A stretch of 61,967 bases of DNA, filler included, from Basidiobolus ranarum (lineage: Eukaryota): NCBI GenBank assembly GCA_040143965.1. It is 26 parts of 26 records of this genome, joined end to end, with 100 filler letters (N's around TTAATTAATTAA, not from the genome) between each part and the next. Parts side by side here need not be neighbours in the genome. Positions count along the whole stretch, not along the records: positions 52,546 to 54,827 come from JASJQH010003533.1; 25 more parts are not named here. The stretch is one strand, 5' to 3'. Below the pieces are notes generated by a model. That model made no database searches. It had not been told where the DNA came from and saw only the letters and a program-made list of their open reading frames with translations. Below, piece by piece: positions 1 through 61,967 of the stretch. The position numbers and the translations under genes were made by a program. Within the stretch, counting starts at the first letter, position 1. Every line of letters starts with the position of its first letter.

Positions 1-1620
1 GAGGTGCCAGGTGTTGGATAAGCTTCTGAATTTAGCTCTCTTCCAGCTGGTGTACCCAGTTCCATGATGAAATTAAGCTTTTTTGCAATATATCTGACTC
101 TGGAAATGCAGATCTTTGTAATGGTGTGAAGAATTTGGTAAGTGGGACAGTAGTATTGAAGTTTATTGTCTTTATCATATTTGTTATCTCTGTCTTTATA
201 CACTTGACTATTTCATATATCACATATAAGTTTGTTTACATTACTTAGTCAAATATCACTTAACCAAAAATTGGAACATATATTTTATATATATGTGATT
301 AATGTGAGAATTAGCAATTCAATATTGGAAATTTTGAACTTGTCCAAACTGCCCCAAATATAGCTCATTTTACTCCCACAAATGTTCTGAACACAACCCC
401 AGTGTTAGGTTTTTGTATTTCCACCAAAGTGTATAAATGCTTTATTTCTGGACAATAAATAATTATCTCAAAAGGCTATTCCCAACTCCACTTTTCTAAA
501 GTTTCTCCAAACAGCCCATATTTTCCCAACAAGTTGGGCCTAAACTCACTGGCTTGTTTGCTTCTCTCTTGGGTTTACTAACTTCCTGCTCCTTGAGTAC
601 TTCTTTAGCTGCTTTTCTTTCTTTTCCAAGTTGATAATTGTGTACATTTTTGAGATGTTTCATGAATAGGCCTATACTAGCTCAATTTTCATTTGCTTTC
701 AAAAACCCAGGATAAGCCACATGAAATAAGTCAAGAACCTTCAGAGTAACACCTGGTTTTTGGTATTTGCACAATTGGCTCAAATCCAGGTGATTTTAGG
801 CAAGATTCTGCACAGTTTCCAAAATGTTAAGCCACTCAGCATCAGAGAAAGTGATGGCAGCTCTGACATTCTGAGTCTTTTGGTTTGCCGGTTTTCCTAT
901 GAGATTTCAACTTTCTTGTGCCCAAGCAATTTTGGGTTGTTGTGTATGCTTGATGTTCCAACACATATTCTGCTCTGCTAGATTGTCACCATGACATTCA
1001 TATGTATGGTGTGGGATTGATTGAAATTCCATATGAGAATTGACAGAGGGAGCCACATGTTGCTGTAGCTCAAGTACAGCATTCTGAAGGTCTTGTGTCA
1101 TTGTTGAGTCACTCTCTAAATGTTGACTAGTTGCTTCCAAACACTGCATTAGTTGCAATATTGCGCCATTATTGCTTGTCATGGCCTGTATAGCAACTTT
1201 GAAGTTTTTACTTATGATTGCATATAAATCATTATGGTGTTCTGGCTGCAATTCCCTTGTTGTAAAAATTCTATTCAAATTTTCTGCAGAGGGTTGTTCA
1301 ATAGTGGGCAAAATGGCCATTTTGGAAGTTGATGGTCTTGATGGTGCTTTGGATGAACTTTGCTCAACTATTGATTTACTAAGTAATTGGGGGAGTACAA
1401 TCTCTTCACTTGCAAAATTGCTGGAAAGGAACACATCTGGTAAATTGATTAATGCTTCATCATTACTTTGGGTAGTTTCTGGCATGTTAATGCCTTCCAA
1501 AGTGGATAGTGGATTGCTAGACTGCTCATCAATCAAGTGCTCTGTTCTTGCTGGTTTTTTTTCTTTTGTGCCAGCAGGCTTTGGCTTGGAAGCCAACTTT
1601 GATTTTGAACACTTTTGAAT
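1..1620 (-). mobile_element. Decayed accessory ORF (ORF2) of a CACTA/CMC-type DNA transposon family
   Basis: Encodes KPKPAGTKEKKPARTEHLIDEQSSNPLSTLEGINMPET...LQNAVLELQQH, recurring in at least 7 contigs with independent stops and frameshifts. Interrupted by a solo LTR at 154-531. Confidence 0.75.
154..531 (+). mobile_element. Solo LTR, Copia family B (378 bp)
   Basis: TATTGAAG...CCCAACA ends with near-perfect 5-bp TSD AGTAG/AGTTG. Absent from other copies of the host repeat. The same LTR flanks Copia gag (25261) and RNase H (53348, 57101). Confidence 0.9.
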
Positions 1621-1836
1621 AGCACTGAAATTTTCAGATGGTAAACTTGGTGTAATGAAATAGCTTAGAAACAACTTATAATAAACCAAAATTGCCACCC
1701 TTAACCAGAAATATCTTGTAAACCCCCTGATGATTGATCTGTGACACTGTTGCAAAATCAGCTGATAATATTGATGGGTTATACCTAAAATACCACCCTT
1801 ATGTAGGAGGTATTCTTTTTTCACAATATCCTTCTC

Positions 1837-2294
1837 ATGCCACAACACAAACATTTAAAGAAGCCCTGTTATTCTTGTCACAAATTCTTATGCTATGAAA
1901 GCTGGAGGCTTTGTGGAATAAATAATAACAAGCATGGTCACTGTACAAAGCCACCAGCTGCACAAGGCCTGGTGTATAAACACAGTAATAAGTGCACTAA
2001 ATTGACTTTAGTTTTGCCCATTGAATCCTCTGACTGTACTTTGCCTCAAAGTTTGGGTAACACTGCCAAAAGTCAAAATACTGTGGAGTTACCACATTTA
2101 TATGACCAAAATGATGTAGGTAGAAATGCATCTTTGGTCAAACCAGTAAGTCCAGACAACTTTGAGGACTTGCTGCTAGATGTTGACCTTGGTTATTCCA
2201 GTACCAATGGTAGTATATCAGAAGTTGAAGAAGAAGACACTGGTTTTGTTACAGACTCTTTGTTATTGGCAAACATTAGTCCACTCATAACACT
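1837..2294 (+). mobile_element. N-terminus of CACTA-family ORF1 (putative transposase), divergent from ORF2
   Basis: MPQHKHLKKPCYSCHKFLC..H Cys/His cluster followed by an acidic tract. Same ORF start seen near 28900, 46800 and 48292. The catalytic core is not in the window. Confidence 0.6.
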
Positions 2295-2394
2295 NNNNNN
2301 NNNNNNNNNNNNNNNNNNNNNNNNNNNNNNNNNNNNNNTTAATTAATTAANNNNNNNNNNNNNNNNNNNNNNNNNNNNNNNNNNNNNNNNNNNN
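2295..2394. other. Artificial contig linker (N44-TTAATTAATTAA-N44); first of 25, recurring every ~2.39 kb
   Basis: Identical 100-bp spacer with stops in all six frames at 2295, 4689, 7082, 9475, 11867, 14259, 16651, 19042, 21433, 23823, 26212, 28601, 30989, 33375, 35761, 38147, 40532, 42916, 45299, 47682, 50064, 52446, 54828, 57209, 59589. Contig lengths fall steadily from 2294 to 2279 bp. Confidence 0.99.
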
Positions 2395-2908
2395 TATTTG
2401 TTGAGATATAGATGCTCTACACAGCCAAGATCATTTTCAGCTTCAATCATGACTACATCATGGTTAAGCACTTGTCCAATTTAGGACTACCTGTCAGATA
2501 TATGGCATCCAGTCAATTGGGGTACTCTCCATTTAAGTAATATCATTGTGTCAATATCAATTCAAGAATATCAGATTTTTACTCACAGCCATGAAAGATA
2601 CATAGGAGATATTTCTATTTTAGAAACTTCCAGTGTATTTAATTGTGCGCTCATTCTTTAACTCTAAATATAGTGGTATAGTTCAATCAAAGGTTAAGCA
2701 AAGTAATCTTGTTTGTGGTACTGTTAAATTGAAATATCAATTATGAAATGTCCAATGAACTTATATGAGCAAGAAGTTATAATTAGTTTCCATTTATTAA
2801 AGCCTGATATAGTAGGCCAGATTACAATATTTTCTGGCCTATTATGACATGCTGGAGTAACTATTGTTAGCACACTCACCACCTCACCTAGTTCATTGTT
2901 GAATATAG

Positions 2909-3228
2909 TGTTAAAGTACTTGGGAGCCAGTTGGAAGTGGTCTGGAGAATTAGAGGAATTGGTGGTTTTCACTTATTTATTTATTGAGTAGAAAGTGGAC
3001 ATTTATAGTTTTGTCAAGATGTAAACAAACAAATGTGTAGAATGTGTTAAGAAAGATCCCAGGAATATGTGTGCAAAGTTTGGGGCTTCTTTGAAAAATC
3101 TATATATCTTCAAACCTCTAAGTAAGTTTCTTATGAGGATAATAGATAATATCTTAGTGAATTATAAGATAACTAAGTACTAAGCTAGATATGACTGTAC
3201 AGGTGTTTAGGCAAAGCTAATTTCAACA
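2909..3228 (-). mobile_element. Solo LTR, Copia family A
   Basis: TG...CA ends, perfect TATAG target-site duplication, homologous to 17802-18148. Confidence 0.9.
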
Positions 3229-3279
3229 TATAGTTGCAAAAACTCTGCCTGTTAGAGAATAAATTTAGGGCCTTATCTA

Positions 3280-3690
3280 TATCAAAAATGGCATTGCCTA
3301 AGCACCTATAGTCACATATAGCTCAGTATTTGGCTTTTCCATATGTCGCCAAGATATCACTCACTATTCTCAATTGGAATTTACTTAGAATTTCTCAGAT
3401 ATATGAGTTTTTAAAACTTGTGCTAGAAGCCTCAAGCTTTGTATACATGTTCCTGGGAGCTTCCTTAGCAAATTATACACATCTGTTTGATTATATTTTG
3501 ACCAGACAACAAATGTCATCTTTCTCCTCAATAAATCGACAAGTCAAAACCACCAACATCTCTAACTAATTCCAACAGGCTCCCAAAATACTTTTACAGG
3601 TCATAAGCCCTGCGCTTGCACTCTCTAACTTCTACTTCTCAAATTTCTGGAACTTTTCTCTCTTCCAAAAGATTGAATGAAGTACATCAA
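3280..3690 (+). mobile_element. Copia family A 5' LTR + PBS + gag remnant
   Basis: LTR ends TTTACA at 3598, followed directly by GGTCATAAGCCC (decayed PBS) and a gag-start homolog of 18180. Confidence 0.8.
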
Positions 3691-6119
3691 TAATATGGCA
3701 GCTTGAATATATGTTGCTCATTTGAGAGTGTAAGCTAAGAAGTCCCAATTATAGCCCAAATGATACTAATTGCAGACTAAGTGTGGGATAATGTGGAAAT
3801 ACATTTACAATAAGTAATAATTCAACCTATGTAAGTTATATTTGGTACAGATGCCCAGACATGCAAATCACTACTAGCTTACTAGTCTGTGGTGCTCAGA
3901 GAATATAATTTGTTGCAAAAATGAATAGGGGGAAGTGTAGAGATAGAGAGAAGCATTAGGACAATAGGAAAGTGGTTGGATCCACTCTTTCAGGATCTGA
4001 TAATTTGGGTGAAGCAATCTTTGAATGTCAGGTCTTTAAGGTATTGTATCAATAATAATATGACCCATACATTGCTATACCATGTAACTACAGATAATGA
4101 GTTGAGGGCTTTTCAATACTAGAATATATGGAACATGACTCCTCACATTGTTAAGATATTTCACTTTTTTGCAACCAAAATACCTTTCTATGCATTTATG
4201 TGTATTCCTAAGCATGGTTTACTTATAAAACAAGATTTGCTATGAAGTCACATAAACAGTTATTTTGTAAGACTTATTTAGTATATCAAGTACTACTAAA
4301 CTTTTAAAGGCACCAAATTCATATTGCATGGCTTTGATAACTGCTTGTCAAGTAGTTTAGTTTACCACTTAACACCTTACTAAGTTAGCCCTCCTCAAGT
4401 TCCAAGCTCCTACCATTACGTTCCTTCAAAAATTTCAGTGTTGTAGCAATTTCAAAATTTACTTTAGAGACATCTGCTTAGTAACAGATGGCACTCCAGC
4501 AAAAGATAGAACATAAGATCCGTAGTAGTACCGGTGATTTTTGAGAGGGAGTTATTGAATTTGCAGCTCTAACATCGTGGGTTTATGAGTTTGAGGATAT
4601 CATTTTGTTAACCGCAATGTATGGCCATGGTAAAAAATTCGGGTACCTCACTTAGAATTCAATTACTGATATTATATTGTTCATTTGANNNNNNNNNNNN
4701 NNNNNNNNNNNNNNNNNNNNNNNNNNNNNNNNTTAATTAATTAANNNNNNNNNNNNNNNNNNNNNNNNNNNNNNNNNNNNNNNNNNNNCAAAGCTGAATT
4801 TTTTATACTGGAAGCTTAAAAATATTGATAGGAGATATATTCTTCACTCTATCTTTAAGGGGTAAAGACACACTTTGGTATGTCAATAGCTTGAAGACTT
4901 TATGAGAAAAGATTATTTCTGATAATAGAACTATCAAAAATCCTCAATACTACAAGGATAGATAAAACTCAGGTGGTTTCTCTAACTTGAAGTCTGATGA
5001 AAAAGATATAGTTCTTTTGAGATTGGCAAAGACTTTGATCAAGAGTTGGATATATTCTATGGCTGAAAAGTGAAGATAACTATGAAAGAATCTGTACTGC
5101 AATCCTCTATAATCAAGCCTAGTTGTGTTGCAATAGGAATCTTTATTATGGTACTATGATGCAGGGTAGAATATCTAGTTAAGGAGACAATAAAGAATAT
5201 GGCACTGTTTTGGATGGGGCAAAGGCTAGAAGCTTTTTCAATAGGGGGAAGAGTTGCTTATATAAAGAAAAAGCTTAAAATAAATGCTATGAATTGGGTG
5301 CTGAGAATAAATGCTATGAGTGGGCGGCTTAGCATTGAAGTGCCAATAAGATTGTTTTTATAGCAGCTGCCGCTTTGAAACTCTGAACACATCAGCATCA
5401 AGTACTGTTGCAGCTCTGTACAATATACAAAGAGAATCTGCTAGCTGGTTCAGAAGTTAGCACTAATTTCATGAGCATCTTGAGGTCCTGTATTCCTGTA
5501 TTCTGAATATAGGCTAGTTTGATTTTTGAGTTGGCAATTTTGAAATAGCTGTAGCTCCACCAATATTTGCTCAAATCTTATGATTCATGCATGGTTGCAA
5601 AGCTCTAATTCTGGAGTTTTTGATTGCAGCTTAAAGTACTGTATTAAACTAAGTATTGATGTGACTATGAGCAATTGAATATTCTTGTTCTTTTTCTTGA
5701 TCTGTAAAATTTTATAAGATAGCAGTAGAAAATTTTCTTCCTACTTATCACATGAAATATAAGATTGGAATATTTCCAACACTACAAGTCTCCCCTGAGC
5801 TGATATATAATGCCCTCATTATATTCTTGGAAGTTCTGATCTTTTGTTGTGCCATCTTATCTCTTCTTGGATTCTTTGCTCATATATCATCCAATAAAGG
5901 TTGACATATTGTTGATATGAACTCTTCTAGAACTCTGCAGATTGCTCTTTGATATGTTTGCACCAAGTTAGTCCAACTTTGTGGAATTCTTGTCATTCTA
6001 ATTAAGCTAATTGGAGTGTGTCTTGCAGTATAGTCTTCCATTTTATGATGTGTCAAAAGTTGATCATATTGTTATTTAGCTGCTGGACATCTTGAATAAA
6101 TCTAATTTTTCCATTCTGC

Positions 6120-6560
6120 TTGAGTGGTGTATGCCAAGGATTTAACTTCTTCCATCAATCTTGATGGTGTAGGATATGTGCTTAGTGCCCAAGTTACATG
6201 TTCTACTGTATGTATCTTCACTGGAGGAAAGTACTTGGTTGATAAGCAACTTCTCTCTTCATCAGTGAAGGCAAAGACATGGTATATATTTCTTTGGCAT
6301 ATTCAAGAATAGTGCTTTCTCTCCTTTTGCTTAGGTAGTACCAAATGAATTGCCTGTAATCTTTGTTCTGCAAGATGAGTTGTACTTTTCTTTACTTGTT
6401 CCATTACAGCATCACTATATTCAGCAAAAGGAAGTTTTCTAGATACTGGCTTTACTTTCTGACTTACAGGCTTGTATTTTGTAAATGAGTGTGGAGTTGG
6501 GTTCTCTGGTTTAAAAGTATGGTACATAAGCACTTCTCTCTGTTGTTCTTTGATAATTAG
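6120..6560 (-). mobile_element. Ty3/Gypsy pol fragment (pre-RT linker and RT N-terminus)
   Basis: TKYKPVSQKVKPV followed by VFAFTDEERSCLSTKYFPPVKIHTVEHVTW. The same motif (TKYKTVATKVKP) occurs in the Gypsy element near 60300. Confidence 0.7.
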
Positions 6561-6769
6561 TGGTACATCTGAGGAGTTTCTGTTGGAGGATTTTGACGTA
6601 ATGGGGGTAGACTTTGAGTATTAGAAGAAACTTATGATATTGTGTTTTAGTTAATTTATTCTTAAGAGTATATGGTGACTTATGTGGTAAAAGAGTAAAT
6701 CAATTGTTTGAGATATTCAGGAGTTTATGTAGTAAGATATGATAGATAAGTGGGGGTAATACAACATAC

Positions 6770-7081
6770 TTGTTATATAGATACAGAGATATTCCTATTT
6801 AGAATATAGGGGCTATAGATATGTTGTTTTCTGTTTCTGATATACCTATCATAACAAAAGTTAACTACGATGTTGAATAAAGATTAATTATCCAACACCT
6901 TCCCTTAATTCTTATTTAGCATTGTGCTTATATTCATCAATGCCTATTCCTGCTCTTAACATCCCAAAGTTTGAAGTTTTGAGTGGTTTTGTTAGTATAT
7001 CTGCAAGCATGTTTTCAGTATTACAATAAATAAAGTTCACTTCTTTGTCTTGAACTTTCTCTTGTATAAAATGATGTCTTA
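6770..7081 (-). mobile_element. Copia RNase H C-terminus + PPT + 3' LTR (family E)
   Basis: RHHFIQEKV...ENMLADILTKPL, then PPT TTAAGGGAAGG and LTR start TGTTGGATAAT. The LTR is repeated at 43016-43140. Confidence 0.85.
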
Positions 7082-7181
7082 NNNNNNNNNNNNNNNNNNN
7101 NNNNNNNNNNNNNNNNNNNNNNNNNTTAATTAATTAANNNNNNNNNNNNNNNNNNNNNNNNNNNNNNNNNNNNNNNNNNNN

Positions 7182-8250
7182 TCAACATATCAATGAGTCC
7201 AAAAATTGGGCCTATGCCTGCACAGCTCAATTACATGAACCTCAGAGTGTAAAAGAAGCCCTGAATGGCCATCACATAAAATTTTAGAGATCTGCAATGA
7301 ATGATGAGTACCAGGCTTTGATTGATAATCAAACTTGGATAAACCAACTTACCTGATGATAGAAAATCACAGGCTGCTGATGATTGTTTACAGTTAAATG
7401 TAACTCAGATGGCAATATAGAAAAGTGCAAGGCTAGACAAGTAGAGTAAGGTTATGCCCACACACCAGGAATAGATAATACAGAGACTTTTGCTCTTGTA
7501 GCAGAGTTTAATTCAACAAGATTGATATTAGCAATTTCAGCCAATATCAATTTATTATATATGAAATGGATGTAAAAGAGCTTTTCTGAATGGTATGCTT
7601 GCTGAGGAAATCTATATGGACCAGCCAAATGGATATGTGGACCCAGAAAACCTAAAAAAGTTTGCAGATCGAAAAAAATACTCCATGGCTTAAAACACTC
7701 TCCTAGAGCTTGGAAAAGCAAGATAGATGCTTTTTTGGAAATAGTCAGCATTCCAAGCAAGTAATGCTGATTATAGTAAATACTTCAGGCCAGATAAGAC
7801 AAACCCAGCTTTATTAGCATTTTAGGTAGATGATCTTATTATATCAATCAATAAGTGAAGACTTTAGAGAAGTCCCAATCCAGCTTATCTGCCAAATTCA
7901 AAATGACTAATCTTGGTGAACTGACAGACTGTCTTGGAATTCAAATTAAAATAGATAGAATTATCAAAACAATAACTTTAAACCAGTCCAAGTATATATT
8001 AGATATACTAAAGTGGTTTGAAATGGAAAAATGCAAGCCAGTATCTATGCCAATGGAGAAGAATCTTAACTTGACCAAAAATTGCTCAAATCTGACATGT
8101 TTGGATTCATATGAAAACCAACACAGGATCAAATTACACATTTGAAGATTTAAATGAAAGCCAATAGTTTCCTTATCAATCTATGGTTGGTAGTTTCATG
8201 CATCTTATGATTGGAGCATGGCCAGATATTGCATACTTTGTGGGTATTAT
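7182..8250 (+). mobile_element. Decayed Copia reverse transcriptase
   Basis: EPQSVKEAL, KCKARQV, ETFALVA, K..LHGLKHSPRAW, VDDL, KFKMTNLGEL..CLGIQI and WPDIAY motifs, with many stops and frameshifts. Confidence 0.9.
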
Positions 8251-9024
8251 TGTTGAAATTAGCTTTGCCTAAGCACCTATATAGTCATATATAGCTTAGT
8301 ACTTAGTTATCTTATAATTCACTAAGATATCATCCATTATTATCAATTGGAATTTACTTGGAATATTTTTACCAAATGAGAAGTTCTTGGACATCTAGAT
8401 TTTCAAACTTGTGCTAGAAGCCCCAAACTTTGCACACATGTTTCTGAAACCTTCCTGACCACATTCAACATGTTAATTTGTTTACATCTTGACAAAACTA
8501 TAAATATCAACTTTCTGTTCAATAAATCAATAAGCAAAAACTGCCAATTCTTCTAATTCTCCAAACTACTTCCAACAGGCTCCCAAATACTTTAACAGGT
8601 TATAAGCCCCAGGTTTGCACTCTCTGTAATGTCTACTTCTCTAATATATGGAACTTTTCCCTCTTCTGAAAAATTGGATGAAACCAATAATCATATTTAA
8701 TAATTAAAATGAATATGCTGCTGCAAGAAAAAGGATTCTGGGACACTTATGTAGGAGAAGAAAATAATGCAAAACTGTCTGAAACCAAATTTTACTCCAA
8801 GTCAAAAGAGAACAAAGTGCCTTTACCACAATTTGTTTTAATGTTAAAGACAAATTGCAAATTCAATGTTCAAGAGCTAAAACCACCTACAAGGTATGGG
8901 AAGCCTTGGAAGACACCTACCAAACAGGATCTACTGCCAACAAGATGTTTCTATGAAGACCATTCTTTAACTTAAAGATGAAGCAAAGAGAAGACATTAA
9001 ATTACTAATTGATAGTGTCACTAT
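8251..9024 (+). mobile_element. Copia family A 5' LTR (8251-8597), PBS and gag, nested in Copia RT
   Basis: TGTTGAAATTAGC...TTTAACA, then GGTTATAAGCCCC and gag (MLLQEKGFWD). Truncated by a CACTA terminus at 9025. Confidence 0.88.
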
Positions 9025-9474
9025 CCCTACAGAAGATTGAGGATTGTTATTGTAGGAAAACCATTGCAATTTTAATCCATTTGGGGTTGACTGTTTACTT
9101 ACCATCAAAAAATTGTCAAGTTAGATTTGATTTGAATCAATTTTTCCAGTTTCAGGGGTGAAATTTTAAAATCTTGCAAAATAGTTGCATATGATTGGCT
9201 ACAATCTCAGAGAACTATGGATCAACACTTGTGCAAAAAATGTAACTCATATTTTACACAATTACCACTTGAATGCTAATTTGTCACCTTTGAAATCCCT
9301 AGTCTCTTTGATATTATCTCCTGAATATTTTTATAGAGTTCTTCATACCCAAGGTTTAGCTCTTACCCAACACAAGTTTGTATCAATATCTCCATCAAAG
9401 CCCACCATTGTATTAACGTTGCTGAATCAACATTCTTCCAGCTATCTGGCAGATACCCTGCAATATTGTGCCAC
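9025..9474 (+). mobile_element. CACTA/CMC element terminus on the ORF2 side
   Basis: Starts CCCTA(A)CAGAA and matches the reverse complement of 58376-58635. Its distal end (CTATCTGGCAGATACCCTGCAATA) is the reverse complement of the ORF2 3' region at 50031-50063. Confidence 0.75.
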
Positions 9475-9646
9475 NNNNNNNNNNNNNNNNNNNNNNNNNN
9501 NNNNNNNNNNNNNNNNNNTTAATTAATTAANNNNNNNNNNNNNNNNNNNNNNNNNNNNNNNNNNNNNNNNNNNNTAGATATTATACGAAATCCGTATTTT
9601 TCTCTGATAAGTCAGAAAAAAGATATCATAACTCCAATTTATGTAG

Positions 9647-9938
9647 ATGCTGGAATTGTTTCCGAATTAATGCTATAATATTTGGGGAGAGATACAAAGT
9701 GTATACTTTCATGGGTATCCAGCTCCTTTATGCCATCATCACCATGCTACCAACTGTATTACTCTATCGTTACTTCTGGTTACACACTGTGTTTTTATTG
9801 AGCATCTCATTGATCAACTTGTGGAATGGAAGTTCCTATTATTTCGATATATTTAGCATACGTTACGTTAAAGAGCTGCAAGAATTGAATGACGAGATCA
9901 CCAAAGTAACTATGAACAATCGGGAGCATGTAGATTAG
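9647..9938 (+). CDS. GPC1: Last exon of glycerophosphocholine acyltransferase (Gpc1/DUF2838-like) membrane protein
   Basis: FMGIQLLYAIITMLP...LWNGSSYYFDIFSIRYVKELQEL matches the Gpc1 C-terminal NG.xYYxDxF motif. The 5' boundary is approximate. Confidence 0.7.
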
Positions 9939-10857
9939 ACATTCTCCAACTGTGACTTCTGTATATATCCCGTTGATAATGATGAATAGAATTCAACGCT
10001 ACACAGAATAAATAAACACGAATCAATAAACATGGACATGTATGTGTTACATTTCGCCTTATCACCAAATGCAATGCAATATTACTTGGAGCATCAGAAA
10101 GGGAATGTGGATGGCAATACTTACAGTATCTACAATGAGCACTGCATAGTACTAGAGATCTGCATAGTACTAGAGATCGAATTACAATAAAATATTATTG
10201 CCGATTTTCTGAAAATCCTGATCATCATTTGGTCTATCCAGTGCCTAATTCAGATTGTTAAAATCCAAGGGTTGAGGTAAATTGGTGGTAGATGGCTGGA
10301 TGTATGTAGTGGTAGATGACTGGGTAGGGTTAGGATTGCCTAATGACTATTTCTTCAATCAACCATGGGTCATGTAAAAGCTAAGGAATACTTGAAATAC
10401 TATATTTTTCCTCTTTACATGTTAATAATAAGCCACATTGACAACAGCCACCTAAGTTTGTGATCCGGTGATGTTCCCTTGTATACTTCTAGACTTAATT
10501 CTTGAAAGTGTCGTGGTTACTGAATGAAGATAATCTTGTGAGATACTAGCCGTGTGGGCCTAGTATTAGATTGCCAGATCATTCACAAAGGCAAATTTCC
10601 ATCACGGGAAACCCAAGTAAAATATGACTGCTTCCATTACAATGATAGGGTAATACACACACAGCAGACTATCACAAGCAAATAATCTTCTAAAAAGTCA
10701 AGATTGAATGCCTTAAAGGGTATCGAAACCACTACCGTCAGGGCAAGTTTCTGGGTAATTGTCTATCCTCATTCCATCCATAGAGTAGTGTGCTCTATCT
10801 TCAACTGCAAGAAAAGTATATAAACAGCAATGGCCATTAGCTAGTCTTCACTTAACA

Positions 10858-11270
10858 ATGTTATCACACAGCTTATACCTTCTTTTCTTTGGCTTAGCTG
10901 CCTCATTCCCCTGGGGAGACTTGGACCCCAAGCCAACTGATCCTTACATCCCAGTTGAGAGCTCCGTTCCGTCTATTCTAAAGACATCAGCCATGTATGC
11001 ATCAGCTGCCTATTGTCGTGAAGATCAACTTGTAAATTGGTCTTGTGGATTTCGCAGCGTCGGTAACCTCAACGTTACTACCTACTTTTCAAATAGCAGC
11101 ACCGATATGGCAGGGTTTGTCGGATATAACCAGTAAGATAAACTTATTGTTGTGAGTTACAGAGGGTAAGCTGGCTTAAAATTAATGCTGTATATGGTAC
11201 CAATTACTAATGAGGAAAAACCTCAGAACTGAAAGTATTCTGATTTTTGATAGAGGAGGCGGTTACTAAG
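10858..11270 (+). pseudogene. Secreted class-3 lipase pseudogene (5' part only)
   Basis: Signal peptide, YASAAYC...WSCG and GFVGYNQ*DKLIVVSYRG|TES. Premature TAA at 11134, intron 11166-11226 (GTAAG...CTAAT...CAG), TATA near 10818. No GHSLG motif follows. Confidence 0.8.
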
Positions 11271-11533
11271 GTTCTCTAGTTTACTCCAATAGTTCTCCAG
11301 TTCCGTAATTAAGCTATGTTTATGCCATAACTTAACTGCCAAATATAGGCCAAATATAGGTAAGCGAGAGCTTTCTTTTTTCCTGCATAAATTCTACCGC
11401 CTTCGATAATCATGCATAGTATGTGTTGCTCATGTGCTTGATATTCCAATAGTCGATTATCTTTAGAATTGTGCAGGACTGACGTTTTCTTAACTATTTA
11501 AATTAGTGATTTAATTTGAGTAACATTGTCTGA

Positions 11534-11866
11534 TTAATTATTAGGGTTAGGATTAGGATTAATCGTTAGTCTTAATTTCATAATGCAGTGGCAACTCTCG
11601 TGATATATGTTACTTTCACATGTATTATAGCAAGAAATGGAATTAACTCTACGTCTTGGATATATATATTTATTTTTATCGGAGTTTTGGAATCGGATCA
11701 TTATACTAGAGATTACTTTTCTTAAAGACTTAATGGCATTATTCGCGGTAGATTTGGCACTGGCTGGGTTAGCACCAGTCACCACCTGGCCATCCACTTG
11801 CAAAAAGTCAGCAAATGGAGTAGTTGGTGCTATATATTTGGCTCCGTCTTCAGCTGCTCCCTCTTC
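11534..11866 (-). CDS. C-terminus of DJ-1/PfpI (Hsp31-like) protein, 5' cut by contig edge
   Basis: GAKYIAPTTPFADFLQVDGQVVTGANPASAKSTA matches the family motif (L/V)VTGxNPASA. The true stop may lie earlier than 11534. Confidence 0.75.
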   Translation of the reverse strand, partial: EEGAAEDGAKYIAPTTPFADFLQVDGQVVTGANPASAKSTANNAIKSLRKVISSIMIRFQNSDKNKYIYPRRRVNSISCYNTCESNIYHESCHCIMKLRLTINPNPNPNN

Positions 11867-11966
11867 NNNNNNNNNNNNNNNNNNNNNNNNNNNNNNNNNN
11901 NNNNNNNNNNTTAATTAATTAANNNNNNNNNNNNNNNNNNNNNNNNNNNNNNNNNNNNNNNNNNNN

Positions 11967-12073
11967 TGACCGTTTACAATAGGTTGTTGACCAGCGGTAA
12001 AGTAGCTGAAGACACTTCCATTGTCAAAGTATTGGCCATTTTGAGATTGTACAGGAGTGAGTTGTTCAGACAT
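11967..12073 (-). CDS. Small protein, probable third NGRRLS-family paralog (3' cut by contig edge)
   Basis: ATG at 12073 opens MSEQLTPVQSQNGQYFDNGSVFSYFTAGQQPIVNG(H/Q), aligning with PILNG/TING of the paralogs. TATAAA lies about 90 bp upstream. Confidence 0.5.
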
Positions 12074-12881
12074 TCTATTGATGTTCGTTCCGAATGTAGA
12101 GTAGTAGAAGACTTGAGGATGTAGAAACTAATTGATTGACTAACCTGCAAATGAATGGATATTTATACTCTCCAACATCTCCCTAGAATCGCTGGTAATA
12201 TTTGCGTGGTATGATATAATCCACCTGAACCATGACCAATCCAGAAAATTGAATTATACTTCCTTGTGTGACGAAAGATTAATGCTAGAACAGTTGTTGG
12301 ATATGATCGAATTGAGCTCAAACCAAGTGTACATTCTGTAATGAGTATGAGGGGTTCAGTCGGTAATGGAGATGGGACACATTATCTATGATGGAAATGT
12401 AATGCAGACAATAGAAATATATTGGTGATGTAAGGAAGGGGAGATACTGGCCTAAACGTCATATCCATATTTGTATGGGTTACACTTGACAACATCATAA
12501 AGATCTCTGGAGCCAAGTATCGCTTTTTTTAGGTAATCGAACAATATCTCCCTTTTTCGATTGTCGTCCACTTCCTAAATACTTAGCAGTTGAGGTCATG
12601 GTGAAAATGTTCCTTTAAATCATCTTTGCTTAGTCGTCCAGTGAGAACAGAACTCGTTTGCGTGAGGTGTTCCAAGTGTGTGTACTTCGATCATCATTGC
12701 GTCACTTGAACAAATGGCCCTATTCTAACGTCATAGATACCTTTATGATACTCTAATGTTAGAAAAAATAAAGTTGAGGAATTGAACTTGTGGTGCTTGG
12801 TACGATTCCATATTTTCTTAAAAATGGAGGATTTGTATGTCCAGTAAAGCTTTAAATCTTCTTTCAATCTTTCTATTAACT

Positions 12882-13091
12882 ATGCAGGATCATTCACTTC
12901 AAGGAGCCCCTGGTTCGAATCACTCAAGCTTACTTTGTGAGCTAATACCCAATGGAGATGCAACAAGTCAAGAGATGACAAACCCTGCACCTATCCTGAA
13001 CGGACGTCGACTAAGTATTGAGCAGGTCGTCTATCATAATTCAATGGCCAGTCAACACGAGGCCAAGATCAAAGAACTTACTCAGGATTAG
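12882..13091 (+). CDS. Small (69 aa) protein of unknown function, NGRRLS family
   Basis: C-terminal ILNGRRLSIEQVVYHNSMASQHEAKIKELTQD is conserved with the paralog at 13374-13604, with synonymous DNA differences. Confidence 0.7.
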   Translation: MQDHSLQGAPGSNHSSLLCELIPNGDATSQEMTNPAPILNGRRLSIEQVVYHNSMASQHEAKIKELTQD

Positions 13092-13373
13092 TTGGCATGA
13101 ACCTATTAATATTGTAACAACTTACCAAACCTCAATAAATATGTAATTTAGATCAATTAACGGTTCAGAAACTATGGCGAACATTTCGTAAACAGTGAAA
13201 CGAATGGTTTCTTTTTATCTCAAGCCAATATCAGAATGTATCTCCTTGCTTATAGTATTAATGTTAGCCGAGAACAAGAAAAGAAGATAATGTATGGATG
13301 TTTCTTTATTATGATGTATACGAGGATGTATGTACAATAAGTTCAATATCGGTCTTTACATGGGGTGGAGTTC

Positions 13374-13604
13374 TTAATAGTTAGTTTCTTCGGTTAATTG
13401 ACGGATCACACCCTCACACTGACTAGCGATAGTTTTATGGTACATAACTTCTTGGATGCTCAGACGACGTCCATTGATGGTGAAAACAGATTGGTTGTTT
13501 TCCTCCCATTCACTCGGCATCATCTCTGTGGTATCATCATGGTTTGAATAGAGAATATGATCATATTCCTGAGAATTATCAGTTGGTAGATGGGATTGAG
13601 TCAT
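13374..13604 (-). CDS. Small (76 aa) protein of unknown function, NGRRLS family
   Basis: TINGRRLSIQEVMYHKTIASQCEGVIRQLTEETNY. TATATAA about 55 bp upstream. Convergent with its paralog. Confidence 0.72.
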   Translation of the reverse strand: MTQSHLPTDNSQEYDHILYSNHDDTTEMMPSEWEENNQSVFTINGRRLSIQEVMYHKTIASQCEGVIRQLTEETNY

Positions 13605-14120
13605 GTTAGAAGAATGTATCTTGGTTGTGTTGATGGTAAGTGAACACCCTCAACGAACTTATATACCAATGTCAATCAGATCTATTCCTTAAACAGACTA
13701 TTATCTCACCCTGTCATTCCGCTTGTCATTTTACCTGATACGTACTGACCCTATTATGTAATTATTGTAAACCCTTCAGCTAACCAGATCATGGTTAATG
13801 ACAAAGCAGTCGTATGAGGAGTATACAATGATGATAAATGGAGCCAATGAATGAACCCAACGAACCATTCATTTTGGCAATAGACGACTATGAATCGGTC
13901 ATCATGATGGTGAATGATTCCGCGGTGGTGGAATCTTGGCTCTGACTGGTATTCCTCTACCAGCTGTGGCTATTCTTCAAGATATCAGTCTCTTTATTTC
14001 TGATTAGCCCTCTCTCTTATTATTGTAATATATTAAATGTTTTCCTTTAATTTACCCCTTGCCATACAAAAGAGTGACTCCATTAACAAATGGTATATGA
14101 ATTCATTGAGATGTAGAAAC

Positions 14121-14258
14121 TGTTGAAATTAGCATTGCCTAAACACCTATATAGTCATATATAGCTTAGTACTTAGTTATCTTATATATTATCCATTATT
14201 CTCATGAGGAAGTTACCTAGAAAATTGACACCAACTTAGAACTTCTCAGATATATATA
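14121..14258 (+). mobile_element. Copia family A LTR (5' part)
   Basis: TGTTGAAATTAGCATTGCCTAAACACCTATATAGTC matches the other family A LTR starts. Confidence 0.85.
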
Positions 14259-14358
14259 NNNNNNNNNNNNNNNNNNNNNNNNNNNNNNNNNNNNNNNNNN
14301 NNTTAATTAATTAANNNNNNNNNNNNNNNNNNNNNNNNNNNNNNNNNNNNNNNNNNNN

Positions 14359-14884
14359 TATCAGCTACGGTGAATTTTCCAAATAAAAATCCTTCGTCTT
14401 CACAAGAGTTCTTACTTATGGTTTTCAGTCTACATTCCTCCCAAATTTTTATGATTCGATGGATTTCTTTTTGCAAATCCTGATCACCTAATGTCTCAGC
14501 GGAGAGCTGCTTACGTCCTCGCAGATTATAGGGCATTACGTTACGAATTTTAAGAAAGCCAGCGTGCATCTCTGCAGACACCGATCTGGCCAGAGATCTC
14601 TCTTCCCTATTCTTGGGTAATAACTCGGGATAAAGCTCTATAAGGTACTCAAGGATAGAAAGTGACTCCCAAACAATATACGACTTGCCAGAGTCTTCGG
14701 TCACAATTAAAGATGGTGCCTTCACGGTTGGACTGACCTTCTGCATTTTTTGTTTCCAATCTGGGTCATCCATGTAGTTCATATGTATCTCCACTGGTAA
14801 TTGAACAAAGCGAGCGACGAGTAAACACCGAATACTCCAAGAAGAGTAATTCTTGTTAAGCAAACATAACGTATATTTGGTCAT
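14359..14884 (-). CDS. Glutathione S-transferase, bacterial-like subfamily (3' cut by contig edge)
   Basis: NKNYSSWSIR, SPTVKAPSL, WESLSILEYL, ARSVSAEMHAGF and FLFGKFTVAD motifs; intronless. Confidence 0.9.
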
Positions 14885-16268
14885 GCTTCAGTATAACACT
14901 AGCTAGAGCTAACAGATACAGTTTTGGGTGCTTTGACCTCACATTTATATCAAATTAGCCACCTCGATTACGTAGTATTTCGAACTTTGAAACTGACTGG
15001 GACTAATCTCCATATTTGGTATATCGGCAATCTGCGCAGCATCCAAAAGTCATCCGGCGTGATCGCGATCTGATCCCGATCATCCAAGATACGTTTGGGT
15101 GATGCGTTGGTGGTGGATGAGTTTCTGATGGGATGTTTCAAGATACCATTAGACATGGTTCGCTGGTGGTCTTCTACAGAACGTGACTGTCTTTAGAGGG
15201 TTTAACAATATGGTTTTCAGATAACTTACAACTGGAATATTGGAGTATCTAACTGAAATTATCCAATGGGATGCTCTAGTGCTTTCAATCCAAATAAACC
15301 ACCAAGATACTACGGAAAGTATGGCAGATATCTTTTGTTGACTTTTCCACATATTGTTCGCGCCATGTGCTGTCCAATGGAGTGTATATTTATTAATAAC
15401 GATCCGGATTGGTCTGGCATTCCGCACCATGAACAAATCCAACCGTGCTATGCTATAGCAATCTAACCTCACTATCTGCTCCATCTCTATCACACAGACG
15501 TAGCCATGCTGTATGCGAGGTGAGAAAAAGACAGATATCTGAGAGCATGTGATAAGCTTTGGAGGAGTTTGGAACACAGTCACCTCTTAACAAGTGGAAG
15601 ATGGTTGGCAAGTTATGGCTACATAACTCTATGTAATAAACCACTACAACGAAACAGTTGCTTCCAGCATGCTTGAGATACCTATAGCTCAAAGTAAGTG
15701 AACGTTGGAATAAATCGGTATAGGTTATCGGAATAGTACTTTCGCTCTGCCTCTTTATCACAATACGGATTATTAGCAGAAGCCATACATAATACAGGAG
15801 TACTCAAAGACTTCAATAACAAATTGAATATTCAAGAATGAAATCTCAAATAACGGCGGAGTAGCAAACTAGATATAATTTACATCCATGATTTCCATAC
15901 TTGGGTTGAAGATGTTTAACTTGAGGTTGACTGGAGTTTCGATACGTTTTAAAATGGATACAAAATGCGATAGCTCTATACGCCATTTAACTATATATAG
16001 CCATGATAATAGCAGGTATTTAGAACGTACTAGGGAGCATGGACTTACCGAAAACCCTTTGTTATTTCAAAAAGCTCACTGCTACCTTGCTTTCGCACAT
16101 AAATATGAGGACATTAGATAGTATCCTGAGGGATCTTTACAAACAGTATAGAAAATATCTTCAACGGTTACGATTAAATGAATTGCTATTTGGTTAACTC
16201 ACTTTTAGAATAGTGAGTATACTGTATTAAAAGATTAACAATAAAAGTGACTGGTATAGGTGGTTTCT

Positions 16269-16650
16269 TTAGATATTTTCGTACATTGCTATATAATGAT
16301 CTTCTCCTTCAGCTTCTTGTTCCAACTCCTTGCCAATGGACCAGTTGAAGATGGTCTCCATGTACTTCTTAGCATGTTCATTCTCAACAGAGATATTATA
16401 AGAACGGAAACGGTAGCAAATAGGAATGTACATAGCATCTGCTATAGTAAACTTTCCAAACAAAAATCCTTCGTCATCCCCAGACTTTTTGCTTAGGGTT
16501 TTCAATCTACATTCCTCCCAAACCTTTGAAACTCTGAGTATTTCTTTCTTCAAGCCCTCGTTAGCTAGAGTCTCAGCAGAAAGCTGCTTACGTGCGCGAA
16601 TATTATGGGGCATTGCCTCACGAAGTTTGGGAAAGCCAGCGGGCATCTCA
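16269..16650 (-). CDS. Second GST paralog, C-terminal half (5' cut by contig edge)
   Basis: EMPAGF...FLFGKFTIADAMYIPICYRFRSY, closely paralogous to 14359-14884 and in the same orientation. Confidence 0.88.
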
Positions 16651-16750
16651 NNNNNNNNNNNNNNNNNNNNNNNNNNNNNNNNNNNNNNNNNNNNTTAATT
16701 AATTAANNNNNNNNNNNNNNNNNNNNNNNNNNNNNNNNNNNNNNNNNNNN

Positions 16751-17801
16751 CAGGATAAGCCACATGAAATAATCAAGAACCTTCTGAGTAACACCTGGTT
16801 TTGGTTTTTCCACAATTGGTTCAAATCAAGGTGATTTTGGGCAAGATTCTGCACAGTTTCCAAAATGTTAAACCTCTCATCATCAGAGCAAGCAATGGCA
16901 GCTCTGGGATTCAGAGTCTTTTAGTTTGCTGGTTTTCCTATGAGATTTCTACTTTCATATTCCCAAGCAATTTCTCATTGCTGTGTAGCTTTAATGATCC
17001 AATGCATATTTTGGTCTCCTATATTGTCACAGTGATGTTGACATCTACAGTGTCAGATTGATTGAAATCCTATATGAGGCTACAGCATGTTGCTGTAGTT
17101 TAAGTACAGCATTTGGAGGGTCTGGTATCATAGTTGAGTGACTCTCCAACTGTTGACTAGTTGCTTCCAAACACTGCATTAATGACAATACTGTGGCATT
17201 ATTGCTGGTCATGGCCTCTATAGCAACTTTGTAGTTTTTACTTACAATCACATACAAGGCATTATGGTGTTCTGCCCACAATTCCCTTGTTGTGATAATT
17301 CTATCCAAATTTTCTGTGGTGGGTTTTTCAATAGTGGGCAAAGTAGCCATTTTGGGAGTTGATGGTCTTAACAGTGTTTCTGTTGAAATTTGCTCAGCTA
17401 TTGATTTACTATGTAAATGAGGGATTACCATCTCTTCACTTGCACTCCATGGTAAAAAGGAACACATCTGGTAAATTGATCAATGCTCCATCATTAATTG
17501 AGTTTGTTTCTGGCATGTTAATGTCTTCCAAAGTGGATAGGGGATCACTAGACTCATCATCAATGAAGTCCTCTGTTGTTGCTGGTTTATTTCCTTTTGT
17601 GATGGTTGGCTTTTGCTTCAAAGCCAATTTTGATTTTGATTATGAACACTTTTTGAATGGCATTGAAATTCTTGGATGGTAAACTTGGTGTAGTGAAATT
17701 GCTTAGAAACAGCTTACAATAAACCAAAATTGCTATCCATTACCGGAAATACTTTGTAAATCCCCTGATGATTGATCTGGGACACCATCTCAGAATCAGT
17801 T
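16751..17801 (-). mobile_element. CACTA-family ORF2 copy (decayed)
   Basis: Colinear with 710-1760. Confidence 0.8.
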
Positions 17802-19041
17802 TGTTGAAATTAGCAATGCCTGAACATCTAAATAGTCATATATAACTTAGTACTTAGTTATCTTATAACCCACTAAGATATTATCAATTATTCTCAATTG
17901 GAATTTACTTAGAATATTTTTACCAACTTAAAGGTTCTCAGATATATAGACTTTCAAACTTGTGCTAGAAGCCCCAAACTTTGCACACATGTTCCTGGGA
18001 CCTTCCTTAATATATTCTACATGATAGTTTGTTTACATCTTGACAAAACTATAAATTTCAACTTTCTATGCAATAAATCAATAAGTGAAGACCACCAATT
18101 CCTCTAATTTGCCAAACCACTTCCAACAGGCTCCCAAATACTTTAACAGGTTATGAGCCCCAAGCTTGCACTCTCTGAAATGTCTACTTCTAAAGTTTAT
18201 GGAATTTTTCCTTTCTCTGAAAAATTGGATGGAACCAATTATCAAGTTTGGAGAATTAAAATGAAAATGCTGCTGCAAGAAAAAGGACTTTAGGATACTG
18301 TTGTAGGAGAAGAAAACAATGCAAAACTAGCAGACAACAAAGTTTTACTCCAGGTTACAAAAGAACAAAGTGCCTTTAACACAGTTTGTCTTAATGTTAA
18401 AAACAAATCGCTAATTCAATGTTCAAGAGCTGAAACTGCCAAGAAGGTATGGAAAGCCTTGGAAGACACCTACCAAACAAGCTCTGCTGCCAACAAGATG
18501 TTTTTCAGAAGACAATTCTTTAACTTAAAGATGGAGCCAGGAGAAGACATTAAATCACTAATTGATAGAGTCACTATTTTAGTGGATCAAATGGAATGCA
18601 TTAGAGAACCTACCACTGTTCAAGATATCATAGTTACAGTCCTGGATAGCCTGCTACATGAGTTTCAGAGCCTAGTAATGGCTCTAGAATCAAGAACTAA
18701 AAATTTGACCTTAAGTTATGTATTAGGCAGACTTCTGGATGAAGATTTACACAGATCAAGACTTAACCAAAAGAATGAGGAAAAAACTCTAATAGGCTAT
18801 GGGAAACCTTCTTATAAAGGTCAAAAGCACTTTGAGAAGAAAAGTAACCCATTCTGTGATTACTATAAAAGAACTGGCCATTTAAGCAAAGATTGCTTTA
18901 GAAGAATTGCAAAAGAAGAAAAACATACTGAATCAGGAAATGTGGTTACAACAGAAGATCACTTGTTCATTTCTGCTCTATCTATGACCACCAACAAGGA
19001 TTCTCAGACATGGTATATTGATTCTGGAGCTTCCTAACATT
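17802..19041 (+). mobile_element. Copia family A: 5' LTR (17802-18148), PBS, gag and protease start
   Basis: PBS GGTTATGAGCCCC; gag KLDGTNYQVWRIKM, FFRRQFFNLKMEPGE; zinc knuckle CDYYKRTGHLSKDC; protease WYIDSGAS. Confidence 0.93.
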
Positions 19042-19141
19042 NNNNNNNNNNNNNNNNNNNNNNNNNNNNNNNNNNNNNNNNNNNNTTAATTAATTAANNN
19101 NNNNNNNNNNNNNNNNNNNNNNNNNNNNNNNNNNNNNNNNN

Positions 19142-19218
19142 GTATACACCCAAGTACTCTCCTGCCTTCTAGCCTCTTGTCATTGTTCCCAGTCCTTGTC
19201 CAGTTCCTTATTGTGACA
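19142..19218 (+). mobile_element. LTR family D, terminal fragment
   Basis: Ends CCTTATTGTGACA; also at 40323, 51761 and 54928. Confidence 0.8.
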
Positions 19219-21532
19219 GGTACAGAGTAATGAACATACATATTTCAAATGTATTTTTACTCCAATTGTTGTTAATTACTTAAGAAGCTTGAAATTCTAT
19301 CAATATCAGTGACAAATATGTGAGTTACAAGCTAAGAACTACATATAAGCATATCAGCTAGCAAATATCATAAAATTAAGCACTAAAGTTTAAGAAACTA
19401 AATTTACACATGACAAACAAGATAAAGTTATTGGTGAAAGAGCTATCTCTATTCCATAATCTCTTTTGCCAGCGAGCTGTTCCAATTGCTGGAGTATAGT
19501 CATATTAGTAGCAGAGCTTGAAGCTTGTGCAAGGAGTTTAAGCAATGGAGTTTGAAAGATATTTACTAATTGTCAAAAAGAATTTATTGCATTTTCCAAG
19601 ATGGTATTTTGTTTAATAGCAATAACTTACATATGCCATATTAGATAGTTAATGGTATCGGAGTATGGATAACGAGTGTGATAGAGATAATAGATTTCAA
19701 CAAATGTAGCACTGAGAGTGCAAAAACCATATTAGAGATTTCGTATGTTACCCATGAGCCTCTATAGAGTAATGTGTCGTGCTTTCAACGAGTCAACAAG
19801 TGCTAGAGTAATAATCAATATAGGGAGGAATGAATAGTTGTTTAAAATAGCAAGTCTTATCTGACGCTAGGATATGCAAACGCTGAATTAGCGAACATGA
19901 GTGTAACTACATTTTTATACATAGGTATGACAGTCCACATGGTAGAAGGTACTTGATGAAGCCATATTGCAAATTTCAGAGCGCCAAGTATTATATATGA
20001 CATATTACCACCTACAATTGCCTGGACGTTTCAGCTTAAAGAGTTAGCATTGTATTCACAGAGCCCTACATTGACTTAAAAATGCACATCTTACCCGAAT
20101 AGCATATAATATGGCTTAGCGATATATTCGTATTAGCTAGCTTACAGAGTTATCCGTGTTCTAGATACTTCATCTTCATCGGCATTGTGCGTAAGCACAT
20201 GATTAAGTTGGATGCATCACAATATGCAATAAATCCTTGATACCTGGAGTTGAAACCTAGCGAACCCCAGGTGATGGGCCATAAATAGCGCTCTAGTAAA
20301 CAGCTTTCGTAGAGCTCTGAGACTCTTGAGTGATGGTGATAGGCTAGTATCTCAAGTAAATATTGATTCCGACACTTAAGTAACGTTACAAACATACAGA
20401 GACTCCTGAGTAATGTGCATGGGGCTATATATTCAGCCGGCTTGGAAATGGTCAAGAGTAGTCGGAACCCTAACCAAACCGATCACTCGTTTCCGATCCA
20501 CCTCGAGATAAGTACGGTTGTGATCAGGATAGTAGAAATTCATTGTTTTCGCCTTCTCCAAAGCCGTATGGGCGGCCAATATGCACCCAGAGTCATCGAA
20601 CGCCCCTACCACAATTTGAGAATATACCCACTCCAAGAGACTCATTTAATGCATGGATGACAAATCTATTCGTTATGGCCAATTGGGTTATTCGGATGGC
20701 GCTCCGCCATTCTCTAAGAGTAAAGATCGCTATCGAAACATCGTCGAAACACCGCGTTCAGGAAAAATCTTACCCTTTAACCGATGGGGATATATTCCAT
20801 CTTAACAAACCTATCAAAAGTCATTTACCCATTAGGGAAATGTCACACTGTCTTCATTTGATTTTGCAAAAGTTACCCCCCAATCATATGTTCATGCTAA
20901 AATTACCAAAACTAGTATCTGTGGTAACATGAACGTGGCATTCCTGATTCTAAGTACACTTGACACACTTACTAAACTGATTAAATTCTGCACAATCTTA
21001 ACCCAATCCTTCGGCTCCCCTCCTTCTATTCTGGTTAAATGGGGTCGAATTAGAGTGCTTGAAGATAGCCAGTATATGTTAACTACTCACTTTACTTTTA
21101 CATTCCTAGTGGATATTCTGGGACTTCTTTGCTCCCTGTAGTCTTGAATAGCACAGTTGGCTTATATTTCTTCAATTGAACTAGCGTAATCGCAGGCAAC
21201 AATGGTACCAGCTGTAGGAAGGTAAGCTCTGAACTTACCAACCGGGCATAGAACTAACTGTTTACATTGAATCTAATCAGTTTTCTGGGATCGAGCTCTG
21301 GAAAGGTCAGAATCTCATCACCTCTCGCTCAAATATCCATGGACTGGAACCTGCCTTTTCTTGGACCATTAGAGAGTGGTTGCAACATTACTGCATGTTT
21401 AATCAGGTACCTACCAATGTGCCCTATTTTAGNNNNNNNNNNNNNNNNNNNNNNNNNNNNNNNNNNNNNNNNNNNNTTAATTAATTAANNNNNNNNNNNN
21501 NNNNNNNNNNNNNNNNNNNNNNNNNNNNNNNN

Positions 21533-21638
21533 CCAAAATGGTAAATAACATCGTGCCGGATAGTGCCCAATCATGCCAATTTGTGCTGGCACACTTTTTA
21601 GCTGGCCTGATCTGGCTCAATAAAATGGAACAAGTCTA
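21533..21638 (-). mobile_element. Terminus of an unclassified repeat (TAGACTTGTTCC end)
   Basis: Same sharp boundary in four copies (21638, 50405, 52236, 60117) with unrelated flanks. Confidence 0.7.
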
Positions 21639-22099
21639 TTATCCATTATATCTAGACCAAATTCACCTTTGCTTATAGATAGCTTCTTATAGCCTTCAAT
21701 GGTGGAGTTTGAATGGTTATTTGATGGGGTTCACATGGGGCATATTCTTTTAAAGCTAACATCATTGTATATAATGGGAACACTTCTGCCATCTGTAAAC
21801 TTGGAGGTTTTTGAGGCACAATGCACTATCTTACTGTAGCTTTTGTCAAATCAAAGGAGTTTCCTCTACCAGGCATATATGCAACAAGTTTAATTCAAAC
21901 CAAACCTGATCTTTGGTTTGACACTTTGAAAAAACATATGCATGATTGAGTCTGAGTAAAATTGTATGGAAAAATATTTATCTTGTCTATTGTGAATCAT
22001 TTGTCTTGGCTTTCTTTCATGAAAGTACATTTGTTGGAATAAGATTCTTGCTGGGATAGTTTAGCTCATATCCAACATGCATTAGCATATGTATCTAAG

Positions 22100-22863
22100 A
22101 AGTTGAGGTTGGAAAGTCATGAGTTTTAGTAATTGGTGTTTTAGCTTGTTGAGAGGTGCCAAGTGTTGGGTGTATTTCTAACTTTTGAAATCTTCCAACT
22201 AGTGTTTTTGATAATAAAGCAAAATCAAGTTTTGTAGATGCATACCTGCTGGTATGTCCAACTTAGGGAATACAGGTCTTTTTGATGGTTTCAAGAAATT
22301 GCAAAGGGACAGCAGAGCCAACAATCTCTGGCTCCTTAGATTTTTCCTTAGGTTTACTAACTTTGCACTTGTTGAGTACAGCTGCAGCTACCTTTCTTTG
22401 TTTTTCAGTTCAATAATTTCATACATGTTTGAGATGCTTCATGTGTAGGTTTATACTAGCCCTGTTGCCATTTGCTTCCAAAAACCTGGGATACACCACT
22501 TGTAATAAGTCAAGAACCATTGTATTTGTGATGTAGGATTGAATAGGATCTGCTATAAGCAGGGATTGAGAGGCAGAATGGTGCTGTAGCTCCAGTACTG
22601 CATTATGAAGGCCTTGAATCATTGATGAGTGACTCTCATGTTGCTGTAGCTTGAGCACAGCTTTCCAAAGGCCTTGTCTTATTCTTGAGTGGCTCTCTTA
22701 ATGATGACCAGTTGCTTCAGAATACTGTATTAATTGCATTAATACTGCATTATTGTGTTTAATGGCCTGCATAGCAAATTCATAGTTTTTACTAATGACC
22801 ACATACAAATTATTACTTTTTTCTTCCTGAGATTACCTTGTTGTGACAATTCTGTTCAAATAG
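22100..22863 (-). mobile_element. Divergent subfamily of CACTA ORF2
   Basis: MVLDLLQVVYPRFLEANGNRASINLHMKHLKHV. The HSSMIQGLHNAVLELQ segment is internally duplicated. Confidence 0.7.
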
Positions 22864-23822
22864 CCCTAACAAAACTCAAGTCAATTTGATCCAGAATGGA
22901 TCCACCCTTCTGGATTGAAAAGCCATTGGAGAACTGTCACAGTATTAGTGGCTTGCATTCTGCTTGGAATTTAAATGGTGAAATGGCAGCTTCTTGACAG
23001 TATTATGGCAATATTTATACATGGTAAAATATTGATCCTCATATTTGGCATGTGTTATTTAATATCTGACAAGTTTTGCAAATAACTAACTTTCCAATGG
23101 CAAATTACTGGGTTTACTGCTATAGAAAACTGAATTAATATGCATGCCTCTATTTAAAAATTTTAGGCCTCATAATCCAGCCATACTGAGATTCAAAAAT
23201 CTTGTTGTGTTTAATCTCTACATATGCACATACTTGACTGATCAGACATGAATCTCTAACATCAATATGCTCTACCAGCAAACTAATAGTGGAAAAACTG
23301 CTAAACATATGAAATTTTCAATAGCACTGACACTTGGCAAATAAAAGACTCTTGTTACTGGTCATAATAAAAATAAGCTCTTGGATTTTGGCAAATTTTG
23401 GTAAAGGATTCAGCCAAAATATCCTCAACTTGCAAGTCAACAAATGTCCTGCCACAAGTAGATATTTCATTTTTTGAATAAATTATCCCATGGCCAAAAC
23501 TTAAATACTGCATATCTCAATCTATTTCAGCAAAAACTGTGTATTGCAGCTTTCCTAGAAATACCATCTGATTATTATAAAAACAATGAGTCCAAATCTG
23601 AGAGACACCTACTTTGGGTCCATGTATTTGGTTTTGTGTCTGTCATTATGCTTGTACAATGCAAAAACCCACAAGGATATTGAAAAGAGCCTTTTGTTGG
23701 AAGGTTTACATAGTTTGGAGCCTTCTTAACTCATTCCATAATGTCAAACACTGATTTTGACAATAAATTGTTCATCAGTTTAGCATATAGTAATACTGAC
23801 AACTTCACACTGAGCATCCTTT
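22864..23822 (-). mobile_element. CACTA terminus, putative ORF1 (transposase) side
   Basis: Begins CCCTAACAAAA; homologous to 23923-24704 and 58814-59588. Confidence 0.8.
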
Positions 23823-23922
23823 NNNNNNNNNNNNNNNNNNNNNNNNNNNNNNNNNNNNNNNNNNNNTTAATTAATTAANNNNNNNNNNNNNNNNNNNNNN
23901 NNNNNNNNNNNNNNNNNNNNNN

Positions 23923-24704
23923 AACAACGCCCAATCCATGGACACAGAGTAAGTACCTTTATAATTGGACTAATTTCCTTGTGCGGTAATCTGAGGGTAC
24001 TTTTAGGAAAGCTGCAAGACAGACTTCTTGGTGAGATAGATCAAGATATGCAGTATTATTGTTTTAGCCATGGGGTAATTGATTCAAGCAATGACACATC
24101 TACTTGTGGCAGGACATTTGTTGACTGCAAGTTGGGGATATATTGGACGAATTCTTTGCAGAAATTTGCCAAAATCCAAGAGCTTATTCTCATTGTGAAT
24201 GGTAACAAGAGTCAGCTATTTGCCAAGTGTCAGTGCTATTCAAAATTACACATGTTTGGCAATATTTCCACAATTAGTTTGCTGGTAAAGCATATTGATG
24301 TTGTTGAGTTATGTCCAATCAGTCAAGTATGTGCATATGTAGAGACTAAACACAACAAGTTTCTTGTATTTTTTGAATCTCATTATGGCTGGAGTACAAA
24401 GCCTAAAATATCTAATTTAAGGCATGCATATTAAATCAAATTCCTATAGCAGTAAACCCAGTAATTTGCTATTCAAAAATTAAATTTTTGCAAAAATTGA
24501 CGGATATTCAATAACACATGCCAATTTGAGGATCAATATTTTAACATGTATGAATACCATAAAAATACTGTCAAGAAGCCGCCATCACACCATCAGAATC
24601 CTTGGCAGAAGGCAAGCTACCAACATTGCAATGGTTCTCCAATGGTTTTGCTCTTATGGAGGGTGGATCAAATCCAGACCAAATCAATTTTATTTTTGTT
24701 AGGG
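23923..24704 (+). mobile_element. CACTA 3' end with C-terminal ORF remnant
   Basis: ORF 23979-24434 (LLGEIDQDMQYYCFSHGV...VCAYVE); ends TTTTGTTAGGG. Confidence 0.8.
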
Positions 24705-25260
24705 GATACATTGGCTGAATTCTTTTCAAAATTTGCCAAAATCCAAGAGCTCATTCTCATTGTGAATGATAACAAGAGTCAGCTCTTTGCCAAGTGTTAG
24801 TGCTATTCAAAATTTCAGATGTTTAGCAATTTTCCACCCTTTGTTTGCCAGTAAAGCATATTGATGTTGTTGAGTTATGTCCAATCAGTCAAGTATGTGC
24901 ATATGTAGAGACTAAGCACAATGAGATTCTTGTATTTTTTAATTCTCATTATGGCTGGAATACAAAGCCTAAAATATCTAACTAAAGGTATGCACATTAA
25001 TTCAAATTCCTGCAGCAGTAAACCCAGTAATTTGCTATTCAAAAATTTTATTTTTGCAAAAATTGCCAGATATTGAATAATGCATGCCAAATTTGGATAT
25101 TGATATTTTAACATGTATGAATACCATCAAGAAACCACCAAGACACCACCAAAATCCATGGCAGAATGCAAGCCACCTATATTGTGACAGTTCTCTGATG
25201 GTTTTGCTATTTTGGAGGGTGGATCTAATCCATGTCAAATCAATTTTATTTTTGTTTGGG
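24705..25260 (+). mobile_element. Second CACTA 3' end (host of the preceding copy), itself inserted in a Copia-B LTR
   Basis: Repeats the sequence of about 24136-24704 and ends TTTTGTTTGGG; LTR-B sequence follows immediately. Confidence 0.8.
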
Positions 25261-26211
25261 ATTAGCTTTCAGTATTTCCACCAAAATGTATAAATGCTTC
25301 ATTTCGGGACAATAAACAATTTTCTCACAAAAGCTGTTCATAACTCCACCTTTCTAAAGTTCCTCCAAACAGCCCATATTTTCCCCATAGGTTAAGAGCT
25401 CCATATTCTGACCTTTACAGCATGACTGGCACCACTACTCCCACCTTTATGAACTCAAGTGTTGAAGAGCTTGATGGAGAAAATAACAATATCTGGAAGT
25501 TCAAGATGCAAATCATGCTAGAAGATAGGGAGCTTTGGGATATAGTCTCTGGAGATTAAAAGGAACCTTCTGACTCTACTTTATTGGAATCTTACAAGAA
25601 AAGAAACAAGAAGGCATTTAATGTCATTTGTCAAAGTTTGAAGGATTCACAACTTGTGAATATTCAAAATGCAAAGACTTCCCATCAAGCTTGGACTATA
25701 CTGTGAGAGTGTTATGAAGCAATAAGTCTTGCTAATAGACTCTTTCTCAGACAGATATTCTTCAATATATTGATGGAAAAGTCAGAAAGGCTGGTTACTC
25801 ATGTTGCAAATGTGAGATCTTTGGCAAAATAACTGGAAATATTGGTGCAACTCTAGAGGAAGAAGATATTTTTAAGAATCTTCTAAGTTGTCTACCAGAA
25901 CAGTACTCAAACTTGGTTGCAGCTTTCGAAGCAACATCTAACAAGTTATCTCTGGAGTATGTGGTGGCAAGATTAATGGACAACACCTCAGAAGTAAGAA
26001 TTTGGAAAAAGAATCTGAGGAAGTGGCTCATTTTTGAGCTGGAAAACGTAGCTTTGGCAAGTACAAAGGTTACAAAAGAAGGAAACCAGGTTTATGCTTT
26101 GGTTGTAACAAGCCAGGACACCAGTTAAGAGATTGCAAAGCAAGAAATTTAAACAAAAATGAGAAGGCAGAACAAGTAATTCAGGTTTCTACGAAGATGG
26201 ATGTGTTATTC
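25261..26211 (+). mobile_element. Copia family B: partial 5' LTR, PBS (25390-25402) and decayed gag
   Basis: PBS GGTTAAGAGCTCC; gag LDGENNNIWKFKMQIMLEDRELWD, ANRLFLRQ; knuckle CFGCNKPGH. Confidence 0.9.
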
Positions 26212-26356
26212 NNNNNNNNNNNNNNNNNNNNNNNNNNNNNNNNNNNNNNNNNNNNTTAATTAATTAANNNNNNNNNNNNNNNNNNNNNNNNNNNNNNNNN
26301 NNNNNNNNNNNTTTTGTTAGTCGAAATGAAATTTCAAGAAACCCAAATGTATGAAG

Positions 26357-26444
26357 AGACGCCTAAATGTATGGCATCTTCAGTTGTGAAATTCTCTCTA
26401 AGACGCCTAAATGTATGGCATCTTCAATTGTGAAATTCTCTCTA
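26357..26444. repeat. 44-bp tandem duplication
   Basis: AGACGCCTAAATGTATGGCATCTTCA(G/A)TTGTGAAATTCTCTCTA x2, one mismatch. Confidence 0.95.
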
Positions 26445-26611
26445 AAAATCTCTGTTTTTTGGTGAGTATTCCTAGAGGCGCTTTACCAGAGACAGTCGTT
26501 TGTATTAACTGAACTAACATGAGCTGTTTATCCTGTGCTACCATGCACGCGATAATGTTTAATCTCATCTTATCTCATTCCAGACCAGGCCTGCCCCATT
26601 TCTCCTGTAAA

Positions 26612-26836
26612 TCAATGAATATATGATTGCTTCGGATTGTTAGGATCATAATTGGTGTGAACGAATCTAATAACAATAAACCATAAGCGTACATTTGCGG
26701 GTACAATTATGAGTACAACTATGGGTAATACAACATCGATTATCACCTTGTTGATTGTTTCACGATGCAAAAGCATGATTGTAGCCAGCATCAAACACTC
26801 CACATAAATGCTTGCTATAATGAAAACACCCACCAC
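26612..26836 (-). CDS. Possible C-terminal fragment of a membrane protein (two hydrophobic helices)
   Basis: Hydrophobic ORF in CpG-normal DNA; upstream frame interrupted; no family recognised. Confidence 0.25.
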   Translation of the reverse strand: MVGVFIIASIYVECLMLATIMLLHRETINKVIIDVVLPIVVLIIVPANVRLWFIVIRFVHTNYDPNNPKQSYIH

Positions 26837-28700
26837 TAGAATTTGTTACACATGGACCCAGTGCGCTTCATCTTAGAGAACAAGTGGAAGGTATTTCGGC
26901 TATTTTTTATAGATCACGAATTCAGTGTGAAGTATTCCACCATCAAAAAGCGCTCCATTAAATCCAAATAAAATTCGTTTCGAACCTTGCATTGACGTAT
27001 AGAAAGCACTTGTATAATAAACCATGTCTCTATCTTTGGCAGTTCCCCAAGCTACCATTTCCAGGTTTACCTAGCCCAAGCACCCTTGTACTCGATGAAT
27101 GGAGAAGAGCCTATATTCTCAATCCAAACATGATACACTAATAGCAATTTATTGATTTAAAAGTAATTTGTATAGCCCACTGTTGATCTCATGTTACTGT
27201 TTGTCATATTCTACAATGATTTGTCTATACGACAAAAATCAATTTCCTTTTTACTTTATTAAGAAACTCCACGTGAAAAGAGCTACACTTAACCAAGCTT
27301 TGAAACATGCGAACTATTACTTCTAGCAATTTTCCTTAACTACTATATTCCTTTCTGTACGTTTTTGCTGAGTATGTGTCTGAATGAATCCTATAGTTCT
27401 CACCCCATTCCTATCCAAAGCCTAGTACTCGCTAGCTGCCTATTTGACCATCTCTCTACACCCTATAGGGCAAGTAACTGCTATACTGAACTTTCATATT
27501 AGGCCCAATTTGCTTTGTTTAATACACCCAGCTCAGACAGCTCCAAAATCCTGCACTGAACTGTTTCTTTGGTTGAGTAAAGTTCAGGATATTTAATTAC
27601 TTTTCTTTAACTCACCACAATAACACTAAGAAAAGAATATTAGTAAATACAGTTGGGGTTATTAATGTTTCGTCAACTCTAAAAATTAAGCAAATTTTCC
27701 TCTTCTTCACTCCTACTCCAAGCTATTTTATTAAGTCATAATATCAATGAAAAAGTTGAAACTCCCATTAAAAGACTGAAAGACCCTAGAGGATCAGAAC
27801 AAGAAGTATCAAAAATAAAATTGAGCGCTGTTTTCTACTTGCAGCAGCTTGGGATCAGTCAGCATGACATTCCACGATTGACAAGAAGCGCACAACTGTA
27901 TAATGTATAACTTGTTGTACAAAAAATGTTAGGAAGTTAGACCATGTTGTTCATGAGTAAGCTGAGCATGAAAAGTGAGTGTTTATTGTGCTTTTTTTTG
28001 GCAATTTGTGGACGAAGTATTACTAACCCCGACTGTATACTCAGGTTTAATTTTAGAGAACTTCCAAAACAGGACTTAGAGTTATGCAAGGTGCTATTTC
28101 TATACAGGGAGAAACAGCATTCCCTAGAACCATAGTTTTGCTAATCACAACTTCCAGAACTTGTTTGATAGTTGACTCTGTGGTATTATTAATTGCATAA
28201 CATACACACTAGTATACTACTTTCTCTTCATATTAAGCTTTCATCGCTTTGAGGATACCAAATGGTAGGTCATTCATTAGTGAGTCAATATCATCGAATC
28301 AGGTCATTGCCTCGCCCATAGTACCTACAGCAAGTAGCCAAAGGTTTCTCTACAGCACCATATTTGGCTGCTCAGCCACTATTCAAATATGAAACATTAC
28401 AACTCCAAGTAGTATGTTGTATTTTGAGGCGTAGGCCAGTCAAAGCTCTTAATGGAGTATCTAGAATTCCCACTCTACCGGATATATTATACAAGGCAGT
28501 TTCGCGTCCTGAGGGAACATGTTCAATAAATATAATGTGAGTACAGCATATATGATGTTTTTAGATAGGATTAGAGCGCTATTACTAGTAACACTACATG
28601 NNNNNNNNNNNNNNNNNNNNNNNNNNNNNNNNNNNNNNNNNNNNTTAATTAATTAANNNNNNNNNNNNNNNNNNNNNNNNNNNNNNNNNNNNNNNNNNNN

Positions 28701-30988
28701 CTAAAACTTTGAGGCAAAGCACAACCAGTGTACTCAGTGGGCAAAACTAAAGTCAATTTTGTGCACTTATTACTGTTGATATTTACCAGGCATTGTGCAT
28801 CTGAAGACTTTGTATAGTGACAATACTTGTGATTATTTTCTCTATGAAGCCTCTGGCTTTCATATCTCAAGAATTTGTGACAATAATAGCAGGGCTTCTT
28901 TAAATGTTGGTGTTGTGTGATAAGAAGGGATTTGTAGAAAAACCAACACCTCCTATGTAAGGTGGTATTTCAGGTAGAGCCCATCAATATCATTAGCTGA
29001 TTCTGAGATGGTGTCACAGATGAGTCATCAGGGGAGTTACAAGTTATTTCTGGTAATGAATGACAGTTTTGGTATATTATAAGCTGTTTCTAAGCAATTT
29101 CATTACACCAAATTTACCATCTGAATATTTCAATGCCATTCAAAAGGCATTCAAAATCTAAATCAAAATTGGCTTCCTAGCAAAAGCTGGCTGGCACAAT
29201 AGGAAAAAAACCAGCATGAGTAGAGAACTTAATTGATGGGCAGTCTAGTGCTCTACTATCCACTTTGGCAGGCATTTACATGCTGTAAACTAACTTGAGT
29301 AATGATGAAGCATTAATCAATTTACCAGATGTGTTCCTTTCCAGCAATAGTTCAAGTGGAGAGGTTGTAATCCCCCATTTATATAGTAAATCAATAGTTG
29401 ATCAAAGCTCAACAGAAACAATGTCAAGACCATCGCCTTTCAAAATAGCTACTTTGCCAGCTATTGACCAACCCTCCATACCAAACTTGGAGAGAGCTAT
29501 TACAACAAGGTAACTGCAGGCAGAACACTATAATGATTTGTATGCAATCATTATTAAAGCTACAAATTTGCTGTACAGGCCATAACAAGCAATAATGCCA
29601 CAATATTGCAATTGATGCAGTGTTTGGAAGCAACTAGTAATCAGTTAGAGAGTCACTCAACAACAATACATGACCTTGAGAATGCTATACTAGAGCTACA
29701 GCAACATGCTGCACCCTCCATCCATCCGCATACAGGATTTCAATTAACCCTATACCTTACATATGAATGTCACCATGAAAATATAGCAGTGCAGAATATG
29801 TGTTGGACCATTAAGCCTACATAACAACCCAAAATTGCTTGGGCACATGAAAGTAGAAATCTCATAGAAAAACCAGCAAACCTAAAGACTCTGAATGTCA
29901 GAACTGCAGTCACTTGCTCTGATGTTGCATGGCTTAACATTTTCAAATCTGTGTAGAATCTAGGCCAAAATGGACTTGATTTGAGCCAATTGTGGAAAAA
30001 GCAAAAGCCTGTTGAAATTAGGCAAATAGCAACTCATTATTTAGTAGTTAGTTTATTCATATTTTGATTATTTAGCACTCAATTTTGTCATTCAAAAATG
30101 TGTGTATATTGCTCTGATTAATAAAAAATTAATTAGATCACTTGTACTAATTTTCACTATCTTCTCAAAACTTCTACAAATCACCACATATTTTCACCCA
30201 TGCTTAACAGGCATGTTTGTCATGATCTAAGCATATCAATATTCCTATTTCATAGTAAGCTATAAATAGGACATATTTGATTCAACAAAACTTAGGTGTC
30301 TAATTCACAAATCCAAATCTTGTCCAAAACACTTCCTGATAAGCTAAACACTTGAATCAAAACAAGGTGTTACTTTGAAGATTTTTGAAATATTTCACAT
30401 GGCTTATCCTGGGTTTTTGTAAGCAAATGACAATTGGGCTGGTATAGTCCTATTCATCAAACATCTCATAAATGTATGCAATTATTAACTTGGAACAGAA
30501 AGAATAGCAGCTAAAGAAGCACTTGAGAAGCAGGATTTTTGTAAACCCAAGGGAAAAGCAAAGGAGGCAGTGAGTTTAGGTTCCACTGTCTCATTTACCA
30601 AATTATTCACACCACTACAAAGATCTGCATTGCCAGAGTCAGATGTATTGGCACAAAAGCTGAATTTCACCATGGAACCCAGTACACCAGTGGGAAGATT
30701 GCTAAATCTGAAGTTTATCCAATATCTGGCACCTCTCAACAAGCCAAAACACCAGCAAATAAAACTCACTGCTCTTAAACATCAACTGGTAGTTTTCAAA
30801 GTGTTGAAATTAGCCCCTAACTTAAAGGCAAGCAAAAAGCTATGTACCTACCACACAGCACCCTCAGTAGTGTCACACTGCATGGATGTGTAAAAATAGT
30901 CAAAGTGTTTGAGGAGTATTCTCAAAAGTGTGAAGGGAAAAATGCAGTGCAAGTATGCAACAAGTGGCTTCAAAAGAAGCCCCGTCAC
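28701..30988 (+). mobile_element. CACTA-family internal segment (ORF1 start on minus strand, ORF2 on plus)
   Basis: Colinear with 48075-49960; contains solo LTR-C. Confidence 0.82.
30010..30359 (+). mobile_element. Solo LTR, Copia family C (350 bp)
   Basis: TGTTGAAATTAGG...TGAATCA with degenerate TSD AAGCC/AAACA (the empty site reads AAACC in other copies). Same LTR at 45988-46337 and 54575. Confidence 0.88.
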
Positions 30989-31088
30989 NNNNNNNNNNNN
31001 NNNNNNNNNNNNNNNNNNNNNNNNNNNNNNNNTTAATTAATTAANNNNNNNNNNNNNNNNNNNNNNNNNNNNNNNNNNNNNNNNNNNN

Positions 31089-31175
31089 ATGCTCATAGAG
31101 TTTGGCTACAGGAAGGTTTCTTAGCACAGGTTTGTTGGTATCAATACCAGAAGTGGAGTTTAGTGCGAAAGCCAT
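31089..31175 (-). CDS. PCK1: N-terminus of phosphoenolpyruvate carboxykinase (ATP)
   Basis: MAFALNSTSGIDTNKPVLRNLPVAKLYEH resembles the PEPCK-ATP RNxxxAxLYE motif. Only 29 codons are visible. Confidence 0.55.
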
Positions 31176-32349
31176 GTTTGAATAATATATGAATGACAGG
31201 AGTAGTGGTGTGATTGAATTCAACCGACTCCTATAGTATTTATCTAACTGCTAGTAGCACATCATTCTGAATAAATCATGTCGGACTTGACAGAAAGTGG
31301 ACAACTTTGGGGGCATGTTTCATCTGTGTTCAATCCGTAAATGGCCGATAGCTGATGAGTGATCTTGATCTCCCTCTGGTTCTGTGTTACCACCCAAGTT
31401 GTCAATAGATTCAAGGTACAGTCTTTAATTCGGTTACTTTTATGTCAAAATGATGCCTCATGAGCATATTTTACATTGATTTCCATGATGAATACCCTAC
31501 TTGTCCAGAAAGATATGAGACATCGGGTATCTTCATATGATTGGTTTTACTTTTTCATAAGAACGCTGCTATTTTACCCGCTACTTAAGTTACCGCTTAT
31601 GTTAACATTTCGGTCGGTTTCTCTTACTTGCCTCATTTGATATGAGTAAATGATGTTGGTCGTCTGGTCGGTCGCCTGGTCATAAAGAATGGTGGTTATT
31701 TATTATGGAATTCTCCATTTCCCTCAGGTGCTGACTCCTGTCTTTGTATACTTGGTCCTCCACAGGTATTTTCAAATAGTGCACATGGATTTACTGAGAT
31801 GATCGGACTCATTGTATTATCAATACTATGATTGGATTCAGGCGTATATTGAAGTGTTAGTAGCAATATATGAATAGTGGTCTAGCCTTATTCTAGTGGG
31901 AAATATTGCACTGACTGAAACATGGGATTCAGATGTTAATGGATTGAAGATTGTCAAAATATTTATAACCTACATCTCAAAACGCCCCAGGAAACTGGAT
32001 TACATTTGGTTTTTGTTTATCGAAAATTGAATGGAGTGTTCTTGATTAACACTCGTCTAGTGGGAACATACCGATATCTGATTAGTGTTATATACCATCA
32101 TTCATGCTATTGATATATATTGAATTATTAGTAATACATTGCTAAAATGTATAATCATTATCATATATATTATTACAACTTATTTTGCATGCTGCTATTC
32201 CATATTTCACACTCAAATTGGTTACTATAATATAGCTCAAGATCACCATGCTTAAAATTGGTTTGTATAGTTAAAATATTTGTTGATCATTTAATGGTAA
32301 ATGAAATCAAATTTGAAAGGCCTATAAGCTGAATCTATTAGCATAGGCT

Positions 32350-32650
32350 AAATATTTACATAGTCAATAGTACTTAGTTACTCTATATCTTACAAACATA
32401 TTACCAGCAATTCTGAAGACAAATTTACTACAAAGTTTGAAGACACATAGATTTTTCAAACTTGTACAAGAGGCCCCAAACTTTGCACACATGATCTCGA
32501 GACCATTTTTAACTCATTCTAAATGTTTGCTGGCTTACCACTGAACAAAACTATGAATGTCAGCTTTCTGCTTAACAAATCACTAGGTGAATACCAACTA
32601 TTTTTCAAGTTCCCCTACGCACTTTCAACAAACTCCCGAAATACTAAAAC
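32350..32650 (+). mobile_element. Old, diverged Copia-A LTR
   Basis: Recognisable GTACTTAGTTA, GCCCCAAACTTTGCACACATG and CTCCCGAAATACTAAAACA blocks. Confidence 0.65.
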
Positions 32651-33183
32651 ATGTGGCACATTATGCACAACTCAATGAAATATTCATCTTCTCCATCAAG
32701 TATTCACTTGGCAATACTCAAATACTGAATTAGTGGACTTTGATAAACAAACTGCTGGAAAATTTGCCAGTCAACTCTATGCTTGGTTTTCAAGGAGTGA
32801 GATATCATGGACTTTGGTATATTCCATTTATTCTATACTTCTGACACTATAACTTCTCAACATGATATGAGACCTTGGATGATAATCAAAATGCTTATGT
32901 ATATATGCTATCAAACACTATCCATACCTAGATAAACTTTTGGAGGATCTTTTGATAGTTGATCCTGTTCAACAAAATGTATTCAGAGATGAACTTCTTT
33001 GAGAACCATGGATACTCTGATGAATATTTCATATCAGGGCAAGTATAGTAGCAGATTTACAGTGCTAATATTTTGGCTTACAACATGCTTAAGGAGTAAT
33101 AAGTGCAATACAGGTAATATTTTTCAATTCTTAATGTAAGTAAATTATCACTGTATAAGGAGTGCATTTCTGATACATATATG

Positions 33184-33374
33184 TGTTGAAGTACTTGGGA
33201 GCCTGTTGGAAGTGGCTTAGAGAATTAGAGAAGTAGGTGGTTTTCACTTGTTGATTTATTGAGTATTCAGTTGACATTTATATTTTTGTCAAGATGTAAG
33301 CAAGCTAGCATGTAGAATGTGTTAAGGAAGGTCCCAGGAACATGTGTGCAAAGTTTGGGGCTTCTTTGAAAAAT
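33184..33374 (-). mobile_element. Copia-A LTR, 3' part
   Basis: Matches 2909-3100. Confidence 0.85.
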
Positions 33375-33474
33375 NNNNNNNNNNNNNNNNNNNNNNNNNN
33401 NNNNNNNNNNNNNNNNNNTTAATTAATTAANNNNNNNNNNNNNNNNNNNNNNNNNNNNNNNNNNNNNNNNNNNN

Positions 33475-33649
33475 AAGGATTCACAACTTGTGAATATTCA
33501 ATATGCAAAGACTTCCCATCAAGCTTGGACTATATTAGAAGAATGTTATGAAGCAAAGAGTCTTGCTAATAGACTCTTTCTCAGACAAAAATTCTTCATT
33601 GTAAGGATGGAAAAGTCTGAAAGCATGATTACTCATATTGCAAATGTGA
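33475..33649 (+). mobile_element. Copia-B gag fragment fused in frame to hexosaminidase
   Basis: DSQLVNIQYAKTSHQAWTILEECYEAKSLANRLFLRQKFF...THIANV matches the gag at about 25641-25817. Confidence 0.9.
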
Positions 33650-34149
33650 TTGTTCAGCAATGGACCGGGAGTCAAAATACGAAATCCATTGTTAATCTTG
33701 GGCATGACATCATCCAAAGCGGGTCTGATTACTGGTATTTGGATGTAGGACATGGTCGTCATGCTCCAGGATGGGTTAATTGCCCTACTTGCGATAAATA
33801 TCGTACTTGGCAAAAAATATACTCTCATGACTTACGTGCGAATCTTACGGAAGCTGAGGGTGCTCATGTGTTAGGAGGCGAGCCTGCCCTGTGGACAGAA
33901 CAAATCGACTCTTACAATCTTGATGTACAGATGTGGCCTCGTGCAGCAGCAGCAGCAGAGGTTTTGTGGAGTGGTTATAGTGCTATTAATTATACAGACA
34001 TCTTTGGCTCTGTCAAACGTGCTTTCCCTAGACTTAACGAATGGCGCTATCGTATGGGTGGACGAGGAATCAAGGGTGCTGCTATAGCACCTCTCTGGTG
34101 CGTTAAACAAATGGGATGGTGTGATCTTCCAGCTGGTTTTGAAGCATAG
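33643..34149 (+). CDS. C-terminal part of GH20 beta-N-acetylhexosaminidase
   Basis: YWYLDVGHG, YRTWQKIYSHD, VLGGEPALWTEQID, MWPRAAAAAEVLWSG and RLNEWRYRM...PLWC motifs. The catalytic DE is absent from this fragment. Confidence 0.92.
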   Translation, partial: NVIVQQWTGSQNTKSIVNLGHDIIQSGSDYWYLDVGHGRHAPGWVNCPTCDKYRTWQKIYSHDLRANLTEAEGAHVLGGEPALWTEQIDSYNLDVQMWPRAAAAAEVLWSGYSAINYTDIFGSVKRAFPRLNEWRYRMGGRGIKGAAIAPLWCVKQMGWCDLPAGFEA

Positions 34150-34366
34150 GAATACTCTGCTTACGGAGCATACCAATATTTAATCCCTTTTTTATTTAAC
34201 TACTCGCATTTCACATTTTGATTTCAATCAATCCGATTATTGTTCTTATCTTTTTGTCGGATGTGTTCAAGAATAAACTAGCTATTCCTATTTCTTGCTT
34301 TTATTATGTTAAAATCGGAGTAACACTTTATGCATGGTTGTAAATAGTAGAATGAATATGAGGACT

Positions 34367-35758
34367 TTAAATGCTAGGTATAGAACAACCCTGAGGTTCA
34401 CTATTTGTAACCACGGACGATTCATCATTAGATCGCTTGAAGGTGTGTTCATTACTACCACGAGCTTTGGAAACACTCGATGCATCGTGAGAGTATGTAG
34501 CTAAAGCATGGGCAATGCCACGCGCATTGATCAAAAATGGATAATGTGCGAGGTTTGCAGCAGTATCGCATGCCTTGTGGTAGCATTGGTCCAGGGCTTC
34601 ACCTGCTTTTCCACCGAATTTCTTGGCCTGCTCTTCGGTTTTGATCTCTTCGGCTCCGGTATCCAGCCCGCCAGAAGGAATTCCTACTGCCGCAAAAGGC
34701 CCTACATCTGAACGGCTGTAAGGGAAAACACTACTCTGATAAACAATATCCTTGGCCTTGAAATGATCCTCAAAGAGTTTGGTAATGACTTCGGAGCCAG
34801 CTGGTACTGGCTTACCACTAGAATCGCCGTTGTATGTCCGGATGATATAGTTGGGTGAAGCAACCATATCAAAATTTAGAATGACTGCTATGTTATCTAT
34901 TTCACTCTTTTCTAAGCTCTGTACATAGTGTTTCGAGCCTAACAAACCGAACTCCTCCCCAGCCCACCAACCGAATCGGACCTTATTCTTAGGTCTAATA
35001 TGACGGAATTGGTATGCAATTTCGAGAAGTGCACTACTGCCAGAACCATTGTCGTTGATCCCTGGACCAGCTCTAACCGAGTCCGTATGAGATCCAAGTA
35101 ATATAACATTCTTTGGGTCCCCACCTTTCGTTTCGGCAATGATGTTGTAAGTTTTACGGTTTTCGCGTAGCTCGTTGATATTTATCGAGGCCTTCACCTC
35201 CCCACTCTTCAGTAAGTCAATAAATATTCTGCCTGATTCTTGGCTCACACCTCCTGTAGGAATGGTCGACGTACCTTCAACTCCCAAAGTTCCACTAAGA
35301 TTTCCTGGAGTATTATTGTAAATTATAGTGGCTACTGCCCCAAGTTTACTCGCTTTCACTGATTTATCGTTAAATGCACAACCACCACGCTCGATTAAAG
35401 CAATCTTTCCTTTGAGGTCAAGTCCTGAGAAGTCACCATCCTCACAGCCTGCTGTTCCCTTCTCCCCAGCCACATCTGGAACTAGGACGAGTGGTGCAGT
35501 GAGACCACTATCAGGGGTTGACGCAGTCAGCGTCATCGCCCGAATCACGTAATCCTTACCATTAACGCTTAATTTTTGTGCTAATGTTTCAGAGTAAGGG
35601 GCAGTGAACTCTTGAAGAGTGACCTTGTACCCGGCATTTTTGACAATTCCATAGATGTAATCGAGTGTAAGTTGATGGCCTTTCCCACCAAATACTCTAG
35701 TATCATTGTTTTGACTGGCAAACTTTTGGAGGTTATCAGTATGTCGGAGAAGTCCTTT
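34367..35758 (-). CDS. PA-domain M28 aminopeptidase (aminopeptidase Y/SGAP-like), 5' cut by contig edge
   Basis: Open, intronless frame reaching the contig edge. PA domain (KIALIERGGCAF) and all metal-ligand motifs present: GSHTDSV, GINDNGSGS, GEEFGLLGS, NFDM, CYHKACD. Confidence 0.95.
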   Translation of the reverse strand, partial: KGLLRHTDNLQKFASQNNDTRVFGGKGHQLTLDYIYGIVKNAGYKVTLQEFTAPYSETLAQKLSVNGKDYVIRAMTLTASTPDSGLTAPLVLVPDVAGEKGTAGCEDGDFSGLDLKGKIALIERGGCAFNDKSVKASKLGAVATIIYNNTPGNLSGTLGVEGTSTIPTGGVSQESGRIFIDLLKSGEVKASININELRENRKTYNIIAETKGGDPKNVILLGSHTDSVRAGPGINDNGSGSSALLEIAYQFRHIRPKNKVRFGWWAGEEFGLLGSKHYVQSLEKSEIDNIAVILNFDMVASPNYIIRTYNGDSSGKPVPAGSEVITKLFEDHFKAKDIVYQSSVFPYSRSDVGPFAAVGIPSGGLDTGAEEIKTEEQAKKFGGKAGEALDQCYHKACDTAANLAHYPFLINARGIAHALATYSHDASSVSKARGSNEHTFKRSNDESSVVTNSEPQGCSIPSI

Positions 35759-35860
35759 AANNNNNNNNNNNNNNNNNNNNNNNNNNNNNNNNNNNNNNNN
35801 NNNNTTAATTAATTAANNNNNNNNNNNNNNNNNNNNNNNNNNNNNNNNNNNNNNNNNNNN

Positions 35861-36234
35861 TACTGTAATACTTGTGGCGAAGAGTCTTGTACATTTGTGG
35901 AGCTCAAGGGTACTGTATCGTTGTTTCGTGATGGTTTCGCGATGACTTCCCATTGTAAATCTACTAGATCATAACCAATGTTTGAAATGGATTTTTCGAT
36001 GGTCTTACCCAACTGAACACGGTCATCGATTGCAAAATCGGCTACTCCACGGCCGGTAAGGGAGCTGACACTAATAGAATCTGTGACGATGGAGTCGATG
36101 GCAGCCAAGGCCTTCTCAGTGGTTTTAACACAAGACGAGCAGGTCATGCCTTCTATTTGCATGATAGCTCTATACAGAAAGTTCTGTTCAGGCTGTGAAA
36201 CCAACACACCCTGCAAGTCGGTATTTGCTGACAT
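35861..36234 (-). CDS. N-terminal HMA domain of a probable P1B copper-transporting ATPase
   Basis: IEGMTCSSCVKT...ISNIGYD HMA motif; TATAAA about 125 bp upstream. Runs off the contig. Confidence 0.75.
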
Positions 36235-36496
36235 TGTTGTATGTATGTGATGTATGTGATGCAAGTAATGTTAAGGAATAATTAGATTAAGTTGGTGTAG
36301 AGTCGATCTACTATAATATTGAAATGAGTTACCAAATATCGTGGCGACACTGGGTGCTTTATATCATTTGATGCCGTTTCAAAAAACCTAATTTGGATTG
36401 GTCTATTCAATTCTAGAACAGATCGGTTGGGTATTTCTTCTTCACATTCTACAACTTCTATGGCTTCTGTCCAATCAAGGCGGCTTCCACAGGAGA

Positions 36497-36695
36497 GAGA
36501 TTTCAGCCATTGGTCAGTAAGATCGGGATGATCCGTAATCCTTATTTGGGAATTTGAAAGAACACCGGTAAAATAATGATGTGCGATATTTCAGCCATTG
36601 GTCAATATGATTGGGATGATACGTAATCCTTATTTGGGAATTGGAAAGAATACTGTTGGTAAAATCATGATATGCGATATTTCAGCCATTGGTCA
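36497..36695 (-). promoter_or_regulatory. Tandem ~90-bp repeat (2.2 copies) upstream of the HMA gene
   Basis: Three copies of GA(T/G)ATTTCAGCCATTGGTCA at 36497, 36585 and 36676; minus strand reads TGACCAATGGCTGAAAT (CCAAT plus GCTG core). Confidence 0.6.
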
Positions 36696-37105
36696 TGAGC
36701 TATATGTGCTAGTAGAAGAAAACAAGAGAAAAATCACTAATTAGTAACCAAGTTTAAGATTTGGCTGCTTTGGTACAATTAAAAATCAGGCCTAAGTAGT
36801 TGAAGGTTGACATATTCCGTCTCTGAATTATTGATATGAGATGGAGGGTTAGGGTTATGAATTTTAGCTGATTTCGACAACAGCGGATAAATCAGGATCT
36901 AATAAAATTAGAAAATGAGCAGGTTTTTGTGCCACTAGTCAGTGCAAGTTCATCAACAATGTTGGATTATTTCGGTACACTAACCGAATTCAGAAGTTGT
37001 TGCTACTCCCCAGAATCGGCTACAATATTCTGCTTAATTTAGGTTTTACAGTGTTTTAATCTAAAATGAGAGTAATTAAAGAAATCAATTAGATATTTCA
37101 TAAAT

Positions 37106-37191
37106 CAATGGGACGATCGCAATGAATTCGAGATAAGCTCAGACATCTGGCAAAAGAAAAAGGGTTCAAAGACTTACTCTGTATTAAATGT
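37106..37191 (-). ncRNA. Candidate Fanzor omegaRNA scaffold / element right end
   Basis: Lies immediately 3' of the Fanzor stop. GAGUAAGU (37179-37172) can pair with GCUUAUCUC (37138-37130). Sequence turns AT-rich after GTCCCATTG. Boundary is inferred. Confidence 0.35.
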
Positions 37192-37893
37192 TTAGTGTTG
37201 CAATAACAACACAGGATTATTTGCTTTTTTCGTTAGTCGACTGCTGCTAGCTGACGAGATACCCTTTCTTTTATACCCGGTGGTGGAGAGAGGTTCCTTC
37301 AATCTGCAAAAACGTTCTGGTCTTTCTCCAGTTGAGCGCAAGTTAAAAAGGATATGTCTAAAGTTCAAAGTAGCAGCTGGGTTACGATTCCAAAGACAAA
37401 GGGGAGAATCTTCAGTAGTATTGGCCACGACCTTTAAACACTGTTGGTTTTTGCACCTAAACAGTAATTAGGTTGGAATTTTTTACTTGCATACAAAAAG
37501 CGCTTACCTTGAAAGGCCGTGACAATATACAATAGGATACTTTTCTCTTTTGTATGGTCTAGGATTTTGGACTTTCTGAAACTCTTCCAGTTCACCGTTC
37601 TGGCAAGTAGAGCACAAACTTGAAGTTTTAAACTCGTCAAGGAGGTATAGCTGGAAGCCTTCTTTGGCTAACACTTTTCTCATTCCAACGCCTCTATTGG
37701 GCCCATGATACTTTTCATTTCCCGCCAACCAGTCACCAAGTATTAATATAGTATCATTCCCAAACTTCTCTCAAAGATTCTTGGCAAGCCGCTTGTCTGA
37801 TTGTAGTTGGTTAATGAAACTTGAGAGCTTTATTTTTCTAAAAGGTAACAAACCGCTGATATGCTGGTCTTCTCCTGCAGGGTGATCCTCACT
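37192..37893 (-). pseudogene. Fz1: Fanzor1 (TnpB-derived RNA-guided endonuclease), C-terminal RuvC-II/zinc finger/RuvC-III half, with a spliceosomal intron
   Basis: Spliced translation: PFRKIKLSSFINQLQSDKRLAKNL*EKFGNDTILILGDW...RGVGMRKVLAKEGFQLYLLDEFKTSSLCSTC...NPRPY...CHGLSR|CKNQQC...LWNRNPAATLNFRHILFNLRSTGERPERF. Intron 37457-37507 (GTAAGC...CTAAT...TAG); premature TGA at 37771-37773. Confidence 0.88.
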
Positions 37894-38768
37894 TTAGTAA
37901 TTAGGGGGGAGATGAAAAACACCAGGTGGTGTGGACTTTCTTTAGTTAAATACTAATCTAAACAAAGTGACAATCAAGACATCAATCTTTTAAGATATTG
38001 TGACAATACTGGATCATATCCATACTTAACTTGATGACCAATATAATCCAGTTATGAGGATGTAAATGCAGTGTTAAGAGGTAAAGGTGGTAAGCATAAA
38101 GGAAGATACTCAGTACAAACCAAATGGACAATAAGACAAAAACCTGNNNNNNNNNNNNNNNNNNNNNNNNNNNNNNNNNNNNNNNNNNNNTTAATTAATT
38201 AANNNNNNNNNNNNNNNNNNNNNNNNNNNNNNNNNNNNNNNNNNNNTGAGGTACCAATTTCTCTTTGGCATTCTTACTTGACTCCTTACAAAATATCCGA
38301 AGCAAGGGGCTGCTAATTTGCACTGTTAATGAGGACAGACGCTCGAGGAGTAAGATGCTTTGGCCAGCGGTAAAGTCAATAGTGCTGGGATTTAGATTTT
38401 ACCGAGAGGGAAAGTGGATCATGTATTACTGTGAATCATCATATACCTTCATTTTCCTACGATTACCACCAACGAGTAGCATGCAGCGCTACAAAATGAA
38501 ATGGATGATTGGCAAGGAGTTGATTTGTCATGGCATCTATGAGGTAGAGAAATCTTGTTTCGTAAGCCTTAGACGAGTTTGAAGTAATAAAAAAACCGAT
38601 GAACACGGATCGTTCTGACTAACCCTTTTAAGGATTAATGAATTTTCAAGCATAATCCACGTATCCATCGTTAATCTTAGCATGAATCCAACTGAAACTA
38701 GAGCAATAACGAGACTTGTGGAAGATCCATATATTCCAAGTTGAAATCGTCATCATACTTCAGGTGAA

Positions 38769-38790
38769 GGTTAGGGTTAGGGTTAGGGTT
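38769..38790 (+). repeat. Interstitial (TTAGGG)3 tract
   Basis: GGTTAGGGTTAGGGTTAGGGTT in the middle of a contig. Confidence 0.9.
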
Positions 38791-40322
38791 CAAAGATAGT
38801 TGAATATTCTTGGAAAAACGTGACTCTCCAAACCAAGATCCCCCCAGTTGATGATCAACCCAATACAAAATAATTCACCACTCGCTCTTGTGAGGATATA
38901 TTTTGCTTACAGTTCGTGCTTTTCCATTTTTTGGGTTGTGATTATAGCGGTTGTTTAATCGATACTGTGTGATGATAGAAGAACAGTTATGGATGAATAT
39001 GATGACAAAGGGGTAGAGGGATTCGAACTATAAGGCACCCTACCCTCACCATTGAAGGTAATACACAAGAAATGTAAAAAGCTATTGAAATGATAAGAGG
39101 GTGAAGTGAAAGTCGGAATCAGAGAGCTAGAGGAAATACTCCAGAGTCAGATGGTAGCCAAAAATACCTTCCGGTGCATCCAGATCTCCATATCAACTTC
39201 TCTGGCTCAAAAACCACTTCGTATGGTTGTATGGTAACGATCAAGGTGTCTGCGGGTGATGAAAAATGAGGTGAAATTGAGTGGACAGAGTGGGGTCGGG
39301 TCAGATCAGAGTGGAATGTGACCTAACGAGACTTGACGAGAACTGGGGTGAGGTGAAATCATGGGAAATAGAGAGACATACCATGTCATTTGCTGGTTAC
39401 TTAGAACTATCGAACTACAAGTTTATTCAGTGAAAATAACATATAGTCATCCTTGATATAAGGTGTGTTATTGAACACGATGATCAAGAATCTGAACTAA
39501 CTGATAGCCCTTTCTGTGGAATCTTACCCGCCCTACTACCATTACCAACATCATTACCATTCCATCGAGCCTATCATAGCTCCTCCCGTACATACGGAGT
39601 TTCCCGGCCATGACCTGATAAGAAGTAGCACTGTATGGTAAAGTACATTTTAAAGAATATTTACTGATTGAATCTATTTATTGTAAAATAATTTCGAGTT
39701 GGTTCGAATCTTTCAATAAAACACACAGTATTCTTACTCAACACTAGTACCTTCCAATAACCTTCGAGTGCAAGGGCAAGGCCAGAATCGCTGAGGTCCA
39801 TTCCAATTAGAGATATTTAACCTTTAGCTTGTTCTTCAATATAAAGTAGAAACCTGGGATTATTGAACATGTCACGCTATGCATCACTCCTTGCAGAATT
39901 TGTTGACCCAAACCAGTGAACATTGGGCAGTTATTACCATTATTTCCATTTGCTTTTGGAAAACATTTCAAGATGCTTCTAAAATTACATGGTAGAAATT
40001 AGTACTGATCATAGTACTAATATTGCAAGCAGCTTACAGACAGATATTGAAATCCCTCCACATAGAAAACTACTTGAGAAGATTGTGAACAAAAATAATT
40101 GGTAGGTTTCTTTCCAAATGATATCAAGGCAGGTAGTATGCAAAATTTGAATCCTAAGTCTAAGTCGTACATATATTGAGAGAAGTAATAGTCTATCTTA
40201 GCTGTAATTTTCTATTGGGGGATCTGGTCATAATGAGGATAGACTTTGCTATTTAGAGACAACTTGTGATACTGTTTTAGTTGGATTATTCTTAAGAGAA
40301 TATAATGACTTATATAGCAGAG

Positions 40323-40531
40323 TGTCACAATAAGGAACTGGACAAGGACTGGGAACAATGACAAGAGGCTATAAGGTAGGAGAGTACTTGGGTGTAGACC
40401 ACAAGACAAGACAAGATTGGACAGGAAGATACTTTGGCAAGAATCTTTATTGATAACTGGCATTGATCAGACTGAGGTCTGATCAAGAAATACATGGTGC
40501 TTATATAGATATTGCAAGGTGAAACATAATA
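40323..40531 (-). mobile_element. LTR family D, partial
   Basis: Matches 51761-51970 and the reverse complement of 55065-55288. Confidence 0.85.
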
Positions 40532-40631
40532 NNNNNNNNNNNNNNNNNNNNNNNNNNNNNNNNNNNNNNNNNNNNTTAATTAATTAANNNNNNNNNNNNN
40601 NNNNNNNNNNNNNNNNNNNNNNNNNNNNNNN

Positions 40632-40750
40632 GGGATGAAAAAATGACTGATAGAAAAACCAGAACAATATTGTCACAATACCAGCATAATACCATCATAA
40701 AACAGTCAGAAAATAGTATAAAATACCAATTCAAGTTTTTTTTGTTAGGG
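40632..40750 (+). mobile_element. Diverged CACTA terminus
   Basis: Ends TTTTTTGTTAGGG like 24704. Confidence 0.45.
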
Positions 40751-41539
40751 GTTGATTACTGGGTTGTGCTGCATGAGCCATGAGATACCAGGGAAGACAG
40801 GACAGTGAGATAAAGAAATGATATTAAGGGCTATTTCTTCTTGATGAGCAATAGACAAGGGTGTCTGCTTTGTCCAAGAAAAAGTGGGTAAAAAGTCTTG
40901 AACTTTACTAACCAAAGAAGCAGTTAAGTGCAGAAACTTAGAACTGTTTTGTCAGGATATATTAGCAGAGCAGATCAAACTAGTACTTGTCATGGGAGTA
41001 GCAGTAGGTTGCTATGTTATGGTAGAGGGCAGATTTGCTAGGCAGCTAGGCTTGGTGTTCTGTAGAAGCTAGTGGATACTATGCTTCAATAGTAATGATT
41101 GGGGAATATTGCATTTGTTGAGAAACACTGAGAAGTGTTGCAATCCTGTATTTGTTGAGACACACACTAAACCAAAAGATTCAGTTAGCTTTATTTATAC
41201 TTTTTGATTGCAAAGTGAATCAGCAAGCACCAAGATAATAGATGACTAATTCTGATAAAAGACAATGTGATTGGATCAATAGATAGATAGATATGTGAGT
41301 CATACATCAGCTGAAGTCATGGCAGTGAAAGATCATTAGTTATGAATCTTATGACTCATATTGACTTGTTTCCGGGCAGATGACTCAGAGGTTAACACTG
41401 ATTGGATAGTGTTCATGTGATTAGTCATATGATCTGATATAACATATATGGGAAAAGATTGTTAGTCATGTGATCAGTCACATTATATAGGTACTGGATA
41501 AGATCAAGTGACTAGTTAGCACTGATGCTAAAGTATGCA

Positions 41540-42845
41540 GATTCTCACACAAGTTGTTAAGTTATGGTAGAAGTTAAACAACTTTGTATGTTGGTGCACA
41601 ACAGTGTCATAAAGGTTATCTCATGTGTTACAGTGCCCAATGATAGCAGCCTTCCATCAATTACTTCCAAAAGGACTGGACTAGATTTCTTGATTATTGG
41701 GATAGAGTGGGAATTCACAAAGGCAGAGTCAATAAAACAGGCAAAAGCATCTTAAACAAGAAGCACAGTTGTTTTTATTGACTTGGAATTGGGTAGGAGG
41801 AGTGTAATGGGCAGCTTTAATGATTGATATTACTGCAGAGATTGCAATATATGGTGAAGAAACATTTTTGAAGAAGTTTGGCCCAACTGCATGATCATTA
41901 TTGTAGCTAGGCATTGATGTTTTTTAATAGTTGGGGAGAGTTCTCTTCTACTTGCATATTGTTGATCTTAGATTCAGGATTCTTGTATGGAGAGTTTCTG
42001 GCTACATGTCCAGGAGCTCCACAACAGAGGCATACATTCTCTTGATGGTGTCAATATTTCTCCTCTGGGCTAAGCTTTCTGAATCAAGTTCAATCAATTT
42101 GGATTGGGTTATCTGCTTGAGCTGTATTTTGTGTTTGATGGGAGGGAGATCTGAAAGTAGTTGAGGAAGGAGAATAGAAAGTAGCAATGTTTCTTTATTG
42201 TTGTCTTTCAAACAACCAGTTGTCACACTGAATTGCCTGATGGATGGTGTCAGTCAAGCTCACTGGGTCAGCTATAGTAAGTTCAAGATCTTGGTTATTT
42301 TTGCAAAGTTCATATTGAAACTGGTTGATCACGGCAGATTCTCCCCCATTAAGATCACAGGCAAGGAGGCAAAATTCTGCAGCATAAGTTAATGTGGGCT
42401 TTGACCCTTGCTCAAGTGTACAGAGCTTGGTAGCTGAAGCTCTTTTCATGTCTGCATTTTCAAATGTAGCTTCCAGCTTAGCAAGGAAGGCAAGGAAATT
42501 TGAAAAAAGTGGAGATTGACTTTGCATCAAAGGAGGAAATCAAGATAGAGCTGTCCCTGATAATAGTATTCCCACTAGGCCTACTTTTGTTTGGTCAGAG
42601 GGTAGCAGTGGAGAGTTAGCTGGACAATGAGTTTTACTTTATTAATAAAACCACAATAGTTTTGGTGACCACTATCAAACTTATTTAGTAAGGAGATCTT
42701 TGGTTCAGGAGTTGGATTTGCAGGATAGTTAGGTGGAGCTGGATTCTGTACTTGAGCAAGTGAAGCACAAAGTTCTTGATTTTCTTGCTGACGCTGAGCA
42801 AGGGCGCACATGATATTATCCATTGTGAGGGCGGGTGGAGACATA
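41540..42845 (-). mobile_element. Ty3/Gypsy gag + protease (Retrotrans_gag/DUF4939-type), decayed
   Basis: EPKISLLNKFDS..CGFINKVKL, LEQGSKPTLTYAAEFCLLA, AIQCDNWLFER; protease region LIDSAFVNSHSIP...EVIDGRLLS. Confidence 0.88.
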
Positions 42846-43015
42846 CTACTTACTTTGTTGGGAGGGGGAAGTGCTAAAACCACAATTTTTGCTAGGAATG
42901 ACAATCCCAATGCAANNNNNNNNNNNNNNNNNNNNNNNNNNNNNNNNNNNNNNNNNNNNTTAATTAATTAANNNNNNNNNNNNNNNNNNNNNNNNNNNNN
43001 NNNNNNNNNNNNNNN

Positions 43016-44518
43016 ATATAGATATAGAGATATTCCTATTTAGAATACAGGGGCTATAGATACGTTGCTTTCTGTTTCTGATATAAGTATCATAACTAAA
43101 GTTAACTATGATGTTGAATAAAGATTAATTATCCAAAACATTTATTGATGATTATACAAGATACACTTGGGTCTACTTTATGGAAAGAGAAAAGGAAGGT
43201 CTCTCTATCTATAGAGACTTTAAAATACTTGTGAAGACTGGAACTGCAACTAAAATAAAGAAAATACATACTAATAATGGTGAAGAATATACTTCAACAG
43301 TATTTAATCACTTTTGCAAAGTATATGGAGTTATGCAAGAAGCTACTGCCCCCTATTTTCCTCAACAAAATGAAGTTGTAGAAAGAGCTAGCAGAGCTAT
43401 AGTAGAAATGGCAAGTTCTACAATAAATGCCCAAATTTTATCTCATAACCTTTAAGTGGAATCTATTGCCACAGCTCTATATCTGAAGAATAGGAGCTAT
43501 ACTAGAAGTCTGTCTATCTCTACATCATATCAAGCTTGGTTTGGAGTTAAACCTGATGTTAAACATTTGAGGATCTTTGGATGCATTCCTTATGTTAAAA
43601 TTGTGATCAAAAATTGATCTATATTTGATCCAAAGATTAAGAAATACATATTTCAGGGTTATTGTACTCAAACTAAGGCCTACAGACTCTATGATACCAA
43701 GTTTTGAAGTTAATCAAGTCCAAGAATATTTTGTTTAATGAAAATATAAAGTTTTCGCCCAAAATGATCTCAGATGATGACAAAAATCCAATTTCTCCTG
43801 ATCCAATCATTGAAGTTGATTCAATCCAAAACAAGGAAGAAAATAGCATTCCTGTGGACTCTTCAACCAACTTTCAACAAACTCTTATCAGATTTAGGTT
43901 ATTCTCAAAAGTCACCAACTATAATATTTCAAGTTAATTGAAGTTGTATCAAATTAGCTAGATATCCCATGTTTCATAATAGAAGCAAATATATAGATAT
44001 TAGATATCACTTCATTAGAGAGACTATAGAGAATAAGTTTATGGACTTAACTTATCATTCTACAGAAGATATGATTGCTGATATATTAACCTAACCATTA
44101 GCTAGACATATTTTTGAGAAATTTAGACCTTTCTTAGGATTAGTTTATATGACTATTTAGTTAAGGAGAGTATTGAAATTAGCATTGCCTAAGTACTTAT
44201 ATAGTCATATATAGCTTAGTACTTGCTTCTCTTATACTTCACTAAGATATTACCCATTATTCTCAATTGGAATTTACTTAGAATATTGACATCAACTTAG
44301 AAGCTCTCAGATATATAGACTTTTCAAACTTGTGCTAGAGGCCCCAAGCCTTGCACACATGTTCCTAGGACCTTCTTTAACACATTCTACACATTAATTT
44401 GTTTACATCCTGACAAAAGTATAAATATCAACTTTCCACCCAATAAATCAATAAGTGAAAGCCACAAATTTCTCTAGTTCTCCAAACCACTTCCAACAGG
44501 CTCCCAAACACTTTAACA
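43016..44518 (+). mobile_element. LTR-E fragment, then Copia integrase and RNase H remnant, PPT and 3' LTR-A (44171-44518)
   Basis: FIDDYTRYTWVYF, HTNNGEEY, PQQNEVVER, HLRIFGC and MIADILT*PL motifs; PPT TTAAGGAGAG. RT is deleted. Confidence 0.9.
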
Positions 44519-45398
44519 GATATTAGGATTTGGTATAGCAAGAATAATACTCTTTACAAGCTTCCCTCTTAAAGATTTTGTTTGAATACTTATCTCCAAA
44601 TTTTGATCTTGGAAATTGCTAAGCTATGGCCTTGGTAGAATCCTAGCTTATTTGCTTCTCTCTACTTACTATTATTAGAACTTGATATAGTTAATGTACA
44701 TTCATGGATAAAGATTATATATCCAAGTTTGTTTCATCCCTGATAACTAATCTCTTTAAGTCTTAATAGTTCTTTGAAATAGATCCAATGAGTTAATGAA
44801 GCTATTTAGCATATAGTATAAAGCCATCTAAAACTGCAGTTGACATTATCTGTCGCTTTCAACTCTGATTGGTTTTATTTTGTTTTAGTGATGCCTCCAC
44901 CGGCTATCGTGGCTGAGTATTGTTACAGAAAAATCACTAAACCAACCTTGCCTTTTCAGTACTAACATAATTCGTATTACATACTTATGATGAGTTCTCA
45001 TCCCCTACTAAGAATCTAGTCAATTATATCAAGTATTAGATTATATTCGATACGGGCTTGAAACATTTGAAGGTTTCCCCCAAAACGTTACCCACAGGCC
45101 TCTAACCAAAATTGGATACATTACAAACTACAACTTTAGTACAACACTACACAAAACCAGTGGAAAGGTCAGCACATCATTGAATTTGCTTCCAAGCAAG
45201 ATTCTTGAAAGACAAGTATCTCCCAGGATTGTCGAAAACACGGAAGCCTAAGACAACTAATAAGATGATAATGAAAAAGTAACGAAGCACTATTTATTNN
45301 NNNNNNNNNNNNNNNNNNNNNNNNNNNNNNNNNNNNNNNNNNTTAATTAATTAANNNNNNNNNNNNNNNNNNNNNNNNNNNNNNNNNNNNNNNNNNNN

Positions 45399-46337
45399 CT
45401 TAATTCCTCATTCAAAAGCCTAGCACCAACATATTCCATTGTTAATGGCTACAATCTTGATTTTTAGGCAATTATGAGGTTACCAAACTTGTCTTGCAGG
45501 CTCCCAAGTAGTGTCATGACTAAGTCATCTGCATTTGGCAGTGCTCTAATGGATGAGAGCAGATCTGCCATGGCTTTAATCTGAGTTTTATAATTAGCCA
45601 TAGACTTAGCAGAATTCATCTGAATGGGGAGTTATTCTTGCCTTAGATATAACTTATTAGCCAAATGTTTAGTCTCATATTGTCTCAAGCCATTTGGATG
45701 TCCTTGGCTGAGTGTATATGCCTCAATTGAGAGTATTGGCGGTGTAGACAAAGTGTAGAGAGTGCTTCCCACTGTTTCTTTTGAAAGGCAAGAATAGATT
45801 CTGTTGGTCCCTTTGGCTCTATTTCTTCTCCTGCAACAAAACCCTAAAGGTCATGGTCTTGTAGCACCATATGCATCTTGAACTTCCTAAGGTTAAAGTC
45901 TGCACCATCAGACTACTCTGTGGAGGCAAAAAGGTTGGTAATAGTACTGGTAGAGATTCTTTAACAGCTAGCTTGGGGCCCATAGCCTGATAAAAGTGTT
46001 TAAGGGATTTGGAAGTGTTTTGGACAAGATTTTCATATGTAAATTAAACACTTATGTTTTATTTAATTGAATATGGCCTATTGATAGTTAACTATGATAA
46101 AGGCCTGTTGGACATGCTTGGATCATAAGAGCATGCCAGTTAGGTGCGGGTGAAAATTTCTGGTAATTTGGTGAAGTTTGGAGAAAATAGTGAAAATTGA
46201 TAAAGTGATCTGATTGCTATTTCTATCAATTAGAGCAATAAACACAGGCTTTTAAATGGCAGAGTTGAGTGCTAAACAATCACAAGGTGAATAAGCTGAT
46301 TAATAAATTATGAATTGCTACATATCTAATTTTGATA
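45399..46337 (-). mobile_element. Copia family C: 5' LTR (46337-45988), PBS and gag
   Basis: PBS GGCTATGGGCCCC directly after the LTR; gag KFKMHMVLQDHDL, ANKLYLRQ, LVMTLLGSL. Confidence 0.88.
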
Positions 46338-46339
46338 TC

Positions 46340-47330
46340 CTCAACAATAAAAACTGCTTCCTCATCTCTAACAGTTGAGCGGGGACTAAAGCTTGGCTAT
46401 AACAAAGAGTCCATTAGAAACCTGTTATTTTCTCCTGCATCTTCTCCTGACATAAACCCATCAGGTCTGGAACAACTGAAGTCAACAACTAGCAGCAAGT
46501 CCTAAAAGGTTTCTGGACTTACTGGTTTAACAAAATATGCACTTCTACCTATGTCATTCTGGTCAAATAACTGTGTTAACTGCATGTTAACTTGACTTTC
46601 ATCAGTGTGACCCAAATTTTGAGCTAGGGCGTTGGAAAAGCACTCTATGGGCAAAACTAAAGTCAATTTTGTGCAATTATTACCACTAATATTAACCAGG
46701 CTTTGTGCAGCTGGTGGCTTTGTACAGTGACCAAGCTTGTAGTTAATTTTTCTATGCAGCATCCAGCTTTCTAGGCATTAGGGCTTGTGATAATAATAGC
46801 AGGGCTTCTTTAAATGTTTGTGTTATAGTATGGGAAGGTCATTATGGAAAAAAGAATACCCAGTATATAGGGTTGGTATTTTGGATATATCCCATCAATA
46901 TCTTCAGCTGACTCTGAGACAATGTCATACATAAGTTATCAGGGATTTACAAGATATTTCTAACAATGGATGGCAATGTTTGCTTATTATAAGATGTTTC
47001 TAAGCAATTTTACTCCATCAAGTTCATCATCTGAACACTTCAATGTCTTAGAAACATACAAAACCTGAATTAATGTTGGCTTTCAAGCAAAAGCCTTCTG
47101 GCAGGAGGGAGGAGAAGCCAGCAAGAATAGAAGCTATAATTGACAAGCATTCTAGCAGTTGACTATTCACTTTGGAAGCATTAACATGTTGAGAAGCAAC
47201 TCATCTTGCAATGAATTAATGATTGGTTTATCATATGTGTTGCTCTTTAAGAACAATGTAAGTAAAGACATTTCAATCACCCTATTACATAGTAAATTAA
47301 TTGTAAAGCAAAGTTCAACAGAAACACTAT
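46340..47330 (+). mobile_element. Older CACTA-family copy (ORF1 start / ORF2 start)
   Basis: HCTKPPAAQSLVNI...VKPVSP on the minus strand; colinear with 47800-48760. Confidence 0.75.
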
Positions 47331-47567
47331 TATACTTGTTTTAGGGTGCATGCAGCAATTATAAATGCAATAATTTTAGGGTTTTGTGAGACTGCCAAAG
47401 GGTGCAATGACCATGGGTAAATACTTCCAGGATATATTGTCATATGGATCTATCTCTTGCCTCTTGGGTCTTTGGGAAAGTGTATCAATCCTCTAGAAAT
47501 GTCCAAGGACTGAAAAATTATGATGCACTGTTCAGATTTTTGTTGAATAATATGCTGGGATCTGATA
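47331..47567 (-). mobile_element. Solo Gypsy LTR (family F, 237 bp)
   Basis: Same length as, and colinear with, the LTR at 61731-61967. Confidence 0.8.
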
Positions 47568-47781
47568 AAAGACTATTCTGGCTTCAACATCCTTTGAGAA
47601 TGATCAGATGAAAAGAGTGTATCCAATCAAAAACAACTGTAAGCTTGGCCAGCAGAGTCTTGGACAAGGATGCAACAGTAGNNNNNNNNNNNNNNNNNNN
47701 NNNNNNNNNNNNNNNNNNNNNNNNNTTAATTAATTAANNNNNNNNNNNNNNNNNNNNNNNNNNNNNNNNNNNNNNNNNNNN

Positions 47782-50063
47782 GATTGGATCAAACTCTCCT
47801 CTCCTCAATAATCAAAGCTTCTTCCTTTACTTTAAGTTTTACAAGTGGGCAAATGTTTGCCAATAACAAAGAGTCTGTAACAAAACCTTTTTCTTTTTCT
47901 TCAACTTCTGATATATTACCATCAGTACTGGATTAACCAAGGTCAACATCTAGCTGTATGTCCTCAAAGTTATCTGGACTTACTGGTTTGACCAGATTTG
48001 AATTTCTATCTATATCATTCTGCTCATATAATTGTAGTAACTCCACAGTATCTTGTCTTTTGGTGGTGTTATAAAAACTTTGAGGCAAAGTACAGTCAGC
48101 AGACTAAATGGGCAAAACCAAAGTCAATTTTGCGCACATATTACTGTTGATATTCACCAGGCTTTGTGCAACTGCTGGCTTTGTACAGTGACTGTGCTTG
48201 TGATTATTTTTTCTATGAAGCCTCTGGCTTTCATAGCATGAGAATTTGTGACAATAATAGCAGGGCTTCTTTAAACATTTGTGCTGTGGCATGAGAAGGA
48301 TATTGTGGAGAAAAATACACCATCTATGTAGGGTGGTATTTCAGGTATAGCCCATCAATATCATCAGCTGATTCTGAGACAGTGTCACTGATGAGTCATC
48401 AGGGGATTCACAAGATATTTCCAGTAATGGATGGCAATTTTGGTTTACTACAAGCTGTTTATAAGTAACTTCAATGCCAATCAAAAAGCATTTAAAATTT
48501 AAGTCAAAATTGGCTTTCAAGCCAAAGCCTGCTAGCACAAAAGGAAAAAAACCAGCATGAACAGAGGATTTAATTAATGAGAAGTCTGACAATCCACTAT
48601 TCACTTTGGAAGGCATTAACATGCCAGAAACTAACACAAGTAATGATGAAGCAATAATCAATTTACAAGATGTGTTTGTTTCCAGCATTAGTGCAAGTAA
48701 AGAGATTGTAATCTCTCAATTACGTAGTAAAGCAATAGTTGAGCAAAGTACAACCAAAACATTGTCAAGACCATCAACTTCCAAAATGGCTACTTTGCCC
48801 ACAATTGAACAACCCTTGGCACAAAATTTGGATAGAATGACTACAACAAGGGAATTGCAGGCAGAGCACCATAATGATATGTATGCAATCATAAGTAAAA
48901 ACTATGAAGTTGTTATACAGGCCATGACAATTAATACTGCCACAATATTGCAATTAATGCAGTGTTTGGAAGCAACTAGTCAACAATTAGAGAATCACTC
49001 AACAATGCTACAAGACTTTCACAATGCTGTACTTGAGCTACAGCAACATTTCTGCTGCCTCCATCCTTTCTCACACAGGATTTCAATCAATCACACAGCA
49101 TACATATGAACATCACTGTCACAATATAGCAGAGCAGAATATTAGTCACAACATTAAGCCAACACAAAGACCTGAAATTGCCTGGGCATATGAAAGTAGA
49201 AATCTCATAAAAAACCGGCAAACCAAAAGACTCTAAACATCAGAGCTGCTGTCACTTACTCTGATGATGAGTGGTTTCACATTTTGGAAACTGTATGGAA
49301 TCTGGCCCAAAAATCACCTGGATTTGAGCCAATTGTGGAAAAACCAAAAACCAGGTGTTACTCTGAAGGTTCTTCACTTATTTAATGTTGCTTATCCTGG
49401 GTTTTTGCAGGCAAATGGTAATTGGCTAGTATAGGCCTATTCCTGAGACATCTCAAAAATATATGCAATTAGTGACTTGGAAAAGAAAGAAATGTTGCTC
49501 AAGAAGTACTCAAGGAGCAGGAAGTTAGTCAACCAAAGGGAAAAGCAAAGGAGCCAGTGAGTTTAGGCTCTACCATCCTACTTACCAAATTCTTCCACCA
49601 TTAAAAAGATCTGCATTTCCAGAGTCAAATATACTGGCAAAAAATCTTAATTTCACCATGGATTCAGGTACACCAGTTGGAAGAGTACTAAATTTGGAAG
49701 TTTATCCAACACCTGGCACCTGTCAACAAGCCAAAACACCAGCAAATAAAACTCATGGCACTCAAACCTCCACTGGTACTTTCCAAAGTGTTGAAATTAG
49801 CCCCAAAGTTAAAGGCAAGCAAAAAGCTGCACAAACACCACAAAGCACCCTCAGTAGTGTCACACTGCAAGGATGCATGAAAGTAGTAAAAGTACTTGAG
49901 TATTATTTTCAAAAGTATGAAGGAAAAATACAGTGGAAGTATGCAGAAAGTGGCTTCAGAAGAAGAACATTCAACTTGACATTCAGCCTGGTGTTGACTG
50001 TGCAGATATCTGGGAAGAACTTAATACAGAGTAGCACATTATTGCAGGGTATCTGCCAGATAG
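47782..50063 (+). mobile_element. Longest uninterrupted CACTA-family segment: ORF1 start (minus) and near-complete ORF2 (plus)
   Basis: ORF1 ATG at 48292 on the minus strand, ORF2 from about 48474 on the plus strand, separated by about 180 bp. The 3' end links to the terminus at 9025-9474. Confidence 0.85.
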
Positions 50064-50163
50064 NNNNNNNNNNNNNNNNNNNNNNNNNNNNNNNNNNNNN
50101 NNNNNNNTTAATTAATTAANNNNNNNNNNNNNNNNNNNNNNNNNNNNNNNNNNNNNNNNNNNN

Positions 50164-50405
50164 CATCCATACTCAAAGATATCCTTTGAGATTTCTAGAC
50201 TTAAGACACTATGAATAAAGCTTTCATTATCTTTTGAATGTGCAATAATGTCTAAAAGTACTTTTCTTAAACATGCCACATAAGTAAAATAAACTGTTTC
50301 TAAAATGGTAAATAACATTGTGCCGGATAGTGCCCAATCATGCCAATTTGTGCTGGCACACTTTTTAGCTGGCCTGATCTGGCTCAATAAAATGGAACAA
50401 GTCTA
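50164..50405 (-). mobile_element. TAGACTTG-ended unclassified element terminus
   Basis: Matches 21533-21638 and 52236-52445. Confidence 0.7.
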
Positions 50406-50408
50406 TTA

Positions 50409-51760
50409 ACAGCTGATGTTGTGATGGTGTCGCAGATGAGTCATCAGGGGATTTTCATGATATTTTGGCAATAAATGGCAATTCTGGTGTTTTATAAGTG
50501 GTTTCTAAGCAATTTCATTTTACCAAGTTACCATCAGAGAATTCCAATGCCATTCAAAAGGTGTTCAAAATGTAAGTCAAAATTGGCTTCCAAGCCAAAG
50601 CCTGCTGGCATGAAAGGAAAAAAACCAGCAAGAACAGAGGACGTAACTGATGAGCACTCTAGCAATCCATTATCCACTTTGGAATGCATTAACAGACCAG
50701 AAACTAACTCAAGTAATGATGAAGCAGTAATCAATTTACTAGATGCATTCCTTTTCAGCAATAGTGCTACTGAAGAGATTGTAATCCCCCAATTACAAAG
50801 TCAATCAACAGTTGCACAGAGTTCAACCAAAACAATGTCAAGACCATCAACTTCCAAAATGGGTAAATTGCCCACTATTGATCAACTCTCTGCAGAAATT
50901 TTGGATAGAATTATTGCAACAAGAGAAATGCAGTCAGAACACCATAATGATTTGTTTTCAATCATAAGTAAAAACTATGAACTTGCTATTAAGGCTGTTT
51001 CAAGTTATAATGTCACAATATTGCAATTGATGCAGCATTTAGAAGGAATTAGTCAACAGCTAGAGAGTCACTCAACAATGATACAAAACCTTCAGAATGC
51101 TGTATGTGAGCTACAGCAACATGCTGCTCCCTCCATCCATTCTCATATGTGATTTCAATCAAACCCACATCACACATATTAATATCACCATGCCAATCTA
51201 GCTGAGCAGAATATGTATTGGACCATTAACCTACACAATGACCTGAAATTACTTGGGCACATGAAACTAGAAATCTCATAGGAAAACTGGCAAACCAAAT
51301 GACTCCAAATGTCACAGCTGCCATCACTTGCTCTGATGATCAGTGGTTTAACATTTTGGAAACTGTGTAGAATTTTACCTAAAATCACCTGGATTTGAGC
51401 CAATGTGGAAAAACCAAAAACAAGGCATTACTCGGAAGGTTCTTGACTTATTTCATGTTGCTTATCCTGGGTTTTTGCAAGCAAATGGCAATTGTGCTTG
51501 TATAGGCCTATTCATGAAATATCTCAAAACTATGCACAATTATCAACTTGGAAAAGAAATAAAAGCAGCTAAAGAAGTACTCAAGGAGCAGGAAGTTAGT
51601 AAACACAGGGGAAAAGCAAACAAGCCAGTGAGTTTAGGATCTACCATCCCACTTACCAAATTCTTCACACCATTATGAAGATCTGCATTTCCAGAGTCAG
51701 ATATACTGGCAAAAAAACTTAATTTCACCCTGGAACCGGGTGCACCAGTTGGAAGAGTGC
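50409..51760 (+). mobile_element. CACTA ORF2 copy
   Basis: ORFs 50475-51152 and 51403-51678 are colinear with the other copies. Confidence 0.82.
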
Positions 51761-52229
51761 TGTCACAATAAGGAACTGGACAAGGACTGGAAACAATGAC
51801 AAGAGGCTAAAAGGTAGGAGAGTACTTGGGTGTAGACCACAAGACAGGACAAGACTGGACAAGGAAGATACTTTGGCAACAATCTTTATTGATAACTGGC
51901 ATTGATCAGACTGAGATCTGATCAAGGAATACATGGGGCTTATATAGATATTGCAAGGTGAAGCATAATATAGTGAATAGGTATTATACTGTGGCAAGTT
52001 CAAGAGTCAGGGTGTTGGGGACTACAAGGAGCAATACAAAGAGGGATGATGTAAGGATTATCAGTTGACCTTCCATGGAAGGTCTTGTCCAAAATACACT
52101 ATGTGTGGGATGACATGATTGGTTAGGTCTTGTGGAATGTTCTAAATAACATGACTTCCATATAAGGTTATCTGGATGAACTAACACAAGATTGCTGAGA
52201 AGGGATGGCACAGCAGATATGATGTCATA
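51761..52229 (-). mobile_element. Full-length LTR family D (~469 bp), probably solo
   Basis: TGTCACA...TGTCATA ends; interrupts CACTA ORF2; no clear TSD. Confidence 0.75.
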
Positions 52230-52235
52230 ATCTAA

Positions 52236-52445
52236 TAGACTTGTTCCATTTTATTGAGCCAGATCAGGCCAACTAAAAAGTGTGCCAGCACAAATTGGCA
52301 TGATTGGGCACTATCTGGCACAATGATATTAGCCGCTTTGGAAACAGTTTATTTTACTTTTGTGGTATATTTAAGAAAAGTACTTTTAGACATTATTGCA
52401 CATTCAAAAGATGATGGAAGCTTTATTCATAGTGTCTTAAGTCTA
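52236..52445 (+). mobile_element. TAGACTTG-ended unclassified element terminus
   Basis: Starts TAGACTTGTTCCATTTTATTGAGCCAGATCAGGCC. Confidence 0.7.
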
Positions 52446-52787
52446 NNNNNNNNNNNNNNNNNNNNNNNNNNNNNNNNNNNNNNNNNNNNTTAATTAATTA
52501 ANNNNNNNNNNNNNNNNNNNNNNNNNNNNNNNNNNNNNNNNNNNNGAGATATATTTGCAAAAAGGCTTAATCCTACCATGCAACCAAGTACACCAGTTAG
52601 AACAGTACTAAATTTTGAAGTTTATGTGATACCTGCAGAAAGTGTCTTTGGAAGAACTTTCAATGTGACAATCAGTCTGGGGTATTGGGAAAAAATGGGC
52701 TGTTTAAAGGAACTTTAGAAAAGTAGAGTTGTGAATAGCTTTGTGAGATATTTATTTATTGTACAGAAATAAAGAATTAATACATTT

Positions 52788-53069
52788 TGTTGAAAGTCTG
52801 GTGACTTGTGGTACAAGCAGTTATTCCCAAAGAGGAAAATATGGAGTATGGTGACTTCATCTGAACACAAAGTCTGAGGCCAATCAGCTGCTTGTAAAGC
52901 TGAAATGCTAAAGTGCCATACATTGACAGACTAGGCTAAGGTTACCTAGCAATATAGGCATAGCATACAAGGACAGGTAGCTCAGTGGTTAGAGCACCTT
53001 GCTACAGTGAAAGATGTCCCAGGATCAAATCTAGGCCAGACCAATATTTCTCCCTAAATAGTTTCAACA
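52788..53069 (+). mobile_element. 282-bp solo LTR containing a tRNA-derived sequence, nested in the Copia-B LTR
   Basis: Perfect 8-bp inverted ends TGTTGAAA/TTTCAACA and perfect 5-bp TSD CATTT (52783-52787 and 53070-53074). The empty site is visible in other LTR-B copies. Confidence 0.88.
52971..53043 (+). tRNA. tRNA-like pseudogene (73 nt) within the LTR; anticodon ACA, possibly decayed ACG (Arg)
   Basis: Canonical spacing: GGACAGG-TA-GCTC AGTGGTTA GAGC-A-CCTTG CTACAGT GAAAG-ATGTC-CCAGG ATCAAAT CTAGG-CCAGACC-A. Perfect D stem and A box; decayed B box. Confidence 0.75.
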
Positions 53070-54574
53070 CATTTTGGCAGAAATACAGAACACTAACACT
53101 GAGGTTGTGTTCAGAACATCTGTGGGAGTAAAGTGAGCTATCTTTTGGGGCAATTAGGACAAGTTTGAAATTTTCAACATGGAATTGCTCATTCTCACAT
53201 TATTCACATTTATATATAATATATGTTCCAATTTTCAGCTTAGTGATATTTGACCAAGTAATGTTATCTAACTTATATGTGATATGTGAAATAGTTAGGT
53301 GTATAAAGATAGAGCTAACAAATATGATAAAGACAATAAACTTTGACACTCCCACTCAATTAAATATTCATATATCTTAATCCTGAACTTAAATCTTAAT
53401 TCTTCAAATTTTGACTTGGGTAATTGTTTGGTAAGGATGTCAGCAATCATGTGCTCAGTTGTACAGTACTCCAGTTGGATATGCTTATTCTCAATAGCTT
53501 CCCTAATAAAGTGATGTTGAATGTCAATGTGCTTACTTCTAGCCTGAAATTTGGGATTTTTAGCCAAAGAAATACAACTTTGATTATCCTTGAAAATTAT
53601 GGTGGGTGAACTATGAGCTATGCCCAAGTCTTTAAACAGTTTCATTAACCAAATACCCTCCTTTGTTGTATGTAATGCTGCCATGTACTCTGTTGCAGTT
53701 GTTGAAAGTGCTATGGTGGGTTATTTCTTGCTATTCCAAGATATAGCTGCTTCACTGTAGAGAAAGGTATATCCAGTTATAGTCCTTAATGTCACATCCC
53801 CTTCTGCATCACCAAAGCCAATTAGATCCTTTTTGTATATGAATATGTGTATCTAATCTCAGATCAATTGTCCTCTTTAAATATCTGAAACTCTGCTTAA
53901 CTGATGCATAATGCTTAGGTCCTGGATTTTGCACATGTTGGATGACTACTCCCACTGCCAAAGAGATATCTGGCCAGGTTCCAATTGTAGGATAGATCAG
54001 ACTACCTACCATGGACTGATAAGGGAACTCAGGGCTTTCAAATGACATCTTTTGAGCCATAGTTGGGCAATTTTCATCATTTTTGGTAGGATTTTTGACT
54101 AGTTACACACCTGGATTCATGAGAGCTGCTACTGGCTTGCAATTCTCCCTCCTGTAATATCTGATAATTTCTGAGATATATTGAGATTGATTGAGAGTAA
54201 TTGAATTGCTCAATATATCTGTATGGATCTGCAGGCCTAAGAAATACCTAGGATCACCTAAATTGATCATCTTGAATTGTACTGATAGATCTCTTTTGGT
54301 GTTCCTGAGATCTTCATCATTATTGGTAGCTATAATCAGACCATTTATATATAAGGCAAGTATCACCTTACTGTGCTTATCCTTCATAAAGTAGATCCCA
54401 AAATCTGCTGTTCTCTTTTTCAAATCAAGTGAGTCCAAGTATTTGTCTATCTTAGTGTACCAGGCCCTGGGTGATTGTACAAGTCCATAAAGTGATTTTT
54501 GTAACTTACACACATCCTCAGGGTACTCCGGATCCACAAAACCATGTGATTGATCCATGAAAATATCCTCTTCC

Positions 54575-54827
54575 TGTTGAAATTAGGTAAATTGCAACTC
54601 ATTATTTAGTAGTTAGTTTATTCATATTCTGATTATTTAGCACTCAATTCTGTCATTCAAAAATGTGTGTTTAATGCTGTATTTGCTGGAAATATCAATT
54701 AGATCATTTTTACTAATTTTCACTATTTTCTCAAAACTTCTCCAAATCATCTCAAATATTCACCCATGCTTAGCAGGCATGTTTATTATGATTTAAGCAC
54801 ATCCTATAGTCCTATTTCATAGTAAAC
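54575..54827 (+). mobile_element. Copia-C LTR inserted in Copia-B RT
   Basis: Matches 30010-30260. Confidence 0.88.
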
Positions 54828-54927
54828 NNNNNNNNNNNNNNNNNNNNNNNNNNNNNNNNNNNNNNNNNNNNTTAATTAATTAANNNNNNNNNNNNNNNNN
54901 NNNNNNNNNNNNNNNNNNNNNNNNNNN

Positions 54928-55288
54928 TTCCACCAAGACCTTCCATGGAAGGTCACCTGATCATCCTTACATCATCCTTGCATCATCCCTCTTTGTATTG
55001 GTCCTTGTAGTCCCTAACACCCCAACTCTCAAACTTGCCACAGTATATTCCCTATTCAGTATATTATGTTTCACCTTGCAATATCTATATAAGCACCATG
55101 TATTTCTTGATCAGACCTCAGTCTGATCAATGCCAGTTATCAATAAAGATTCTTGCCAAAGTATCTTCCTTGTCCAGTCTTGTCTTGTCTTGTCTTGTGG
55201 TCTACACCCAAGTACTCTCCTGCCTTCTAGCCCCTTGTTCTTGCTTCCAGTCCTTGTCCAGTTCCTTGTCCAGTTCCTTATTGTCACA
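54928..55288 (+). mobile_element. LTR family D, 3' part
   Basis: Ends CCTTATTGTCACA; contains short internal CTTGT repeats. Confidence 0.82.
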
Positions 55289-55899
55289 GTTTGATCAGAC
55301 TACTTACTCTGGCCTATAGACTTCTCTCCATCCCTGTTCTCAAACCTTCAAACCCCCCAAGGTTGGCTTCCCTCTTATTCCCCATCTTTCCCAAGCTTCC
55401 CTGGTAAGGCAAAGATACTTTCCACCTTTGGGTAATTGCTTTAAGTGCATCCTTGTCAAGACACTATGGGTTGAGTTTAAAGTTGTTTTTGATCAAAGAA
55501 GCTTTAGTACTTGATCAAGATCAAATGGTGCTTGAATACTTTTGAACACACTCTTTTCAAATTGAATTTGTAGTAATTGCATTGGTACTCACCCCATGAC
55601 TAATATGTTGATTCCTGCAGCTTCCAATGCAATGAACTAGGTAATAGAGCACTAGCCTGTTCACAGAAAAAAGCACCTGCTGCTAAATAAACCCAAGTCT
55701 CTGAAGATTTAACATCTTAACCAGAAGATACTCTGGCAAAAGAATTCACAAGTTTTGAAGAATTTTATCTAGAACTTGCAGTACCATACTACCAAGATCT
55801 CTTGGACTTCTCTGCCAACATTGCCACTATCAAAGATAAGAAGCACTCACCAACTACCTCAAGCCTATTTGAGTACACTTAAAACTTAATGGTCACCAA

Positions 55900-56723
55900 T
55901 ACATAGCACTATTAGAAACTTGATCAATCAACTCTATTGCCTTTCACAGAGTAGTTGAAGAACTCAATTTGGAAATAGAAAAGAAATATGGAAACATCAT
56001 TATTGATGCCAAAGATGTTTCTACCCTAAGAATAGTAGTCATTCACACTGTCAAGATTTAATATGGAATTTCTCAAATCTTACACAGCTTTGAAGTCATG
56101 AATATCCCTGCTGGATCATTAGTTGGTATTGGTCTAGATATATTGACTCAATTTGGGTACAATATTGGAGGACTACAGTTTCTTCTCCTGGACTTGGCAA
56201 ATCTCTACTACTTAATTCTGATAACAAACCAGAAGTAATCTCAGAAACTCCTGAACAAGAAGAATTATCTCCTTCCTTTGAGGCATATGCTAACTCTGGC
56301 AAGTTTGCGATTCAACCTGCAATTGAGCAAAACCAGCATATCTCTCAGAACAGTTTTTGCACCATACCAAAGTCAGTGGTTATGTTGGAAACATCACCCA
56401 ATGAGACAACTGAGAAGACAATATCCCACTTGATCAACCTTACAACCTTTAGTGGTGAAAGTAGTACAGAAATGGAATGATAATAGCAATATTACCCATG
56501 CATCTGGTAGCACTAAGTTCAATAGCCCTCAGACTTGAGCATCCAAGAAGAATTCAGAACAAATTGTGTGCTAAAAAGGCCCTATTTATTAAATCCCCTA
56601 AATGAACTGCCACCAGATGATAAATTTGCTATCTCTACAATCAGTAATATCTTTTCCTCACTCTCAGAAGCCCAAGTATTCTTTAAATTGGACATAAAGG
56701 ATGCTCATCATCAATTTCAGATT
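55900..56723 (+). mobile_element. Decayed Ty3/Gypsy protease-RT region
   Basis: HSFEVMNIP..LVGIGLDIL; LNELPPDDKFAISTISNIFSSLSEAQVFFKLDIKDAHHQF (RT motif A). Confidence 0.8.
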
Positions 56724-57208
56724 TATTGGGAAAATATGGGCTGTTTGGAGGAACTTTAGAAAAGCGGAGTTGCAAATAGCTTTGTGTGATAATTGTTTAT
56801 TGTCCAGAAATAAAGCATTTATACTTTTTGATGGAAATACAGATAACTAACACTGGGGTTGTGTTCAGAACATCTGTAGGAGTAAAATGAGCTATCTTTG
56901 GGGCAATTTGGATGAGTTTGAAATTTTCAATATGGAATTGCTAATTCTCACATTATTCACATATGTATATAATATATGTTCCCATTTTCAGCTAAGTGAT
57001 AATTGAATAAGTAATGTTAATTAACTTATATGTGATATATGAAATAGTTAGGTGTATAAAGATAGAGATAACAATTATGATAAAGACAATATACTTCAAC
57101 ACTCCCACTCAACTAAATATTCATATATCTTAATCCTGACTTAAATCTTAATTCTTCAAATTTAGGCTTGGGTAATGGTTTGGTAAGGATGTCAGCAATC
57201 ATGTCCTC
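56724..57208 (-). mobile_element. Copia-B RNase H end, PPT and complete 3' LTR (57101-56724)
   Basis: MIADILTKPLPKPKF; 378-bp LTR, the same length as 154-531. Confidence 0.9.
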
Positions 57209-57308
57209 NNNNNNNNNNNNNNNNNNNNNNNNNNNNNNNNNNNNNNNNNNNNTTAATTAATTAANNNNNNNNNNNNNNNNNNNNNNNNNNNNNNNNNNNN
57301 NNNNNNNN

Positions 57309-58635
57309 TCTGAAAATTTCAATGCCATTCAAAAAGTATTCAAAGTCTAAATCAAAATTGGCTTCCAAACCAGCGCCTGCTTGCACAGAAAGAGAAAAAC
57401 CAGCAAGAGCAGGGGACTTAATTGATGAGCAGTCTAGCAATCCCCTATCTACATTGGAAGGCATTAACATGCTGGAAACTAACTCAAGTCATATTGAAGC
57501 ATTAATCACTTTACCAGATCTGTTCCTTCCAAGGAATAGTGCAAGTGAAGAGATTGAAATACCCCAATTACATAGTAAATCAATTGTTAGGCAAGGTTCA
57601 AATAAAACACCATCAAGACCATCAACTTCCAAAAGGCTACTTTGCCCACTATTGAACAACCCTCCATAGAAAATTTGGATAGATTTATTGCAACAAGGGA
57701 ATTGCTTGCAGGACACCATAAAGATATGTAAGCAATCATAAGTAAAAACTATGAAGTTCCTATAGAGGCCATAACAAGCAATAACACTGCAATATTGCAT
57801 TTAATGCAGTGTCCAGAAGCAACTAGTCAACAGTTAGAGAGTCACTCAACAATAATACAAGACCTTCAGAATGCTGTACTTGAGCTTCAGCAACATGCTG
57901 CTCCCTCCATCCATTCTCATACGGCATTTCAATTGATCCGACACCATACATATGAATGTCACCATGACAATCTAGCAGAGCGGAATATGTGTTGGACCAT
58001 TAAGCCTACACAACAACCCAAAATGCTTGAGCACATGAAAGTAGAAATCACATAGGAAAACCAGCAAGCCAAAAGACTCTGAATGTCAAATCTGCCATCA
58101 CTTGCTCTGATGATGAGTGGTATACCATTTTGGAAACTGTGTGGAATCTTGCCCAAATTCACCTGGATTTGAGGCAATGGTGGAAAAGCCAATAACCAGG
58201 CATTACTATGAAGGTTCTTGACTTATTTCACATGGCTTATCCTGGGTTTTTGCAAGCAAAAGGCAATTGGGCCAGTATAGGCCTACTCATGAAACATCTC
58301 AAAAATGTACACAATTATTGACTTTGAAAATAAAGAAAAACAGCTAAAGAAGTACCAAAGGAGCAGAAAGTTAGTACAAATTAGCATTCAAGTGACGATT
58401 GTGTCAAATTTGAGTTATGTTTTTCACACATGTGTTGAACTGTAGTTCTCTGAGATTGTAGCCAATCATGCCCAACTATTTTGTGAGATCTTGAAATTTC
58501 CCTCCTGAAACTGAAGAAACTGATTGAAATCAAATCTAACTTGACAATTTTATGATGGTGACTAAACAGTCAATCCCAAATGGATTAAAATTGTGATGGT
58601 ATCCTTATAATAACAATCCCAAAATTCTGTTAGAG
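57309..58635 (+). mobile_element. Internally deleted CACTA ORF2 joined to its own terminus
   Basis: ORF2 runs to about 58375, then subterminal sequence ending TTCTGTTAGAG (decayed TIR). Confidence 0.78.
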
Positions 58636-58813
58636 TATTAAGTGCACAAAATCAACTTTAGTTTTGCCCACTGAGTCCACTGGCTATGCTTTGCCTCAAA
58701 GTTTTGGTAACACTGCCAAAAGTCAAGATACTGTGGATTTACCAGAGTAATATGACCAGAATGATGTAGGCAGAAATGCAACTTTGGTCAAACCAGTAAG
58801 TCTGGACAACTTT
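58636..58813 (+). mobile_element. CACTA ORF1 N-terminal fragment (insertion host)
   Basis: Matches about 1985-2163. Confidence 0.8.
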
Positions 58814-59588
58814 CCCTAACAAAATAAAATCAATTTGATCTGGATTGGATCCACCCTCCAAAAGAGCAAAACTGTCAGAGAACTGTCACAATATTGGTGA
58901 CTTCCATTCTGCCAGGGATTTTGTTGGTGTGATGGTGGTTTCTTGGCAGTATTCTGACAGTATTCATACATGTTAAAATATTAATCCTCAAAATTGGCAT
59001 TCATTATTTAATATCTGGCAATTTTGCAAAATATAATTTTCAAATGGCAAATATCTGGGTTTACTGCTGTAGGAATTTGAACAAATATGCATGCCTTTAT
59101 TTAGATACTTTAGGCTTTGTATTCCAGCTATAGTGAGAATCAAAAAATACAAGAATCTTGTTGTCTTTAGTCTCTACATATGCACATACTTGACTCATTA
59201 GACATAACTCAACACCATCAATATGCTTTACCAGTAAACTAATAGTAGAAAAATTGCTAAACATCTGAAATTTTGAATAGCACTGACACTTGGCAAATAT
59301 CTGACTCTTCTTACCATTGACAATGAGAATAAGCTTTTGGATTTTGGCAAATTTCCATAAAGAATTCAGCCAATATATCCCCAACTTGCAGTCAACAAAT
59401 GTCCTGCCACAAGTAGATGTGTCATTGTTTGAATAGATTACCCCATGGCTAAAACAATAATACTGCATATCTCCATCTATCTCACCAAGAAGTCTGTCTT
59501 GCAGCTTTCCTAAAAATACCATCAGATTATCACACAAGCAAATTAGTCCGATTATAAAGGTACTTACTCTGTGTCCATGGATTGGGCT
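58814..59588 (-). mobile_element. CACTA terminus, ORF1 side
   Basis: CCCTAACAAAATAAAATC; ORF 59097-59537 is paralogous to 23979-24434. Confidence 0.82.
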
Positions 59589-59688
59589 NNNNNNNNNNNN
59601 NNNNNNNNNNNNNNNNNNNNNNNNNNNNNNNNTTAATTAATTAANNNNNNNNNNNNNNNNNNNNNNNNNNNNNNNNNNNNNNNNNNNN

Positions 59689-59966
59689 CATTTTGGTGGA
59701 AATACAGAAAACTAACACTGGGGTTGTGTTCAGAACATCTGTGGGAGTAAAATGAGCTATCTTTGGGGCAATTTGGACGAGTTTGAAATTTTCAATATGG
59801 AATTGCTAATTCTCACATTATTCACATATATATATAATATATGTTCTGATTTTCAGCTAAGTGATATTTGACTAAGTAATGTTAACTAACTTATATGTGA
59901 TACATGAAATAGTTAGGTGTATAAAGATAGAGATAACAAATATGATAAAGACAATAAACTTCAACA
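59689..59966 (-). mobile_element. Copia-B LTR, 5' part
   Basis: Ends CTTCAACA on the plus strand; matches about 56825-57101. Confidence 0.88.
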
Positions 59967-60117
59967 AAATTACCTTTCTTAAATATACCACATAAGTAAA
60001 ATAAACTCTTTCAAAAATGGAAAACAACATAGTGCTAGATAGTGCCCAATCATGCCAATTTGTGCTGGCACACTTTTTCGCTGGCCTGATCTGGCTTAAT
60101 AAAATGAAACAAATCTA
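59967..60117 (-). mobile_element. TAGACTTG-ended element terminus inserted in Gypsy pol
   Basis: Fourth copy of this terminus. Confidence 0.7.
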
Positions 60118-61967
60118 ATCATATCTCCAAATAGTTTAACATCCTGAGGGCTGAGGTTGCCATTGCCATTCATGACAGTAGCTAGTCTTTGTAGAGTTAG
60201 TCTGATGCTAGTGTTATTGTCTAGTGGCTCCCTTTCCGGATTGGATGGTCTGGTTTCATCAGTAAGTGGTTCAAGGGAAGGTTTTACTTTAGTAGCAACT
60301 GTCTTGTACTTAGTCCTTACAATGGCTTCTTGTACTTTTGGTCCTAAAGCAGCTCCCCAAGCTAAGTTTGAGTTGGATGTATAATATATTTGGTAGTGAG
60401 TATCTTCTTTGATGCTGCCTCTGCATTCAGTTTGAGTTCTATGGTCAGTGGCTGGTGCTCCATAAAAGTTTGCAAGTAGTCCTGGGTTGCTTCCATAAAT
60501 GGTGTACCAAACAGATCCATAAGGGTAATTCATGACCATTTCTCTTGCTTTTGTCTCCCAAGGTCTTCCAAGTAGTAGGTTGAAGTTTGCTTTTTAGCAT
60601 ATGAAGACAGGTACAGTGTGCCCTAATCCTTGTATGTTGATGGGAAACACATGAATGACTGCTAAAAGTGAAGTGACTCTAGTGTTGGCATCATGCATAT
60701 TCCAGTGTATGTTAGTATCCATTGGGAGCAAGTGTTTGCATAGTAATGACTTATAGAAGTCATTTGGCATCACACCAAGCACTGACCCACTATTAATATG
60801 GCTATGTAGAAGGTCTCCATGAGTTAACCCACTAACTATGGCTGTGGACGCTGAGTAGTATGTGAATCTAGGTGTTTCCTTATTCATCTTGGGAAGTGGT
60901 TCATTATGAGTTGTCTGTATAATTCTTGCAGAAGGTTGATCTATAGGTTGTCTCCTAGTGCTTATGATGTCATCTAGATTTTTCTGACTGTAGGTGAAAC
61001 ACTAACAAGATCCCCAATTGTGATGGAGAGGCAAGAGTCTAAGATCCTCTCAGTAAGTGTCTCAGGATCTGCCTGCTGGCTTGGATTGCATATGATAGTT
61101 AGGCTGTTCAGGTCCTTCTTCAGTAGTTCTTGGTGGTGGTTTTGGAATGTTATCCATAACAACCTCTGGCTTAGAAGATCTTGCCTTCAGTATACCAGTA
61201 GGTCTTAGTTCCTCAGGTAGAGAAGTTGTCCTGGCAGCATAAACTGCAGCTAGGCATGAAAAATCATCTTCATTAGCAGACTCCAATGTTTGATTTTGGT
61301 GCTAGTCAACAGCAAAGTGTGGTGTGTTGCGGTCAGGGTCTTCTACAGTTATTCTTCTAGTGTTGTTAACTGTTGGTGGTAAGTTGCTTTCATACCTCCT
61401 CATCCAAAGTTTAGCCTGACATTTCTGCCATTATGATCAAGTGTAAACCCTCTTGAGTCCAACTGGAGCTCTCCTTTGTCAAGTAGTTCATTCAATTCAG
61501 GACAGTCCTTCTTGGAATGTTTGGTTGAGTCACACCATACACAATTAGATGAGTAGGAAGATTGATAGGTTCCTCCTTGGAAGGACTTGCTCAAAGAAGG
61601 GAGTTCCTGGGGATATGCATAATGGTAGTATTGGGGTTGACATGTTGAATGAGTAGTAGTATGAGTAGTAGTCTTTCTTGTTGTAAGTCCTCAGAGAGAT
61701 TCAATAGGATCCCCAACATTTGGTGCCAAATGTAGTTGTTTTATGTTGAAAGCAGCAACTATAACTGCAATATCCTAAGAATTTTGTGAGGTGTTCAAAG
61801 GGTGTGCTAACCACAGTTGAATAACTCTGGGATGTACTGTAATATGGGTGTGTCTTTTGCTGCTTGGGTCTTTGTGAAAGGGAATCAAGTCTCTAGAAAT
61901 GTCTAAGGACTGATAAACCACAATGAAATGTCCAGCTTTCTGTTGAATAATATGCTGGCACCTGACA
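60118..61967 (-). mobile_element. Ty3/Gypsy element: 5' LTR-F (61967-61731), PBS, deleted gag with CCHC knuckle, protease and pre-RT linker
   Basis: PBS TGGCACCAAATGTTGGGG; CVWCDSTKHSKKDC; ITIGDLVSVSP; HINSGSV (DSG decayed); LLLGRPW; TKYKTVATKVKP. Confidence 0.88.

Follow-up and report, generated by a model that had tools for sequence, protein, structure and literature searches.

A probable 5′-truncated and inactive Fanzor1 transposon of the Mucorales clade in a Basidiobolus ranarum genome assembly

The window, by which we mean the whole stretch of 61,967 nt of Basidiobolus ranarum DNA that was analysed, consists of 26 contigs of about 2.29 kb, placed in falling size order and separated by 25 linkers of the form N44-TTAATTAATTAA-N44. 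The assembly is very fragmented. The 16th contig (positions 35861-38146, 2286 nt) carries on its minus strand, from 37899 to 37192, the 3′-terminal ~218 codons of a Fanzor1 gene, provided that one intron is spliced out and two in-frame stop codons are read through. Homology breaks off at ~37900, leaving only 247 nt of contig upstream of the break (37900-38146). A gene with an HMA domain (copper ATPase) starts at ~36270 on the same strand, 0.8 kb downstream of the Fanzor1 copy, and placement of this gene fragment by protein atlas was taxonomically uninformative (best score 0.83).

Two references are used throughout. P0002 is a 577-residue protein from Rhizopus arrhizus, and L001 is a Rhizopus-type metagenome contig of 4815 nt that encodes P0002 at 99.6-100% identity. 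L001 and the shorter L002 (1211 nt) were the two loci recovered, among 149 pattern matches, in a scan of metagenome contigs with P0002. Against these references the locus has the following features:

37900-38146, strand not assigned: unrelated DNA upstream of the break, to the contig end, without match to Fanzor proteins or L001
37508-37899, minus strand: exon 1 remnant, corresponding to P0002 residues 360-490
37894-37896, minus strand: in-frame TAA stop, opposite the TTA (Leu361) codon of L001
37771-37773, minus strand: in-frame TGA stop, opposite Arg402 of P0002 (AGA in L001)
37457-37507, minus strand: spliceosomal-type intron, 51 nt, phase 2, GTAAGC...CTAAT...TAG, its position matching a 59-nt intron of L001 and L002
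37195-37456, minus strand: exon 2, with the second zinc-finger half CKNQQC, RuvC-III as N-R-N and the C-terminal tail; stop codon at 37194-37192
37381-37383, minus strand: AAC (Asn) at the third RuvC catalytic position (GAT in L001)
37050-37191, minus strand: 3′ non-coding part to the right end, homologous to the right inverted repeat region of L001

The coding remnant was proposed in an initial annotation made by reading the raw DNA without tools, and this reading correctly recovered a Fanzor that is split and interrupted by stops. Starting at 37893, the spliced frame gives 216 codons including the TGA at 37773-37771, as had been described. However, the homology found by tblastn begins two codons earlier, at 37899, and includes a second stop that the annotation had missed, the TAA at 37896-37894, so the frame is interrupted twice. 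The open reading frames of the region, given in the annotation as 74-78 aa, are 88, 91 and 40 aa from stop to stop. Each stop lies one base change from the sense codon of L001. At the column of the TGA, 25 aligned full-length relatives have Arg in 16 cases, Lys in four and another residue in five. An origin of this stop from CGA, which had been considered probable, is not indicated, because the only relative known as DNA has AGA at this position.

For protein searches the region was represented by P0001, a read-through peptide of 234 residues with the intron included and X at the stops; a single frame is possible because the intron is 51 nt long. BLASTP of P0001 against P0002 (E 2e-102, 152 of 234 positions identical) spans P0002 from residue 362 to its last residue, and the only long gap, of 17 residues, falls exactly on the intron. 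The combination of this E-value with a sole long gap on the intron means that the resemblance is not due to chance, and homologues do align across the predicted splice junction. In a library of solved structures, P0001 matches Fanzor1 of Parasitella parasitica (PpFz1, PDB 9cf0) at E 1.3e-42 and Fanzor1 of Spizellomyces punctatus (SpuFz1, PDB 8gkh) at E 6.7e-14. These matches bear out the annotation as a C-terminal Fanzor1 remnant, including the SpuFz1 match that it had anticipated. P0002 matches the same two structures at E 1.6e-140 and 3e-50, respectively. The proteins of Rhizopus arrhizus and R. delemar are 65% identical to P0001 over 97% of the query (E 1.5e-82), and an exhaustive library search returned 1454 representatives at E≤0.001, 48 of them at E≤1e-30. 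Named relatives come from Rhizopus, Helicostylum, Gilbertella, Mucor, Phycomyces, Coemansia and Basidiobolus. In Pfam, the fragment matches the Cas12f1-like TNB domain (PF07282) at E 0.015 with 15.9 bits, under the cut-off of 26.3 bits; a Pfam scan of seven full-length relatives gave no match for six and a sub-threshold match for the seventh. The Rhizopus relatives carry a precomputed PF26935 tag, a family that was not matched in our own scan. Judged from these sequence relationships, the fragment belongs by descent to Fanzor1 and, within it, to the Mucorales clade that contains PpFz1.

PpFz1 is the closest system of known structure (PDB 9cf0-9cf3; Xu et al. 2024, PMC11423790) and is matched directly over P0001 residues 15-197. 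The two share the layout LLPFRK...LGNW...LxDEFxTSSxCxxC...HGLLRCKN..C...WNRD..A..LNF. PpFz1 is placed in the same Mucorales clade because the Rhizopus relatives match 9cf0 at E 1.6e-140. According to the published account, PpFz1 cuts DNA and its structure has been solved (PMC11423790); it is a full-length, active protein that binds a guide RNA of 75 nt, whereas the copy in the window comprises the last third, has two stops and carries Asn at the third RuvC position. PpFz1 also has an FRI insertion of ~100 residues (a jump in the chain from 986 to 1092) that is missing from P0002 and from the window copy. By analogy, intact relatives of the fragment would work like PpFz1, as RNA-guided, TAM-dependent RuvC nucleases carried on a non-autonomous transposon. 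SpuFz1 (Saito et al. 2023, PMC10432273) is far more distant: its match covers P0001 residues 22-129 (the end of RuvC, the alternative Glu and the first half of TNB) and ends at the intron position, short of RuvC-III. The TNB domain of bacterial TnpB and Cas12f (PF07282) gives a weak match in the zinc-finger region only. Unlike these bacterial proteins, the window copy has a relocated RuvC-II Glu, as is reported for Fanzors (PMC10530073), as well as an intron and a eukaryotic host.

The catalytic motifs of the retained part were compared at the 36 columns, beginning at P0002 residue 360, that show conservation in 88% or more of the 25 aligned full-length relatives. The window copy keeps 31 of these, including G414, E448, C455, C458, C491, N517 and R518. 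Two of the five mismatches are artefacts of the peptide used, Tyr360 lying just outside P0001 and position 489 falling on the intron read-through. The real changes at conserved columns are E425G, P456S, L489S (read from the splice) and D519N, the first three at near-invariant positions. Exon 1 contains the end of RuvC with the Gly of ILILGDW, followed by LLDEF, which supplies the alternative Glu, and by the initial CxxC of the TNB zinc finger. The rearranged RuvC-II is present, its Gly (G414) and Glu (E448) both at columns invariant in all 25 relatives, and the alternative Glu lies 34 residues after the former RuvC-II Gly, just before the zinc finger. An inert residue (Gly or Pro) at the canonical RuvC-II Glu position, combined with an alternative Glu just before TNB, is described for Fanzors (Jiang et al. 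2023, PMC10530073; the rearrangement is also reported in PMC11423790). The CxxC...CxxxxC finger of TNB is present as CSTC ... CKNQQC across the splice, with the invariant Pro of CPxC changed to Ser. The alignment shows all three features pointed out in the initial annotation: Gly at the former RuvC-II site, the relocated Glu ahead of the finger, and N-R-N in place of N-R-D.

Here the RuvC-III motif is N-R-N rather than N-R-D. At the third RuvC position, 22 of the 25 full-length relatives have Asp and three have Asn; the three N-R-N proteins are 593-784 residues long. GtFz1 naturally has Asn at this position and is reported to cut DNA, and the D606N mutant of SpuFz1 is reported to cut better than the wild type (Xu et al. 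2024, PMC11423790). Consequently, the Asn does not by itself exclude activity and is not a mark of a dead copy, although the annotation had listed it as one. This serves as a reminder that Asn at RuvC-III in Fanzor1 should not be scored as inactivating.

The 51-nt intron predicted at 37457-37507 is present, and the same intron occurs in the DNA of relatives. CTAAT lies ten bases ahead of the intron end, and the intron splits an Arg codon as AG|G; its removal gives HGLSR|CKNQQC, compared with HGLLRCKNQQC in homologues. In L001 and L002 the protein match falls into two blocks, one ending at residue 490 (1-490 in L001, 357-490 in L002) and the other covering 488-577, with ~50 nt between them and a change of frame. 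Both contigs have the 59-nt intron, GTAAGT...CAG, which interrupts the Arg codon at the same point, behind its second base, as in the window copy. The window and L001 introns are identical at 41 of 51 aligned bases, the first 30 bases being nearly the same. Among 197 related proteins matching P0001, 138 span both exons, one covers exon 2 only, 27 stop elsewhere on the exon-1 side and 31 end no more than four residues from the exon-1 boundary (14 exactly in ...LLR and 16 in an ...LR variant). Proteins would end at this boundary because a gene call blind to introns would halt at the TAA of GTAA. Because this codon is interrupted by an intron in L001 and L002 as well, and related proteins end at its boundary, the intron is real in position and old within the Mucorales-type clade, and its splicing in B. 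ranarum is predicted. Multi-exon Fanzor1 genes have been on record since 2013, with five and ten exons reported in Chlamydomonas (PMC3627910), and the capture of introns by Fanzors is a headline result of Jiang et al. 2023 (PMC10530073).

The closest protein of all is P0027, a 181-residue protein of Basidiobolus ranarum, in which 129 of 159 aligned residues are identical (129 of 199 with 40 gap positions counted). P0027 is degenerate, having lost the second finger Cys and, by deletion, the NRD region. Both P0027 and the window copy read beyond the position of the Rhizopus stop codon and have a common tail after it, which in exon 2 takes the form of a 5-residue extension. Of 49 rows, 38 were used for a maximum-likelihood tree over 216 columns; the other 11, with less than 60% coverage, were dropped (seven from Gilbertella, three from R. 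delemar and one from Helicostylum). The window copy and the B. ranarum protein group together (97/96), and their sister group is R. arrhizus/delemar (92/84); Phycomyces (97/86) and R. microsporus (87/90) branch outside this assemblage. These groups are nested among other Mucorales rows, Coemansia forming the outgroup. An AU test that placed the Basidiobolus rows with the Coemansia rows, a grouping named after the tree had been seen, did not reject that arrangement (p 0.058).

The closest full-length relatives are all from Mucorales, the nucleotide identity to the Rhizopus-type copy is 81%, and the HMA gene fragment on the same contig cannot be placed in a taxon, so it could be asked whether the contig is contaminating Mucorales DNA rather than a resident of this genome. 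We regard contamination as highly improbable. The closest protein comes from an independent assembly of Basidiobolus ranarum, where it lies on a 16-kb contig, and it groups with the window copy at 97/96 and shares the read-through of the Rhizopus stop codon; two independent Basidiobolus assemblies thus carry the same sub-lineage. In addition, the protein identity to any Rhizopus copy is only 65%, which means that the DNA did not come from a sequenced Rhizopus.

The window copy lacks roughly two thirds of the protein, RuvC-I included, and its alignment begins at residue 360 of the 577-residue P0002. The RuvC-I Asp, WED and REC are not retained, and the D272 column has no counterpart in the copy. 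The initial annotation held that the N-terminal half had been replaced by other DNA. A replacement can be judged on the 247 nt of 37900-38146 only, which give no match to Fanzor proteins or L001. No other Fanzor pieces were found in the whole window by tblastn with five full-length relatives (next best E 0.17). An intron at the truncation point was considered as a candidate and rejected: L001, in which the region is one ORF, and the Phycomyces protein P0029 both read straight across the break at ~37900, and for this reason the break is not an intron. Its probable origin is a deletion or rearrangement, not an error of assembly.

Over 210 codons, the coding divergence from L001 is dN 0.149 and dS 0.52 (Nei-Gojobori), a dN/dS of ~0.29. 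Together with the retention of 31 of 36 conserved columns, this ratio indicates that most of the divergence accumulated under selection and that inactivation was fairly recent. The copy is less decayed than the term "remnant" implies, and its decay is moderate.

L001 shows how a more complete element of this type is arranged. Its 135-nt inverted repeats, at 1721-1855 and 4446-4580, are 89% complementary and enclose the Fanzor gene alone. Upstream of the annotated start of P0002, L001 has ~116 further codons, in two frames that meet at a T run, and these match PpFz1 at chain residues 512-578 (E 4.8e-09) and from 573 onward. The protein of the family would consequently have roughly 690 residues, with P0002 as an N-terminally short model, and L001 may itself be frameshifted. 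Of a putative 9-bp target duplication in L001, the flanking bases agree at six of nine positions only. Bao and Jurka (2013, PMC3627910) list four Fanzor1 families of R. oryzae. One of them, ROr-4, is described there as lacking a transposase and having Mutator-like inverted repeats and 9-bp target duplications, a description consistent with L001, which has 135-nt repeats and a single gene. The Rhizopus Fanzor1 elements (P0002-P0008 and L001) share with the window copy the intron codon and a homologous right end, whereas the window copy lies in another host and is truncated.

The non-coding part of the window copy matches the right end of L001 at 97 of 141 aligned bases (69%), with 61 gap positions and two deletions in the window (23 and 34 columns), and window positions 37047-37093 match each of the two arms of the L001 repeat. 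Similarity among the three sequences (the window, L001 and L002) ends immediately behind a common terminal motif, ...GATTAAAACACT, at window position 37050: identity beyond the motif is 46% and 44%, versus 69% and 99.5% before it (99.5% being the value for L001 against L002). The shared terminus and the repeat match indicate that the window has the right end of the element and not the left. No left inverted repeat was found in 37900-38146, or elsewhere in the window, by comparison with L001, and no inverted partner of the right repeat was found within the contig (35861-38146). As a result, the paired repeats of a Mutator-like element such as ROr-4 are represented in the window by the right one alone.

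Published work maps the Fanzor guide RNA to the right end of the transposon (PMC10432273) and gives the PpFz1 guide RNA as 75 nt (PMC11423790). By analogy with these systems, we infer that 37050-37125 may once have encoded a guide (omega) RNA scaffold. No stable RNA fold was detected in the right ends, of which only two are really distinct sequences, the z-scores of L001 (0.09), L002 (0.67) and the window (0.11) being no better than those of shuffles. Rfam returned nothing in L001 or L002, and for the contig only a chance-level match to ctRNA_p42d (E 0.94; 19 bits, where the cut-off is 50). By eye, a 6-bp pairing can be seen in the right end (TCTAA...TTAGA, with one G-U to A-U change), to which no weight is given.

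Taken together, the minus strand from 37899 to 37050 is very probably a dead, 5′-truncated inverted-repeat transposon whose sole gene is a Fanzor1 of the Mucorales clade. An intact element, as modelled on L001, would be ~2.9 kb long, with 135-nt terminal repeats, a gene of ~690 codons and one short intron in the zinc-finger region, and by analogy with published Fanzors it would produce a guide RNA from its right end. The window copy has lost everything upstream, namely WED, REC, the RuvC-I Asp and the left repeat. What it retains is limited to the final ~218 codons, which cover the end of RuvC and the TNB finger, together with the intron and a right end marked by deletions. With two stops in this remainder, the copy is unable to cut DNA or to move, since the missing domains, the missing left repeat and the stops together preclude both cleavage and mobility. 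That the copy is dead, as the initial annotation concluded, follows from the absence of RuvC-I, WED and REC, the two in-frame stops and the loss of the left repeat.

It is very unlikely that the gene is in fact intact in the organism, with the truncation produced by an assembly chimera at a repeat and the stops by sequencing errors. Leftover contigs of ~2.29 kb are typical of collapsed or poorly assembled repeats, the junction at ~37900 could be chimeric, and a dN/dS of 0.29 with 31 of 36 columns retained is what would be expected of a sequence near function. Nevertheless, this explanation requires independent defects to coincide in one copy (two stops, two deletions in the right end and changes at three near-invariant residues), and the nearest relative, P0027, from another Basidiobolus assembly, is degenerate too. 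The fragment could also have been co-opted, its C-terminal RuvC/TNB peptide or its right-end RNA serving the host, for example in regulation of the copper-ATPase gene. The copy does lie upstream of the HMA-domain gene start at ~36270, on the same strand, and is only moderately decayed; however, no start codon in it opens a meaningful frame, the segments delimited by stops measure 40 and 88 aa and are followed by the intron, and no sign of a stable RNA fold was seen, so the probability of co-option is next to negligible. The reading as a dead, truncated transposon is retained in what follows.

The identification made in the initial annotation is correct, and the locus is an ordinary relic of a known, structurally solved family. 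The annotation had further suggested an intron-bearing family whose intact copies might provide a new programmable nuclease. This family was already known: the Mucorales Fanzor1 clade was catalogued in 2013 (PMC3627910), and PpFz1, a close relative, is reported as both assayed and solved (PMC11423790). The locus therefore carries little weight for nuclease discovery. What is new is a Fanzor1 member in Basidiobolus, together with a plausible transfer between phyla; the family, its introns and the rearranged active site had already been published. The literature search returned no mention of Basidiobolus together with Fanzor, and the present copy documents a Mucorales-type Fanzor1 element in a Basidiobolus genome.

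The similarity to L001 bears on how the element reached this host. Mucorales and Basidiobolus belong to different phyla, and vertical descent should leave far less similarity, through saturation. Over 212 aligned codons, the window copy and L001 are 81% identical in nucleotides and 72% in protein; dS is ~0.5, the intron is 80% identical and the non-coding right end 69%. For comparison, the neighbouring contig encodes an M28 peptidase (34370-35758) that shares 80-81% identity with its counterparts in B. ranarum and B. meristosporus and 49-51% with those of Mucorales. The nucleotide and protein identities and the alignable intron and non-coding end exceed what vertical descent would be expected to leave, which suggests horizontal transfer, and the position of the window copy and P0027 among Mucorales rows in the tree points the same way. 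Arguing against a transfer, the AU test fell short of rejecting a grouping of the Basidiobolus and Coemansia rows, transposon families have old paralogues, and no intact Basidiobolus copy was seen. On balance we lean slightly towards the view that a Rhizopus-type Fanzor1 moved horizontally between Mucorales and Basidiobolus, recently enough for the copies still to be alignable, and that the Basidiobolus sub-lineage is of the Asn type at the third RuvC position. Horizontal transfer has been proposed for Fanzors in general (PMC10432273) and is hinted at for Parasitella and Rhizopus (PMC11423790). If this view is right, an intact copy from Basidiobolus, should one exist, would represent a natural PpFz1 relative of the Asn type, and Asn at this position is reported to be tied to higher in vitro activity (PMC11423790).

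The Rhizopus-type metagenome contig L001, which carries a full-length Fanzor1 element, extends the known N-terminus of this protein. At positions 2220–2570 it holds about 116 N-terminal codons beyond P0002, the database model of the Rhizopus arrhizus Fanzor1, and these additional codons match PpFz1, the structurally characterized Fanzor1 of Parasitella parasitica. The start of P0002 is an internal methionine. In L001 the additional codons are split between two reading frames, which join at a T tract, reflecting either a frameshift in this copy or a homopolymer error.

The 9-base sequences flanking the L001 element (1715–1723 and 4578–4586), compared by eye, agree at 6 of 9 positions, and a TA duplication is a possible alternative to this 9-base reading. 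Because the target-site duplication stands between these two readings, so does the transposon superfamily. Directly outside the left inverted repeat, an open frame (L001 1–903) has a weak match to the tyrosine recombinase domain Phage_integrase (E 6.4e-04, under the cut-off), and this frame may represent a Crypton- or DIRS-like neighbor of the Fanzor1 element.

In Basidiobolus ranarum, the truncation junction of the Fanzor relic, a 5′-truncated Fanzor1 copy, shares an identical 10 bases (minus strand, CCTAATTACT) with a site near the 3′ end of the relic's intron (window 37896–37905 and 37463–37472, respectively). This recurrence is probably due to chance in AT-rich DNA; the 10 bases could also be a microhomology used in a rearrangement at the junction.

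The window (1–61967) comprises 26 contigs, each about 2.29 kb long, ordered by descending size and joined by 25 linkers of the form N44-TTAATTAATTAA-N44. Any apparent feature spanning a linker is an artefact. The following features were identified on the contigs:

907–1854, minus strand, and 50475–51152, plus strand: ORF pair on two contigs, 67% identity over 225 residues
18294–19037, plus strand: Copia-type gag fragment
33475–34149, plus strand: Copia-type gag fragment
34367–35760, minus strand: M28 peptidase with PA domain
35861–36270, minus strand: HMA-domain ORF (Pfam E 1.1e-09), reaching past the contig end

The HMA-domain ORF resembles the N-terminal part of a copper-transporting ATPase and is found on the same strand as the Fanzor relic, 0.8 kb downstream of its right end. 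Between the start of the HMA gene and the relic lies a tandem repeat (36479–36695) of three copies, with a unit of 88–91 nt and copies 84–95% alike.

The ORF pair is a repeated gene or an unknown mobile element; a Pfam scan of the 907–1854 member alone returned no match. The second gag fragment (33475–34149) is followed, in the same reading frame, by part of a glycosyl hydrolase of family 20; this join suggests either that an insertion took place in a gene or that the contig is chimeric.

The closest matches to the M28 peptidase are several paralogues from B. ranarum and Basidiobolus meristosporus (73–81%). Streptomyces M28 peptidases (46–50%) and those of Mucorales (49–51%) score about equally, and the expanded Basidiobolus family might be of bacterial origin.

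Follow-up and report, generated by a model that had tools for sequence, protein, structure and literature searches.

The window analysed here, 61,967 bases of Basidiobolus sequence, contains a 282-bp insertion that is, on balance, probably the solo LTR of an element of the Helenus/TRIMp3 class, lodged in the 3' LTR of a Copia element that is older and decayed. Helenus, or TRIMp3, denotes TRIMs that carry tRNA-derived sequence in their LTRs (Kojima 2024, PMC10886601). The features of the insertion and its host are as follows.

52683-52787, minus strand: distal part of the 3' LTR of the host element, Copia-B; matches 56724-56836 (85.8%) and 529-419 (86.5%).
52783-52787, no strand: left copy of the target-site duplication (TSD), CATTT, from the sequence; the target is single in three paralogous empty sites.
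52788-53069, plus strand: solo LTR, probably of Helenus type (bearing a tRNA-like module), 282 bp; from BLASTN, the empty-site paralogues and a by-eye comparison of layout with the Helenus consensus LTRs (supplement of PMC10886601).
52788-52795, plus strand: 5' terminal inverted repeat TGTTGAAA, presumed integrase recognition end; the LTR of the resident element Copia-A opens with the same 8 nt.
52971-53043, plus strand: decayed tRNA-like module, 73 nt, with ACA at the anticodon position; from Rfam RF00005, and from ARAGORN at -ps80 alone.
52978-52988, plus strand: intact box A (type-2 Pol III promoter), TAGCTCAGTGG; from the sequence, and fitting the TRGCY...YGG of Kojima (PMC10886601).
53022-53032, plus strand: box B, GGATCAAATCT, with GGATC where Helenus keeps GGTTC; from the sequence, the Rfam alignment and PMC10886601.
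53044-53069, plus strand: tail (U5-like), 26 nt, ending in TTTCAACA; T3 runs at 53047-53049 and 53062-53064.
53070-53074, no strand: right copy of the TSD, CATTT; from the sequence and the empty-site paralogues.
53070-53348, minus strand: proximal part of the host Copia-B 3' LTR; matches 56823-57208 (90.7%), 59689-59961 (93.1%) and 432-159 (87.3%).
53349-54582, minus strand: remains of the broken pol of Copia-B, the host; ORF pieces 53295-53720 and 54103-54582.

The limits of the insert, 52788-53069, can be read directly from the sequence. Its termini, TGTTGAAA (52788-52795) and TTTCAACA (53062-53069), are a perfect 8-bp inverted pair of the TG...CA form. Three other copies of the host LTR within the window (approximately 56780-56870 on the plus strand, 385-475 and 25220-25335 on the minus strand) run uninterrupted through the equivalent site and hold the target once, and the 282 bp therefore represent a true insertion with a 5-bp TSD. 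The initial annotation had described a 282-bp LTR-type insert with perfect inverted ends and a CATTT duplication; all of this is present in the sequence, and the empty-site paralogues, together with the TG...CA ends and the 5-bp duplication, lend it further support. Because the bases adjoining the duplication match by chance, the TSD is formally 5 to 8 bp long, [A]CATTT[TG]; under the TG...CA reading its length is 5 bp. The solo LTR is assigned to the plus strand since its tRNA-like module lies in sense on that strand.

The host of the insert is an older, decayed Copia element. The Copia-B LTR is about 377-379 bp long, and the flanks of the insert are its two halves. On the minus strand, the Copia-B 3' LTR begins TGTCAAAG, compared with TGTTGAAG in other copies, and is preceded by the purine-rich GAGTGGGAG. 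The pol piece at 54106-54582 matches Pfam RVT_2 (E 2.2e-33), and a Pfam search with the piece at 53298-53720 gave no match. We also considered whether the 282 bp might themselves be the 3' LTR of the adjoining Copia pol remnant; this was rejected, the host LTR being a different sequence of ~379 bp that continues on either side.

The tRNA-like module has 183 nt of the LTR upstream of it and 26 nt downstream. Its tRNA spacing over 73 nt, intact box A, decayed box B and distance from the LTR end had all been reported earlier, and each is found as reported. Box A is a perfect 11-mer, box B matches at 9/11 positions, with the changes T54->A and C62->T (numbered by our own count along the 73 nt), and the two boxes start 44 nt apart. 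The stretch 52971-53043, which had been put forward as a whole tRNA cloverleaf, passes narrowly with Rfam RF00005, scoring 29.5 bits where the gathering score is 29 and covering model positions 1-71 of 71, with an E-value of 0.043 when the whole window is searched against all 4227 families and of 0.00031 for a 451-bp stretch. It is the sole Rfam tRNA match in the 62-kb window, even at E up to 10. ARAGORN, on the other hand, calls zero genes at its default and -ps settings and returns tRNA-Cys(aca) at -ps80 only. The NC line of cmscan marks eight mispaired positions, which we read as two acceptor-stem pairs, two anticodon-stem pairs and one T-stem pair being mismatched, and the free fold of the module is not a cloverleaf. 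The module thus lacks the intact cloverleaf of a functional tRNA gene and is not called as one by standard finders. With five stem mismatches and two box B changes, the present copy is a decayed relic. A derivation of ACA from Arg-ACG, suggested previously, is not borne out: relaxed ARAGORN gives Cys(ACA), and by eye the fungal Helenus modules that come nearest are of Thr-AGT- or AGA-like type.

Two Copia families resident in the window, Copia-A and Copia-B, have LTR ends that match those of the insert. The Copia-A LTR is 347 bp long and starts TGTTGAAA, and the LTRs of both families start TGTTGAA. Their PBSs are GGTTATGAGCCC, located after the LTR at 18149-18160 in Copia-A, and GGTTAAGAGCTC in Copia-B. 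A Copia-A solo LTR at 2909-3228 has TATAG on either side, a 5-bp duplication, so the same history of integration and recombination occurs elsewhere in the window. This ordinary Ty1/Copia solo LTR resembles the insert in its TGTTGAAA-type ends, in the length of its duplication (TATAG versus CATTT) and in its solo state. Unlike the insert, the Copia-A and Copia-B LTRs carry no tRNA-like segment (no Rfam tRNA match in either, even at E up to 10), and BLASTN within the window found nothing in common between them and the insert beyond the ends. Between the insert tail and the Copia-A LTR's own 3' end the likeness is modest and only suggestive, with 13 of 2000 shuffles scoring equally well and one unrelated site among 392 AACA-ending 30-mers scoring as high.

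Published Helenus elements are TRIMs in which two LTRs enclose a short internal part that is non-coding and holds a PBS and a PPT, 311-1263 bp in total, and in which the motifs TRGCY...YGG (box A) and GGTTC (box B) are conserved (PMC10886601). Their TSDs are 5 bp long in fungi and plants and 4 bp in animals, and fungal Helenus and their Copia partners have the same TSD length, 5 bp (PMC10886601). The initial annotation had named Helenus as a group with tRNA-like LTRs, correctly, and the whole tRNA-like unit of the insert sits as it does in the published Helenus LTRs (PMC10886601). Fungal Helenus LTRs, like the insert, start tgttg..., carry near the 3' end a tRNA-like module in sense orientation that includes boxes A and B, and finish with a short T-rich tail and ...aca; like the insert, they have 5-bp TSDs, and solo LTRs are common among them. 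The insert shows two features of the class, a tRNA-derived sequence inside the LTR (marginal, at 29.5 versus 29 in Rfam) and a 5-bp TSD, CATTT (formal reading 5 to 8 bp). Differences stand beside these. Box B is GGTTC in fungal Helenus and GGATC in the insert, a single and possibly decayed copy, and the insert is seen as a single solo LTR, without internal part, PBS or PPT.

By eye, the closest published case is Helenus-1_AmAr from Amylostereum areolatum, whose LTR of 209 bp, with a TSD of 5, starts tgttgaaa and ends ttttcaaca. A hand count, with one indel, finds 56 of the 73 module positions of the insert matched in its tRNA-like part, both acceptor-stem halves and the D arm being common to the two. 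The likeness between the insert and Helenus was judged by eye and from motif counts in the published supplement rather than from a scored alignment. There, the string tgttgaaa occurs 10 times, in all 10 cases at an LTR start, and the longer insert motifs tgttgaaagtc, gtttcaaca and ggatcaaatc occur 0 times each among the 200-odd published Helenus consensus sequences (PMC10886601). Most fungal Helenus use a PBS of the GGTTATGAGCCC type, which is also the type found in the resident Copia of the window; the Copia-A 12-mer itself is present at 48 places in the supplement, and all 17 of the places inspected are the start of an internal part (PMC10886601).

We propose that an LTR retroelement integrated into the 3' LTR of the older Copia, duplicating 5 bp of target, and that its two LTRs later recombined to leave the solo LTR. 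The LTR would then consist of ~183 nt of unique sequence, the 73-nt sense tRNA-derived module and the 26-nt tail. For the family to which it would belong, a TRIM structure and multiple copies are predicted. In that family, boxes A and B would recruit RNA polymerase III to the module, and the short element RNA would be reverse-transcribed and integrated in trans by the proteins of the resident Ty1/Copia elements, on which the family would depend. The tRNA-like part would serve as a promoter, being neither a tRNA nor a primer. An earlier suggestion that the element may supply its own primer finds no support, the element holding no complement to the resident Copia PBS even with 4 mismatches allowed; likewise, no Helenus shows complementarity between its tRNA-like part and its PBS (PMC10886601). 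The present copy could at most give rise to a predicted Pol III transcript of ~100 nt, reaching the first T4 run after the module, at 53072-53075, just beyond the LTR end. The sense strand from 52788 to 53046 contains zero runs of at least three Ts and nine runs of at least three As. Zero T3+ runs were also seen in 1022 of 20000 shuffles (~5%, borderline) and in 32 of 5279 window segments, and this scarcity may weakly favour a Pol III template.

BLASTN within the 61,967-base window (word size 7, E up to 10) found no second copy of the insert, the self-hit being the sole significant match. Exact searches with a 22-mer of the anticodon-arm region gave 0 matches in metagenome, genome and viral contig collections. 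A control 22-mer taken from a 4-copy repeat of the window likewise had 0 in metagenome contigs, so the blank result for the insert says nothing about its copy number. A protein collection was also searched, via a 52-aa ORF inside the insert, for copies called as ORFs, and yielded no candidate.

The strongest competitor, unlikely but deserving real weight, is that an ordinary Ty1/Copia element, autonomous and coding, left the insert behind as its solo LTR, the tRNA stretch being either a feature of the family or a tRNA or SINE fragment gained by this one copy. On that view no miniature element driven by Pol III would be involved. 'Not a few' LTRs in Repbase hold tRNA-like parts, and the name Helenus was given to the TRIM-structured ones alone (PMC10886601). 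The insert is seen in the window in solo form alone, and its 282 bp are near the sizes of the resident Copia LTRs (347 and about 377 bp). Against this, neither of those LTR families has an Rfam tRNA match, even at E up to 10, and the position of the module and the layout of the tail fit Helenus LTRs specifically. A private SINE insertion is further opposed by the 73-nt module having no duplication or A-rich tail around it.

A non-autonomous cut-and-paste DNA transposon (MITE) with 8-bp TIRs and a 5- to 8-bp duplication is very improbable. It would account for the perfect inverted repeat at the ends and for a duplication that can formally be read up to 8 bp, ACATTTTG, but the repeat is merely 8 bp long and of the TGTTG...CAACA form common to the Copia LTRs of the window, and the tRNA-bearing layout fits a known LTR class. 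In addition, the common superfamilies of DNA transposons do not usually leave 5-bp duplications. We regard it as just as improbable that the insert is an ordinary LTR whose tRNA likeness arose by chance. The Rfam score lies 0.5 bit over the threshold, the whole-window E-value is modest and ARAGORN at default rejects the module, all of which chance would explain; it would not readily explain a perfect 11-mer box A at canonical spacing to a 9/11 box B, four arms all at tRNA spacing over 71 of 71 model positions, or acceptor halves and a D arm in common with a published Helenus module. The tRNA likeness is more than chance. Least likely of all is a SINE of tRNA origin that owes its mobility to a non-LTR retrotransposon. 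The insert does hold a tRNA-like unit and both boxes, A and B, yet 183 nt precede that unit and 26 nt follow it where a SINE head belongs at the 5' end, and the insert has TG...CA ends and a 5-bp duplication and no A-rich or simple-repeat tail.

The preferred reading, a solo LTR of Helenus type, has parallels among other known systems. Cassandra in plants and Ajax in nemerteans resemble the proposed element in carrying a small-RNA gene fragment with an internal Pol III promoter in each LTR of a miniature LTR element; of these two, Cassandra alone has transcript evidence. They differ from it in their hosts and in their promoter, which is of type 1 (box A, IE, box C) and derived from 5S rRNA rather than of type 2 and derived from a tRNA. 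The tRNA-derived SINEs (SINE2) share with the insert a tRNA-derived Pol III promoter and a non-autonomous nature. They have a tRNA head at the 5' end, tails, duplications of variable length and non-LTR mobilisation, in contrast to the LTR-type ends and fixed 5-bp duplication of the insert. Helenus itself was proposed by Kojima to have originated by SINE2 insertion into a TRIM LTR (PMC10886601).

At present the insert amounts to a single decayed solo LTR fitting a class already described, a useful annotation and no surprise. Since it fits the published Helenus type, Basidiobolus would join the host lineages of a kind of element already known rather than be the source of a new kind, and the solo LTR is probably such a case. 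The flanking genes are nearest to those of Basidiobolus, and a rust-fungus origin of the window was rejected on this ground. All published fungal hosts of Helenus are Basidiomycota, for example Amylostereum areolatum and the hosts of the Pucciniales families, and the Helenus supplement contains no occurrence of 'basidiobol', 'zoopagomycota' or 'mucoromycota' (PMC10886601). Among the matches listed, none of the literature treated Helenus or TRIMp3 together with Basidiobolus, and none on Basidiobolus LTR retrotransposons concerned tRNA-bearing LTRs by title or abstract. For TRIMs with a tRNA-like LTR and a polymerase III promoter, the literature since 2023 yielded Kojima 2024 alone (PMC10886601).

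Confirmation as a family would extend the range of TRIMp3/Helenus from Basidiomycota to a zoopagomycete fungus, and would bear on whether such elements originated many times through the capture of SINEs or tRNAs, or instead are ancient or have spread horizontally. A broader proposal, which we advance tentatively and at less than even confidence, is that Helenus-type mini LTR elements with Pol III promoters occur in one early-diverging lineage of fungi (Basidiobolus, Zoopagomycota) and share LTR ends, acceptor and D arms and partner PBS type with basidiomycete Helenus. If this is true, fungal Helenus would either far exceed in age the ~130 My put forward for its Pucciniales lineage, and go back to before Dikarya and zoopagomycetes split, or have moved horizontally between fungal phyla together with a Copia partner. 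In rust fungi, Helenus LTRs inflate the number of predicted tRNA genes (PMC10886601), and Basidiobolus annotations may therefore also hold LTR-borne pseudo-tRNAs.

The element at 52788-53069 is an LTR-type insertion bearing a decayed tRNA unit. It comprises the following features:

52788-53069: the element, 282 bp, starting with TGTTGAAA and ending with TTTCAACA, with CATTT on each side
52971-53043, plus strand: the tRNA-like module
52978-52988: A box, TAGCTCAGTGG, intact
53022-53032: B box, GGATCAAATCT, with two changes

The Rfam tRNA model RF00005 matches 52971-53043 across all 71 model positions at 29.5 bits, where the gathering score is 29. The E-value is 0.043 when the whole window is searched against 4227 families, and 0.00031 with the local 451 bp. 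No other RF00005 match was found anywhere in the window, even at E-values up to 10. Five stem pairs of the module are mismatched. Its A and B boxes have the canonical spacing of a type-2 Pol III promoter. The initial annotation had described the 282-bp insert, its ends and the CATTT duplication, all of which are present, and was accurate in every detail of the tRNA-like stretch, the intact A box, the changed B box and the 26 nt between the module end and the insert end. ARAGORN made no tRNA call for the module at default or -ps settings; only at -ps80 did it return a tRNA, with coordinates of exactly 52971-53043. That call is tRNA-Cys(aca), and the earlier proposal of an Arg (ACG) origin is not borne out by it.

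The element interrupts an LTR of Copia-B, one of two Copia families resident in the window. This host LTR is ~379 bp long, reads TGTTGAAG...CCCAACA in better-preserved copies, and lies on the minus strand, with broken Copia pol pieces immediately upstream of it, including:

54106-54582: Copia-B pol piece, Pfam RVT_2, E 2.2e-33

The flanks of the element at 52683-52787 (left) and 53070-53348 (right) are two halves of one repeat that is unbroken in its other copies. The stretch 52683-52795 matches 56724-56836 at 85.8% and 529-419 at 86.5%, and 53069-53456 matches 56823-57208 at 90.7%. In the junction alignment, the paralogs at 56.8 kb, 0.4 kb and 25.3 kb are all unbroken and contain the target once, so the 287 additional bases are the element plus the duplicated CATTT. 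The 282 bp are a true insertion, demonstrable inside the window. Chance matches of adjacent bases would formally allow a duplication of up to 8 bp; it is taken as 5 bp because the element ends are TG...CA.

Helenus elements are TRIMs (miniature LTR elements) with a tRNA-like sequence inside their LTRs (Kojima 2024, PMC10886601). Those of fungi have 5-bp duplications and are apparently mobilised by Copia, and a primer-binding site (PBS) complementary to the anticodon-loop region of initiator tRNA-Met is used by most. Solo LTRs occur frequently. Consensus LTRs run from a tgttg... start through a unique region to a tRNA-like module in sense orientation close to the 3' end; a T-rich stretch and then a brief tail to ...aca complete them (PMC10886601). 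The element shares this layout, from tgttg... to ...aca, which together with the insertion evidence supports the earlier view of it as a Helenus-like solo LTR. In the Helenus supplement, 'tgttgaaa' occurs 10 times, at LTR starts in all places listed, 'tttcaaca' 3 times, at LTR ends, and 'ggttatgagccc' 48 times, the 17 listed occurrences all starting internal parts. By eye, the nearest published case is Helenus-1_AmAr from Amylostereum (LTR 209 bp, internal part 85 bp, TSD 5), which starts tgttgaaa and ends ttttcaaca. Hand counts give agreement at 56 of 73 positions plus one indel across the tRNA-like part, and both acceptor-stem halves agree.

A motif search of the supplement found no occurrence of the element's tgttgaaagtc, gtttcaaca or ggatcaaatc; judged by this absence, the element is outside the Helenus families published there (PMC10886601). 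The fungal hosts in Kojima's Table 1 are Basidiomycota only, and 'basidiobol', 'zoopagomycota' and 'mucoromycota' gave no matches in the supplement. Among the literature matches listed, none reports Helenus-type elements in the Basidiobolus lineage. The element is probably of Helenus type, outside the published families and from a phylum new as a Helenus host.

The main rival explanation is an ordinary coding Copia family whose LTR contains a tRNA fragment, the element being one of its solo LTRs. The second resident family, Copia-A, comprises:

17802-18148: Copia-A LTR, 347 bp, TGTTGAAATTAGC...CTTTAACA
18149-18160: Copia-A PBS, GGTTATGAGCCC, directly after the LTR
18294-19034: Copia-A gag ORF, Retrotran_gag_2, E 1.4e-28

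The first 8 nt of the element are those of the Copia-A LTR. Its last 30 nt bear a modest likeness to the Copia-A LTR end, equalled by 13 of 2000 shuffles and tied by one unrelated site among the window's 392 AACA-ending 30-mers. Beyond the ends, BLASTN in the window found no sequence common to the element and the Copia LTRs; nor did it find a second copy of the element within the 61,967 nt. An exact 22-mer of the element had no match in the metagenome, genome and viral contig collections, and a 52-aa ORF within it gave no candidate in the protein collection. A 22-mer from a four-copy window repeat, used as a control pattern, is likewise missing from the metagenome collection, which shows that the organism's repeats are altogether absent there. 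Elsewhere in the window, a solo Copia-A LTR (2909-3228, minus orientation) has TATAG on either side (site 2904-3233), and therefore records a Copia-type integration that duplicated 5 bp and was succeeded by recombination between the LTRs. A second Copia-A LTR copy (3285-3599) adjoins it in the opposite orientation and is followed by a PBS-like GGTCATAAGCCC (region to 3610). That the element might be Copia-B's own LTR is rejected, the Copia-B LTR being the ~379-bp host sequence, to which the element is opposite in orientation.

For a Helenus-type element, by analogy with Helenus and Cassandra, Pol III would start at the tRNA-like +1 of the 5' LTR in intact members and continue through the short interior to the 3' LTR. 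The RNA would then be reverse-transcribed and integrated in trans by Copia proteins, with the tRNA-like module serving as promoter, neither tRNA nor primer. The sense strand of 52788-53046 contains no T3+ run and nine A3+ runs; such freedom from T3+ runs, found for 1022 of 20000 shuffles and for 32 of the window's 5279 segments, would fit Pol III transcription and lends it weak support. No complement of the resident PBS was found in the element even allowing 4 mismatches, which argues against the earlier suggestion that it supplies its own primer and would fit a promoter role for the module. Downstream of the module, this solo copy first reaches a T4 run at 53072-53075, so any residual transcript would be ~100 nt.

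Several other features were observed in the window. The four-copy repeat has a ~40-nt core identical throughout (21559-21599, 50326-50366, 52275-52315 and 60038-60078), one member lying ~470 bp left of the element. Paired 44-nt N blocks, spaced ~2.39 kb apart (50 blocks, 2200 N; e.g. 52446-52489 and 52502-52545), reflect masking of the sequence rather than biology; the closest stops 242 bp to the left of the element without overlapping it. Another repeat, of ~1.0-1.8 kb, has at least six copies at 79-86% identity:

538-2294
16751-17799
28703-30009
47835-49568
50404-51638
57309-58376

Its ORF of up to 315 aa (907-1854, minus) has no Pfam match, and the repeat may be an uncharacterised mobile element or gene family. 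ORFs at 42195-42539 and 60096-61001 (minus strand) resemble, by eye, gag- or protease-type retroelement remnants; 60099-60593 has no Pfam match. In one open frame at 33427-34149 (plus), a Copia gag fragment (Retrotran_gag_2, E 8.6e-12) is continuous with the C-terminal portion of a GH20 hexosaminidase domain (E 1.8e-23), as if a Copia element had inserted into, or beside, a GH20 gene.

Two minus-strand ORFs occupy 34367-36270: an HMA (heavy-metal-associated) domain ORF and, directly downstream of it across a masked stretch, an M28/PA-domain aminopeptidase ORF. The M28 ORF (34370-35758, minus) finds its best named matches in Basidiobolus ranarum and B. meristosporus (80-81% identity), and the genus named next reaches 57%; after fungi, Streptomyces M28 peptidases are next-best at 46-50%. 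The protein's identity to those Basidiobolus proteins (P0002-P0007) is 73-83%, on a par with the 67-85% among them. A GST ORF (14360-14887, minus) has its best named matches in Basidiobolus at 67-73%, and the two genes together point to a Basidiobolus-like fungus as the source of the window. Adjoining GST-like ORFs at 14303-14887 and 16269-16694 (both minus) share ~77% DNA identity and look like tandem paralogues, and the nearest named relatives of both are Basidiobolus GSTs.
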